This document shows positions 1 through 64,000 of a stretch of DNA of 64,000 nt, piece after piece. Source of the DNA: Psammoneis japonica (lineage: Eukaryota); the NCBI GenBank assembly GCA_008632985.1, contig QPGO01000016.1, forward strand, positions 654,840-718,839, written 5' to 3'. Within the stretch, counting starts at the first letter, position 1. Every line of letters starts with the position of its first letter. The notes below the pieces were generated by a model that saw nothing but the letters and a program-made list of their open reading frames with translations, was not told where the DNA came from and ran no database searches. Both the position numbers and the translations under genes were made by a program.

Positions 1-845
1 GCTGATTTGACACAACACAACAACACAGAGATGGGCCAAAAGTTTTCACACAAGCTGTCAAACAAAAAAAGCCCCTTTCCCTGCTTCCCATCTTCTCAGC
101 AACTGTGCTGGTGGGAAACAAGCCCCTCAGGAAGGGGCTGACCATGTGGCTGGTCAGCAAGCATGCAAAAGATGAGAAATGCGCAGGAATGAGGATGGAC
201 GATCACTGCACGTGCTGACACCATTGCCAAATGTGGTGCTCGCACACATGAAAGATGGCCCACCATCATGGCAGACAGTGCAAAGCTCCATTCTTTCTGC
301 AGCGGAGCCATTGCATGAGGTCCTGCCCCCCCAGAAATTCACAAATGTGTCGATGCTGAAATTGCCGTGCCTTGTCACATGTGAACTCTGGCCACAATCC
401 GGGTTTCACACAGTCAACTCTTTTGCACCCTTGCAACCAAACTCAAAGCAACTCACCGACCCACCCACTCACCCACCCACTCTCGTGCACTCACCAGCCA
501 TGCACTGACTCACAAGCGGGGCTTTGGCATGCCTTGGCTGGGGGGTGGCCAGTGGTCCCAGGCTGCTGCTGCTGTGCCCACCTCCCTTCGGATGTCATGC
601 CCAACAGGAACAAGAAAATCCCAGGTGTGTGTGTCACACACATGTCAAAAACACCAGTCATTCACACATGTTTTCATGTCGTGTTTCCCGCCAATTTTGG
701 TGCGTTTTTACGATTAGACCCGCGTTTTGCGCGGGAACCAACAACATGTGTGTCACACCACGAGACGCAGTGTCGTGCAAATGTCTTCCGTTCAGCTCGT
801 GCATGTCTGACTCGCGCGTTTTTTTCGGTCACATCGTCTCCGCCA
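1..845. mobile_element. TpA-depleted, repeat-like domain (end of an unidentified degenerate element)
   Basis: Almost no TA dinucleotides before ~845 and very CA/TG-rich. Its ORFs are Cys/His-rich and Tyr-poor, as in the transposon block at 32-50 kb. No recognisable protein. Confidence 0.5.
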
Positions 846-1355
846 CAGATATCTTTTATCTTTATGTATGGACATTGGTCATTGACACTCTAAAAGATAC
901 CTTTGTGGAGTCTGCTATGCAGTTTTGTGTAGAGGACACGTCGCACATTACCAAACCCGGAACCACAACGGAAGTGCGCGCCTTTTTCACAAAGTTGGGA
1001 CGAATTAAATATATATTTAGACCTGAAGTTTGTATTGATTTTCGAAACGATTTGGATGCGATAGTCAAATCTAACTATTATTTAAAAGTCACAATTTTTC
1101 ACACTTTCAAAAATTATCTTCACTAAAATGAATGAATATATAAGATTAGTGTCCTTAAGTGGAAATTTTGGTCTCGAACGGACGGGAACTCCGCTGGCCG
1201 GCCGTCTCGTCCCATGAATTTTTGTGCTCGCGCCAATTTTGTGCTACTTTACACGTAGAAATTGTACGCAATCTCGGCAGTAGCGCATTTGTTTTTTTTC
1301 ACAAAATTTTTTGCGAACGCACTCGCAAAAGTGAGAAGGCTATCAATGTCAAACC

Positions 1356-2899
1356 ATGTCGACCACCATGACAACCACCGCATACTATTACCATGAGGAG
1401 GAACATCCATCGTTTTATAGTGCTAAAGATCATCATTCTAGTATGCATGAATCGTCGATACTGAATTTAACAACAGACGATGATGAAAGCGGAGTAGGCA
1501 CACCTCTCAATCAAAGCATGGAGCAACAACAACAACAACAACAAGTAGTGTATACAGCTACTCCCAATAATAACAATAGTTGTTGTGAAGCAACAACAAC
1601 GACACTTGATACTACAACGAAACATTCCGATTGGAGTTTTAATCTATTGGATACATCCAATTTGTCTCTGGCAAATGTGACGGATTCGATTGTCAACGGT
1701 CTCTGTAGCAGCAACACTACTACGGCAGTCACAGAGCAACAGCCGCAAGAGTCTCGTTGTTTGCCACGAACGCATTCCAATGACTTTTTAAGTCTCTTGG
1801 GATGTGTCGAACCACCCACGGACGATGAATTGGTACACGTATGGCCTCAACAAGTGGTTGTATCTTCTTCTTCAAACAATTTATTTTTTGAAAAGCGTGC
1901 TACACCGCAAGAACGCGCAGAGCGCAAGCAAAAACAATCTCATCATGCCATGCCTCTGTTGAAAACAACACGATCCATGGATGATGCGGCACTCCGAAGT
2001 ACGCATGTTCATTCTAAAAAGAAAACTGCCAATTCGGCAGACGTTTCGTTTGGAGATTGGCTCTTGGGAACCGATCATGATCCTTTGGAACAAGTGATTG
2101 GCAAGGGTCTGGAACCCATTCTACCCGAAGAAACAGAAGAACTCGAAGTCTTGTCGTATGATTCCGATCCCGAAGATTGGGAACAGTGTTGGTCATCGGA
2201 TCCCGGAGTACCGAGCAGCAGTAATCGAAATCATTCACTGCTGGATGATGATGATGAGCGAGAACCCGATCAGCAGCACTATGTGCCGTTTGATTTTCAT
2301 CGAGCAAGAATTGCGGAGCGGGCCGGACAAGAGGGTGTTTTGGAAACACACTCGGTTGATCCGACTCTGATGGTAAGGACTTGAGTATTCTTTTGTGTTG
2401 TTGTGTATACTGCGTTGTGCTTATCGCTGACACTCCTTTCGTTTCTCTCTTTTAGGACGTTCTCAATTCCACCTTTCACCTGACACTCCATCCTCCCCAC
2501 GGCGCAAGTCCCACCAAGATTTCCGTATGGATGGAACGCGGCACCATGTTGAATCGCGGCCAAACCATTGTCGAACCCAAACTCATGTGGCGCAAACGAC
2601 GCTTGTCAAACAATCGTCTCTCGCCCGTCTGTCAACGTCTCCGGCTCTTGGAGATTTGTCGCATTACTCAAAACCAAGAATTGGATCGCCGCCTCTATCC
2701 CTACGCCATGCCGACCAAGACATTCTTGGTCAAGACGTGTCATGGAGACGAATTTTGCATGGAAGCATCGTCGTCGGACAAATGTCGTCAAGTGGTGGAG
2801 GGATGGAAGTTGTGTGTGGCACGGCTTGCGTCTCTGGCGGTGGTGGAGGATATGGAAACCATGGCGTTGGAATTTTTTACCACCAGCACAATTATGTAA
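1356..2899 (+). CDS. Hypothetical protein: low-complexity N-terminus, globular (possibly PH-like) C-terminal domain; 2 exons (1356-2372, 2456-2899)
   Basis: An 83-bp intron (GTAAGG at 2373, GCTGAC branch site, TTTAG ending 2455) joins ORF 1356 in frame to ORF 2531-2899 (..PTLM|DVLNSTF..WMERGT..EPKLMWR). Confidence 0.8.
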
Positions 2900-3056
2900 A
2901 TGGAGAATTGTGTGTATTTTAATAATAGAGTAACTATAGAGCAGCAAATATTTTAAGAATGAAGAGAGTCTAGTAGTTTTGCTCTTTTGTGTCATGTTTA
3001 AACAAGCAGGAAAGTCATTGGAGCGGTACTTACTCGTGCCTTGCTTCCGGTGATTA

Positions 3057-3448
3057 GCTGTGGAGCTTCTGTAAACGATCCGTCTTGTAGTTCTAGTTGG
3101 CCGGTACTCGCAAACACAGCGGGTTGCTGTCGTCTCGATTGCGCAACACATACCCGCCAAGACACGGGGTGGGCAATGATGAATTGATGTCCTTTTCTTG
3201 TTGCTGAGCACAATCACTCGCAATATTCCTTTTCGACCGTCTTGTTTGAATTGCAGAAATGACATCCCTCGTTGCAGCATGTTTTGAACCAAATCGTATT
3301 ACTGGGCAAACTTGTGCAACAAACTTGGGCCAGAAGGAGTACCGTCTTGGTCACAGACGGATTCACATAAAGCAATGCTCTTGCAGGAAGCGTGTTTGAG
3401 CGAGTTGTTGTTGTTTGTCTGTTGTGTAGACGCCCATGGTGGCGTCCT
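3057..3448 (-). pseudogene. Degenerate duplicate of the 3' end of the RAB3GAP1 gene
   Basis: Aligns with 3571-3990 with small deletions and substitutions; shared peptides HASCKSIALCESVCD, VQNMLQR, KQDGRKGILRVI, GQLELQDGSF. Confidence 0.85.
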
Positions 3449-3538
3449 CAAGTTGAAAGAGAGGAGTACCCGTGTTTTGCTTCGGGTATTTGCTATTAGA
3501 AGTAGCATTATGCCTTTAGCTTATTATACACTAAAATA

Positions 3539-6500
3539 TCATTCACAGTGGCACTTTGTCAAGGCAACAAGCTGTGGAGCTTCTTTAAACGATCCGTCTT
3601 GTAGTTCTAGTTGGCCGGATCGCACACACAGCTGACAGGGGTTGCTGTCGTCTCGATTGCGCAACACATACTCGCAAAGACACGGCGTGGGCAATGATGA
3701 ATCGTTGTCGTACTTTTCTTGCTGCTGTGCAATCACTCGCAATATTCCTTTTCGACCGTCTTGTTTGCAAAGAGCAATGGCATCCCCGTCGGCTCGTTGC
3801 AGCATGTTTTGAACCAAATCGTATTGTTGGGGAAACTTATGCAACAAACTCGTGGCACGGGCCAAAAGGAGTTCCGTCTTGGTCATGCAGTCACAGACGG
3901 ATTCGCACAGAGCAATGCTCTTGCAGGAAGCGTGTTGCGGGAGTTGCTGTTGCTGGTTATCTGTTGTATAGACACCCATGGTGGCGTCTTGTGAAAGCGA
4001 AATCAAGGTGGCTTCCATTTCGCGTCTCAGTTCTCCAAGTGCAGCGTGAACGACACGAATGTGAATCGCATCCTCATCGGCTGCAGCCGCCACGAGACAA
4101 AAGTACGACATGGACAAGTTGACCGCCATGATTTGATTCAGCAGATTAGCAGGATGCATGGTTTCCAGCTCGTGAAGTAGTATTTCAATAGTTTGGTCCA
4201 CGTCAAAGAGTGGTTGTTCTTGTTGGAGCGCCGCACAGGGAGTAGCTTCGTCCCATGTACCCGACCAGAAATCTCGAGTTGCGTTTAGGATTTGAATGGC
4301 ATCAGAGGCTTGGTCGAATTGCACAGCGGTGGATAGGCTGTCAGTATCGCGATTCAAAGAGTCGTCCTTGTACTCATCTAAAGGATTACCTGGATTGCCA
4401 TACCAATTGGTGAAATCTTGAAAGATGGCTCCCGGGTTGGCAGCCTTGAACGCACGCATGTCGCTCAGTAGCTTTGGCTTTTGAAGGCGAAGTGCCAATT
4501 CGAGTCGATCCTCCACGGCACTGTGCCCGTCCCTGCCTTTGACAGTTTTAGCCATCATCATTTTGCGTTCGAGTATGGTCTTGTCAGTCAAGGGATTTGG
4601 TCGCTGCAAGTAGGGTGCATACAATTGATCGCCGCTTGCTACAAGACTTGCCCCATGAACGGGGCATCTAGCTCCTTGTCGCTGTTGACGTTGAGTGACA
4701 TTCACCATGTCATCCCTCGGTTTCTCTGCCATTACATCAAAGGCATCATCATAATTATTGAGTGTGGAGAGACTACGGCCTTCGGTGGCGTCGCAAAAGT
4801 CAAGCCTAGTACTGGCGGTGGCAACCGTAGTTTGTTCGTGCCCTTCCTCTTCTTCGATTGGCACCATGGGAGTAGCAGGCGTGTTGTCTACGATTCCGAT
4901 TCCTGCGCCGCTGCCGCTAACACCGGCCTGGGGTGTTGTATCACCGTCGTCGTTCGTCGAGGCGCGGTCTGACAATTCCATGGATGAATTCACATTGTTT
5001 ATAACCTCGGTAGACGCTACACTTGGGGCCGGGCATGCATTGTCACTGCCGTCATGGGATACATCATCGACATGATTATGCTCATCACTTTGTTCTTCCG
5101 CATGCATTCGCTCAAGTCTCTCAACCTCCAATAGCTCCATTGCCGTTGTGCTTTCGATGCAAATGTTGTAGACCTATGTTCGAGTGGTAACAGAAAGTGC
5201 GTGGGAATTTGCAGACAGTACTACGACACGAAGACGACATAAGTTACCACCATTGATAGTGGTTGACGCACCTGAAGTTTCTGTCCAACCAAGCAGTGAT
5301 TCTCGTCTGGATCAGGTTCCGAGCAATGAACGTACGCAGCGAGATCAGCCTTGACCCCAATGGTGGAAAAGGTACGCCGTGTCGTAGCTTCGTCGGGATG
5401 CGGGTCCAATCCTGGTACAGGACCCATGTTTGGAATACTCAAACGCAAATACCACCGTTTTCGCAGTTCCTTGACAAAGGCCAACCATACCAACGCCATG
5501 GACGACGGTGATCGTAACCGTGACATGTGAAGAAATAAAATAGACAAGAGTCTACCGACGGGAGCCGACTTGGCAAGTGGAGCAAAGTACGGTTCGTCCT
5601 TGGACGCTTTCTGGCCATGGACAAACATTTCTTCCGGCGGACTGGGAAAAGACAGCATCGACGTTTGGTCCAACACGTGTTGTACGATAGCTTCGGCTTG
5701 ATCAAAATCAATCATGTGATCGGCCACATCGGTCCAACTCATGGCCTCCACCAAACTACGAGTGACTGGGCCGGTATGCGACTGTTGCATAATCCAATCC
5801 AACGCCGCTGCATCAAAGTCTCCTTCACACCATTCATCCAAAACGGCTTCGTTGGTGACATGCTGAAGCATAGTGTCGGAATGAAGCGATGCTGTCCGAA
5901 TTAATGCCGCCAAGACACACCGCTGTGACGTTGCCAGCGCGGCTACATTGCATACATTGACATCATGATGGGCCTGCACGGAAAAGTCAGCCGACAAGGC
6001 CAACGGATCCAACGTGGCCCGTTCCACCGAGTCTTGTAGGTCATGCAAATCACGAGACGACAAGCCATGCCGTGACCGCGTCTTGAGCGGAAGCAACAAG
6101 AGGGGCTGGACCGAATCCTCCGTCTTGCGTCCAATACAGGAAACCACTTGTGGCCCGCTCCACTTGACGTCACGTGTACACTGGCCAATGGGTCGTCGGC
6201 TGTGGACCACATGGTTCTTCTAGCGTGGCTCCCCACGCGTCTTCCAACAAGTGTGTGGCGTGTCGACGACACTTTAATCGATACGTTTCAACGCTCTCAT
6301 CATCATTTTCAATTTCGGGCGGAGTACGCCATGCCTTGATCAAATCATAATTGGACGAATCATCAAACAAGATGCTTGTTCGTGCTTTTGGCTTTGGTTT
6401 GTGCCATGCATAGACATGACGTGCACCCAGTAGCGCGACGGGTTGTTGTTGTTGATGTTGCGGTCCAAGAGGGACATTGCATTGTCGCATGAGTAGTCTG

Positions 6501-7530
6501 GCCCAATCATCCAGACTAGTACTGCTACTGTGATTGTTGTCGTGTAGTTGTGGCAAGACGGCCGTCCAAAAGGTGGCGTGTTCCATACACGTTGCAATCA
6601 TGGGCGACACACAAACCGTCTTGTTGATTACATTGTTGGGTGCAAGCTTTTTCTTTTTCTTCTTGGTAAAGATACGTTTTCGTTTTGTAATTAGCATTGG
6701 CGGTGGCGGTGGAGTCATGCATCCTGGAAAGTATGAATCATGATGATTGCGCAAGGTTGGGGCACTGGGGTGATAGGTTCTCCAGAGTCCAAAGACGGGA
6801 ATGTTGCATGCCATGTTGGATGCGGCACAATTCATGGCGGTTTGTAGCATACCCGAAAGGACACCCAAGGTGACCCACGGCAGTGTCGTGGATGCGTCGT
6901 GACGCTTTTGCAAGGACTGCTGGAGTGCCTCCAAGACGTCCTCCGTGTCTGCCGCTGGTGACAAGGTCAAGTGCTGTCCGATACCAAAGAGTAGAGAAAA
7001 ATTCTCAAACACATCACTGGGCATTTTGGTAAAGTCCAAGCGTTGTAACGAATGAGGCAATGCTCTGTCGTTGTGATACGACGTTGAGTCCTGCTATTAT
7101 CGTTGTTTGTTCTGATGGTCCATCCCATAGTGCCAGAGTCAAGGGAACCGTCGCTCGTCCTGTGATAATTGTACTGTAAAATTGAGTTCACTCGATCGAA
7201 TCAATTGCACCTCTTGTCGATTTTCCTGGGGACTTTCTTCTTTGATTTCTTCCTTTGTTTCTCGTTGCAACGGTTGCTGACTATTTTCCGCAACGAGCAG
7301 TGAACTGCTGTTGAAACTATGAAGCAATTTCCTTCTTGTGGTTTTAAATTGGGCATGCTACCACTGCGGTTCATTGTACATGGATGAGTCGTCTTCGTTG
7401 CAGCAAAGGATACGTGACGATCCGTCTTGGTCAAGTGCCACGATCGCAACAACGTTTCGACATCTCGTGCCAAACGTTCCACTTGAGTCGAACAAGAATA
7501 ATCCGTGTACTCATCGTCGCCGAGTGGCAT
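3539..7530 (-). CDS. RAB3GAP1: Rab3 GTPase-activating protein catalytic subunit (intron ~5174-5271; several apparent frameshifts at ~7330, 7150-7060, 6220-6170)
   Basis: N-terminal YTDYSCSTQVERLARDVETLLRSW; middle KSAPVGRLL..W..FVKELRKRW and CLVGQKLQ; C-terminal LLSDMRAFKAANPGAIFQDFTNWY signature. Confidence 0.85.
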
Positions 7531-7904
7531 TCTATATTTTGTGAATGCTTTATGAAAATCAAACAAACTAACACTCTTCAATACGACTGGGTTGTAAAAG
7601 AAGATAAACAGAGGTGCCTTCTCTTGAAAACTCTAGAGACACACACTGACAACAACAGAATCATCAAGTCGGCATGCTGTGCTTCGGCTTCAAGTTTTTC
7701 TGCAGAAAAAAAAAATGTGAGACACGCACGTCGACAGACTTGAGTCGACCGAGTCGAACTCTGTTTGGCGCCAAGCACATCAGCACGGGCCGTCGGGCGT
7801 GTGTGTCGAATTTGTACCAATTTCTACGCAACAGCCTGCATCGCATTGCTACATCACAAAACACACATCACTACAGCAAACAACAACAAGACATTACAAC
7901 AACC

Positions 7905-8777
7905 ATGGTTCTTCCTCTTCGCAACAAGACCAACACGACGACTCGTGGTAACAACAAGCAACCCACCGATCATCCGGCGGTGTTTCGTTCACCGCGGCTG
8001 CTCCCACGACGGAAAAGAAAAAGGCGTTGCCTCGTACGCCGCATCCCAACAAGAAGCAACGTCGTGATGATAACAAAAACAATACTACTACAGAACCGTA
8101 TCCACGTACACCCTTTCCTACCAAGCAGCGTGACGACGACAATCGCAAAAACATGGACGAAGAGCAGCAGCCCATGATGATGAAGAACCATCATGAGCCG
8201 TCGGTACGTATCGATTGTTCCACCACGGATTTCCACGTGATTTTCAGTACTAATTATACGTATCCTTTTTCTACTATAGATGATGAACGACGACACGGTC
8301 GTTCATAATGACAACAACGACGACGCCCTTGTCCATCATCAAGACAAGAACGACAATGTTCCTCTCGAGGACGACGACGACAAGCCAATGGTGGAAGATA
8401 CGATCAATTGGTCGGAATTCGAACAGCACGAACCGGCCGCAACGGACATTCCCATCTTTTTGGAGGCTCGTCTCCGTCGCGAGGCGGCCAATAAACAGTT
8501 TGGTGCTGCCCTGGATGCCTGTCACGAGGCTCTTCAGGAAGCGACGCAGGCTGTCTTGAATGTCGCGGTGGAGTATTACCAAGCGACCCAGGAAAAACTC
8601 GATGACTTGGAAGGAGACATTACCGAGCATTTCCAGCACAACCACGAGACGCGGCCGTCATGGAACAGCGCTTGCAAGAGACGGCTCAGCAGACGCAGGG
8701 ACTCATTGCCAAGTTTTTCAGAATTGTCTCATCCGTTTGGTGGTGCTGCTCCGGGAGAGCAGCAGCAGCAAGAGTAG
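7905..8777 (+). CDS. Hypothetical acidic/coiled-coil protein, split over several frames
   Basis: Consecutive overlapping coding-like ORFs (ATG at 7905, 8027-8308, 8280-8777); no family recognised. Confidence 0.45.
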
Positions 8778-9331
8778 AGATTCCCAAGTATTGTATGTCT
8801 ATTGAGCGACTCGGAAGAGATTATCGAATCCAGGAACGTCATTTCTCCACGCCTGTGTATTGAGCGGGTGCAGTCAAGGGCCGACCTTTGTAGTAATGTA
8901 GGAGGGTGAGATGGAAACCACTTCGAACAACTTGGATATACCCAACCTTTCAAGATTCGAGCTTCCTCCTCCCAATTGCTCCAGTCTGTAGCCATTGACT
9001 GGATATAATGATGTAGTAGAATCAAACCAACGGACAGGAATCGATTGTAGCGTCATTTCGTTCGTTTCGGACCTGTGGACTAACACATGGTCCAACGTCT
9101 TCTTGTCTTCCGCGACGGACTGGCAGCACGAGTTGAGACCTTCAAGAAGTGTGCTTTTACATATGAAACGAGTGAGGGTGGTGGCGTTTATCCGCCATGC
9201 CTTGCACCTCGAGAGAGAGAGTGGGTGGAGTCATTAGACGGCTTGTGTAATGTCAAAAGACAGAGACACACCACTTCTAAGCCACTCGAGCATACTCCAC
9301 CTCTGAAGTCTCGAATCGAGATTTGCGTCGC

Positions 9332-10492
9332 CTAGTTTGTTCCGGAGCTCTTGAGTGACACGTGGTCAAAAGTATGATCTTCGCTACTGACAATACAATT
9401 CAACACGTCCAAATCGTCCTTGTCTTTTGCTGGCGAATCACCATCGTCCTTGTTTAACGAGTTACTTTGTGATTCGTCTCTGGTCGAATCGTTCTCGGGT
9501 GATAAGGAAACATGGTGCTGTTGGAGGGCGTCGTAGAAAATATCGAAGCTTTCTTGTGCTTCCATGCTGTCCATTTTCGCTCGTTCGTTGGCATCTTCAT
9601 CATCATTGGCCGAATTTTGAATGAGCAAATCAATATTGTCCACGATCCTTGGTGGTTTTTCATCGTCCATGTCTTCAGATACTTCATTTTTGCTCTCTTC
9701 GGAATCGATATTGTCCATAATGCATGGTGATTTCGCGTCGTCCATGTCTTCGGACACATCATTCTCGCTTTCGTCCGTATCCAACAACATGTCTACACGA
9801 TTCTCAAACGAGGAATCCGTAACAATTTCGCTTTCACAGTCACAGGATTCATCATCCTCATTGACTTGCTTGTTGCGACTACGAGCACTCGAGTTGTCCG
9901 ATGAACCTTTCTCCCAATTCTGAGTGTCTTGTGATTGCATCAAATCGTTGTACCAATCCGTTTCAAGGGACATTTTCTCAAGCTCACTGGCCATTTTCTT
10001 GAGACGGCTACTTTGGCTTCTTTCCAAACAAAACTCGTCAAAGTCAGCGTCCGCCGCGACAAAGTATTCGTCGTGATTCTTGCGTGGCGAGGGGTCGTCT
10101 GCAAAGTCCAATCTCTTGGGTCGCATGGCAGGCGGCGAGCCATCACTCGAAGACGACAAAGTCCGCACCATGTCAATATCGTATGCCGATTGCTCCTCGT
10201 CATTGTCGTCAGATCGGCTTTGCATAACAAGCAGGTTGCTGGAAAACGATCCTAGCGAATCGTACTTTTTCCGTTGCTTCAATGCCTTTTTCTGCTTGAG
10301 CCACTCCTTTCGTACGGATCCCTTGGATTCTGACTCACTTGACGTTGTCATGACAATGACGCTGTAGTCCACCACATCTTGGTCTGACGACGATGCCATG
10401 GAGCGTAGCAGCAATGCCTTGTTGTCTTCGCCTTGCTTATTCTGGCTTTCCACACCAGATACTGGACGGGATGGTTTGCATCCGTTTCCCAT
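9332..10492 (-). CDS. Hypothetical acidic protein with MGNGC N-terminus (possible acylation); may continue via frameshift and intron to 8874
   Basis: 386-aa ORF, D/E/S-rich, with an internal 25-aa duplication (DTDESENDVSEDMDD../DSEESKNEVSEDMDD..). A candidate downstream exon ends at 8874. Confidence 0.7.
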   Translation of the reverse strand: MGNGCKPSRPVSGVESQNKQGEDNKALLLRSMASSSDQDVVDYSVIVMTTSSESESKGSVRKEWLKQKKALKQRKKYDSLGSFSSNLLVMQSRSDDNDEEQSAYDIDMVRTLSSSSDGSPPAMRPKRLDFADDPSPRKNHDEYFVAADADFDEFCLERSQSSRLKKMASELEKMSLETDWYNDLMQSQDTQNWEKGSSDNSSARSRNKQVNEDDESCDCESEIVTDSSFENRVDMLLDTDESENDVSEDMDDAKSPCIMDNIDSEESKNEVSEDMDDEKPPRIVDNIDLLIQNSANDDEDANERAKMDSMEAQESFDIFYDALQQHHVSLSPENDSTRDESQSNSLNKDDGDSPAKDKDDLDVLNCIVSSEDHTFDHVSLKSSGTN

Positions 10493-11154
10493 TTTATGAT
10501 ACTATAGCTCTTTGAAGTGCTTATGAAGCGTTTTCCTAATAAAAGAAAGACAACCAGAAAGTCACGTCAATGAGAACGGCGTGTTTTGTTTTACCTTGAC
10601 GCACACCGGGCAGAAACCCAATTTTCGTTGCAGTGCGGCCAGTTGCTGCGGCATCTCCATAAAACAAGAAAGAGTGACATCGAATTGGAATAGCTGCATA
10701 CCTTTCAATCCTACATAATGACCCTTGCCTGCAGTCCCTTCCAATGACCAAACACACGTCCGAAAACAAAAAAATAAAAAGTGCGCTCTGCTCTCTTGTG
10801 TCGGTCGCCACGCCACCTGCTTCCTGTTTGCGCCAACTTTGTGAGCGAGAAACGTTGGTCGTTAGCTCATAAGAATGTTCAATATTCAAAAAAGTAAAAT
10901 ATTCAAATTTGACGGTTACATAGCATAAAAAATATCCACCAAAGCTTATGTTTAGCGTTTTTATGATTATGAAACCGTTTTCTATTTCTGTCCAATCAAC
11001 GTCTGCTTTTGCGTAGGTACAATAGTATTGCGTTGTGAGGTGCGTTTTCAGTCACGAGCAAGACAAAGAGAGCCAAGAAAAAAAAGATTTGCTCGCTATC
11101 TCTCTAGACTAGCTAGCTAGAGCTGGAGCATGAGTTCCAACCGTTTTGTTGCAA

Positions 11155-13630
11155 CTAGACTTCATCAAAACTATATTCTGGAAGCTGAGGACACCGTTCG
11201 AGTTCAAGCGCATGCAGCTGAAAGGTGCACAACACGGTCTCTGGCAACTCTGCTTCCTCCGCCGCCTCAATAATGAACGCAAATGCAATCGTCAGGGCAT
11301 TGGTATGTCCCTTGACAACACTGAGAATGCCTTTTGCAATCCTCGAGGCTGTAATGATAATGTCAACTTCGTAGATACCCTTTTTCGAATCCGTCGGACC
11401 CGAAAAGTAATATTGGAGCGGAATCACTTTGCCCAGCAACGCGGGTGATGTACCGGGGCCGACCGCCTTTTTCACAATCCAAGGACCATCGACAACCACC
11501 GGAAGCAACTTTAAACGAGCATCACGGTATTGTTGGTCTCCTTTTATAAACTTGGACCACACTTGTCTCAAATTGTCAGGAAATTCATTCAACGGCGGAA
11601 TGGCAAAGTAGGCAACAAAGTTCCCAAACGGCAAGAGAAAATTCACAACAAAGGTATCGTCTTGTCCCAGTTTGCCACCACACACGCTGGGATGCCGTGC
11701 AATGTGTCGTTCTGGATTGTCCGTCAGCCACACATCGACACCCCGACAAACAAAGGGTTCCCGTGCCGACGGCACCTTGATGCGATCCGTGAGATACGTC
11801 ACACCCCGAACACGAAAGATTTGTGGCTCGGGTTTGGACCAACACGAGACACCATTGTTGGCGGGGTGCTGCGGTAAGGGTGACGACAAAGTAGTAGTAC
11901 TAGTCGACGAGTCTGCTGCTGCAGCGGTGGATGTCGTTTCGATATCGTCATACTCGTCATCTACGCCCTCGTCATCGTCATCTTGTTCTTCATCACTTGT
12001 TGTAGAATGACCACCATCCAAGAGCGAATCTTCCTCTTCTTCCAACATGGAAGCTTCTTCCTCAAAACTTGGTTCTTCTTGTGTCTTTGGAGTTTCAGCA
12101 GTAGCAACAATCGTCGTCGACGACACCTTGACGGGAGGAGACATTATGATTTGTCGATTGGCCACAGTATGTTCGAATCGATGATTTCTCCATCCAGATC
12201 CAAAGACAAATGATACCGCCCAGGATAACAATAGCAAGTCGAGTCGGATTCTCAAAGAAACCATGAAGGATTGATAGACACCCAACACGGGATACAGCAA
12301 AACCAACAAGGCGGCAAGCGTCGCCAAGAACAATTGTTCATGATTCATGATCCAATACAAACAACCGTGCCACGACGTGACTTGGAATGCAGTTTTTGTT
12401 GTTGTTGTTTCTTCTTGCTGCAACCATTGCTTGACTAAATCATTTGGATTTTTTCGAGTCGTTGTTTCCATGGACGACTTGTTCCAGAGAGCGTGTGAAT
12501 CATGCAAACGAGGCCAATCCAACACATCTTGTAGCAAGACAACTTGCCAAGTCGTACTACTTGGCAGTGGTGGTGCAACAGTAGTAGCAGCAATACACCA
12601 AAATTGCCGTAAAGGCTTGGAATTGCAAACGGCACCATCCATGGCTAATTTTCGCAACGCTGAATCCACAAGAGAAATGGATTTTTGTATCGACCGTGCC
12701 TTGTCCATTTCCTTCAAGAGCTCATCCACTTGAGTCAACGTCGTGGTGGTAGTGTCCTTGGCTGCTTTTTTGGAGCTTAAACCAGTGTCGGACCGCAACT
12801 GCTCAAGCAACAATTGTAAATCCTGTCGAGTACGAACCACCATTCGCTCTTCGACGGTCCATTTTTTACTAGACTTTTTGGTGATCTCAATAGCAACAAC
12901 TGAATATCATAGGCAATCTCCAATCGATTCCACCGTTCCACACACACGACTCGGTGTTGCCGAACCTTGGTGACAACAATTTTCCCACTCACGGGTGTTT
13001 CCTTGGTAGAAGTTGTTCTAGTACTGCGAGCTTTGGATGTGACGGGAGCCGAATAATTCAACTATTGCTATTGTCAATCACTTGCAACGCATTATGTTTG
13101 CGCAAGGCATAGAAATAATCCTCATGTTGTTCATAATTTGTTGTCGGATAATCCATGACGGGATCCCACACTCCAAAGTCATTATTATTGTTGTTGTTTG
13201 GAACAGTCGCTGCCCACTGCAACGCCACAACCCAACTCTGTGCTTCTTCCAATGTCGCCACGGCACAAAAATAATCTCGTGGGGGAGGAACAAAGTTTTC
13301 GGGAGGATGACACGCCGTATCATCCACCACAACGGGATTCAAAAGCAAACGTCGTCCATGAAAACAAAAACCATACGTTCCCTTGGGTAATCCCACATGC
13401 AAATCACGAAAAGTCGTGACATCAATAATGCGAGCGTGATAGATTTGCAGCGTAAATTTGGGATCGTCGCCGGGTGGTTCGAGACTAGTAGTACTCGTTG
13501 TGAGCTCAAAGTACCGGACAAAACCACTGTCGGTTAATTGAAGATAACGTGGACGCCATATACGACGGATTTTACCACGTATATGAGCACGTCCTTCGTG
13601 GCGAATCATCGTGCTATTGGGAGCCGTCAT
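11155..13630 (-). CDS. EDR2-like protein: N-terminal PH domain, transmembrane segments, C-terminal DUF1336 (EDR2_C); frameshifted between ~13060 and ~12850
   Basis: PH-like IRRIWRPRYLQL..EEAQSWVVALQ in ORF 13058-13630. FRVRGVTYLTDRIKVPS, RLKLLPVVVDGPWIVKKAVG, YEVDI and ELPETVL in ORF 11155-12843. Confidence 0.85.
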
Positions 13631-13843
13631 GGTATGATTGTTTTGTTAAAAGAGGAAAAGAACAACAACAAAGAGTGTGTCTAGAGTCTCTACAGTAGAC
13701 TATCGCATCATGATGGATCTCGCTCGCTCACATCACGTCAATGGCAATCTTTCGCGCTGTAGAGTCATTTACGTAGAAATGTGTAGAACAGTGCCAAGAA
13801 AATTATTGAAAAGTCTGTCTGTCTGTCCTTAGTGAATTTTAAC

Positions 13844-13949
13844 TTTGCGAAAAATGGACTTGACTGTTTTCTGATCAGGCGTATTTTTCTTCAATATATT
13901 TGCAAAAATACGCCTGACCCGATAACAGTCAAGTCTATTTTTGCACAAA
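13844..13949. repeat. Imperfect inverted repeat (~45-bp arms, ~15-nt spacer) in a divergent intergenic region
   Basis: 13844-13888 TTTGCGAAAAATGGACTTGACTGTTTTCTGATCAGGCGTATTTTT matches the reverse complement of 13904-13949, TTTGTGCAAAAATAGACTTGACTGTTATCGGGTCAGGCGTATTTTT. Confidence 0.9.
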
Positions 13950-14884
13950 TTGTGTGAACATATCAGTTTCAGTACAAAAACGTGTAGATTCTACAGGCGT
14001 CCATAATTATTTTATGCTTTTTACGTCACGGGTCATTTTCGAAAGATTCCTATTGGCTCTGCGGTATGTTTCAACGCACGGCAGAAAAAATGATAGGGAG
14101 TGTATGTTGTGTACTTACTGTGCTGTAAACCCGGATGTACCCGTCTGCCCGTCTGCCCGTCTCGTCACCTTCCGTTCGCCATCGCCGTTCCGGCAAGCGC
14201 GCCAGCACCACTTGTCAAAAATTTGGCGGGAGAAGATTCTTCCATCCGTTCTAAATCCGTTATATGATTTACGAATTAGATATGTAACATAACCATTATG
14301 CGAACTAAGAAAATTTCAAAATTGGTACTATCTACGTAGATTCTACGGGTCGCCAACGGATATCCCGTTAACGCGCGCACTTTTTTCCAATAAACACGGA
14401 GCTTTTGAAAAAGTGACGAAGCACATTGGTGGCAACACTGTATTTTTATTATTGACTGTTGTTGCACTTGTGCAGCTGTAAGCACATACTACAATCCGTT
14501 TCAACGGAGAGAGACAAAAGCGTTGTGTAATCAAAAACGAAAGTTTGTGTGTATTGAGAGACGACGAGTGTCACTGTTGTCTTGAGGTGCGTTTCAGAGT
14601 GGAGCATAAAGTACCGATCCCATATTGCAGGCTACGTGCCGGAGGTTACCGTATGGAGAGAGAAAAGCCTGTTTTCTGAACAAAACTACGGCTCACCCAC
14701 AGCTCGCTGTTGTTCTCTACTGTTTTCTTTCTGTTGTAGTTGTTCACAGGCAGTTCCATCCTATCAAAAAGTGCAGACGCTGGGTACTGTTTACTCAGAC
14801 AATACTGAATTCGCTCTTCAGAACCCCCAACTTTCTAATTTTCATAAGCTCCAGAACTTTATACTCTTTCATAAGGTCATCACC

Positions 14885-15439
14885 ATGGGAAAATCCTTTT
14901 CTCGCCCTTGTGTGGCAAACTATTATTATCTCGATCAGACCGAGCATGACGAAAGCAAGGATGCACTCTTGATTTCAAGTCGCACGTGCAAGGCATTGTC
15001 TTCTGAGACTTTGTCACTGCACGATGGTACCAGTCATTTCCTGAGCAACAAAAATGACCAGAAGAAACGTCAAAAGAAGAAGAATTCCATGTTGTTGTTG
15101 AAACGGTTCCGAGTCAAGCATCAACAACGACGAGCACAACGACAACGGAAAAAGTTGGATCAAGAGGGATCCTTTTCCTGTAATGTCATTGCGTGTCCGT
15201 TTCGAACCGCATGGGATCAACAAGACGAAGTCTTTGCGGAAACAACAAAGGACACTAGTGATGTCACAATCATGAGCAGTGGTAGTAGTACATCCGTTAT
15301 GAGTTGCAGCGAGGATGATAGCAGCAGTGATTATCATTATTTGGGACTTTCTTCGTGGAATAGTCAAATAATGGAGGATGATTTATGTACCATTGACGAA
15401 GCAGTGGAGATTTCGTTTCAAGATTCGATTGAGATTTGA
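14885..15439 (+). CDS. Hypothetical protein (MGKSFSRPC..), basic middle and acidic tail
   Basis: CACCATGG start context inside ORF 14582-15439; shares motifs with the 9332-10492 protein. Confidence 0.65.
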   Translation: MGKSFSRPCVANYYYLDQTEHDESKDALLISSRTCKALSSETLSLHDGTSHFLSNKNDQKKRQKKKNSMLLLKRFRVKHQQRRAQRQRKKLDQEGSFSCNVIACPFRTAWDQQDEVFAETTKDTSDVTIMSSGSSTSVMSCSEDDSSSDYHYLGLSSWNSQIMEDDLCTIDEAVEISFQDSIEI

Positions 15440-15948
15440 AAAGCACAAGAAAAAGGGAAAACACAAGTTGGGGTGCCACGCGTTTTGGTCAGTCCAAATG
15501 AGGAAGAAGAACTGGCTATGGCGCGTCGCACAACAGACAAGATGTAGAAAGAGAATAGATACACGATGCATAGAAATTTACTAGATACAAGTGATGAGAA
15601 ACATCAAACCCCCCTTCTTTTTCCTTTTCAAATATTTTGAATTCCATAGTTTCGATTGTAGGAAGGGCTGATTGGATGTCTCTCCAAAAGCAACGAGCAG
15701 CTTTTTTCCCGTTGGGTGTCAGTATGGCGCTATAAGTACACTAGTTTCTCGATACGGTTGAGGCATTGCTTCTTCTAGCATTACTATGGTTGCTCTTTCA
15801 TATTGCAAAGTGGAACGTAGAGGATTAACGGGTGACTTTTGTCATATGGATGAGTTTGAGGAGGGACGAAATTAATTCAATACGCCGTCTGCATACAGTT
15901 CTGCTTCGAACAAAGATATGAGCTTACTCTCCATACAAGTCATTCAGG

Positions 15949-16848
15949 TTATGTTCCACGGGGCGGTGGTTGCAATGGTTGTGGTTCGGGGAGAGACTCG
16001 GGAGTTCTCTTCATAACTCGCACTTCTCCATTCCCAAATCGAAACGACGAAAAGGCTCCGACATTCTCCACCCCAGCCGCATAGAGTTGACAAATTTGCA
16101 ACACATCGGCATGAGACACGAGAACAATGTGTTGATTTGCGTGTAATTCTTCCAATTTCACAATGAGCTCGTGCAGTCGAGTTGCCACGGCTGCTACGGA
16201 TTCCACATCAAAGGCTGTGTGGGTCACATTGAACTTGTCAACGGGCCACACGTAGGCATACGTGTGAATGGCAGCGTCGTCCAAACGACCAAACCATCGT
16301 TCCATGAGCAAATCGTCAATCTCAATCGTGGCATTGATATTTAAATCCATCTTTTCCGTGGACGACAATTCCGACAAGCCGTCCAGGCACGCTTGTGCGG
16401 TTTGTTTGGCACGAGCAAAGGGCGACGAGTAAAACAAAACCGTGTCGCCGGGTTTGGAAGTTTCACTCAGCGCATTCAACAGTTGTTTCGAAGATTGCTT
16501 TCCCTGTTCATATCCCAGTGGCGTCAATCCGTGCTTTGTCGAGTTTGCCAAGGACCTGGATGACGAAATGACACCCTCCACATTGCCCGTGGACTGACCA
16601 TGCCTCAAAAGATAATAGGTATTTTGGAGTTTCTCGGGAAGAGGAGGTGGCATGCAATTCACAATTTTGACATCGTCTGGCATGCCTTGGGTTTGTCGTT
16701 TTGCGGACCAACTCGATTGTCGTTCTTGTGGAGTGGTACTGCTGCTCTTGTGTGGTGGCTGCACCGAAAATGAAAGGACGTGACAATTTTTCGAAAAGGC
16801 TGCCGCCAACACGAGGACCAATGTGACGTGCAACTTGAACCGAATCAT
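15949..16848 (-). CDS. Histidine phosphatase / phosphoglycerate mutase family protein, probably plastid-targeted
   Basis: YYLLRHGQS, SSPFARAKQTA, LMERWFG and VLVSHAD motifs; signal peptide followed by F (VLS-F) and a Ser/Thr-rich transit-like segment. Confidence 0.9.
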   Translation of the reverse strand: MIRFKLHVTLVLVLAAAFSKNCHVLSFSVQPPHKSSSTTPQERQSSWSAKRQTQGMPDDVKIVNCMPPPLPEKLQNTYYLLRHGQSTGNVEGVISSSRSLANSTKHGLTPLGYEQGKQSSKQLLNALSETSKPGDTVLFYSSPFARAKQTAQACLDGLSELSSTEKMDLNINATIEIDDLLMERWFGRLDDAAIHTYAYVWPVDKFNVTHTAFDVESVAAVATRLHELIVKLEELHANQHIVLVSHADVLQICQLYAAGVENVGAFSSFRFGNGEVRVMKRTPESLPEPQPLQPPPRGT

Positions 16849-17049
16849 GCTTTCTCTTTCTTGCTTTTTTCTCTTACTACGGGATGGGGGATGAGTCAGG
16901 GTCGGGGATTTGTTACTGATAAGGACAATTGAAGAATGTAGCTGCGTTGTTCAATCTTTTCGACACACCGCCATGGCATGTATGTGATCCATCACCCATC
17001 ACCAATCACCATCACACATCACACGACGAAAAAAAAAAACGCACGCGTA

Positions 17050-19100
17050 GTCCGTCCTTCGTCCTTCCTTCCAGCCAAGAACAACAACAACTGTGTCCAT
17101 TGCTGACAAATTCTGCGCATGGCAAAAGCACATGAAAACAGGAAAGGATGCTTCTGTAAACAGCTTGATTGCTGCGCAGGGTCATGTTGGGAGGAGTTGC
17201 CATTCCACCCTCAAGGCAACTGCAGGCAGGTGTTTGCTGCAGCTTTCCCCCCTCTCCTCCTCACTGCAAAGAAAGATGCTGCGCCGGCCGGCATCCTCGA
17301 GTTGGTTGCTCATTGTGAGATTGTGTCACACCTTTGCCAACACCTGCTCACTCATCTTCTGTCACAAGTTGCAGTGGCATTGCCAGAACTGGTTGTGCTG
17401 CCACCAGGTGGGCCAGCGGCCATTGCCAATGTGACATCAGCCCTTCTTCAGCACTGGGAAGCGTGCCTCGGTGTGTGCTCTCCAATGACAAAAAAAGCAG
17501 CCCCAGGATGTCACCACTGCCCATGCTTCTGGAGCAGTGTTGTGGGAAGCAGGCACTGCTACAGCACTCCAGATGGGATCTTGGTTGTGTGACCAGGGAC
17601 ATGGAGTTTGCCAATGAGTGCAGAGCAAAAAGAAGCTTTCTCACAAGCTGCGGCTTGTAACACACACACGCAGTGCACACAAGACATCTGCCCATCTTTC
17701 TACATCTTTTGACAATAAAGGATCCCTTGAATCTTGCTCTTAAATGCTGCTTCTGCTGCAGTGCACAGCCATGCAGAGAGCTCCATTTGCAAGCCCCAGG
17801 TCAGCTTCTTTGCTTCATCATCGCACTGTCAAGCAGCCCGTGGCATTTTGGCAGCTCACAGCACACTTTTCCTGACAGGCACACAAAGAAGAAGGACATC
17901 CCAAGTTCCTGGGTGCTTTGCACTTGCTGCACAGCCAAAACCACTGAGCAAACAAAGCTTGCACATTCTTGGAAGATCTGCAGACCTTCTCAAGAAGGCA
18001 GCTTCGAGATCCCACATTGTGGCAACAAAGTGAAAATGTGGGCAAGTGCTGTTTTTGTGGCAATTCTCTCCCTGCATAAAAATTTTGTTGGCCCACAACC
18101 AGGCTGTTGCTTGCCTCTCAAACAAGCTGTGGGAAGTGCAGCCATTTTTGATGTGCCTGGCAGGAAAGCAAGCATGATGAGTGAGTGCCATTTGCAGCAA
18201 TTCTCTCCCTGCAGCAATTTGGCTGGCTCAAACCAAGGCCACTGGCAGCCTCAAACAAACTGCAGGAGCTGAGAAGCTGATTTAATTGACACAGTTGACG
18301 CATTTTTCATGTCTGTGCCATCAGCATGGACATGGCTTTGTTGTGCAAAGTGCCGACCCAGTGCAAGTTTGGCAAACATCCAGCTCCCAGAGGACCAGAA
18401 TGGCAACAAGAAGCTCATGACACAGCAGGACTTTGTTTGCAGTGACTTTTTTCTGCTGTCTGCCAGAAAGATGCCTTTTGGAGACTTGCACTGGCGGTGC
18501 TTTGGGCACAGCACAACAACTTGCTTTTGGATGGATGACAAGTCTTGAGTGCAGTCAAGCAACTCAACCATTCCCTCACAGGCAGTGGCTTCTTGTCCAC
18601 AAGAGCTTGATTTGCTTTGTCTGCTCAGTCAAAGTCATTGCTGCAACTGTGTGGCATGCTGAGGTTTTCAATGTTGTGGGCATGGACACTTCATGTGGTG
18701 GAGACTTTGAACACACCATTTCCATGGCCACAATAAACCTGGGAGCCAACAAAGGAGTTTCTCTTGTAAAAGTGGTGAAGGCCCCATTTTGGTGTGCAGC
18801 TTGCAGCTGCAGAAACACCAGACTGAGGAATGAGTTGCCTCAGCCTGGTTTGTGGTCTTGTGCAGTGACACCCGCGAGACATGATGGGCTGGTGCAGTGG
18901 CTGGCAAATGCTTCTGCTCTGCTGTCCCTCTCTTGTTTCATGAGGTTGCTGCCATCAGAAATGAAGTTCACGCTGCAGGTTCGTGAATGACAATTTTGAT
19001 TATGGCGTTCGGTGCATGGAACTCTCTCAGGCTTCTTGCACATCCACTTGAGAAGAAAAGCTGGGCAAAAAAAAAAGCTGTCTGAGGGAGATGTCAAGCA
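17050..19100. mobile_element. ~2-kb TpA- and CpG-depleted island, probably an old hypermutated repeat remnant
   Basis: Roughly a dozen TA in 2 kb by eye and few CG; many Cys/His-rich spurious ORFs in all frames; sharp boundaries against normal genes. No family recognised. Confidence 0.6.
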
Positions 19101-19186
19101 TAAGTTACATTGTACAATTCAAAATAGGGGTGATGTGATGTTCTTCTACATGTAGTGTCTATTATGTCAAAATCGTCAAGCTTCAT

Positions 19187-21365
19187 TCATGCTCTCTTTC
19201 CGCCTTTTCCTTTTGATTTGCTCTTACTGCTTCCCTTGCCTTTTCCTCCCTTAGAACTGGAGTTGTAATAGAAACCGTATCGGTTTCCTTTGGAGTGACC
19301 CTTTGAGCCGCCCTTTGAATGCCCCTTTGAATACCATTTCAAGCGACCCTTGGAGCGGTCCTTCAAATTCCCCTTTGACTGCCGTTTCGAGAAACCCTTT
19401 GATCGGCCCTTGGAGTAACGCCTGGAGTGACCCTTGGAGCCGCCTTTTCTAGTTGCTGGGCATGTTTGATAATTGCACGTACTCCCGGCCCCGTTCCATT
19501 TTCCAGAGCATTCAGACTCTGGGACAATTTCGCAGTGTCCGGTAAAATGAAATTTTGTACTCCATGATGAACCCCGTCCCCCGTATTTATTCCATGACCC
19601 CTTCCAAGTAAGCTCACGATCTCTCCAGCCAATGTATGATCCTTTCTTTCCACCTTTGCCTTTTCCTCCTTTACTTTTGCTATAGAATCCACTTGAAGAA
19701 CTTCCCTTGCTGCCTTTCCCCTCTTTGCTATCAGATCCGCTTGAAGAACTTCCCTTGCTGCCCTTCCCGCCTTTGGATTTGCTCTTTTCACCTCCTTTAC
19801 CGCCCTTTGATTTGCTCTTATCGTTTCTTTTGCTGCCGCCTTTGCCGCCGTCCTTGATGGGATATGAATAACAACAGGCACCAGGCATCTCCATGGGGTG
19901 TGTGGGATGCAGTGTGGGATCAACATCAAGCGACGTCGGAGCAGGAGTACTTGGCTTCGACATTGGTGTGGGACTGGGTGTATCCATAATATCAAGTACT
20001 GTAGGAGCCGGAGTAGCGGCGCAAGTGTAATCGTCGCAGACGCTGCCTCTTCCTTGATATGTGCCACCAAACTTGCTCTCGCACCGTTTCTTTGTTCTGA
20101 CAAGCATGCATTCACCATCAGACAAGCAGCAAGCACTCTTTGGCCGTCTCGTCGGCATTGGAGTAGGGCTGGGAGTGTTCACATCGGGAGTAATTGAACA
20201 GGTGTTGTAGTCACATACACTGCCTCTGCCCTGAAATATCCCGCTGAACGTGTTCTCGCACCGTTTTTTCGAATCGATGAGAATGCATTCGCCGTTCGAC
20301 AAACAACAGGCACTCTTTGGTCGCCTCGTCGGCATTGGGGTGGGACTTGGAGTATCAACAGGAATCGGAATAGTACAAGCAAAGGGATCACATGCAGTGT
20401 CATCCCCCTGATAACTACCATTCTCTAATATACAGGCCGCTTGGCTTGCAATTGTACATGTTCCAGTGGCCAGACAACACGCGCCACTGGAGGGAATTGG
20501 ACAGACAATATCCGCATCGTCACAAGAAGTGCCGCCCCCCTGGAATATCCCGTCATATCTTTCGCACCGCTTTGCACTCCTTCGTTCTTTACAAGTTCCG
20601 CTAGGACTGCAACATGCGCCAGGCTGAGGCCGACATCTCACATCGTCACATGTACTTCCATCACCGTTGTAGGTACCTCCGTCACTTTCGCAGGTGACTT
20701 CATCAATTTGTTTCCCGCACTATGAGCGACGAAATGAGAGAGGCGCTGTTGTGAGATGCGATTTAATCTTCGTGACGTTTCTTACAAGTATAAGAGCTGT
20801 AGAACTTACATCTCCATCAGGGAAGCAACAACTTCCAGTTTCAATGCCAAATGGTGTGGGAGCCGGCGTGGCTCCCGAGGGACACAAACCTCCCTCCACG
20901 CACTCGGTGTTTCCTCCCAGGAATTTTCCACCTGCGGACAGACAGTCCATTTTGCTAGCAATTCCGCATAAATCAGGTACACCGGGGGAGCTAGTTACAC
21001 AGCAGGCTCCGACTTTATCAAGCTTTGGAATAATTCAATTCGCAATCGATCGTCCACAATAACACAGTTAGAAAACATCACTACCAAAGGTATGTCTTGT
21101 TTTGTATTTTCAGACTTACCCCAGATTTAAGTTGCATGTCCGTGTCCAGCATCCTCGCCTCTTTCTCTGGAACTTTCTCGTTAAGCCCTAGCTTCGTTGC
21201 GAGGTCTGTGTAGCATAACATCAATACAAAGTTCAAGAATTGGTGAGCGACAAACCGCAAATATCAATGTCCGTCAGACCACATTATCGCAACAGTTTTC
21301 CTACCTGATGCTTCACAGCAAGAGAGGATAAGAAGGAGAAGCTCTCCCTTGTTGAAAAACTTCAT
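19187..21365 (-). CDS. Secreted Cys-rich (GACC-repeat) protein with TPSP linkers and a Lys/Gly/Ser-rich tail; 4 exons (21365-21305, 21205-21120, 21022-20810, 20719-19187)
   Basis: All three GT-AG introns splice in frame: MKFFNKGELLLLILSCCEAS-DLATK..EARML..KSG-LDKVGACC..PDGD-CGKQ... Seven (G/S)xCC..C..C..G.G..C modules, then KGGKG/SKG repeats. Confidence 0.85.
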
Positions 21366-21957
21366 CTTGAAGAAGTTCTTGATTGCTCTGCTGTTGGAGC
21401 GAGTTGTGATTTGGTAACCTTTTTCTGTGGAAGAGATTGGGCTCGGTTTGTGACCGTGATTTCAAAAACGAACTCCTTGCCACAATAATTTGACGAAAAC
21501 GGGAACATCTTCTGTTCCACGAGTAAAATATTAAGGAATGGAGAGTTACACTTGGAAATACATAGCCCTCGCATTTAACGGCCATCTCACTTAGATAAGC
21601 CCTAGTACCGTACAAGGTCAGAGACATTAAAATTTCCTTAGATACATTTCGGAAGCGAACCAATAGTACTTAGAATATCATGACATTGCGCGCTCGATTC
21701 GACGTAACATACGCGCACGCCCGGTCTGCTGGCACGCGCGCGAAAGCAATCTGGCGCATCGGTTCGTCTGTCTTCCGACTTGAAAAACTACGAGTTCCAC
21801 TAAAATTGAGTTCGAGCTGTGGTATCTCGCGATCCTTTGGCTTCAAGAAAGCTCAACCACGTAGAACTGTACGATGTACAGTACGAGGTGACGTAAACAT
21901 CATTGAGTTTCGCAGTGCGTGCGCCACCACACTTTGGCCGGAAAATACAAAACCAAC

Positions 21958-22752
21958 ATGAAGGTCGTTGCTGCTATCGCTCTTACCGCCTCCTCGGTTG
22001 CGGCCTTTGCGCCAGCAACTTTTGTCACTCGCCGTACGTAACAATAAAAGGTGTTTCGTGAAAGATCTGATGAATGTGGCCGCGTTTATGTTTGGAAGAG
22101 CGTCATTTCCCGTCACATCGATGTAAGCATGTTGAACAGGCGGACAGTTGGAACACATGCGACTAAAATAATCGCCGTACTGCGATCACGTGGATTCAAC
22201 GCGCGACGAGATAGAATTGTTTTCTGTTCCCAACTTGGAACATGCCATTTTTACTTACTCTATTCGCCATGTTGTTACGTTCTTCTTTTCTCTGCAGAAT
22301 CGGCATTGAACATGGCCGACTATGACTTGGACTACGGCAAGAAGAACAGCTATGTCCCAGCTTCTGGCGGTGACGGCGGACAGGGTCAGTTTGGTGCTGT
22401 TTCTCCCAACGATTGGCGTGTTCCGGGAACCTCCCCTGTCGGACAGAGCTCTTATCCCGGTGCTCCTGATGGCGGCGACGAACCCTGGTTTTCCGAGGCT
22501 GTCTCTACCGTGAGTTTGGACTTGGAAAAGGCCGAGGACACTCTCAAGGCTTTCACAAAGGAAGCTGCCTCTTTCAAGATTGAGGCCTTTGCCGAAACCA
22601 ACCCCAAGGACTTCAAATCGTCCGAAGCCGCACTTGATGAATTGGTTGGAGCCATGGGTTACGACAAATTCTTGGAAGCATCACCCAAGCAGCTCTTGAC
22701 CGCATGGGGCAAGCTCCACGGAGAGGATAAGAAGAAGGAGGATAAGAAATAA
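21958..22752 (+). CDS. Small plastid-targeted protein of unknown function; 2 exons (21958-22033, 22298-22752)
   Basis: Typical diatom bipartite presequence MKVVAAIALTASSVAA-FAPATFVTRQSALNM; the intron GTACGT(22034)..CTGCAG(22297) splices in frame. Confidence 0.85.
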
Positions 22753-23313
22753 GCCACGCGGCTGCGAGTTATAAATAATAGATGTGTCGGTTTTGTTCTT
22801 ATGAGAAGCATATTTCTTTGAGGCAGAAGTGAATGCATCTGTTGAATAGAGCAAATTGAATCAAGTGAGAAATCTCGTTTGGTTCGACCTTTCTGTGCGC
22901 GGATTGTTGACGTGCTCGGAAAGGAGTATTGTGTGTTGTTTGATAAAATACTAATGGACAATTTCACATGCACTCTAGATGAGTTAACTCCTTTCGTTGA
23001 CTCGTACCTACTGTGAACGGATTCTACTCTAGCTAAGTTAGAAGTACTGTAGTGTGGAGGAGGTTGAGATTCTCGAGCTGATGCCTCTCATCGCACCTTC
23101 AAAACGCGCAAACTCACTCAACGGATGACTGACTCACTCACAGGCTCCTCAGCGATCAGATAGAGCGCGATACATAGACTCACAAAATCGACTGCCAGAA
23201 TGATGAATGATCGACCGCGGCCGCTTCATACTTCAGACGCTGTCATTCGTCGCCATCTTTCTTCACTCGCAGCCCGACTGGCGCAATCCTTCTATAGATA
23301 GAACGGTTATTAC

Positions 23314-24027
23314 ATGATGAAAATTCACCACTCCCATCTCATATCCTTGAGAATCTGCCTGTGCTTACTTTGGTTTGTTGCAATCGCAACACTACCAAAT
23401 TGTCATGCATTTTCAACACCAAGCACAGCCATAAAAGTGACTGCACCGAAAACGACTCGAGAATGGAAAGACATGATTTCTGTTTTGGTGGAAGCCTTTG
23501 ATTATGACAAGGAAAAACAGGCGTCATCATGGTTTATGAACGTGCAAGAAAGCATTTCAAAACAGCAACACGAGCAATTTCTCTATCGCCGCTATACAAA
23601 AACAGCACGACGCATGCAGGGGAAAAAGTATGCCTTGCTCATTGCCAAGAATGGCGAGAATAGAATTGTCGGCATGGCAGAAGTGGGAATGAACAGTAGT
23701 GACAATAACGGCAAGCTCCAGGCAACCGTCGGAGTCTTGGCCGTGTTGCCGTCCCATCAAGGCAAAGGCGTTGGTCAAGCTTTGCTGCAAAAGTGCCAAG
23801 ACGTGGTTTGCGGAGAGGGTTGGAAACAAGACAAGTTGTACCTAGCAGTAGAACCAAGTAACACACGAGCCATGATGTTCTTTCAGCAACAGGGTTATCA
23901 TCCCGTAGAGGATGATGACCATCGAATGGTTATGATCCCGGTTTCTGGAAAGCAAGACACTACGAAACGGCCTCATGTTCTCTTGTGCAAAAGACTCGAA
24001 AGACACAACAATATCGCCGCTTGTTAA
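23314..24027 (+). CDS. GNAT-family N-acetyltransferase, probably plastid-targeted
   Basis: LAVLPSHQGKGVGQALL acetyl-CoA motif A, LYLAVEPSN..A..FFQQQGY; signal peptide ending CHA-F. Confidence 0.9.
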   Translation: MMKIHHSHLISLRICLCLLWFVAIATLPNCHAFSTPSTAIKVTAPKTTREWKDMISVLVEAFDYDKEKQASSWFMNVQESISKQQHEQFLYRRYTKTARRMQGKKYALLIAKNGENRIVGMAEVGMNSSDNNGKLQATVGVLAVLPSHQGKGVGQALLQKCQDVVCGEGWKQDKLYLAVEPSNTRAMMFFQQQGYHPVEDDDHRMVMIPVSGKQDTTKRPHVLLCKRLERHNNIAAC

Positions 24028-24214
24028 TATTGGAGTACTATTGGCGACTGTGTGGCACCCCCAAATGAAAGCGCTCAAATCTTTCACTAATAACGCGCAC
24101 TGCCGCCGCCATCACAAGGAGGACGACCGCTCGGCTGGCAACAACGTGCGGGTTGACGTCGCCGCACTGTCATCCAATGGAAGATCGATTAACGTGTCTT
24201 GCATAGTTGGGGAT

Positions 24215-24570
24215 GGAGTTGATTGGAATTCCGGCGGGCTTGTTCTATGGTCGGTTGACAGATACCTTTATCGACGAGGGAGTCGAACCGGTTGTCGGGG
24301 ACGGGGTAGAAGCGGCCGTTGGAGACACGGCAGTACCCATTGTTGGCGATGGAGTGGTGTCGCTTGTCGGGAACGAGGTAGACGGCGAAGGAGTGGAAGT
24401 GTTCGATGGAGACGAGGTAGAGGGTGAAGGAGTGGAGCCGTTCGTTGGGGATGGAGTAGAGCCGTTCGTCGGGGACGGGGTAGACGGTGAAGGAGTGGAA
24501 CCGTGTATTGGAGACGGTATAGACCCGATGGTCGGAGAAGCGGTTGTCGAACCCTTCTCCTGGAGGAAAT
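24215..24570 (-). pseudogene. Degenerate (TPSP/STPSP)n mucin-like coding repeat, probably from a decayed secreted-protein gene extending to ~25020
   Basis: Minus strand reads GSTPSPSTPSPTNGSTPSPTNGSTPSP.., bounded by in-frame stops; Cys-rich fragments upstream. Confidence 0.5.
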
Positions 24571-25415
24571 GACAGCATCATTGAAAGAAATTGACGACGA
24601 GATTCTGTCGACACATGCGCTGCTTACTTACGAGGATGTCAACGGTGAATTGTCCAACATCAGCATCCCACTTGACCCCAGTTACGAGGACAAAGTATAC
24701 AAGATCTGCGCAGGTTCTTTGAAGGCAGTTATCTCCGTCCTACTTGTTCGAACTATCGTGACTCGTACAACTTTGGCACTTGCAACAAACTTGGGAGGAC
24801 AGCTGCTCACTACCACACGGCACTATCAAAGAACCCCCGGCCTTTTTCCCCATCACGTACAGAGCGTGAATATTTGGCCGAGGAAAACTTTTGTTGCAAC
24901 ACCCCTCCCGATATCACCAAAGTGCGCTTGACAATAGCACGCCCGTGCCACACACAAGTGGCGAATGAGGCAGGGGGGGGTTACAAAGTTTTTGGCCAGA
25001 GATGCACAAGCCATTGCTTGTGTATTGCTACTAGATTCTCCCATTGAATCACTTCCAGGCTATCCTCATTGGTCGATCTCTCCATGAGACGTTTGCTCGA
25101 ATAATTTCAAGTAGAGTCGCACAAAGCACTTGCCCGGACACTCTAGATATTTCTAGAGAAAGCAAGCTAGCTAGTTTAGTTCGCAACGTCCTACGGTACG
25201 TAGTTTTGCGGAAAAAGATTCGACGACTCGATAATCATACAACCAACATTGAGTGCACATTCTGGTAACAAATAACGTACGCATAAACCTTACGTTAGCT
25301 TGACTTTTAGACTCAATGAGTTAGCTTATGTATATGATAAGGTTTAGTTGTTTGAACAATCACAAGGACCTCGCGAAATCTCGTCCTTGCGCAACACACA
25401 CATCATCCTTTTTCT

Positions 25416-25991
25416 TTACACATGTTGACGAATCAATTCTTGAAGTCTCGTTGGATTGGCACCCATCAATCGATCTACGACTTCACCGCCCTTGACAAAG
25501 ACAAAGGTTGGCATGGCCGATACGGCATACTTGGCTGCCGCATCCGGATTTTCATCGACATCTACCTTGAGAAAGACGGCATTGTTCGTTTGTTCCGACA
25601 ATTCATCAAAAATGGGACCAATCACCTTGCATGGACCGCACCTGAAAGAGAAGAAAGAAAGATTCATTGTGAGCAATACATCATCATGGAAGGTAAAATT
25701 TAAAACAATCAACATCATGTACAACAATTTTGAAACTACACACCATGTTGCAGAAAAATCAATCACGACAAGAGTATTACCACCGGCACGAATCAATGCA
25801 TCATCCACGTCTTGAAGCGAAGGACAATCCGTCACGGCACCACCTCGAATACATGCTGTATTTTTGGGAACTCCAAAGACCTTGTTGTTGTTGCATGAAG
25901 ATGCCTGATCGGGAGAAGCAACAGCAGCAGTAGTCAAGATGAGACTGCAAACAATAGTTGCCAAGATGAAAAACCGGTGGAGGAACGCCAT
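25416..25991 (-). CDS. TRX: Thioredoxin with N-terminal signal peptide; intron 25642-25743
   Basis: Removing the 102-bp GT-AG intron restores VIDFSATWCGPCK; FLKVDVDE and AMPTFVF follow. Confidence 0.93.
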   Translation of the reverse strand: MAFLHRFFILATIVCSLILTTAAVASPDQASSCNNNKVFGVPKNTACIRGGAVTDCPSLQDVDDALIRAGGNTLVVIDFSATWCVVSKLLYMMLIVLNFTFHDDVLLTMNLSFFSFRCGPCKVIGPIFDELSEQTNNAVFLKVDVDENPDAAAKYAVSAMPTFVFVKGGEVVDRLMGANPTRLQELIRQHV

Positions 25992-26317
25992 GGTTGTCTT
26001 CTGCTTGCTTTGGCGAGTGTGATGTGCGGTTCATGCAGCCAAGGATTGGATCTGTGTAGTCTTGGTATCAATTCTACGTGCGAAGAATTTAACACCGTTG
26101 AGACGCGCAGTTTGGAGTTTCTACGGGACCCCTGGTATGGATCAACGACAAGTACAATGTTACGTAGAATTCTACGAAGGACCGCCATGGCCGTTCAAAA
26201 ACAAAAATCAGAAAGAAATCCTGTCTGTCTGTCGTCTGCACTCTGCACATTTTTCTCCTTTGCACCTGCCCATGAGATTATAATTTGCCGTCGCTCAGCT
26301 AATAACGTTCTTTACCC

Positions 26318-29300
26318 ATGCCTCCAAAACGACGCAAAAAAGCTGCATCAAAAAAGGAAGAATCTTCTGTCAAAAAGACAAAAACTGCTACCAAAGAAAA
26401 CGACGAGAAGATTCTTCAAGAATTGCATGCCACTCTCGTTGAATGCAATAATGATGTACAACAAGCATTAACCGCAAGTGAAGAACGGGGTGATTTGCAC
26501 AAGATTGTGTGGCCCTTTCTACTAAATCATTATTCTTCAAAAAGTGATGCAAAACATTGGAAACATGCCTGTTATTTATTGGCTTTGCTCACGACGTCGT
26601 CCTGTCGTGAAGGATCGTTTGGTAGTACTACGACTATCGAATTTCTGCATGCCGACGAAACAAGTACAGCCGTTCTGAGCAGCGTTTTAGATACACTCTT
26701 GGAGGAACGTGACTTTGAAGACACTACAAAAACAACCGTGCTGGTTCATTTTGTCACGGTTTGTTTGGCACGCGACCAAGAAAATGAAATCTTAAAGAAA
26801 CATGTTTCGGGCTTGCATATTTGGCAATCCATGCCACCACGGCGTTTGGAGTTGGAACTCAAACTTGCCAGTGGTGGTATTCGACGTGACTTTGCTACAC
26901 TCAAAGAAAAGCAACAGCCTCCTGTATGGATTGTATCTCTTGTGGAGTACGTGTTGGAATTGGTAAAATCCAACAACAACAACAAGAACAAAAACGTCTT
27001 GACATTGTTGTACCGCTCTCTTGAGCTCTTGATTGATTTGCTTTCGATTCGATCGACACGACGATTCTTGGTGGCATATCTCGAATCCATTCATTTTGTT
27101 CTCGTGTGTCAACCATTTACGGACGAGTTGTTTTCGCAATTGCTTCAACGTTTGGATGAACTGTTACAATTTCCAATTCAACCTCTCTCCAATAACAAGT
27201 TCATGTCCAAATCGGAAAGGATTGCTGAATTTCATCAACGTGCCACCGTGTTGCAGAAAATCTGCCATCGATATTTTGCGGAAAAGGTACCCGATGTGAT
27301 TCATGCCGGTGTAGGATTGATTTGTAACAACAATCCTTCCAACAAGTCTGCCAATCCCTATCTTGTCCGTGCCTTGCATGGACTACAAGACGAGGAGTTG
27401 TTGAATTTAATGGACAAGCTCTGTCTGTTGCATTGTAATCATGATGATTCAACGAGTATTCCAGAGATTTCATGTTGATGGTTTTGACTCGTCATGTTAC
27501 GATACCCACCTATCCCTTGGATATATTGGAATCCTATCCACTCTATCCAACCGAATCGGTACTTTGGGATTTCAATCTCGTACCCGCATCATCCTTATCA
27601 TCGTCTCGTCAGCAATCTAACATTATTTTGAGTTTGCCCAAACTCAATACACAATTTCTTTCGTTTGATGATTACTTGTTAAGAAATTTTGAATTGATAC
27701 GATTGGAAAGTGCATACGAGATTCGTTCCGATTTGGTACATGCCATTCAACGTGTCCGACCCGTATCGAGACAATTTTTGGAAAATGATGAGGCAGACAT
27801 TGCCATTCAAACAGTCTTTGATGGTTGGGCACGCATGGCATTGGAATTGAACAAAAAATTGGATTTGGTCAAGGTGTCTTTACCCAAGTCGGACAAGATG
27901 TTCCCAGTCAAGTGTTGGCGGATATTGAAATTGATTTGGAACATTGTGGACCGACGATTCGAAGTGAATGGGATGCGCTATCGGAATTTGATGTCTTGTT
28001 TCTTATTGGAATCGATGCTTCGCAAGCTACTACCGGGATGTCTGCTGCAAGCTTAGAAGAAGAGGACGATGAGAGAGTAATAGTGTCTCCTGAAGATGAC
28101 AAGAACTTTCCACAAGCCAACGGTGTCATGGCGGTGCGTGGATGCATGGTATTGCACATTCGCGATGAAGAGGGAACCATCCTGAGTGATCCTGCTGTCA
28201 AGTATGAAAACAAGCAGCTGCAAGCCAGTGGCACGAAACGCATTTTGCGTGTGCAAATGGATCCGGCTCAGTTTGCCGCCGATGCGAGCACCGGACTGCG
28301 AATCTACGATACACTGAATCTCGTGGTGCGACGTCATGGTCGAGAAAACAATTTCAAGGCTGTATTGGAAACGATTCGAGGTTTAATGCGGGGTTCCGGA
28401 TCGATCCAACGGGTCTTGCCGCCGTGGTTGCAGCCTCTCTTGTTGGGTATTGGAGACCCTCAAGCTGCCTCGTACAAGTCAGAAACGTTAAAGTCATTTG
28501 CTCAAAACACAGCGGGAGTTACGAATCCGGATGCAGATCTAGACTATGGAGACACGTTTTTGGATGAAGAGCATTTGCGATCTTCGTTTGGAGACGACTC
28601 GACGGTGGTTGTGGACGGCCGCAAGAAGCTGGGCAAGAAGGATGGCAAGCCAAGGTGCAACTACAAGGTACGGGTTACTGAACAAAGGACCAAAAAGGGC
28701 GCGCCTACTCAACTTGTGGAGGCCACGTCGTATCCCTTTGGAGCTGGTGTAAATGGAAATCCGGTGCGGTTCACTCCGGTCCAAGTCGAAGCGGTTCGTT
28801 CCGGTCTATCTCCCGGCTTGACACTGGTCGTGGGACCACCTGGAACGGGCAAGACGGATGTGGCTGTCCAAATCATTGCCAATCTCTACCACTCCTTTCC
28901 TTCGCAGCGCACCATTATCGTGACACATTCCAATGCGGCGCTCAACGATTTGTTTGAAAAGGTCATAGCTCGCGGAGATGTCGATGAGCGATACTTGATT
29001 CGTCTCGGGTCGGGTGAACGAGAGTTGAAAACATCGTCGACACATGACTTTACTCGTGCTGGGCGTGTCGCACAGTCGCTTGCGAAACGGGCCGAGCTCC
29101 TGGAACAAGTGCAGCTCCTATCGGAATCACTTGGTATAAGTGGCAAGGCAGAGAGGGGTGCCGACGGCTCGCCTTCTTATACCTGTGAGACGGCAGACTA
29201 CTTTGATCGTCATCACGTACAGAAGCGAATTCAAAAGTTTGAAGATGAAATAGAGGATGGAGAGACCAATGTGTTTCCTCTCTTTCCTTTCAAGGCATAC

Positions 29301-30668
29301 TTTAACTTGTCTGAAGATGCAACAACCGAAATGTCTGCCGAGGAGGCCAGGCAGAAATTTGCTCAACTGAATTGCATGTTTGCGGAGCTTGCAGAATATC
29401 GCCCATTGGAAATCTTGCGTACCCTTCGACTTCGAACGGACTACTTGCTTATGAAGCAAGCCAAGGTTGTAGCCATGACTTGTACTCATGCTGCCATTGC
29501 ACGAAATCACTTGATTGAGCTGGGCTTTCACTATGACAATGTGATTATGGAGGAAGCTGGGCAAATGATGGAGGTTGAGACCTTCATTCCGCTATTGTTA
29601 CAACGTGGCGAGTCCAATGAAAGTGACCCTACCAAGGCCCCATCCCGTCTGAAGCGCATCTGCCTTATTGGAGACCATCAGCAGCTTCCTCCGGTTGTCA
29701 AGAACATGGCATTTTCCAAGTTTAGCAATTTGGACCAGAGCCTCTTTTCTCGACTCATCCGTCTTGGGTTCCCGTATATCCAGCTGAATCGCCAAGGCCG
29801 GGCCCGTGCTGATATTGCCAAGCTCTACAGGTTTGTATTCATATGAATGTCGATTTATCCGTCTCCTTGCTTCTATTCAAAGCTTACCATCGTCCGCGTT
29901 CTGTTTCTTCCGCTTCCATTTCAACACTGTCTTCTATACAGCTGGCGATACAAGGATTTGGGAAATCTCTCTCATGTGTTGGAGTCCCCTTCCTTTCAGA
30001 TTGCCAACACTGGCTTTGCCCACAACTACCAGGTTATTAATGTGGACAAGTATCAAGGTCGGGGAGAGACGACGCCTACAGCCTACTTTTATCAAAACAT
30101 GGGTGAGGCTGAATACGTTGTAGCCCTCTTCCAATTCATGGTTCTTATTGGATATCCACCGGAGCGCATCTCTCTACTGACGACCTACAATGGACAAAAG
30201 GACCTACTAATGGACATTTTGAAACAGCGTTGTGGACCTGGAACTCCCTTTGCAGGGATACAACCCGGCGCCGTCTCCACCGTTGATCGCTATCAGGGTC
30301 AGCAAAACGACTTTGTTCTTTTATCTCTAGTCAGGACAGAGGCGGTCGGTCACTTGAGGGATATTCGTCGTTTGGTGGTGGCCGTAAGTCGGGCACGCTT
30401 AGGCCTTTACGTCTTTTGCAGACAAGACCTATTTGCCAACTGTCATGAACTCAAGGGCACCATGGAACAATTTGAGCAACGGCCCAGCAAACTTCAGCTC
30501 GTGTTGAACGAGCACTATCCGACAGAGCGAAAGTTAGAGGACGAAATTACAAAGACGAACTTGTTCGAGGTTGAAGATGTGACTCATCTTGGTTCTATCG
30601 TTCACTCGATGCAGGAAGAATGGGTGGTTGCTGGGAGCAAGGAGCAAGAACAGGACACTGGGGAGTAA
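26318..30668 (+). CDS. AQR: Intron-binding spliceosomal helicase Aquarius (intron 29831-29941; apparent frameshifts at ~27470 and ~27890)
   Basis: [102 protein letters not shown]. Confidence 0.95.
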
Positions 30669-30785
30669 GATACTGTTCAATGAGTCGGAAGCTTTGTTTC
30701 TGCTATTATGTACGTAACATGCTTTGAAGTAGTAAATATTAGTGAGTAGTTGTTGAAGCAAGACTACTGTAGCCTAAACTGAAAT

Positions 30786-31681
30786 TCAGTTTCCAACAAT
30801 AGTTCCAGCTCCACGAGAGCGCACTGCGGCCAATCGTTGAGACTGCTGCTTTTTGGCTGCCTCCACCATTTCTGCCGCCTTGAGCTCTTTTTGGCGTTCA
30901 ATCTCTGCCTTTTCTTCTGCCGTACGCAACCGGTCCGCCCACTTTTCACTCTTGTAAGGACGTCCGCCGCCCTTGGCTTCGTCCAGGTCACCAATCATCT
31001 CTGTCTTTCTCATGGACGCTTCGTTGTACGGTGATCCGGGCTGGGTATAGTAGGCATCCGGTACACCCGGTGGCAAACCGACAATAGGATTACCGATACC
31101 ATATCCACGAGAACGAATCTGAGATTGGTTGTGCATGTGGTGAAAGTTCATGTACTTTTCTTGATGACCCACATTGTCCTGGAAAGGAGCATTCGAATCA
31201 CAAAGTTGTTGAATGGATTCCGTCTTTTTCTTGATGTAATCCTCTTCTTGCGATGGTGGTTCGTCGTGCATAGAGGTCATCCATCCATGCCATTCCGGAG
31301 GGATCGATGTGGAGTCAAAGTTGTGAATGTCTCCAGGTTCCACCCAACGATGCTGACCAAAAGGATAATCGATGCGGTTCTCATAATAGCGATTGCCAGC
31401 GGCATCGCAACCCATGTAAGTACCAAACTTGAAAGGATAATCGCCATTCTGGAAAACAAAGAAAAAAGCGCAAAATCGATTTGTTGGTTCAATAGAGAAT
31501 TATCTACTTTTACTACGAAAATACGCCAACGAATACAAAAAGAACGTTCATCCAACAACAACATTTATCGTTCGATTCATGCAATGACCGCACTCACCGT
31601 GTACATGTGTTCCAAGAGACCTCTCCATCCTCCACGATACTTGAGTCCTTGGCGTACGTTCTGAATTACACTCCACACCAT
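30786..31681 (-). CDS. NDUFA12: NADH:ubiquinone oxidoreductase subunit B17.2; 2 exons (31681-31598, 31448-30786)
   Basis: Spliced MVWSVIQN..HMYT|NGDYPFKFGTYMGCDAAGNRYYEN..GQHRWV..IPPEWHGWM matches the NDUFA12 signature. Confidence 0.92.
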
Positions 31682-31844
31682 GGTGAAAAGCACACAGAGA
31701 CACAGAATGCGTTGCTTGTGTGCGTTGTCTTGCGTGCGTGTGTTGTGTGCTTTCGCCAACGGATGACGGACGGTTTGCAGAGAGCGCTCGATCGCGCGCG
31801 ATGTCGCTCGCAGCAGTCATCCTGCTTGTACCGGCAGTGCCGAC

Positions 31845-32240
31845 TGACACACTTACACATTTGCACTGTGCTCGAAGAACGAGCACACGAAAGTAGAATG
31901 AAGTACGAAAAGTGAAAATTATGAGATTTATTTCTACTCAATCATTTTGGGTTTCTCCGAACGGGTTCTCAGTGGCCCAAAAAGCTTTTGCACTGCTCCC
32001 ACAGACAAAAGGCCTTTCCAAGAACAAGATCGTGACAACAGAATGTCCGGGTGCGATTGATGTTGACACATGAGATGTCAACATCATCGCATGATTGCAT
32101 TTGCAATTTTCAACATCTGATCAATTCTGTGTGATTGATCTGTCCTTTGTGCAAACCCGCGATTGATGTGCGATTGAAGTGCAAACTTGTTTGATGTGTG
32201 GACATGCACAAACACAACACACATGACAACGCACACTGCA
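31845..32240 (-). repeat. 3' LTR of a Ty3/Gypsy element (~396 bp)
   Basis: Starts with TG directly after a polypurine tract (minus strand GGGGAGGCGAG, 32241-32251) that follows the integrase end; ends with CA; second direct copy at 48824-49218. Confidence 0.8.
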
Positions 32241-32266
32241 CTCGCCTCCCCAATTGCACATTGGAG

Positions 32267-35200
32267 TCAGTCATTAAATGGCATTGTCCAACGGATGTTG
32301 ACAGTGTCAATGACATCACTGCATTTGATCTGCACTGTGCCATTGGCATGCACCGTTGTCATTGCACACGGTCCAACGCAGGGCTGTTCTAATTTCTGCG
32401 AGTGGCATCTTTTCTCCTGCTCTGCACGTGTGTGGAGTGCGTCAAGCATTCTCTTGAGCATCATTTTTATTTGTGATTTCTTGTTTGCACTGCTGGATCA
32501 ATTTCCAGCCTGCGACATGTTGGACGTTAAATGTCGTGTCTCCATTGAAGACCAGCTGTCCCGGCGCAGCGCCAGCGCAGTGGCATGATGCGCAGAACGT
32601 GCTGCAAATGCCACTGCTGACAATGTTCTGGCAAAAGAATCCTCAGCATCCAGAGGTGCATGTTGCAAATCAAGTGTGTGGAGCATTTTTCCCAGCGCTT
32701 GATGCACGTGTTCAACAGCTGCGTTTGCTTGTGGATTTCGTGCAGTTGCAGGCTTGACTTCAATGCCACAATCATCTTGCACCATCATGTCTTTAAATTG
32801 GTGTCCAATGAACTCACTTCCATGGTCATGTGCAATTGACAATGGCCAAGGACATCCACTTGACCATGTCCATTCTAACAGTCCAGCTGCAGTTGTGGAT
32901 TCCTCATTTGGAATTTCCTTCCACAACTTCAAACCATCCGGTTGCTGGATCTCAATCATTGTTGAACATTTCAGGACTGGGGGTTTCTTCTTTCCATTGC
33001 AATGCATTTTGCATGGTCCAATGAGATCCACACACAGCCATTCCCATGGCACTGATTCTGCACACTCAGGAGGCAAATGTCCATGTTTCTTGTGTTTCTT
33101 TTTGAATTTCTGGCACACGTCTCACATCTCAACATGCATTTTCGCATGTCTTCATGCAAGGCACACCACCACAAGTGTTGTGAGTGCCAGGGTGAAGAAG
33201 GTGCACATGACACCAATCTGTTGCTGCCTCATGCAGCATCTTTGTAATGACAATTTTTTCCTCATGACATGTGAGCAACCGGTCTCGCTCGCCTCCACGA
33301 AAAGTCTTCATGTGAAATGTCTTGTTTGACAATTTGGAGAGAATGTCTTTGTCCCGTTTTTGTTCAGCATCAAGAATTTTGCAATTTGATGGAAAGACAT
33401 TGTCGCGGGATTTTGGCGGGACCTTTTCAGCTGACTCTTCTGTGCTGAGGTTTTCCACAGGTTCTGTTTTTTTTCACAGCAAGTCGGCTGATCACATCTG
33501 CGACAACATTTGCCCAGAACATGAGATTGTCAAGGCCACATGTCTTGACAGCAGTTGATCATGCTGACAAAGCATTGCAATTCCTTGTGAGTTTTGGGAG
33601 TTGCGATCAAGTGAATTGCTTCTGCTTTTTTTAGAATTGGGCTGATGCCATTGCACGCAATGTGAAAGCCCAGACAGTCTGCCCCAGGTTTGGCAAAAAA
33701 AGACTTTTTGGCATTGACCTTCAATCCGGCTTGTTCAAGGCGCAGAAACACCATCTCAAGCTTTTTGAGATGGTCTTGAAAATCACCTTTTGCAAGGCAC
33801 AGCACATCGTCAATGTGAGTCCTGACGAACTCCAGACCTGCCATGAGCTCACTCACGTGCTCTTGGAAAATGTCTGGAACTCCACAGATTCCCACAGGGA
33901 GTCTGCAGCACTCACATTTGCCCCAAGGCATGACAATCATGCACAAATGACATGCACGTGTCATCAATTTGACGTGACAGCATCCCATCATGTTTAAATC
34001 AAGGGACGTTGCATGCATGAAACCTTCAAGCTTCTGTGGCACATCCTGAACATTGGGCGCAGGAAACGGAGTGCGCATTGGCCTCTTGTTCAGCTCACGA
34101 AAGTTGGACAAAAACCAAACTCGACCATTTTTCTTTGGTTGAACAAAGGTTGGAGCTGCCCATTCAGAACAATTCATTTTTCTTGAGACCTTTGACTTGC
34201 ACATTCTTTCAACCTCCTTTTGAGCAGTCACCTCCAAGGCTTGTGGTGCGGGAAATGGTTTGGCATGATGCGGACTCGCGCCCACTTTCAACTTTAAATC
34301 CACCGGTTTCCCAGTCCATTTGCCCAGAGAACCATTGAAAAGGTTTTCAAATCTTGTTGAGAGGAAGTTTAGCTGCTTCTGCTCTTCTGGAGTTAGATGA
34401 GTTGCTGCTGCTGTCACATTGTTGAGGTCAGCAGCATGACAATCTGAGTCAAAAATCCAATTGACCCTGTCATCGAGACTGATCACAGCATGAGATTCCT
34501 CAACATGATCGGCAATCAAGTTAAAAACATTGGCATCAAAGAGTGCATCAACATTCTTCATGGGTGCAGTTGCGTCCTCCCATTTGATTTCTTCATTTGA
34601 GAAGTCCAATGTCACTCCAAGACTTGACATTGAGTCACGTCCCATGATCACATCACAATGACTTGAAGAAGAAGGGGTGTCATCAACACACGCCGTTGTT
34701 TCAATCATCTCATGTTTGTCAAATTTGTGCAAGAAGAGTTGGATTTTACATCAACTGTCAGTCGTAAAGAGCCCTCCTTTGGTTTCCCAGATTTTGGTGG
34801 TGGACATTTTGGTTCTGAGTTTCCGCGTGAATTTGTGCAAAATTGTGGTTGACAATGTTCCGCTGTTGAGGAGAAAGCACAGAGGCTTGTTTTTCACTTT
34901 GCCCAATGAGGCACCCACATGAGCGATGACCGCTGGACTGGCATGAATTGCTTTGGCCCTTTTTCCGGGCTTCCCAATGTCCAGCAATGCGCAAGACTCC
35001 TCTTGTGGTGCAAGTCATTTCTCAGAATTGCTGTGCTTCATTTTTCAAACTGACAATTCTCCTCATTGAGGGCATCAGAGTCACAACCTTTGCTCTTGCA
35101 ATTTTTGTCTTTGTTCAAAGAACTGACCTTGAGTGTTTTTTGAACTGCCTGGACTGCCATGGCATTCAACTCTTCTTTGCGAGCGGCATTTTTGTTGTCG

Positions 35201-36120
35201 CGACACAACCACGTGCGATTGCCATCATTTGAACGGCACCATTTTGGATCACGTTCATGGTTTCCATGGCATTCTTTTGCTGGGTTTTTGATTGACCAGC
35301 ACTTGTCCCTGTCATGAGTGGATTTTTTGCATGAAATGCACCACTTGTCAGACTGAGAATTTTTGGTGCCATGTTGGTGACCATTTTTGGAACCACGTTT
35401 GGAGCCATTCTTGGCTTTTGATCCAGAACTGCTGCTGCTGGCATTGGCCTTGACATGAACACTGTCAAACATTCTGTCCTCTGCAACCTGCAGGCGCTCC
35501 AGAAACTGAACCAACTTGTCGCAGGCATGTTTCAAAATTTCGAAACCTTGGGCGGTCAACTGACGCTGCCACTTTTGAGGTGCAAAATTGAAGAGGACAC
35601 CCTTGAGCTTGTCCTCCTTTGTCTTTTGATCCTCCTCAAAGAGAGGACAGAACTTGAGATCTTTGTTGACTTCCTGGACCCAAGCAGCAATTTTGTGCGC
35701 ACTTTCACAGTCTCTGGCTTCTTGAGATCACGACGCAAATGATGTTTCTGAATCTGGAGTGCGTTCTTGGGAAACACATGCTTTGTAAGATGTTGAAGAC
35801 ATGTCTTGAAGCTTCCTTTGGCAGATTTGTCTTCAACATTTGCTGCGCCATTCTTGAAAGCATGCAGAGCATCTCCTTGCAACAGCACGCTTCTTGATGG
35901 TCTGGCCCACTGAAAGTTGATCGCAGCTCTCAAGGAATTTGATGCAATTGGGAATGCCCTGTTTCTTGTGGTGCTCAACATTGATGGTGTGGGCACAACT
36001 GTCCATCTTCTTGGGATGAAAACACTGCTCTGTCTTGAGGCACTTGCTTGGTTTTAGCGTCTTTGGCTCAGAATTTGATTCCAATGGCTGAGGAACAATT
36101 TTCTCCTGCCTTGACGACAT
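32267..36120 (-). mobile_element. Degenerate Ty3/Gypsy gag-pol (gag ~35040-36120, protease ~34600-34900, RT ~33530-34250, integrase ~32267-33250)
   Basis: Protease LLNSGT and DVIMGRD; RT SEWAAPTF, FRELNK, SLDL, RLPVG, RTHIDD; integrase VDLIGP, HDHGSEF, NPQANAAVEHVH, and GPC (for GPY)..NGTV. Order PR-RT-IN; many stops and frameshifts. Confidence 0.93.
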
Positions 36121-36576
36121 CAGAGCGCGAAACACAGTGATCCTGACCACCCTTCTTATGGGCAATTTTTAACACTGTCATGGGAATGCAACAGTTTCAC
36201 ATTGAGTGAGTTGTGTAGAACGTGATTTTTTGTCACATGTCACAGTGTTACATTTTTCACCATGGGACCCCTCCTTCACCTGTGGGACCCCTCCCTTGAC
36301 TGTCAGAATTCCGTCACTTTTTACCTTTTGAAAGCAATGTTCACAACGTTTTGGTTGATGACAATTTAATGCCAATCATTGCATTGCATTGGTCAAGAGA
36401 ACCTTCCATTGCATGCACTGGTTCCATTGCATGCACTGGTTGTCAAACGAAAGGTTAGATCATAAAACAATGATCCCTTTGGTGCTTTGTCAAACCTTGT
36501 GACTGTCAACATTGAAACCTGCTACATTGCTTGTCCTCTTTCCACCATCACACTGACAAAAGCCTCCGCTGCCTTT

Positions 36577-37814
36577 TCATGCCGCAGCTTGCTCACCATC
36601 TGCATCTACATTTGCATCGCTTTCCGCATCACTGTCCTCCTCCCCTTCGTCGCTGTCCTCATCTCCTCTGTTCCCGTCCATCACCTCTTCCTCCTTCTCC
36701 TCGTCGTCACTTGAAAGCTCTGTTGTTGCCTGTGTTCTTGCCTCCTCCACCTGCTTTTTCTTTCTTTTTGATCCCTTGCCTCTTTCGTCACTCTTCCTTT
36801 TCTTGCCTTTGCTGTGCCATGTGTCGAACTGCATGCCCTCCTCACTCAACCTGTCTTTCTTTGCTGCCGCAAGCAGTTCGTTGAATCGCTTGATCCCCGC
36901 ATCTTTCCACGAGTCTTGTTGCCTTGACGGGTCCGTGTGCTTGGGTGTTGGTTCCGACTCTTCCTCATCTTCTTCGTCCGAACCCCCCCCTGCTGCAACA
37001 GTCTTGTCATGATGTGCCTTGTGCTCCCAACTCTTCCAGCAGTTTTCCAATGTCAACAGCGCTGGAGCCTCGTTGCTCGCTGCAGCCAGACCGGTTGCCT
37101 TTGTCTCACCCGACTCTACCTTCCTTCTCCATGTGGTGGTGCTCTTTGTGAATTTCAGGATGTTTTCGTAGAACCAAGCATGTGCTTCCTTGTTCTTGCG
37201 CTTGTCCTCCACAATCGTTGTCACAGTCTCCTCCCCCCCCCCCAAGTCGCCAGGAACGGCTCTTCCTCTTCCCTGCGATCGTTCTTCTTCCTCTTCTTGC
37301 TCTTCTTCCCACCTCTGCCCTTTGCTGCCGGCTTCTGACTGCGTGTCTCCTCTGCTTCATTCTCTGTCAACACGACTTCAACAAATGAAGGTGCAGTTGT
37401 GTCAAGCACAACTGCACTCAACATGCCGTGCACCACAAAACACTTGCCAGCCGCTGCATTGTTCTTGATCGCCTGAGTGACCGTGCTCCTTTTCGCGCTA
37501 ATTGCACACATGACACACTTCTTTGCCCAGTCTTCCCACGCTCCCGCCCAGTCTCGCTTGCTGCAATTTCCTCTGGCTGTCTTTTTCCTGATGAGCCGCG
37601 ACACTTTGCCACTGCTTGCCATGTCCGCCTTGACAAGGAATTTTGCCTTTGGGAAAAGTTCCTTCCGCGCCACCTCTTCTACCTCTCTCTTTGTAGACTG
37701 GTGATCCCCAGTGGCTCCCACCCACACCAACGCTGCGGCCAGCCTTGGGCTTGTTGGTTGATCTCCAGCCACCCCCGCAGTTCCTTTCTTCTTCTTCCTT
37801 GCCATTGTTGCCAA
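36577..37814 (-). pseudogene. Transposon accessory ORF, frameshifted at the poly-G near 37220
   Basis: ORFs 37221-37814 and 36577-37245 join at a homopolymer; motifs EA.ALLTLEN.W and PKHT..SW...GIKRFNEL, acidic tail. Confidence 0.6.
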
Positions 37815-38234
37815 TTGTGGGTGGCTCCATGCCTTGTGTCCCAGTCATTTTCGCCATTGGAAAATTTTCAAACCTCTCTTCAATGCTGAAAATCTCACAG
37901 TTGCCATCAACAATTCCTTTTTCTCAAATGCAACACAACTGAGAATTGACCAAATCTTTCAATGTGCGCACAATTTATCCATTTCACCACTCCTTGCAAT
38001 CTCATGAAAATTTTGAATCATTGCGAATTCCAGTTCAAACCTCTCTTTTGCTGCAATTTCGAAATCCACTTCCACAGCGTCAATTGCTTGCAAAAGCATT
38101 TTGTTCAAAACATCATTGTGAAACGTGTGCCCACAAAAGTTGTTTTTGCTGCAATGAACAAACCCCTCACCTGCATTGACGTCATTCCGGTTTGCTGTTG
38201 GGGCCTGAGCACATCCATCCTTTTTGGCGCCAAA

Positions 38235-39419
38235 TCATTTTCTCTGGTCCAATTCGTCATCACCCTCTAACTTTGTAACTCTCAACTTGATGTGTCGCCC
38301 GATGTCGGAACAGTCAGTCATGTGGGTGAAAGCCCTCGTCTCCGCTCCGACCATTCTCACAAATTCGTTAACTTCAATGCGATGACGTCTCTCCACCCAA
38401 CGCTTTTCCTTTCTCCTGCTTTGAAATTTCTCCCGCTCACCATCCTCCTTCCGGATGATGTCCAGCGTCCATTCATTGACTGTCCGTGGAGACAACCTGA
38501 AGAACTCCATTTGCTCACAGAGCCAAAGTCTTTCATGGTTGTCTCGCACAATGTCACGCTGGAACCACTTCGCCAGTTTTGGTGCATCGCAAACAATTCC
38601 CTTCTTGTCCATTGCAAGTCTGCATGTGCCTCCCCTTGCCGATGTTTCTCCCAACGGTCCGCAAGTGCCTGTCTCGTCCATGCCACAGGTTGGCATGCTG
38701 ACGCTCGAATTCCGTCTCAATCTCGAAACGTCTCCCCTGTCAATGACCAGTTTTGTGTCATCACACGCACCCGCTGCAAATTCATCCCTCAGCTCTTTCT
38801 CTCCTTCATTGTGCAGAGCACTGCAGACACAGCACATCCTTCCTTGCCTGTCTTGGTGAGTCGCGACGCAGTCCCAATGCTCCGGGCAATGGCGAGCACC
38901 AATCCCACGGTTGACGATGCCATTCAACCAGTTCAGGTTGTCGTGAATTGAGATCATGCCTGTGCTGGCGTGCATGTGCTCAATTGCTTCTGTGCTCCAA
39001 TCACTCACATGTTCGTGCAGCCAAACCATGTGGTTGTACCTCTGCTTCCACAGTTCCCGCCACCTCCCTTCGATGTCGTCCTCATTCATCATGCGTTGCA
39101 GGTCCATCGCGTCACGGTGCAGGTGTGGGTTAACCGCATGTGCACCGCTCTCAAACTTGATCAAAGCCACACCCGTGTCATCAGAATGCACCATCCCACC
39201 TTGTGGTGAACTTTGCATCAAACAATCCAATTCATCAAAAGCCGCCTCGTGCTCCGATTCCATGATTTGTCGCCTTCCATCTGCCGTCATGATTGTCAAA
39301 CTTTCAAATCTCCTCCAGCAGTTGTTTGGCCAATGTGCCATGAAGCGGTCATTTTGTACAACAGCATTCATTGTTGATTGCAATGTTTGTGTCTGGTGCT
39401 GCAGCAGGTGTGGGTGCAC
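38235..39419 (-). pseudogene. Transposon cargo ORF of unknown function (394 aa)
   Basis: Long ORF within the element with a single Tyr; no family recognised. Confidence 0.45.
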
Positions 39420-39734
39420 CCCTCCTGGACTTCTCGCTGTGACGCATCACGGCTCATCACGTCACAACTTATTTTTTCCTTTCCGTAGAAAAACAACATT
39501 TGCAATCAGTTGTTCATGCTCAAAGTTGTCAATCATTGCAATGCACTCGATTCATTCTCACCTGTTGATGTTTTCATTGATGGGAAGAACACAATGCACC
39601 CATGTTTTCACGCCAATTCGTGTCGTGTTTTCCTTCCTTGCTGCCTGAACTGTTTCACTTTTCACGAACTGAACCGGTGCTGCCATTCGAACACACATGT
39701 GTTTGGGCAGCCCACAAACCTGCTGCAACAATGA

Positions 39735-42700
39735 ATGGAAGGAAATGGTGGTTGGCAGGGTGGGGGTGGTGTGGTGGCATGTCCCCGTTGCAAACGATCC
39801 TTCAAACGGATGCTCACCCATTTCCATCATGACCCACCATGTTTTTCATTTGCTCAAGAGATGTCCAACTTGTCACGTCGTGATGCAGTCACAAACTGCC
39901 CAGTGCCAGAGTTGTCAGCAAGGGTTGCAGCTAAATCTTCCAACATCAGCAACAAATTCTCTCGCAGACGTGGGTCGGTTGATCTCGACATTTCCTCCTC
40001 ATCAGATGATGCGTCACAGCCACGGCTGAGGCGGTCCAGATGAGGTGCGTCCGCAGCGAACATCAGGCTTGGGTCCACTGACAACGAAAATGACAGAAGC
40101 GATGAACCATGGTCACCACCGTTTGATGATGACATTTCCACTCTTGGGTCGCAATCCCATCACAAGGAAATTCATGACATGTCCCTGGACTTGTCTTCCG
40201 AAGCCAGCTTGTCACCAGACAACTCGTTTGACGCACTGCCAGATGTCACAATGGAGGGCTCCGAAGTTGCAAATCCTGACGAATCAAACAGCTTAGACGA
40301 AGAGATGATTCGCGGAGTGAAGATGGCCGATTGGGTGAGGTGCACCGCAGCCCAGCCGAAGATGCCTTTGCACACATGCCATCTCTTGGCAACCTCAACG
40401 GTGAGTGTGCAGAGCTGTGCAAGCTCTTAGACGACTGCAGAGCACCGCTTCACCTGTGCGACAAGATCGCCGAGTTCATCGAAAGACACTGTGGCAGCAC
40501 CTTCCATCTTGGAACGCAAATCCCTCGCCGGACCAAACCAATGGAGAACCTGCACAAATCTTTTGCAGGTCCGGAATGCGAGATGATTCCAGTCAACCTA
40601 GAAAGCGTCAATGGGGAACGCGGTGAGACAACAGCAAGAGTTCCGCGATGGAATTTCAAAGATGTGTGGGAATCGTTCATGCTGGATGCTTGCACATGGG
40701 CCAACCCCAGCAATCTCGCCGACACTGCCAATCCATGCGGAATGCATGTCTCAAAGGGAAAGCACGACAAGTGTGTTTTGGCAGGAGAGTGGTGCAGAAG
40801 CACGCACGCAGCCAGGGTCTTGGATCCTCTTAAAGAGTTCCTCGAATGTTTGATGATTTACGTTGACAAGACTGGGAAGACAGCCTCCATGTCGTCTTCC
40901 TGCGGAGAACCCATCACAGTTACGTCGGCTCATGTTGCCTGCAACCAATGGCATGACAGAGCAAAGTGGCATGTCCTTGGTTGCATTCCTGACCTAGAAA
41001 AAATGTCCTCCTCCGCCGCCAAACAGCAATCCAACGCTCGAAAGTCGGAGAAGGGCCAAAGCATCCGGGATCATCACAAGGTGTTGGCAACAATGCTCCA
41101 GCCTCTGCCAGACACAATGGAAAACGGTGGCTTTTGCTGCCACGTTCGACGCGGTGATGAGACATGTTTCCTTCATGTCATTCCAACAATGATCCTGATC
41201 AACGGAGATGCGAAGAGTGGTGACTGCCTTGTGGGCAGGTGTGGTGCCAAGAACTGTCACCAACGTTGTTCCAGGTTTTGCATGACCGGATGCAATGAGC
41301 TTGACGACCCTTGGAAGGAGTGCGAGCTGGTCAGGGCTGGTGACATTTTGTCAGTCCAGAGCCACGCAAATGATCTCAGTCTTGACGAGCAAGAAAGGAG
41401 CCACTGGCCACAGCAGCTTCATTGCATGAAGCAGCACAATGTGCCCACCAACAGCTTGCTCAATGCAGATTTCGGAGAACAGCCATTTGGAGCAACCCTT
41501 TCCACGGCAAGCGACATGATGCACCTTTTTGAAAATGGAACTTTAAAAAGGGAGGTTGGTGTTTTTGTCGACAGCATGACAAACTCAGTGAGAAGCGAGG
41601 TCGACAGACCAGTGGAAAAAATGTTTGGCAATCACTGATCCACGTGCAATTCTTTCTTACGAACCAATTTCAAGGGCGGGGCAACATCACTCACCTGCCT
41701 CAACTCACATCATTGGGCGGGGATGGCCTTTGTTTTTCATTTGTTGCTGCTGACAAAGGAAGGCAGAGATGTCTGCGAATCTTGTTTTCTCCAGGAAGAC
41801 CAAGACAATCCTCCATTGCCGTCAGGGCATGGGATGCCCAGGTTCCGAATCAATCGCTGTCACATGCCGGAAGAGTGCGACAATGGCAACGATCATCACT
41901 CCAATGACAGAACAGATGATCCGCACAAAACGGATGAAGACGATTGTGTGGAACAACAACCGGACGAGTCCGAGGATGAAGGCAACAGCCACAATCAACG
42001 GAAAAGGAAAAAAAAGAGAAAGCCCCTCAGTTGCAGTGTCAGGCAATGCATCCAGTTGCTGGAAGACCTGCTTGCCTTCCATGCTTGGCATCGACTCGGC
42101 GACCCACCGACCGACACAACTGACCTGACCAAAACCACAAAGAAAATTCGGTTGCTGGTGTCTCGCATCACACATTGCTCCCCCAGACACGAAGGGGCTG
42201 GGTGGAAGCTGCAAAAACTTCACGAGCTTCTTCACCTTCCAATCTTTCTGTGTCATTTCCGTCATGCCATGAACTTTGACGCTGGTCTTGGAGAATCTTT
42301 GCTTGAGGATTTTTTTCAAATTGCCCTCTGCCACGGCACAACAACGCAGCTTTGACATCTTCCTGGGTCAGGTTGCGTCGCGCATGCAAGACCAAATGAC
42401 GGTGCACCGTGCGTTGTCGGTCAACCCATGGATCACATGAGAGTTGGACGAAAGGACGTTGCACGTGGTGACGACAGTCACACACTGGGTGGTGGTGCCT
42501 TTGCCATCACCTGCAGTGCGACAAACAATGCAGTGAGCTTTCTCTGGCACGGAAAGCAAAAACAATGTCAGGTTCACCCGGCCCTGCTCCATTTCTTTCA
42601 AAAGAAGTGGAGGGAATGCGTTGGAGCAGGAGGTGACCTCACTGTCAACCTTGTTTGCAAAACCGAATTCCGCCACAAGAACGGGAAAGACACTTGCCGC

Positions 42701-43135
42701 GCACACCCAGACTGCAACAGCGAAGGACCGGTTCATGACTGGGCGAATGTTAACTTTGGCACAACTGGGGGGGAATTGTGCTTCCCGTCAAGACTTCACT
42801 GTTTCTTCCAAAGGGAGAGCGACGGTGACTTGCATGCGGTCGTTCACCCTTGCACGTGCCAGCCTGACAAGCGCACCATGGTTGAACGAATGCAACACAC
42901 CGACCTGGTCAGTTGCTGGCAATTGGACCAAGTGAAGAACAACAACTTGTCCTCTGCTGAACAAACAGTGTGCTCACCCAAGCTTTTCTTGGTGCCCATC
43001 GACGCTGTTGGTGACAAATTGTTGGTGCATGAGGAGCAACCCGGCATTGCTGAGACACACGACAGGAAAAAGCATGTTTGGGTGGTTCAAGACCACAGAA
43101 ACACATGGGGAGAGCTGTTTCACAAAAGCAGGTGA
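39735..43135 (+). pseudogene. Plavaka-like transposase, disrupted
   Basis: N-terminal C2H2-like CPRCKRSF..LTH; IYVDKT, VLGCIP, INGDAKSGD, DMMHLFENG and WKLQKLHELLH..NFDAG.GE motifs across ORFs 40331-41638, 41723-42355 and 42428-43135. Confidence 0.75.
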
Positions 43136-43249
43136 AAAGCATGTGAGCACCCGACAACAGCAGCAGAAAACTTAATTGGGACAACAAGGACAACAGAGAC
43201 AACATTCACTCACCTGCTTTGACAATCTGCTCACAAATCCGACTGGGAA

Positions 43250-46200
43250 CTAGCACAGCAAATGGCTCCTAGGCCATTTCCTTAACTCATCCCTGAAATC
43301 AGGAATTCTCCTCTCGAAGGACAGGAACGGGAACGGTTCCTTCGGGTTGTAATTTCCACACTCTCGTGGGAACTCTGGGACTGAGTTGGCTTCTTCATGT
43401 GGCAGCGTTTCCCAAATTTCCTGTTCCGTGACTCCCAAATGCAATGCTTCCTGGTCAGATGGTTTTCCCAGCCAATCCACACGGCACTCCTCCATGATCT
43501 CCTGGGAAGCCTGGTGGAGCGTCACTGTTTCACATGCCATGTCCTGTGTCATGGCCTGCACCAGTGCGCATTCCAAAATGTCATCCAAATTGCGCACGGT
43601 TTGGGTCAGTGACCAAATGGTGCACGGGATTATGATGCGGCACCTCTGGAGCTTTGGATGAAACAACGTTTCCATCATATCCCTCAGGTTTTCGCCAAAG
43701 AAGCGATTTCCGAGTGTCAACTGCAGCCACTCCCCTTTTTGCATCCAGCAGCAGTCCATGCAGATCTGAGTGAAGCCACTTTTCTTAAAATCAATCACTG
43801 CTCCAAACCGCATCTTGACCCTTTGGGCAAAATTCTTGGCGGACATGTTGCAATTCAAGTGACAAGCGGGGCTGCCATCCTGCAGGGACACAGTGCATGC
43901 ACGAACATTTGAGTTCGTGTGGAGATCCTGAACGACTTGACACCTTGCCTCATCTCTTCTTTGCTGAGTGGATCGGATGGCCTCCATGCCACGGTCCGAA
44001 CATGTCTCATCTAATGTCAGGTTTCCGGCCATGACGGGCCTCGTCATGCAAAGCCACAGGACATTTGCACCTCCGTCTTGTCTGGGGATGACATGACAAT
44101 GTGAAACAAAAGCACAGGAGGAGTCATGTTGCGGGTTAAGATTTGTGAAAAACATGACACCAAACATTTGCAGGAGTTCTTCGGCTGTTGATGGACTTGC
44201 TCAAAAATGGCACTCACATGTTTGTCCATGTCAAAATCTTGCACTTGTAAAAGGACCGGTGGCTCGGGTCGATCGTACGTGGTCACGTTGCTTGCATCAT
44301 CTTCATCGGATTCTTGATCCTGCAACTGAAGGACAACAGAATCTACCGTGACAATTGGAACGCGGCAGTCAGAATCAGGACACGAGCAGTCCTCCGACAA
44401 CACAGACTCCTCCAAAGACAATGAGCTGAGTTCATTGTCTGCGGCGAGTCGAGACTCCTCCGAATCCAATGAACTTAGTTCTTTCTCCGCGTCAAATCGA
44501 CAATCCTCCAAAGACAATGAGCTAAGTTCATTGTTTGCGGCGAGTCTAGACTCCTCCGATGACAATGAGCTAAGTTCATTGTCCGCGGGCAGTCCATCAA
44601 CAGCAGAGAAAACACTGGCACCGTCTGATTGCATGGCTGATTCACACACAAATGTGCGCGATTCAGTGTTGTCTTGTGGTTGGCAAAGGTTGGGGTCGTC
44701 ATCAACACACTCCAAAATTTCATGCTCGGTTGGCCCACATGGCTTACGGAGACACTGCCCAGAGGGAGAGAAGGCAAACAGGTCTTGTCCTGAACAGGGT
44801 CCTTGGAAAACACAATCAAAAATGTGGGTGCAGCGATTGTCTGAATTCTCACAAAGTTTGTGCTCGGTTCCGTTCCAACCGTGCTCTTCGGCTCCTGTTT
44901 CGGATGACATCCTTTGGTGCATGAGCGGCCTTTCTTCCGGTTGAATGTGCCCCAGTTGTGCGGCAGCTCCCGAGTTGAAGACAGGACAGACAATGTCGTT
45001 GAGTCTTGGATGGTCTTTCACTGCGACACCTGCCAGCACCAGACATTGCAGCACCAACATGAGACGAATCTCACTGAAATCTGCTCCCCGGTCTGCCCAA
45101 GCATCACACGCTGCCTTGCACCGTGTTTCCATTAAGTTGGGACAGAACTCGTTGGTGTCGACATTGTTGTTTGTCCAGAGAAGTGCAGCGTGGATTTCTT
45201 CCACCATTGCGTCAATTGGTCATTCGCGGTTCCGACGTGACAAGGGTCTAGAAATGCATCGCAAAATTTCTCGTACGTCAAATTGGCAGGGCTGATCCCA
45301 CCCACCTGTGGGTCACCGCATGGCACCCCAAATGTGTTCTGCAAGCAATCGGCAAAGTTGACAAACGGGTCAGCACCTTCGCAACAAAGGTCAGGAAGAT
45401 GCTTGTCCCCCACGCAGTAAAATCCATGACATCTGGTGGGACAACCAGCATGGATCGCCAAACGAATGACTCGTTTTGGGTCGGGACCCGATCGGTGCAC
45501 AATGTTCTTGAAACGGCAGATCAATGTGACTGGGGCAGACAAGTGGAAGTCCCTGACTGGGAAAGTCGGGAACTTGAGTCGATCCATGTGCACCTCAACA
45601 CATGAAGAGTCGCCACCTCCACCAACAAGAACATTGTCCCACGGCCTGTTGTCATCAAGGGAAAGATGCTTGAATGCAATGCTGGAAAGTGACACATCGG
45701 GGTGGGTGGGACCATCGTGCTGCAAGTCCAAGTCTTTAAGTGCAAAATCAAGCTGAGCTCGATTGTGGTGCGTGCGAGTGAGCACAGGCTTCATGTCGCA
45801 CTGGTCGTCGCAGTGTTCACCAATGGTCCTTCTGCTGTTGGCAACAACCTTGAAGGACCAGATGTCGCCAAAGGCATCCACAACAAAGAAGCAACTGGCA
45901 GCTGTCTTCCTGTGTCGACGCCAGGTGCAGTTTTTATTGTCACAGTGACCATCACAGACTTGACCCCGGGAAATGCACAATCCCTGCACAGTGACGTCCT
46001 CACGTTTGAAGAAGAGACAGCCCATTTGTTGCCCAACTTTTGCGAGCACTCCTCGCACCGAAGTGACCAGTTAAATGGTGGTGGATTGCTCAGTTTTTTC
46101 AGCTCTACCTCATTTTCGCAAAGCTGAATCGAGTCAAGGATGTCGGCTGCCATGGACTTGATTTTGAGGTCTCGTTGGTGTCAAAGTCATCATTGGACTC

Positions 46201-48216
46201 AAAGACATCAAGTCCGTGGGTGGCCTTTGGTTCAGCCAGTTTGGCAGAACCAGGCATCTTGGGGTGATGCGCTCTCCCAGCACAACCAAACTTTGTCCTG
46301 CGTGCTTCGCCGTTTTGAACTGCAACCGGTCCGTCACGTGTCAAATTGGACTCTCCCTTCAACAAAATGGGTGGAAGAAGGGTGGGAATGCATGCACGAA
46401 GGCACCCGAAGTGCCCCTTGTACAGAGAGTTAGCCTGATGGGCGATGGAGAGTTCCTCGGAGAAGTGATCGAGGTCAGGAGGGCACTCGGTTCGAACATG
46501 AGATGCGGTGGCGGAATCACACAATGGCGCATTGTTTGAGAACGTGTGCCAGTTTTCCCGCAAGTTGTCTGCCAGGCAAAAGTCGGCGGCAGAATGATGA
46601 AGCACCCGATCAGTGTCGGTGGCTTTGTCAATGATGTGCAGGTGTGACAAATGAGAAGAAACTTCCTCGGTGGTGACGGGTTGACACTTGGACGGGTCAA
46701 AGCGATCGCGGAGTGTGGACAGGTCCAGCCACGACATGTCGTTGGGGTCACCAGGAGGAGACGCAACCCCGGGAGGATCAGCTGAAACAGAAAGAGGAGA
46801 GGAACGAGGTTTGGACGAAGGACCTTTGGAGGTAGAAGCAGGTTTTAGGTTTTCCACAATTTCTGAGAGTGACGGAAGGTCGGCGGTGAGAGTCCGGTGC
46901 ACCTCCCCAGATGACGGAACATTGCCAGAAAGCGATGGAGGGGCTTGTTCATTGCGAGATGCAGGCTTGGCCTTCTTGTTGGGAATGGTCAAGGAAGGCT
47001 CTGGTGGGTCGTGAACAATCATGGGGTGTGAGAAGAGACATTGAGACGACAGATGCAGGCGGAAAGGCAGAAGGCGGGAGGTGGGGGGGTTCTCACCATC
47101 GCACAAACAGGTGCCATCCTTGCGGGTCCTCCCAATTTTGCATTTGGTTTTGGAGTTGTAGATTCGTTTGTCATTGTCTTCCAAGCAGCCAGCCCTCTGA
47201 TCATGCACTCTGCAATGGAGCATTGTGAGCTGCTTGCTGTGCCCAGGTCGGATGCCAATTTGCTCCTTGGGACAATGCTTCCCGAATTCGTGATTCAACA
47301 TGGAATTGATTTTTTCTTCATGAGCCTCACGGTGTGCAAGGGAATCGCCTTGCATCATCACCGTGTTCTTCATGTCACCGGTTGAGTCGTCAAGGAACCC
47401 CTTGATCTCATCCGCCTGGGCACCAGGATCGTTGGCATTGCATGTGACCAGAAAGCTGTTGACAAAGAGGCACCATTCCTTTTGGGTTTTGACGTGATGG
47501 AAAATCTTCAAGAACCAATGGTCCATGTCCTTGGGCTTGCACTGAACGTAACGCATGACGACGTCAGTGACAAAACAGGCACTGTGGAGGTCTTGGGCTT
47601 GATCGTTGATCAAACTTTGGAGACTTTTGCACCGTAAAAATCGGAAACAAGGCTTGCCGGATAAAGGATCATTCAGGTCATCTCCGGCAATGATCGTGTG
47701 AACAAATTCTGCCATCGCCTGGATGTTGCGGTGAAGAAGCATGCAGTTGTGCTGTTCTTTTTCTGTCTCTCTGGACATTTTGGAGAAATGCAGAGCCTCC
47801 TCGAGATTTTCATGTCGTGGGACATGTTCGCCTTTCACACGGCGGGATTTCTCAATGGACCAACCACAAGTCATGATGCAGGACCAAATGTTGGGACAGC
47901 CAAGGGTTTTCCTTACAATGTCATTGGTGCGGACAACTTCAGCAACACAAGGAACACGGCACAACTTCGGCTTGTGACAAAGGAAGGGAAGAGCAAGGAA
48001 TTCTGGAGAGGGGGTCCAATTCGTCGACTCCAAAAACTTCTTTTTCGAGGCACGCATTGCAGTTGTGCTTTTGAGCTTGGGTTGGAACAATTCGAATCCG
48101 AAGCCATTGGTGAAATGTTCTGTTTCATCAAAATTTAAGTCCTCGGCAATTTGGAAAGAAGGGTCAGGGTCGACCTCGTCGTCAGACGGGGTAAAGTCGT
48201 TAGACGCCATGGCCAA
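43250..48216 (-). pseudogene. Run of co-oriented cargo ORFs (46105-48216, 45132-46058, 44044-45207, 43250-44167), possibly one or two frameshifted genes
   Basis: Four long overlapping or abutting minus-strand ORFs (703, 308, 387 and 305 aa), all Tyr-poor. Confidence 0.55.
44405..44588. repeat. 48-bp coding tandem repeat, ~4 copies (ADNELSSLSxEESRLA)
   Basis: Unit GACTCCTCCAAAGACAATGAGCTRAGTTCATTGTYYGCGGCGAGTCKA repeated with substitutions. Confidence 0.9.
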
Positions 48217-48823
48217 CAGTCAGTTGCCGATTCACATAGAATGCACAGGATTCACAACAGTGCACCCTCTCGTCAAAAGCATTTTGGGGAGAGGGTGTGC
48301 TGTTGTGAAATGGGCAGAGAACTGCGCATGTAGAAAAGGTGCCAAAATGCAGGTGGGGGCCCATTGACTGGACAACTGGAGCGTGCAGGTGGAAACAATG
48401 AGACAGTGTTCCTCCAGGTGATTGCATGGCCGACTGGGGCGAGGGAGAAATGCCATTGTCTGTGGTGACGCAAGGCTGCGGTGAAGCCATTGAAAAGCAC
48501 TGTCAAAGTCAACGATTCCACAAATGTGTGAAAAATTGATCAAAACAAAAAGTGTTGTTCAACAATGAAGGGCTTGTTGAAATTCTTTGGCAACTTAAAA
48601 GCAAAATAAAACGGCAACAATTGCCAACATAAAACGGCAATGACAAACGCAAATTGACTGTCAAAAAACAAATGAACTGTCACCAATTTTTGCACACAAT
48701 TGTCAAAACAAATGTTCCAAATTTTCTAAAGGAAAGTGAACAACACTGTGTTGCGGCCTCTGATGGAAGTCTTGGCGTCAGCAACTTGAGGAGAAAGCTT
48801 CATTTTTGACTTGTTGCCTTCTG

Positions 48824-49218
48824 TGGTGTGCACACACAATGCACTGTGCTTGAAGAACAAGCACAAACAAAAGCAGAGTGAAGTGCAAAAAGTGAAAATT
48901 GTGAGATTTATTTCCACTCAATCATTTTGGGTTTCTCCAAAAGGTCTCTCAATGGCCCAAAGTTTTTGCACTGCTCCTGCAGACAAAAGGCCTTTTGGAG
49001 ATTGAGATCGTGACAACAAATTGTCCAGGTGCAATTGACATTGACACATGAGATGTCAACATTGCAACGCGATCGCATTTGCAATTTTCGACATCCAATC
49101 AATTTTGTGTGATTGATCTGTCCTTCATGCAAACCCACGATTGATGCACGATTGAAACACAAACTCACTTGGCACATGGACATGCATTTGCACAACGCAC
49201 ATGGCAACGCATGTTGCA
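48824..49218 (-). repeat. Second LTR copy (~395 bp), probable 5' LTR of the Gypsy element
   Basis: Colinear direct repeat of 31845-32240 (e.g. AGTGAAAATTRTGAGATTTATTTCYACTCAATCATTTTGGGTTTCTCC). No matching TSD found. Confidence 0.8.
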
Positions 49219-50567
49219 CATTGGAGGCACATTGTGAGTGAGTTGAGGCTCAATTGTTGCCGCTGACAGATTTGGTCTTCTTGTGCCATGCTGCAGCCTG
49301 AAACAAGCATTTTCATTGTTGTGACAGATGCCACAGACCATGCCAAACACTGTGGTCCTTGTCATGAAATTCAATTTTCCATGGGGTTGAAAAAAGTGGG
49401 CTGACGTGGTTGCTGAAAGCCTTGGCTGTTTTGGCTGTTGGCTGGTTTGAATTTGCGTTGTTGTCAACTTCACTCAAAAGCCACCAATGAGATCAAATTA
49501 ATTAAAGAATGTCACCGATGTTGAACAAAGCACAAAACATTCATTTTTCAGGGTTGTCAAATTGCAGAATTTTCCATCACAATCAGTTTATGGTGGAATG
49601 TTGCATGATGAAGAAATTGCAAGTGAGTTGTCACAAAAAGATGTCATTGCAGTGATTTCACAATCATGTTGCAATCACATTACAGTGCTGCCTCCCCGGC
49701 AGGGGTGCCCACCCTCCACGCAAGAGAAAGGCTTGCCACAGGCAAAGAAAAACAGAGAGCCTGCAGCGCACAATCTGGGCAAATTTCTGGCATCAATTTG
49801 GACCTTGATGGCAACCTCAAAGACAGTGTTTAAGATGATGCTGGAAACATGTGCAGAAAACCAGCAGTGTCTTCACTCATGCTGCAGTTGTTTCTTTTCC
49901 ACCACATTGTCCCAAGATGCAATTGTGGCAAGGAGAGGCAAAATGAGAGGCGGCAATTGCTTCTTTCTGTTTCTCTCATTTCTTTTTTCTTGACAGGTGC
50001 AATGCAGAAATGAGACACTGGCAGCTGGGGACTGCGTGGCATCCAAAAAGAGCAGCGGTGGTGCAGTGCTGCAGGTGCGCCTCCAAAAAATGTGTCACGC
50101 GCGCATGTGATGTAAGATTCCACATGCCGAATCTCACATTTGGCTCTCTGAAAGAGCTTGCACATGATTGCAAACAACTGCAATTGTGATCACAACAAAG
50201 GCGCGTGCAATCAGATTGACCGTGCATGACAAACACAAATTGCAACAACCATTTCTCAGATGTGGTGATTGTTTGCACAATCAATTTTACAATCGTTCTC
50301 TCTGCAATTTAAAAACCCTGATTTTTTTCATCATGAAAAGAAGCATGTGCATGCTGCCCAAGTCTGGGACAAGTCTCAAAGTGGTGGGTTCCTGACCACA
50401 AGCGCGCAAAAAGAACAAGAAGCACTGCAGCAAAACTGCGCCTGATGTGTGTGTGTGCAACATTGCACCTTGATGAGGGCAAGCAATGAACTGAGTGTGC
50501 ATTGTTCAATTGCATGCAAAGGCAGCAGCCAGACACTCTTTGCACCCGGTTGGCACCATGTCATCAC

Positions 50568-51130
50568 TGCAGACGTGTTCCAGTCCCAGGTGACGCACAA
50601 AACGACAATCGGATTTTGAATATAATTTATGTATATTTTAGTGTATATAGCATTTTAATAAAAATACTTAGACGGATTGACTTTTATAGGCTTCTAGAGT
50701 ATGAACACTTAAATAGTTTTTTGAGTGGTATTCAAATCCTCATGGGATATGTATCATAAACTTCCTCAGTAGACTCAATACTGATTGTACGTCAGTAGAT
50801 TTATACCGAGATATCTTTGTAAGTAGAAAATTTACCAAGTATCATCGTAGAAAAATATATTTAGGTAACATCCAAATAACGGCAACATTTTCGCCGAAAA
50901 TCATCCGTTGTGTTACGAATCTTTTAACGCAATGAAAAACATAGATAGCACAATAACAATGATATTGCAACACTCACACGAGTCTTGTTAGTGTTGCAAA
51001 ACATTTACATTTGTATAAATCTATACTTTTGGTGGTGAAAGTTCGATCGTAAGTTAGGGACCGCGCAAAAATCGCGCAAATGTCGTTTTTGTGCACGATT
51101 TGGTTCACGTGCGGCTGGAACACGTCTGCA
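50568..51130. repeat. Inverted repeats (50568-50607 and 51081-51130) enclosing an AT-rich ~470-bp island
   Basis: TGCAGACGTGTTCCAG (50568-50583) is the exact reverse complement of 51115-51130; GCACAAAACGACA also pairs with TGTCGTTTTTGTGC. Confidence 0.8.
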
Positions 51131-52297
51131 TTTTGCTTTTGCAATGGGGTCACAAGAGCAGCAGCCAAGCCATCAATTTGGCCTCCTCTTTCAGTGCCAC
51201 TGCTAGCATGGAATTGGGTGCTGTGCTCTTTTTTGACTTGGAGAAAATTTTTGATGGACCACACTTTGTCTGCAGCAATGTGCAAGGAGGCTTCATGCAG
51301 GCCTGTGCACACATCAATGGAGTGTGGCACCATGCAAGGCTTTTTGTGCTTTGCACTCACCAACAAAGCAATGGGTCATGCAGCGAGTGAGTCAATCTTG
51401 CCAGAGCAGGCTTGTTTGATTTTCCTGATCACACCACATGCAGTCTTGTTGTGGAACATTGAGCCAGGAAGATTGAGCCAGGAACATCAAGCCAGGAACA
51501 ACAGCTCTCCAACATGTTGCCATCAGACCAGAGCAGCACGATTCTTGCTGATCATTTCTTCAATCATTTTCTGCAAGAATCAGTGCCACCAAAGCAAGCT
51601 GCTGCAGACTCTGGGTCAGCAGCTTTGGAAAATCAGGCCAGCATCATTTGGCACTCTAAAGCAACTGCGTGCTTGCGGCGCACCTTTTTTTTTGCTCTCC
51701 CTCCATCTGCGCTTCTCTCTTGGTTCAACCAGTCAACCTCAACCCCACATTGCCAGCACACCTGGAGTTCTCAGTGTGGCACTGTCTCTTTTTTGCTTGT
51801 TGCCATTGCAGCTGTCAATCAATCACGCCAGGAGGAGAAAGAAGTGCAACTGCTCAAAATGGTGGGCACCTGATCACAAGCACAAAAACAAGCACTGCAA
51901 CAATTGCATCTGCTGCGCATGTGTGCAATGTTGCAGCTTGGCCAGTTGGCACAAGCAATGGGCTGAATGTGTGTCATTCAAGCAGCTGTGCACAAAAGCA
52001 GTGACCAGAAGTTTCACACACTCAATTGGCACAGCGTCATTGTCACATTTTGCTTTTGCAATTGTGGGGGTCATGAACAGCAACTGAGCTGTTGATTTGG
52101 TCTCCTTTTGGTGCCACCGCCAGCACAGAATTGGGTGTTGTGCTTTCTTCCAACTTTTGTCTGTGCAGCAACATGCAAGGCTTTGTGCTTCACATCCGTT
52201 CACATCCGCCAATGCTGTGTGAAGCAGAGCGAGTTGTGCAGCCAAATGAGTCAATCTCTTGTCAGACCGGGCTGGTTTGAGCATTTTTTCTGATCAC
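51128..52297. repeat. Diverged direct repeat (~51128-51432 and ~52045-52297) in a TpA-depleted domain
   Basis: Shared blocks in the same order: CATTTTGCTTTTGCAAT, GTGCCACYGCYAGCA..GAATTGGGTG, CATGCAAGGCTTT, TGAGTCAATCT, TGATCAC. Confidence 0.75.
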
Positions 52298-52545
52298 TTT
52301 GTGGGGCCCTGCAGTTGGGAACTGCGTGTTGCATGTGATGATGTCCATCGCTCTTGACACAAAACTCTGGACATTCTGTTGATTTGGAGTTCTCATTTTT
52401 GTTGCTGTGCGTGAATGAAATGCACAATGTGCGAGTGGGTGCCGCAGCTGCCAGGTAGATTTTTTTGTCGGCATTGCTTGGTGGCCCTTAAACAGCCCTT
52501 GGGGCCCCAACATTTTGACTTAAGGCCCATGTGTGGTCAGGTGCC

Positions 52546-52868
52546 GGTGGTCTTGACCACCACCGACAGGGTCTTGATGGCATTTGTGTTGCCGACCGTT
52601 GCTGCAAGTCATGATGACTGAGATGCGATGACCTGCGTCTTGCATCAATTCAGAATTGTGTAAAAAAGCGGCACTCAGTGCTTGTTGCTAAAGAGTTTTC
52701 ATTTTTGACTTATGGTTGGTCTTGACCACCACCCGCAGGGTCTTGGTAGTGTTTGTGTTGCCGACCGTTTGCCCAAGCAGTCTCAGTGACTGAAACACCA
52801 TGACCTGCATGTTGCATAAATGTAGATTTGTTAAAAAAATGGCACTGACACTTGTCACTCTAGGAGTC
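52546..52868. repeat. Two tandem ~168-bp diverged units
   Basis: TGGTCTTGACCACCACC..CAGGGTCTTG..TTTGTGTTGCCGACCGTT..ATGACCTGC..GGCACT occurs at ~52548 and ~52717. Confidence 0.85.
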
Positions 52869-52874
52869 ATTTAA

Positions 52875-53408
52875 CACGGGATCCACGGGTGCACCCGGGA
52901 ATTGCGGGATGAAAGGGGAAAGGGGCAAATGGGAATGTTGGGAAAGCAAGGGGCTATTGTTGTGCCTTAAGGGTCCCTTTAGTGAGCCGAACACGCACAT
53001 TTGTCATCTGACCATCATAGGTCCGTCTTATGGGGGGTGTCAAAATGTTGTGACGGGACGCGTCTTGAGGATTAATCGTTATATAATATATATGGCTATG
53101 AAGGCTATATAAAGTTGAAAAACGTACGTGCGCGTTTTTTATGTGTGTCGTTTTCAGATTTATATAATGTTAATGGTCAAATATATAATATATAAAATTA
53201 TTTCTCGAGACCGCGTCTGCTCTCACAATTTAACGACCCCCGAAAGGACGGACCTACGAGGGTCAAATCAGCAATAAGCGTGTTTGGCTGACTAAAGGGT
53301 CCCTCAAGGTAAAACAACAGCATGTCACTTTTCCACCATTCACATTTGCCCCTTTCCCCTTTCATCCCGCATTTCGCAGATTCCCCTGGTGCATCCGCGG
53401 ATCCCGTG
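52875..53408. mobile_element. piggyBac-like MITE: ~200-bp imperfect terminal inverted repeats around an AT-rich spacer
   Basis: TTAA|CACGGGATCC..GGATCCCGTG|TCAA; arms ~52875-53076 and ~53198-53408 are reverse complements (both give MKGERGK.E.W..GPFS.PNT in the ORF track). Confidence 0.8.
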
Positions 53409-53620
53409 TCAACAGACCCAGTCATCTCTGACCATGCTTTTACAAGAGACTGCGGTCATCTTGAAGAATCTGCGCCACATCTGTTTTGACTTTTTGGACT
53501 TGATGTTGGATTGGCTTGTTCTCTGTCGAACACACGCCGACACAATCCTGTCGACAGAGCTTTTGATGCGCCTCAAGAAGTGTCGTTCCTCACTCTGCCG
53601 TAAAGGATTTGTTTGCAATC

Positions 53621-55310
53621 ATGAAGATCTTTCTAAGTGTTGCGTTCTTTTTGCTGCCATCGTTCTCAGCCACTCTTGTCCATGCCGGCGGTCCACCCCA
53701 AGTCACTCCTTCGGGCAACCCCGTCCCTGGGGCCGGTGGGAAACGCAAAGGTGACCTCGACTGGTCCAACGTTCCTCGTTTGAACAGTGGACAGCTGGTT
53801 AGCCTCCAAGCTAAAATGATGAACGACACGCCCAACTGGAACGTTCAGCTGGAAAAGATTCAGGAACATTCCAACGGCGATGTGGCTTGGAGAGGCAAGG
53901 CGACGAATGCCGACGTGCTCGTGACGCTCGTGGAAGTCACCGCTTCTACGGGAGTTACTGTGATCTCTGGCGCCTTTCAAGCTCAAGACAAGCACTGCCA
54001 GATCAGTGGAATCGTTGGAGGTGACATTCAAGTTGAAGAACGGGGCTCTTCTGATCACCCTGAAGAAGAAGAGGGGCCAGTGGGACCTGTACGTCGCCAC
54101 TTGAGGGATGCTGCAGAGACTCAGGAACATCGCGGCCGTCACTTAGCCACCATCAATGGAGAAGGACAATATGTTATTGATGCCTTGATTGTCATCACCG
54201 ACCGTGCCACCTGCCAACTTGGCACCAGTCCTGACGATTTCAACTGTGATGCGACAGATCCAACCATTCGCGCTTTGGCCGAAGCGCGCATGGTGGAGGC
54301 AGTCGATTTCGCCAACCAAGCCTACGAAAACTCCAACGTCAACATGATCATGGAACTTGCGCCCTTGATCTACAAACCCACGAACGAGTTTGACGAGACG
54401 CAGTACACTGGCAGTCAAATGTTGTCGTTGTTGCGCACCGATCCCGCTTTTTTCGACGTCCGCAACATTCGTGACAATGTTGTGGGTGCCGATTTTGTCA
54501 CCCTGATGGTGGAAAGGGAAAAGGATAGCGCCTCTTACTGTGGCATTGGATACTTGACCACGAATGCCGAATATGCCTTCAATGTGGTCGGCCTCGACTG
54601 CATTGGGTAATACACCTTCACCCACGAGGTAAGTTGCGTGTGTGGGCTACGTTTACCAATAAATTTTATGTCGACCGAACGCTAATCTCATTTTATTTGG
54701 TGCTTGGAAACAAGATTGGACACAACCAAGATCTCAACCATAATCGAGAGAATACTAACAACAATGAACCCTACGCTCACGGACTTCGTCATCCGTCGCC
54801 ATCGACGGAGGGTGTTGCCCCGTTTCGAACCGTGTTGGCTTATTCTTGCAGCGGCGGCTGCACGCGTCGGCCCGTCTTTTCCGGACTTGGTGTATACTGG
54901 CAAGGAGAAGAAACTGGTACAGCCACCGAGGACAATGCCCGTTGGTTGCGTGAGAATCTGAATACCTATTCCTCCTACCGCACGCGTATCGCTCCAACGA
55001 CACCCTCTCCAACGCCGTCTCCCACACCCTCCCAACGCCGTCTCCCACGCCCTCTGCAACCCCGTCTCCCACGCCCTCTGCAACCGTGTCTCCCACGCCC
55101 TCTCCAACCCCGTCTCCCACAACCTCTCCAACGCCGTCTCCCACACCCTCTCCGACGCCGTCTCCCACACCCTCCCCAACCTCTCCCACACCCTCTCCAA
55201 CCCCGTCTCCCACAGAAACGTGCTCGTCTACTGGTGGTGCTTGCAAGAATTGGAAGGACTGTTGTTCAGGCCTTTCCTGCTCGGGGGGAAAGAGCAAGAC
55301 TTGTGGATAG
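53621..55310 (+). pseudogene. Secreted metzincin (reprolysin-like / peptidyl-Asp metallopeptidase-like) with TPSP linker and Cys-rich tail; disrupted
   Basis: Signal peptide, ADFVTL, CGIGY. Intron 54629-54714 gives THE|IGHNQDLNH and FRTVLAY. In-frame TAA at 54608-54610 and a frameshift in the TPSP repeats. Confidence 0.8.
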
Positions 55311-56186
55311 CTGGTGTTTTGCTGCATCTGGAGTACATTGAGCAACCTACATTCTCATCGTTGACGATTTCACTTTTGCTCGTTCTGTCTCGGTTGGAGA
55401 TATGTAACATAACGCTCATTCTCTCTAGCTGATAGACTCTATCATATGTAGCTTTTGCAACGTACTACGTCAACACCAAACATGCTTTGTATTAGTCACT
55501 CTTGAATGTGCTCATGTCTGCGATGTACCAATTGGAGTACCCGCAACCACCTGCCGGCCACTTTTTTTACCATTTGCAGTAGGAGTACGTTGCTTGTAAG
55601 TGCTAGCATTTTGATGATCCACCACATCTTGCCTCGAAGAGCAGAACCAATTCGTCCAATGTCACATTCACAATGACATCACGCTTCTTTTTGTCCTCGA
55701 AGGAGGCGTGTCCCGACTCTAATTTTCAGTCAATCAGCGTCATGAGCACACTTATTTCGTTCATTGCACTTTTTATTGCTTGCACCGTGAGCGGTTTTCG
55801 CTTTACCAACTTTTTACATAATGGAAGTGCTTCCCCTCTATATAACGTAGGGCCCTATGCACTAGGGGAACCTGTCGAGTCTCGAAAATCACGCAAAAAC
55901 GACCCCGACGATGTTGCGACGGCGTCCATCCTACTAGCTTATCTCCCACACCTGCTTTCCATATCTCGTGTATTTCAACCCTTATTAAGTCGTAGAAGTG
56001 ATGCATATTATCAACCACTTTTGTCCACGAATCGGCCGTTGTGGTAGTCCAATCCGCGTTGCAGACGAAGAAAGATTATCGAACAGTAATCTATTAGGCA
56101 TAACTACGTCATCCTAATATTTGGTTTTGTTCACGTGCCACTTCAACGGGGAGACCATCAAGGCCACTCCTCTTTCCGGTAAATTA

Positions 56187-57103
56187 TCAAGGAGCAACGA
56201 TGTCAATAGAGAGACGAATCACTGGCAAAACGTCTCCATCTTTCGCAAACACCATGGTCGAAGGATTGCTTGTGGCATCGATTCGACGAATAGGATCCCG
56301 AGGGCTTAATGGATCATTGGATGCAGCATAGGTATCTCCACCATCCGAGCCAGCATCATATGGCTGCAATTCAACAGTGAAGCTTTCCCACCAATTTCCA
56401 TTCGTAACTGGCTCTAAGTCGTGTACACCAGCAAACCAGTCGGGACTCGGGGCAATCATTGAAACAAAGGAGATGAGCGGGTGATCTTTGTCTACGTCAA
56501 CCAAAAAAGTTTGTGACGGATTGGTCTCAAGGCCGAATTGACCGACACCCGTAAAGATGTCAAGCACGTTGCCTTCGCTTTGCTCTTGTTGAAGCTCACT
56601 GCGAATAGTGGAAGTGGCTCCAATCTGTATAACGTACATTACAAACAAAAGCATGGGAGAGAGCATGAGTTTGTGTCGCAGAATGAAAAAGATAGATTTA
56701 CACGACTCTTCAAACCACGAACGTACCTCTGCAACACGAACGACACCTGCGGAAGCTAGTTTTCCTGCCTCCCACATTGTATATGAGCAACCATGACTCG
56801 CTCCTACAGGAGGCGACCAGTGTGCGTTGTTTGGAAAATCCGGAGGGTGATTCGTCAGTGTCCACAAGTTTTCAAAAGTCACCCGATACTGGACAGGTGC
56901 CGACACACCAAAGGGGCTAACTGTGAAAGAAGTGATATTTCCACCACCAAACGTAGCGCCCGTCGAAGAGGCAAAGCTCCCAGAGTCGCCTCTGTGACAC
57001 CGCCGAGCTTCCGCTCATTCCTCCGCAAGTGGTTGCGACCTTCTGCGACGTCCACGACCATGGCGCTCAATACCAATACTGCAGAAAGAAGGAGTGATAC
57101 CAT
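56187..57103 (-). CDS. Secreted Spondin_N-domain protein (intron 56625-56726; apparent frameshift near 56900-56990)
   Basis: YRVTF..W, HWSPPVGASH, SMIAPSPDWF and PYDAGSDGGDTY; the signal peptide MVSLLLSAVLVLSA lies in an upstream frame. Confidence 0.85.
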
Positions 57104-57562
57104 GATTTCCTTTTGTCGTCAGAAATTCTTTCATTGTGTGCGTTTTCCTTCGTCATGATGAAACCGCTTCGGTCCACTGCTCACTGCTCAAGCAGCAATG
57201 GATTCGTGAATGGCCAGTTTTGTGAGTCCGACGAGTGCTCGAGCAATTTGGAAAATTAATCGATTAAACGATCGTGGATACGATGAATTGTATTTTGTGC
57301 AAGCCAAATATTCAGACTTTATTGTAGTAGGGCTAATAAAGATCCAAAAGATACGACCGACGGACATCGCAACATCAACAACGTCCGCCCGTACATCGAA
57401 CAGAAATGTTTGCGCCAACTACTAGCTAGAGTCTAATTTTGTCTTGAGAGTCTTGAGTGTTATCGTACTGGTATCGTACTACAGAAGAGAATCAGAGCTA
57501 ACTTGTTCCCGCGTTCTCTCTGCCAGCAACAACGTGCTGTTCCAGTTTAATCCCAGGTGTCA

Positions 57563-59461
57563 ATGTCTTGGATAGTTGCTCTCATTGTATTTTTCGCCAA
57601 CCATGAAAGGTCTGGCTATGCGTTTTCTCCCTCGATGCCGAAGCGGAGACTGCGATTCCCACTTCGAGACCCTCAGAAACAGCTCAACGAGTACAATGGC
57701 AACTTCTCACCGAACGCAAGCGCACTTCAACTGTCAACGTCAGCTACTGCTGTGAGCAACAACGATGATGTGACGACAGGATCAGCTGAAACCGTTTCAA
57801 GCGAAAAGAATGGGAAACCCAAAAAGATTCTTGTTCGTGCGGTTGTTGCTCTAACGATTTTTGCTCTTGGTTATGTGTCTGGTGGTGGCAACGCAAAGTC
57901 TGCGGCACGCACCGTTCTGCGACAACCGAAACGGTTCCCTGTTTTGTCGGTTATCGGCGTGGCTCTCATTGTAAAAGAATTCTACAATGCTATTCCTGTA
58001 TGGATCAAGAGACGACTCCCGATTGTGGGCAAGAGGCAAAAGCTCGAAGCAATGGTTTCGGAAGATCCAGACGACATGACGGATCTCTCCACTCTGGCTC
58101 TAAAGTTGAGGAAACTGTTTTCGGTTGCGCAAGACAAGCTAGCAAATGACGACGAGGAGGAAAAGACAAAAAATCTTACAATCCTTCCACAGCTGTTGGC
58201 AATTTCACAAACGTTGCGTCAGAAAAAGGGCAAGGACCGGGTCGTTGCAGAGTACATTGCGGCAGGAGAAGAGGGAAGTCCAGAGGATATCAAGGGATAC
58301 GATCGGTTTTTTGAGTATGCAGACTGGGCATACGACGAGGATTTAAGCGGCGTTCCGCTCAAGGAGCTTTTGAGAAACGAGGGATTCTCGCTGTTGCGCC
58401 ACGACAAGACCAGTGAGTTCTACAATATTTTCTTCGCCATATCTACGAGTCTTGGCGATTTACAGAATCTTGTGTCTAACATGAATTTTCTTGTTTCAGC
58501 TCTTCCCGGATTTGTTGGGCACTATGTCGCCCTCAACAAGGAAAAGAAACTCGCTCTCATCGGCGTCAAGGGAACGTCAACCATTGAGGACATTTTGACC
58601 GACTGCTGTGGCCTTGCTGTATCATACGAGCTGCCCGGCCCGTTTGTGGAAGGAGGAAAAACAGAGATTCGTTGCCACGAAGGAATTTTGATTTCATCCA
58701 AGAGGCTCGCAGATGACCTTCAACCACTTGTAGAGGATCTCTTGCTGCCGACGGGATACGAGATATTGGTGGTTGGCCACAGTCTTGGGGCAGCTTCGGC
58801 AGGTTTGTTTGGAGTGATGATGCGGGCTCGTATACCGGCGTTGCGGCAAGATGCGGCAGGAGAGAAGCTGCGTGTTTTGGCGTTTGCTTCTCCGCCTGTT
58901 TTGGATTATGATAATGCGTTGGATTGCACATCCTTTTGTACCACAATTGTCAACAACTCAGACATTATACCACGCGCAAGCCTAGCGAATTTGATTATTG
59001 GACTAGAGGTTCTGAAGCGCGCAAATGACAAGCTCGAGGAGAAGAACCTGGACTATGAAAACAACCGAAAAGCTCTGATCCAACGACTTTTGGCAGATTC
59101 GTTGAAAAAGGACGAAGAAACGGAATTACTCTTGGAACCGGAAGAACTGGTTGAAATAGTGGACGATTCCATCAAAGGTGTGGACATGAAAGACCCGGAT
59201 CATTTGTACGTGCCTGGAAAGGTTGTTCTTCTTTGTGACAAAGATAAAGAGGAGATTCAGGTGGAAGAGGGAGAGGCGGAGCAAGACAACAAGGATGGCT
59301 TTATTGTTCTAGCCAAGGACGGGACAACCGATGTCTTGCGAACAATTTTTGTGGACGAAAGAATGGTCTTCGATCATTTGGCTCAAGCGTACAGATCCAG
59401 CTTTCGTACCGTTATGAAACCGGTGAATGCTACCGATGAAACAATAGAAACGGAGCCGTAA
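57563..59461 (+). CDS. Class-3 lipase (alpha/beta hydrolase); in-frame intron 58413-58499
   Basis: GVKGTSTIEDILTD, CHEGI, VVGHSLGA, FASPP, VNNSDIIPR, LYVPG and DHL motifs. Confidence 0.92.
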   Translation: MSWIVALIVFFANHERSGYAFSPSMPKRRLRFPLRDPQKQLNEYNGNFSPNASALQLSTSATAVSNNDDVTTGSAETVSSEKNGKPKKILVRAVVALTIFALGYVSGGGNAKSAARTVLRQPKRFPVLSVIGVALIVKEFYNAIPVWIKRRLPIVGKRQKLEAMVSEDPDDMTDLSTLALKLRKLFSVAQDKLANDDEEEKTKNLTILPQLLAISQTLRQKKGKDRVVAEYIAAGEEGSPEDIKGYDRFFEYADWAYDEDLSGVPLKELLRNEGFSLLRHDKTSEFYNIFFAISTSLGDLQNLVSNMNFLVSALPGFVGHYVALNKEKKLALIGVKGTSTIEDILTDCCGLAVSYELPGPFVEGGKTEIRCHEGILISSKRLADDLQPLVEDLLLPTGYEILVVGHSLGAASAGLFGVMMRARIPALRQDAAGEKLRVLAFASPPVLDYDNALDCTSFCTTIVNNSDIIPRASLANLIIGLEVLKRANDKLEEKNLDYENNRKALIQRLLADSLKKDEETELLLEPEELVEIVDDSIKGVDMKDPDHLYVPGKVVLLCDKDKEEIQVEEGEAEQDNKDGFIVLAKDGTTDVLRTIFVDERMVFDHLAQAYRSSFRTVMKPVNATDETIETEP

Positions 59462-59561
59462 ACGGCGCAGAAGTATGTAGGACAAAGATGGCGTAATTCA
59501 ATCACCTAAGTTCAAGCCTAAGACGTAGATACCTCCTCTCAACCTCCATAGTTCCCCCATG

Positions 59562-60614
59562 CTATGGAATGTATCCCGTACAATTCCTCCAGTTCGGCTT
59601 GACCATTGGCTTGTAATGCGGCGCTTCTGTCGAATTATTGAGATTATCGTCGTCGTCATCAAGTTCCAGATAACACGCCATGAAGGGACAGTGCTGATCG
59701 GTTGATCGATAAAAAGCGTCGGCGCACGCCAGGATTGGATCTCGACCATATACAGCAATGCCATTGATGTACCAACCCCAAAGCCACGCCATGGTGAGTC
59801 GAGACCACCACGTGTTCAAGTTGGTGTGCATTCCCAGCATCCAACCCAGATACCAATGATGCAAATGAAAGTTTGCATTCGAAGCCGACGGTACAATGAA
59901 AAAGAGAATCGTCAAGGACAACTCGGCAAGTCTCGTGACTAGCAATTTGCGCTTTGCGAATTCCCGCAAATGAATCCATACAACAAACACCACGAGAGGG
60001 ATCAAAACGGCACAAAAGAGAAACAACTGCCACGGCCAATGGCAATGAACCTCATAGAGTGAAAAGGAATACTGCATAAACTTGAAATTGGTAGACCACG
60101 ACGTGGAAAAAGCGCTAACCATGGTGGGAATCAGCCATGCCAAGGTGTCGACTCCGGTTTTGGAAAAGAGCCTTCCCACCACGAAGAAGACCATTACGTC
60201 GAGCACCACCAAGTTGTAATCATACAAGAGCAAATCAGAGAGACTAAACTTGGGATCGTGTTCCCAGTCAAGCCACTTTACCACGTAGTGAATCACGGTA
60301 ATTTCCAACAGCGAAAGAAACAAGAATTTCAGAAACTTGACTGCCTCCCGCTGCAAAATCAAAACATCCCGGAACGTCCAGTTGTCGGAGTCATCTGAAA
60401 TCCAATTCTTGTTTAGCAATTTTAGAATCGAGTACTGATTTTCTTGTTCGTCGGAATCGTGTTCGTCGCAAAACGGATCTTCCTCGTCCTCTTGATCTGC
60501 AGCAACCAATTCTTGGTATTCTCCGTGTTGCTTGGGAAGAATCATCTTCTCGTCCGTTGTTTCAGGAGCAGCAGTCAGAACCGAATCGTCCATGTCAAGT
60601 GATGCTGTGTTCAT
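59562..60614 (-). CDS. Multi-pass membrane protein of unknown function
   Basis: 350-aa ORF with several hydrophobic segments and an FHLHHWY..INGIAVYGRD motif. Confidence 0.8.
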   Translation of the reverse strand: MNTASLDMDDSVLTAAPETTDEKMILPKQHGEYQELVAADQEDEEDPFCDEHDSDEQENQYSILKLLNKNWISDDSDNWTFRDVLILQREAVKFLKFLFLSLLEITVIHYVVKWLDWEHDPKFSLSDLLLYDYNLVVLDVMVFFVVGRLFSKTGVDTLAWLIPTMVSAFSTSWSTNFKFMQYSFSLYEVHCHWPWQLFLFCAVLIPLVVFVVWIHLREFAKRKLLVTRLAELSLTILFFIVPSASNANFHLHHWYLGWMLGMHTNLNTWWSRLTMAWLWGWYINGIAVYGRDPILACADAFYRSTDQHCPFMACYLELDDDDDNLNNSTEAPHYKPMVKPNWRNCTGYIP

Positions 60615-61437
60615 CGTCGTTTCCTGAAGTGATAGTGATTGTTAGCGTTGCTACACGTTCGTCTCTTGTGTTGAGTGTCGAGTGTCCTTCGCTTTGATGA
60701 TTGCAAGTGAAGCACGATCGCGCTTTGTTTTTTGTGTTGTTTATGTGTATTTTATTTGTTGCGCACTTGCTACGCAAACTTCGATTTTTCGTAGAAATGT
60801 ACGTAAATGTCATACTATTATGTTTATGTATTGACAAATTATTTACTTATAGTCACAAATTACGGTAGGTCTGTGAGTCTCGACAATGGCGCCGCAAACT
60901 ACAAACAAAGATTCTTGTCTCAGCGAAAATCCAGAACAATACATGAGCATCGATGAGATATCAAAGTACAACGATTTAATCTGTACCTTTCTGGTCATCA
61001 TGTGCCGTCGCAAGTTTTGCTACACACACACTCCTGTCAAGTGGGCCATGGATTCGTAATCATTGGCAAGCACAATTATCACTCATTTAGAGTCAACTAT
61101 TGAATCGCAACATTTCGGACATTCTTTTGGGGTCGAATTACAGGACCCATCACCAGTTCTGCGACCAATCCAAGTTGTTGCCGCAAGAGGAGAATTCCTT
61201 CTAGTACTACACGGTCCTCAAACGAAGCAACACAGGCAATCAGAACTAAGCTAAAGTAAGTAAGAGCCACGCCTTGTCATGATATTGACAATATACCGTG
61301 ATTTAGTATCATTGTACTATACCAAAATACGGACGTATCCTCTGTACTAACGTTGCCAACAATGTCGCGTTGTATCGTTTTCTAGACACTCAATTGAGCG
61401 ACGCGGCATTTTTCCATTTCACCACGGCAGCACGTGC

Positions 61438-62073
61438 TTAGTAGGGGGGAGCGACGCCTGTAGGAGTTTTCGAGACAGTACCGGATGACGAAGAGGAGGA
61501 GCTACCGCCGTCAGTTGGATGTGCCGGTTTGTAAGGATGCTTGGTAGGGTCAGCACCTTCACTTGATGAAGAGGAACTAGAAGCGCTTCCAGACGAGCCA
61601 CCGTCACCGCCTCCATATCGTGCCGGCTTGTGAGCCTTCTTGGCATGATCCTTGCCTGTACTAGATGAAGAAGAGTCACCAGGAGCACCGGTGGAAGAGC
61701 TAGAGGAGCTGCCACCTTGGTCTGCCTTTGCATGCTTGCGAGTCTTCTTGGCTGGCTTCTTCTTGGCAGGCTTCTTCTTGCGAGGCTTCTTCTTGGCAGG
61801 CTTCTTGGCCTTCTTGGCGGCCTTCTTCTTCTTCTTTTTCTTCTTGCCCTCGTCCTTCTTATGAGTCTTCTTGGCGGGCTTCTTTTCTTCCTCGCTTTCC
61901 TCGCTTTCTTCTTCGTAGACTATCGCTTCCGCGGGTGCTGCAGCGGGCTCGGACAAGCCTCGAAGGCCGCCAGTTTTGGTGACAGCATTAGGGCTTTCAC
62001 TCTTGAGAGCCTCTACAGAAGCAGAGTAGAAAGCAAGGGAAAGCGTAAAGAGAGCAACGATGGAGAGCTTCAT
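61438..62073 (-). CDS. Secreted Lys/Ser-rich low-complexity protein (silaffin-like composition)
   Basis: Signal peptide MKLSIVALFTLSLAFYSASVEA, LRGL (RXL), acidic block, (KKPA)n repeats and poly-Ser runs. Confidence 0.8.
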   Translation of the reverse strand: MKLSIVALFTLSLAFYSASVEALKSESPNAVTKTGGLRGLSEPAAAPAEAIVYEEESEESEEEKKPAKKTHKKDEGKKKKKKKKAAKKAKKPAKKKPRKKKPAKKKPAKKTRKHAKADQGGSSSSSSTGAPGDSSSSSTGKDHAKKAHKPARYGGGDGGSSGSASSSSSSSEGADPTKHPYKPAHPTDGGSSSSSSSGTVSKTPTGVAPPY

Positions 62074-62800
62074 GATTGCAAAGAATGTGAATTTGTGAGA
62101 AGCAAATGTGAAAAATGTGAAAGGCGGGACCAGGCATGGAAGATTTTCGGATATTTCTGGTCCCCTGCAGTCCCGCGTACTTATCCTGTGGAATCCCACG
62201 TAAATGAGTCACTAGTGTCTGGGGAGAAAACAGAAAACGAACTATTTCGCCAACACTTTGGAAGACGCATAAACAAATGCCAGGAACAAGTTCCAGAAGA
62301 CTTCCCTGTAAAAGATGGTACAGCAGCGCATAGCGCAAGTATCAGTACTTTTAATGCATCGTTAAACTGTTTTAAGCAGCCCAGAATAACACAAAAACAA
62401 AAACAAGAATCGATGACCGCGCAGAGTCATTTGTTTGTCATTCGAAATACTCTCTCAAAAAGCTGAGGCGATCTTCGACGGATCATGGGTAAATAATACT
62501 TCGAGAACGCACTCAAAGAACACAAGTCTGGTATAATGAAAACTCGTAAACCGGTAGCCGACTTTGTTCTCTAAGAACTACTGTGAACATTTTATGATCA
62601 AACCGTATCTTGGAAATATAATCACAAACATGGTACGTATGCAGTTTAGAAGATAAAGCAAACACCCTTAAAGTATTGAAAGCCTGTGTAATTTCTTTGA
62701 TATCTAGAGAAAGCTAATAGAGCCGGTGCGCGTGATTCTACTTTACGGGAATCGTCGTGCAGCGAACTGAGGAGAGTGTTGCAAAGGTCACAACAAAGAA

Positions 62801-63286
62801 CTATGGTTCTGATACGGGTGAAAGGGGCCTGATCTGTGGGAGGGGCTTGACCTGTGGGAGGGGCTCGGTGATGACTGATTTGGTCTTGGGCGGCTTCTTG
62901 GCTTTGACTGGCTGGAGCGGAGATGTCACAGGCGGCAGCGGTTCGGTTATGACCGCTTTGTTGGTCGGTTGCTTCTTTTCAGGAGGCTTGCCACCACGCT
63001 TGACGGGTCTTTCTTTTTTATTCTTGACCCGCTCAGGCTTTCCGCGCCCTTCTCTCTTTTCCTCGTTCTTCTTGCGCCCTGTCTTTTTCGGACGTTTCGC
63101 GTTGTCGCGCTTTGATGCTTTGTTGCTCTTTTCGGCAGCGTGCTTCTTCGAAGAGCCCCGGCCCCGAAGCCCACGACGTGCTCTAGCTACAATAGAATCG
63201 ATCGGTCGTTTGTTGCTGTCAATGTCTATAGACGTGTAGAAGACAGCGAGAGAGAACAATAGGAGAGCGGCAGCGGCTAGTTTCAT
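62801..63286 (-). CDS. Secreted Lys/Pro-rich protein
   Basis: Signal-like MKLAAAALLLFSLAVFYTS, RRGLRG, Lys-rich middle and VITEPLP repeats. Confidence 0.7.
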   Translation of the reverse strand: MKLAAAALLLFSLAVFYTSIDIDSNKRPIDSIVARARRGLRGRGSSKKHAAEKSNKASKRDNAKRPKKTGRKKNEEKREGRGKPERVKNKKERPVKRGGKPPEKKQPTNKAVITEPLPPVTSPLQPVKAKKPPKTKSVITEPLPQVKPLPQIRPLSPVSEP

Positions 63287-63768
63287 GGTGACGAAAATTG
63301 ATAATATACTCCAAGTAATTGTGAATTGTGAGAGCCTTCACAACATTTCAACAGGTAGGTCACAACAATCTCCAAGATTATGACTGTTGAAGAATGACTG
63401 TATCGAAACACATTATATTATTTTTTATTTGGTAATAAAAGCGATGAATTACTCAACATTTAGACACTGCGTATATCCAAAAACACTTATGCCCCATGAC
63501 TGATTGAAGAAGTTTGGTAGCCCATTTGCGAATTGAAAAAGATCGGCTTCAAAATTACAAGTCAAAAGAGAGGAGACGAGAGAGAGAGGAGAGGTACTTA
63601 TGTACTCTCTCTTGTAGCAGGAGGCGAAAACCAAAGGCGCAAATGAGATTGATCTCTTGCACTGTCATACGCTGCCCTCTCGTGTTCCAATACTAGGCTT
63701 CCACTATTCACCAAACAAATTTCCGTCGTCTCGTACACTAGCTAGCCGAACGCAAGTGCATCACCGGC

Positions 63769-64000
63769 ATGTCCGTTTCGCCAGAAGAGAATCATCCACC
63801 GCTGACTTCGTCAAGTTGGTATTTTGGCGTTGCAGTCACCCTCTGTCTTGCTGTGGCATGTCACTGGGTCTTGTTCCGTCGTGTAGACTCGCAGGAAGAA
63901 AAGCCCTTGTTGAGTGAACGAGAGTCACGAGAAAAATGGCTCGCAGAGTTGGAAATCAATCGAAAACAACAACAAGCGGAGGCACGGAAACAGGCAGAAG
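63769..64000 (+). CDS. 5' part of a probable membrane-anchored protein (runs off the window)
   Basis: Open frame MSVSPEENHPPLTSSSWYFGVAVTLCLAVACHWVLFRRVDSQEEK..KQAE with one TM helix followed by a charged helix. Confidence 0.6.
   Translation, partial: MSVSPEENHPPLTSSSWYFGVAVTLCLAVACHWVLFRRVDSQEEKPLLSERESREKWLAELEINRKQQQAEARKQAE

Follow-up and report, generated by a model that had tools for sequence, protein, structure and literature searches.

The window, i.e., the whole stretch of DNA analysed here, comprises 64,000 nucleotides of Psammoneis japonica (NCBI GenBank assembly GCA_008632985.1, contig QPGO01000016.1, positions 654,840 to 718,839 of the forward strand); all positions below are counted from its first letter. 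It contains the NDUFA12 gene on the minus strand, then 345 bp of CG-rich unique DNA and, adjoining the latter, the outer block of a repeat of about 395 bp (copy 1), which recurs in the same orientation as copy 2. Remnants of a Ty3/Gypsy element and a large piece of nested repeated DNA lie between the two copies, within an island of unusual dinucleotide composition. The following features were located:

31845..31965, no strand assigned: outer block of copy 1, spared, with 6 TA and 6 CG in 121 bp
31845..32240, minus strand: copy 1, the 3' LTR of the Ty3/Gypsy element (alignment to copy 2; TG...CA ends on the minus strand)
31966..50620, no strand assigned: TA-poor, CG-reduced and CA/TG-rich island of 18.7 kb (1-kb profile, positions, mass balance)
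32241..32251, minus strand: polypurine tract GGGGAGGCGAG, immediately upstream of the 3' LTR (by eye)
32276..34966, minus strand: Pol remnant, reverse transcriptase then integrase (Pfam RVT_1, Gypsy Pol homologues, tblastn)
34936..36063, minus strand: weak gag/protease-like remnant (three longer homologues in tblastn, E = 2e-21 to 7e-7)
36112..48759, no strand assigned: nested repeated DNA of about 12.6 kb, TA-poor, within the Gypsy leader or gag start (contig join)
46108..48219, minus strand: reading frame of 704 aa belonging to the nested element (best of 77 representative homologues at E = 2.4e-57)
48760..48823, minus strand: leader beside copy 2, possibly including a gag start codon (contig join, by eye)
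48824..49218, minus strand: copy 2, an LTR in the 5' LTR position, with 1 TA and 9 CG (aligned to copy 1)
51056-52456, no strand assigned: second eroded stretch (TA positions)

Both repeats are LTRs of one Ty3/Gypsy family and occupy the 3' and 5' positions of a minus-strand element which is old and broken. Since the integrase end and the polypurine tract directly precede copy 1, this copy is a 3' LTR; copy 2 is located 12.7 kb past the last gag match. By tblastn on the minus strand, the reverse transcriptase was traced over 34966-33500 and the integrase over 33401-32276; the RNase H region lacks about 180 residues, the frame is broken, and the Pol remnant contains zero tyrosine codons. The minus-strand reverse transcriptase frame at 33530-34750 was recognised as RVT_1 in Pfam at only E = 3.5e-8; compared with Ty3/Gypsy Pol proteins, the same frame gave a best E value of 3e-132 with 53% identity, and the listed Pol homologues bear RVT_1, RT_RNaseH, Integrase_H2C2 and rve. 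Elsewhere in the window tblastn detected no Gypsy homology, i.e., no second Pol remnant and none to the right of copy 2. Inspection by eye, without tRNA comparison, revealed no recognisable TGG-type primer-binding site beside copy 2.

A single contig of sequencing run X1 joins position 36111 to position 48785, with 23 letters between. Another genomic copy is thus without 36112-48784, so that the intervening DNA appears to be a nested insertion and copy 2 to bear the leader of the family. The 23 letters of the join are, by eye, a diverged match to 48760-48784, which places the limits of the insertion at about 36112-48759. GCCT was seen by eye at both junctions and is a tentative TSD of the nested insertion. 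Neither Gypsy homology nor Pfam domains were found in 36112..48759, nor did Pfam return anything in 39-49 kb, and a purine/pyrimidine-coded self-comparison showed no terminal repeats of the nested 12.6 kb. For its 704-aa reading frame a word-indexed protein search gave no match, whereas a full HMMER search yielded the 77 relatives. This protein family is without a Pfam model: nine of ten homologues scanned carry no Pfam family, and the remaining one contains only SdrD_B/CarboxypepD_reg-type beta-sandwich domains at residues 59-129, outside the region matching the query (371-693).

For the dinucleotide comparison, 22.7 kb of island DNA were pooled and set against 41.3 kb of background. The o/e value of TA was 0.08 in the island versus 0.56 in the background (a change of -34.2 per kb) and that of CG 0.53 versus 1.01 (-23.8 per kb); CA rose from 1.21 to 1.67 (+29.2 per kb) and TG from 1.19 to 1.61 (+26.1 per kb). 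The combined deficit of TA and CG amounts to 58 per kb and the surplus of CA and TG to 55 per kb, while all other dinucleotides shift by less than 14 per kb (GC +13.6, GA -9.2). The TA o/e of 0.40 for the whole window conceals two distinct states. In 1-kb windows of 32001-50000, TA o/e ranged from 0.01 to 0.18, CG from 0.36 to 0.79 and CA/TG from 1.34 to 1.93; outside the eroded stretches TA o/e was mostly 0.4-0.75 and CG about 1. Besides the island and the stretch at 51056-52456, the window contains eroded stretches at 1-708 and 17050-19000. The right-hand borders are sharp, with a TA-dense block of 435 bp (50621-51055) intact between two eroded stretches. The products occur in equal numbers on both strands (CA 1879 and TG 1836 in the island; 432 and 454 in its Gypsy part) and are not clustered by strand. 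The region 31966-49500 is repeated DNA, with 8096 X1 contigs matching 31500-49500 at a likeness of at least 80%; compared with the window over the island, X1 contigs showed 1684 transition places and 480 transversion places. GC-biased gene conversion was considered and rejected, since GC content is 0.49 in the island versus 0.47 outside and the change is limited to two dinucleotides. Selection against TA was likewise rejected, as the signature spans non-coding LTRs and dead reading frames.

Alignment of copy 1 (31845-32240) with copy 2 (48824-49218) gave 393 aligned columns with 74 mismatches and 5 gap columns, i.e., 81.2% identity. The mismatches consist of 64 transitions and 10 transversions (ts:tv 64:10), the transversion divergence being 2.5%; in a purine/pyrimidine-coded comparison the copies are 97.5% identical and constitute the sole long repeat so detected in the island. 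The sequences which had been quoted in a previous sequence-only reading are present in both copies at their positions. Transitions were enriched at pyrimidine-purine (YR) dinucleotides, being found at 46 of 202 YR sites versus 18 of 191 other sites (46 of all 64; 2.4-fold enrichment, Fisher p = 3.5e-4). From 101 aligned YR dinucleotides, 69 are the same in both copies (31 CA, 33 TG, 4 CG and one TA, at 31929/48909), five have TA in copy 1 where copy 2 has CA or TG, 13 show CG on one side only, against CA/TG on the other (CG in copy 1 in eight cases, in copy 2 in five), and 14 are flips, in which TG of one copy faces CA of the other. The four TA differences and one CG difference that had been reported for 31891-31940 were recovered by the alignment (copy 1/copy 2: TA/CA at 31894, TA/TG at 31904, CG/CA at 31906, TA/TG at 31920 and TA/CA at 31935), and the two flips that had been quoted are real, at 32061 and 32169, as two of the 14. 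Among the assignable one-sided differences, those of the CG type (13) exceed those of the TA type (5); the share of CpG decay in the divergence of the LTR pair is no smaller than that of TA loss.

The number of flips is well above chance. Random placement of the 64 transitions (20,000 placements) gave a mean of 2.8 and a maximum of 10 flips; with the 46 transitions confined to YR sites, the mean was 5.2 and the maximum 12, compared with 14 observed. Two duplicated stretches from TA-normal DNA of the same 64,000-nt window served as controls; their ts:tv ratios were 19:14 and 32:15, YR enrichment was absent (p = 0.48 and 0.69), and flips numbered one and two. A flip involves two hits within one dinucleotide, and the natural reading is an ancestral TA or CG which gave a different product in each lineage; from two copies, the ancestor of the 14 flips cannot be assigned to TA or to CG. 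If only CpG decay had operated (4 CG kept in both copies, 13 one-sided, per-lineage loss about 0.6), simple arithmetic would predict about 5 of the 14, and the flips beyond these would fit a saturated loss of TA. When the TA/CG density of the outer block of copy 1 is extrapolated to the inner 275 bp, about 9 flips are predicted, and 12 were seen. Dinucleotide inversion was set aside as the origin of the flips, because the loss of TA and CG is independently shown and predicts this inner number. Strand-coordinated clustering of the LTR flips (5 runs among 14, about 7.9 expected) was also considered and dropped; island-wide, the alternation of CA and TG is slightly above random (z = +2.8). At position 49002, one of 40 listed out of 2175 variant places, 23 of 23 other contigs read A, like copy 1.

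Two copies cannot reveal the direction of change, and protein outgroups were therefore used; at the five TA sites of the LTRs themselves the direction is presumptive. When the reverse transcriptase frame was compared with 60 Gypsy Pol homologues, none of 14 conserved tyrosines was kept (9 are now Cys, 3 His and 2 Phe), and there is no tyrosine among its 406 residues. Conserved columns of other residues were kept in 161 of 230 cases (summed by hand), e.g., Phe (11 of 12), Pro (14 of 16) and Gly (13 of 15). The whole Pol region, compared with its closest relative (P0001), retained 0 of 35 tyrosines (15 Cys, 9 His, 4 Phe, 7 other), but 21 of 27 Phe and 12 of 15 Trp; with five further Pol homologues, tyrosine retention ranged from 0/26 to 0/34. 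Eight changes from Ile or Met to Val were noted, five of them preceded by T, as well as six from Glu to Lys or Asp to Asn, four of them preceded by C, and five of Arg to Cys, Gln or Trp. The 704-aa frame of the nested element kept none of seven conserved tyrosines (3 Cys, 4 His) and has a tyrosine content of 0.4%, versus a median of 2.9% in its homologues. As read from these protein alignments, the direction in two unrelated elements of the island is from TAY to TGY or CAY and from CG to TG or CA. The claim that TA had changed to TG or CA has therefore gained support from outside the LTRs, i.e., from the 35 lost tyrosines of Pol (24 of them to Cys or His), the seven of the nested element and the equality of deficit and surplus in the island. 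Together, these data demonstrate two dinucleotide-specific transition processes with known direction, which are confined to repeated DNA and have equal products on both strands.

The border of the erosion lies inside copy 1. Its outer block is rich in TA and CG (see list), whereas its inner 275 bp contain 0 TA and 8 CG (Fisher p = 7e-4 for TA in the outer block versus the rest of copy 1). The part of copy 2 which matches the outer block has 1 TA and 0 CG, and the inner part of copy 2 has 0 TA and 9 CG. Twelve YR sites differ in the outer block; at ten of them a TA or CG of copy 1 stands against CA or TG of copy 2, and two are flips. Between 31854 and 31958 it is copy 1 that carries the TA or CG at all ten one-sided YR differences (binomial p = 0.002), the exceptions within the spared block being the flips at 31848 and 31850, at an end which is hard to align. 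All five TA-type differences fall in 31854-31935, in the outer 120 bp or so of copy 1. The TA-type differences are thus one-sided: copy 2 was eroded there, and the outer end of copy 1 escaped mutation. The claim that the two copies were hit independently can therefore be upheld in part: the excess of flips (14 versus 2.8) shows such independence, but the five TA-type differences do not, being one-sided and located in outer copy 1 only. One contig of run X1 covers the unique left flank and continues to 31966, with 3 differences in 467 bases. The NDUFA12 product encoded in this window retains its tyrosines. Active promoter chromatin may bound the eroded domain.

The TA dinucleotides which survive in the islands (n = 117) are not a random sample, their flank distribution being different from that of the background (chi-square p = 3e-36). 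Overrepresented were the flank classes TTAA (28 observed, 4.6 expected) and CTAA/TTAG (21 observed, 7.6 expected); underrepresented were ATAC/GTAT (0 observed, 18.3 expected), ATAG/CTAT (1 observed, 12.7 expected) and ATAT (1 observed, 8.5 expected). Reverse-complement flank classes were mutually consistent. The ratio for ATAA, 0.8, is the geometric mean of those for ATAT and TTAA, which is the prediction of a per-strand multiplicative model.

The joint explanation which accounts best for these results, and which we consider probable, combines LTRs of one family, a broken Gypsy element with a nested insertion, and an island eroded in place by transition processes at TpA and CpG. The erosion would have acted in place on chromosomal, double-stranded DNA, changing TpA to TpG or CpA (A:T to G:C) nearly completely and CpG to TpG or CpA about halfway. 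Inside the island, each ancestral TA or CG would have been resolved independently in the two copies, and at about half of the doubly hit sites TG of one copy should now face CA of the other. Copy 1 would extend beyond the eroded domain with its outer 120 bp, beside the promoter side of NDUFA12, where copy 2 alone would have changed. For the TpA process, an enzyme which deaminates adenines following a T could be responsible, with silenced repeats as its target, in line with the proposal made for Bigelowiella natans; at CpG, ordinary deamination of 5-methylcytosine in the same silenced chromatin might be at work.

Editing before integration, either on the RNA of the element (ADAR-like) or on single-stranded cDNA (APOBEC-like, but of adenine), would mean that the mutations were present in the copies on arrival. 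The mutated stretches would then stop precisely where the elements end, as at 50620/50621 and 51055/51056; moreover, ADAR favours U before the edited A, according to the Discussion of a preprint on B. natans (Mettrop et al., bioRxiv 10.64898/2026.01.13.699255). However, editing of one strand should leave a single product, whereas CA and TG are equally frequent in the island and in its Gypsy part, without clustering by strand, and tyrosine codons of Pol became both Cys (15) and His (9). In addition, saturation is seen in the nested as well as in the host element, copy 1 was spared in its outer 120 bp although these would be part of the cDNA, and the process in B. natans works on integrated DNA (10.64898/2026.01.13.699255). 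Editing of this kind appears unlikely. Still less probable is a combination of CpG methylation decay and random transitions, with the TA of copy 1 derived from CA or TG by chance or by a process like RIP. The 13 one-sided CG differences and the CG o/e of the island would agree with such a history, and two copies alone hide the direction; but TA in the island is depleted sevenfold and not enriched, whereas RIP would raise it, 35 of 35 Pol tyrosines are gone, mostly to Cys or His, and only about 5 of the 14 flips would be predicted.

Some long-read platforms are known to make systematic errors at modified motifs, and modified bases of silenced repeats might thus have been misread as transitions, which would make the signature an artefact of assembly or base calling. 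The contigs of run X1 reach 315 kb, hence its reads are accurate, although X1 may be the source data of the assembly itself. Of the words sampled from 28000-36000, a region that is half island, a fraction of 0.71 is present in X1, and 1275 X1 contigs match the island at a likeness of at least 99%. Since the reading frames also show a coherent recoding of Tyr to Cys or His, an artefact is regarded as very improbable, and erosion in place remains the preferred explanation.

Whether the two LTRs are a cognate pair is a separate question, on which the evidence is nearly evenly balanced. They might stem from separate insertions of one family, e.g., by unequal recombination between two copies or from a truncated neighbour, in which case part of their divergence would be older than either insertion; this possibility is given slightly less than an even chance. 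The absence of a TSD, which had been noted before, was confirmed (5-bp flanks CCGAC and CATTG) and speaks for separate insertions, as do the unlike flanks: the left one is unique DNA on one contig with a depth of 57.5, while the right one, from 49224, is another repeat whose continuation in other copies is unlike the left flank. The LTR family is multi-copy, and a transversion divergence of 2.5% together with 18 transitions outside YR dinucleotides points in the same direction, as do the eight bases to the right of copy 2 which repeat internal sequence beside the polypurine tract. With respect to the latter, the sequence-only reading had doubted a cognate pair on account of the motif TTGCACATTGGAG, common to copy 2 and the polypurine-tract side; the motif is real, but only 8 bases of it extend past the LTR end, and there is no Pol homology to the right of copy 2. 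A cognate pair is favoured by the common orientation, by the neighbours of the copies (polypurine tract and integrase end for copy 1, family leader for copy 2), and by the lack of a second Pol remnant elsewhere in the window. The join of 36111 to 48785 on a single contig supports a continuous internal region between the repeats and explains the 12.6 kb as a nested insertion at one position of the family, although a recombinant would show the same. If the LTRs are not cognate, the signature of erosion would stand, but the pair could be used neither as a clock nor as proof of change after insertion.

This has consequences for dating. The K2P distance of the LTR pair was 0.229 with all sites, 0.133 with non-YR transitions and all transversions, and 0.026 with transversions alone. 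The inflation of LTR-based ages, which had been suspected, is real and at least 1.7-fold, more if the non-YR transitions beside flips share the process. The premise of that suspicion, i.e., LTRs identical at insertion, could not be substantiated in view of the missing TSD, the unlike flanks and the transversion divergence. Since 28 of the 74 differences (18 transitions and 10 transversions) are outside YR dinucleotides, much of the divergence is ordinary, and the pair is either old or not cognate; whichever measure is taken, it nevertheless comes out as old.

Should erosion in place be correct, the loss of TA, and of about half of the CG, from silenced repeats would far outpace the accrual of ordinary changes, and dating by LTR divergence would be inflated (K2P 0.229 versus 0.133 or less). 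Dead elements would keep long reading frames, as TA is part of two of the three stop codons, and the total loss of tyrosine would hide dead elements from domain searches, as is suggested by the E value of RVT_1 compared with that of the Pol match. Alongside the TpA hypermutation described for an unrelated alga in 2026, the island would then stand as a second and independent case and hint at a DNA adenine-deaminating defence which could be searched for genetically. A more far-reaching proposal, which is offered tentatively and with somewhat less than even confidence, is that of a repeat-targeted, adenine-editing defence of DNA ("reverse RIP"), which would act in place and on both strands, with borders sharp to a few bp, stop about 120 bp inside an LTR next to a housekeeping gene's promoter side, completely erase TA in ATAT-like contexts and largely spare TTAA. 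Together with B. natans, this could be a widespread, overlooked defence of marine protists, which would invalidate LTR dating and dinucleotide-based inference there.

Comparison with known systems shows likenesses as well as differences. The element resembles other Ty3/Gypsy LTR retrotransposons in its Pol with reverse transcriptase before integrase, its direct repeats of 395 bp with TG...CA ends and the polypurine tract at the 3' LTR, and is unlike them in having neither a TSD nor a recognisable primer-binding site, in the missing RNase H part, the broken frames and the nested insertion of 12.6 kb. In methylated transposons, CpG decay by deamination of 5-methylcytosine changes CG to TG or CA; differences of CG versus TG or CA and flips between repeat copies, as well as the island CG o/e of 0.53, are alike here, but CpG decay is unable to remove TA or to turn Tyr codons into Cys or His codons. 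RIP of filamentous fungi changes CpA to TpA and enriches TA in repeats. Like the erosion described here, it riddles repeats with dinucleotide-specific transitions, breaks reading frames and has sharp limits; in the island, however, TA is destroyed (o/e 0.08) and CA/TG enriched; the change runs the opposite way, and its base chemistry differs (A:T to G:C). The comparison with RIP is also drawn in the Discussion of the B. natans preprint (10.64898/2026.01.13.699255).

Literature searches for a TpA process in diatoms or in LTR elements yielded no report, and only the B. natans preprint surfaced; the words "diatom", "LTR", "retrotranspos" and "CpG" are absent from its text (10.64898/2026.01.13.699255). 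According to the preprint, two integrated viral regions had gained 231 mutations in mutation-accumulation lines, of which 230 were A to G or T to C, all of those on TpA, 1-kb windows poor in TpA but rich in CpA+TpG occur in clusters, and TpA-poor genes are enriched in reverse-transcriptase Pfam families (Mettrop et al., bioRxiv 10.64898/2026.01.13.699255). Using the window cut-offs given there (Rho TpA of 0.43 or less, Rho CpA+TpG of at least 1.52), 16 of the 18 windows of 32001-50000 pass both, and two fail on CpA+TpG (1.46 and 1.34). Both systems change TpA to TpG or CpA on both strands and are confined to foreign or repeated DNA. They differ in that a rate, raised about 1000-fold, was measured in mutation-accumulation lines of B. 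natans, mainly in viral insertions, whereas the island is known by its end state only, in LTR retrotransposons and nested repeats. The loss of TA is also far more complete here (o/e 0.08, compared with a Rho of 0.45 in the viral region), and changes in B. natans are almost exclusively A:T to G:C at TpA, whereas here CpG loss occurs alongside (CG o/e 0.53, 13 one-sided CG differences) and 18 transitions are outside YR sites. The LTR pair is among the less clean records of the process, being old, without a TSD and with CpG decay at least as visible as the loss of TA. What it adds are an LTR within which the eroded domain ends, a nearly exact balance of TA/CG lost versus CA/TG gained, strand symmetry and a survival of TA which depends on its flanks.

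Comparison of the two LTR copies of the minus-strand Ty3/Gypsy family (copy 1, 31845-32240; copy 2, 48824-49218) by eye showed two clusters of multi-base differences, at 32018-32020/48996-48998 and at 32209-32212/49187-49190. In both, the sequence of copy 1 was the exact reverse complement of that of copy 2 (CCA/TGG and CAAA/TTTG, respectively); from their sequence, these clusters look like micro-inversions, and they explain three of the ten transversions between the LTRs. Transitions outside pyrimidine-purine (YR) dinucleotides which touched a flip, i.e., a site with TG in one copy and CA in the other, were also inspected by eye; four of the five cases, e.g., at 31847, 32179, 32190 and 32236, read GTG in one copy versus ACA in the other, on either strand. 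This is the outcome which, judging from the sequences, an ATA ancestor would give: two A to G changes on one strand would have produced GTG in one copy, and a single A to G change on the opposite strand ACA in the other.

Only one TA was left in copy 2, at 48909, and copy 1 possesses the same TA at the corresponding position 31929. It forms part of an AATAAA motif on the minus strand, close to the outer end of the LTR; its survival there may be due to chance.

Besides the main island of repeated DNA (31966-50620), three further stretches had a similar composition, being TA-poor, CG-reduced and CA/TG-rich:
1-708, eroded-type stretch
17050-19000, eroded-type stretch
51056-52456, eroded-type stretch
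When these four regions were pooled, 117 TA remained, among which TTAA was over-represented 6-fold and ATAC/GTAT, ATAG/CTAT and ATAT were nearly absent. The reverse-complement classes agreed with each other, and a multiplicative model per strand fitted the bias. The flank bias may represent the extended motif of the mutator, the proposed process which turns TpA into TpG or CpA within silenced repeats.

Eroded stretches lie on both sides of an AT-rich block of 435 bp (50621-51055) with about 55 densely spaced TA, which is itself untouched and is sharply bounded, to within a few bases. Where the eroded zone ends on the right, an imperfect palindrome of 540 bp was found (52871-53412; arms 73% identical), within which TA was mostly retained.

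The nested element (about 36112-48759) contained a tandem repeat at 44404-44588 (48-bp unit, 3.9 copies) and the following open frames:
40280-43135, plus strand, three consecutive open frames in the same phase, interrupted by two in-frame stops over about 950 codons
46108-48219, minus strand, open frame of 704 aa
A Pfam search of the plus-strand run gave no match, and frames of great length are to be expected in DNA free of TA, since TAA and TAG are impossible there. For the 704-aa frame, 77 representative homologues were obtained (best E = 2.4e-57); nine of ten scanned were without a Pfam family, and the remaining one had beta-sandwich domains and no others, which lay outside the part that was matched. 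As far as sequence similarity indicates, this frame looks like that of a repeated element whose protein family is uncharacterised.
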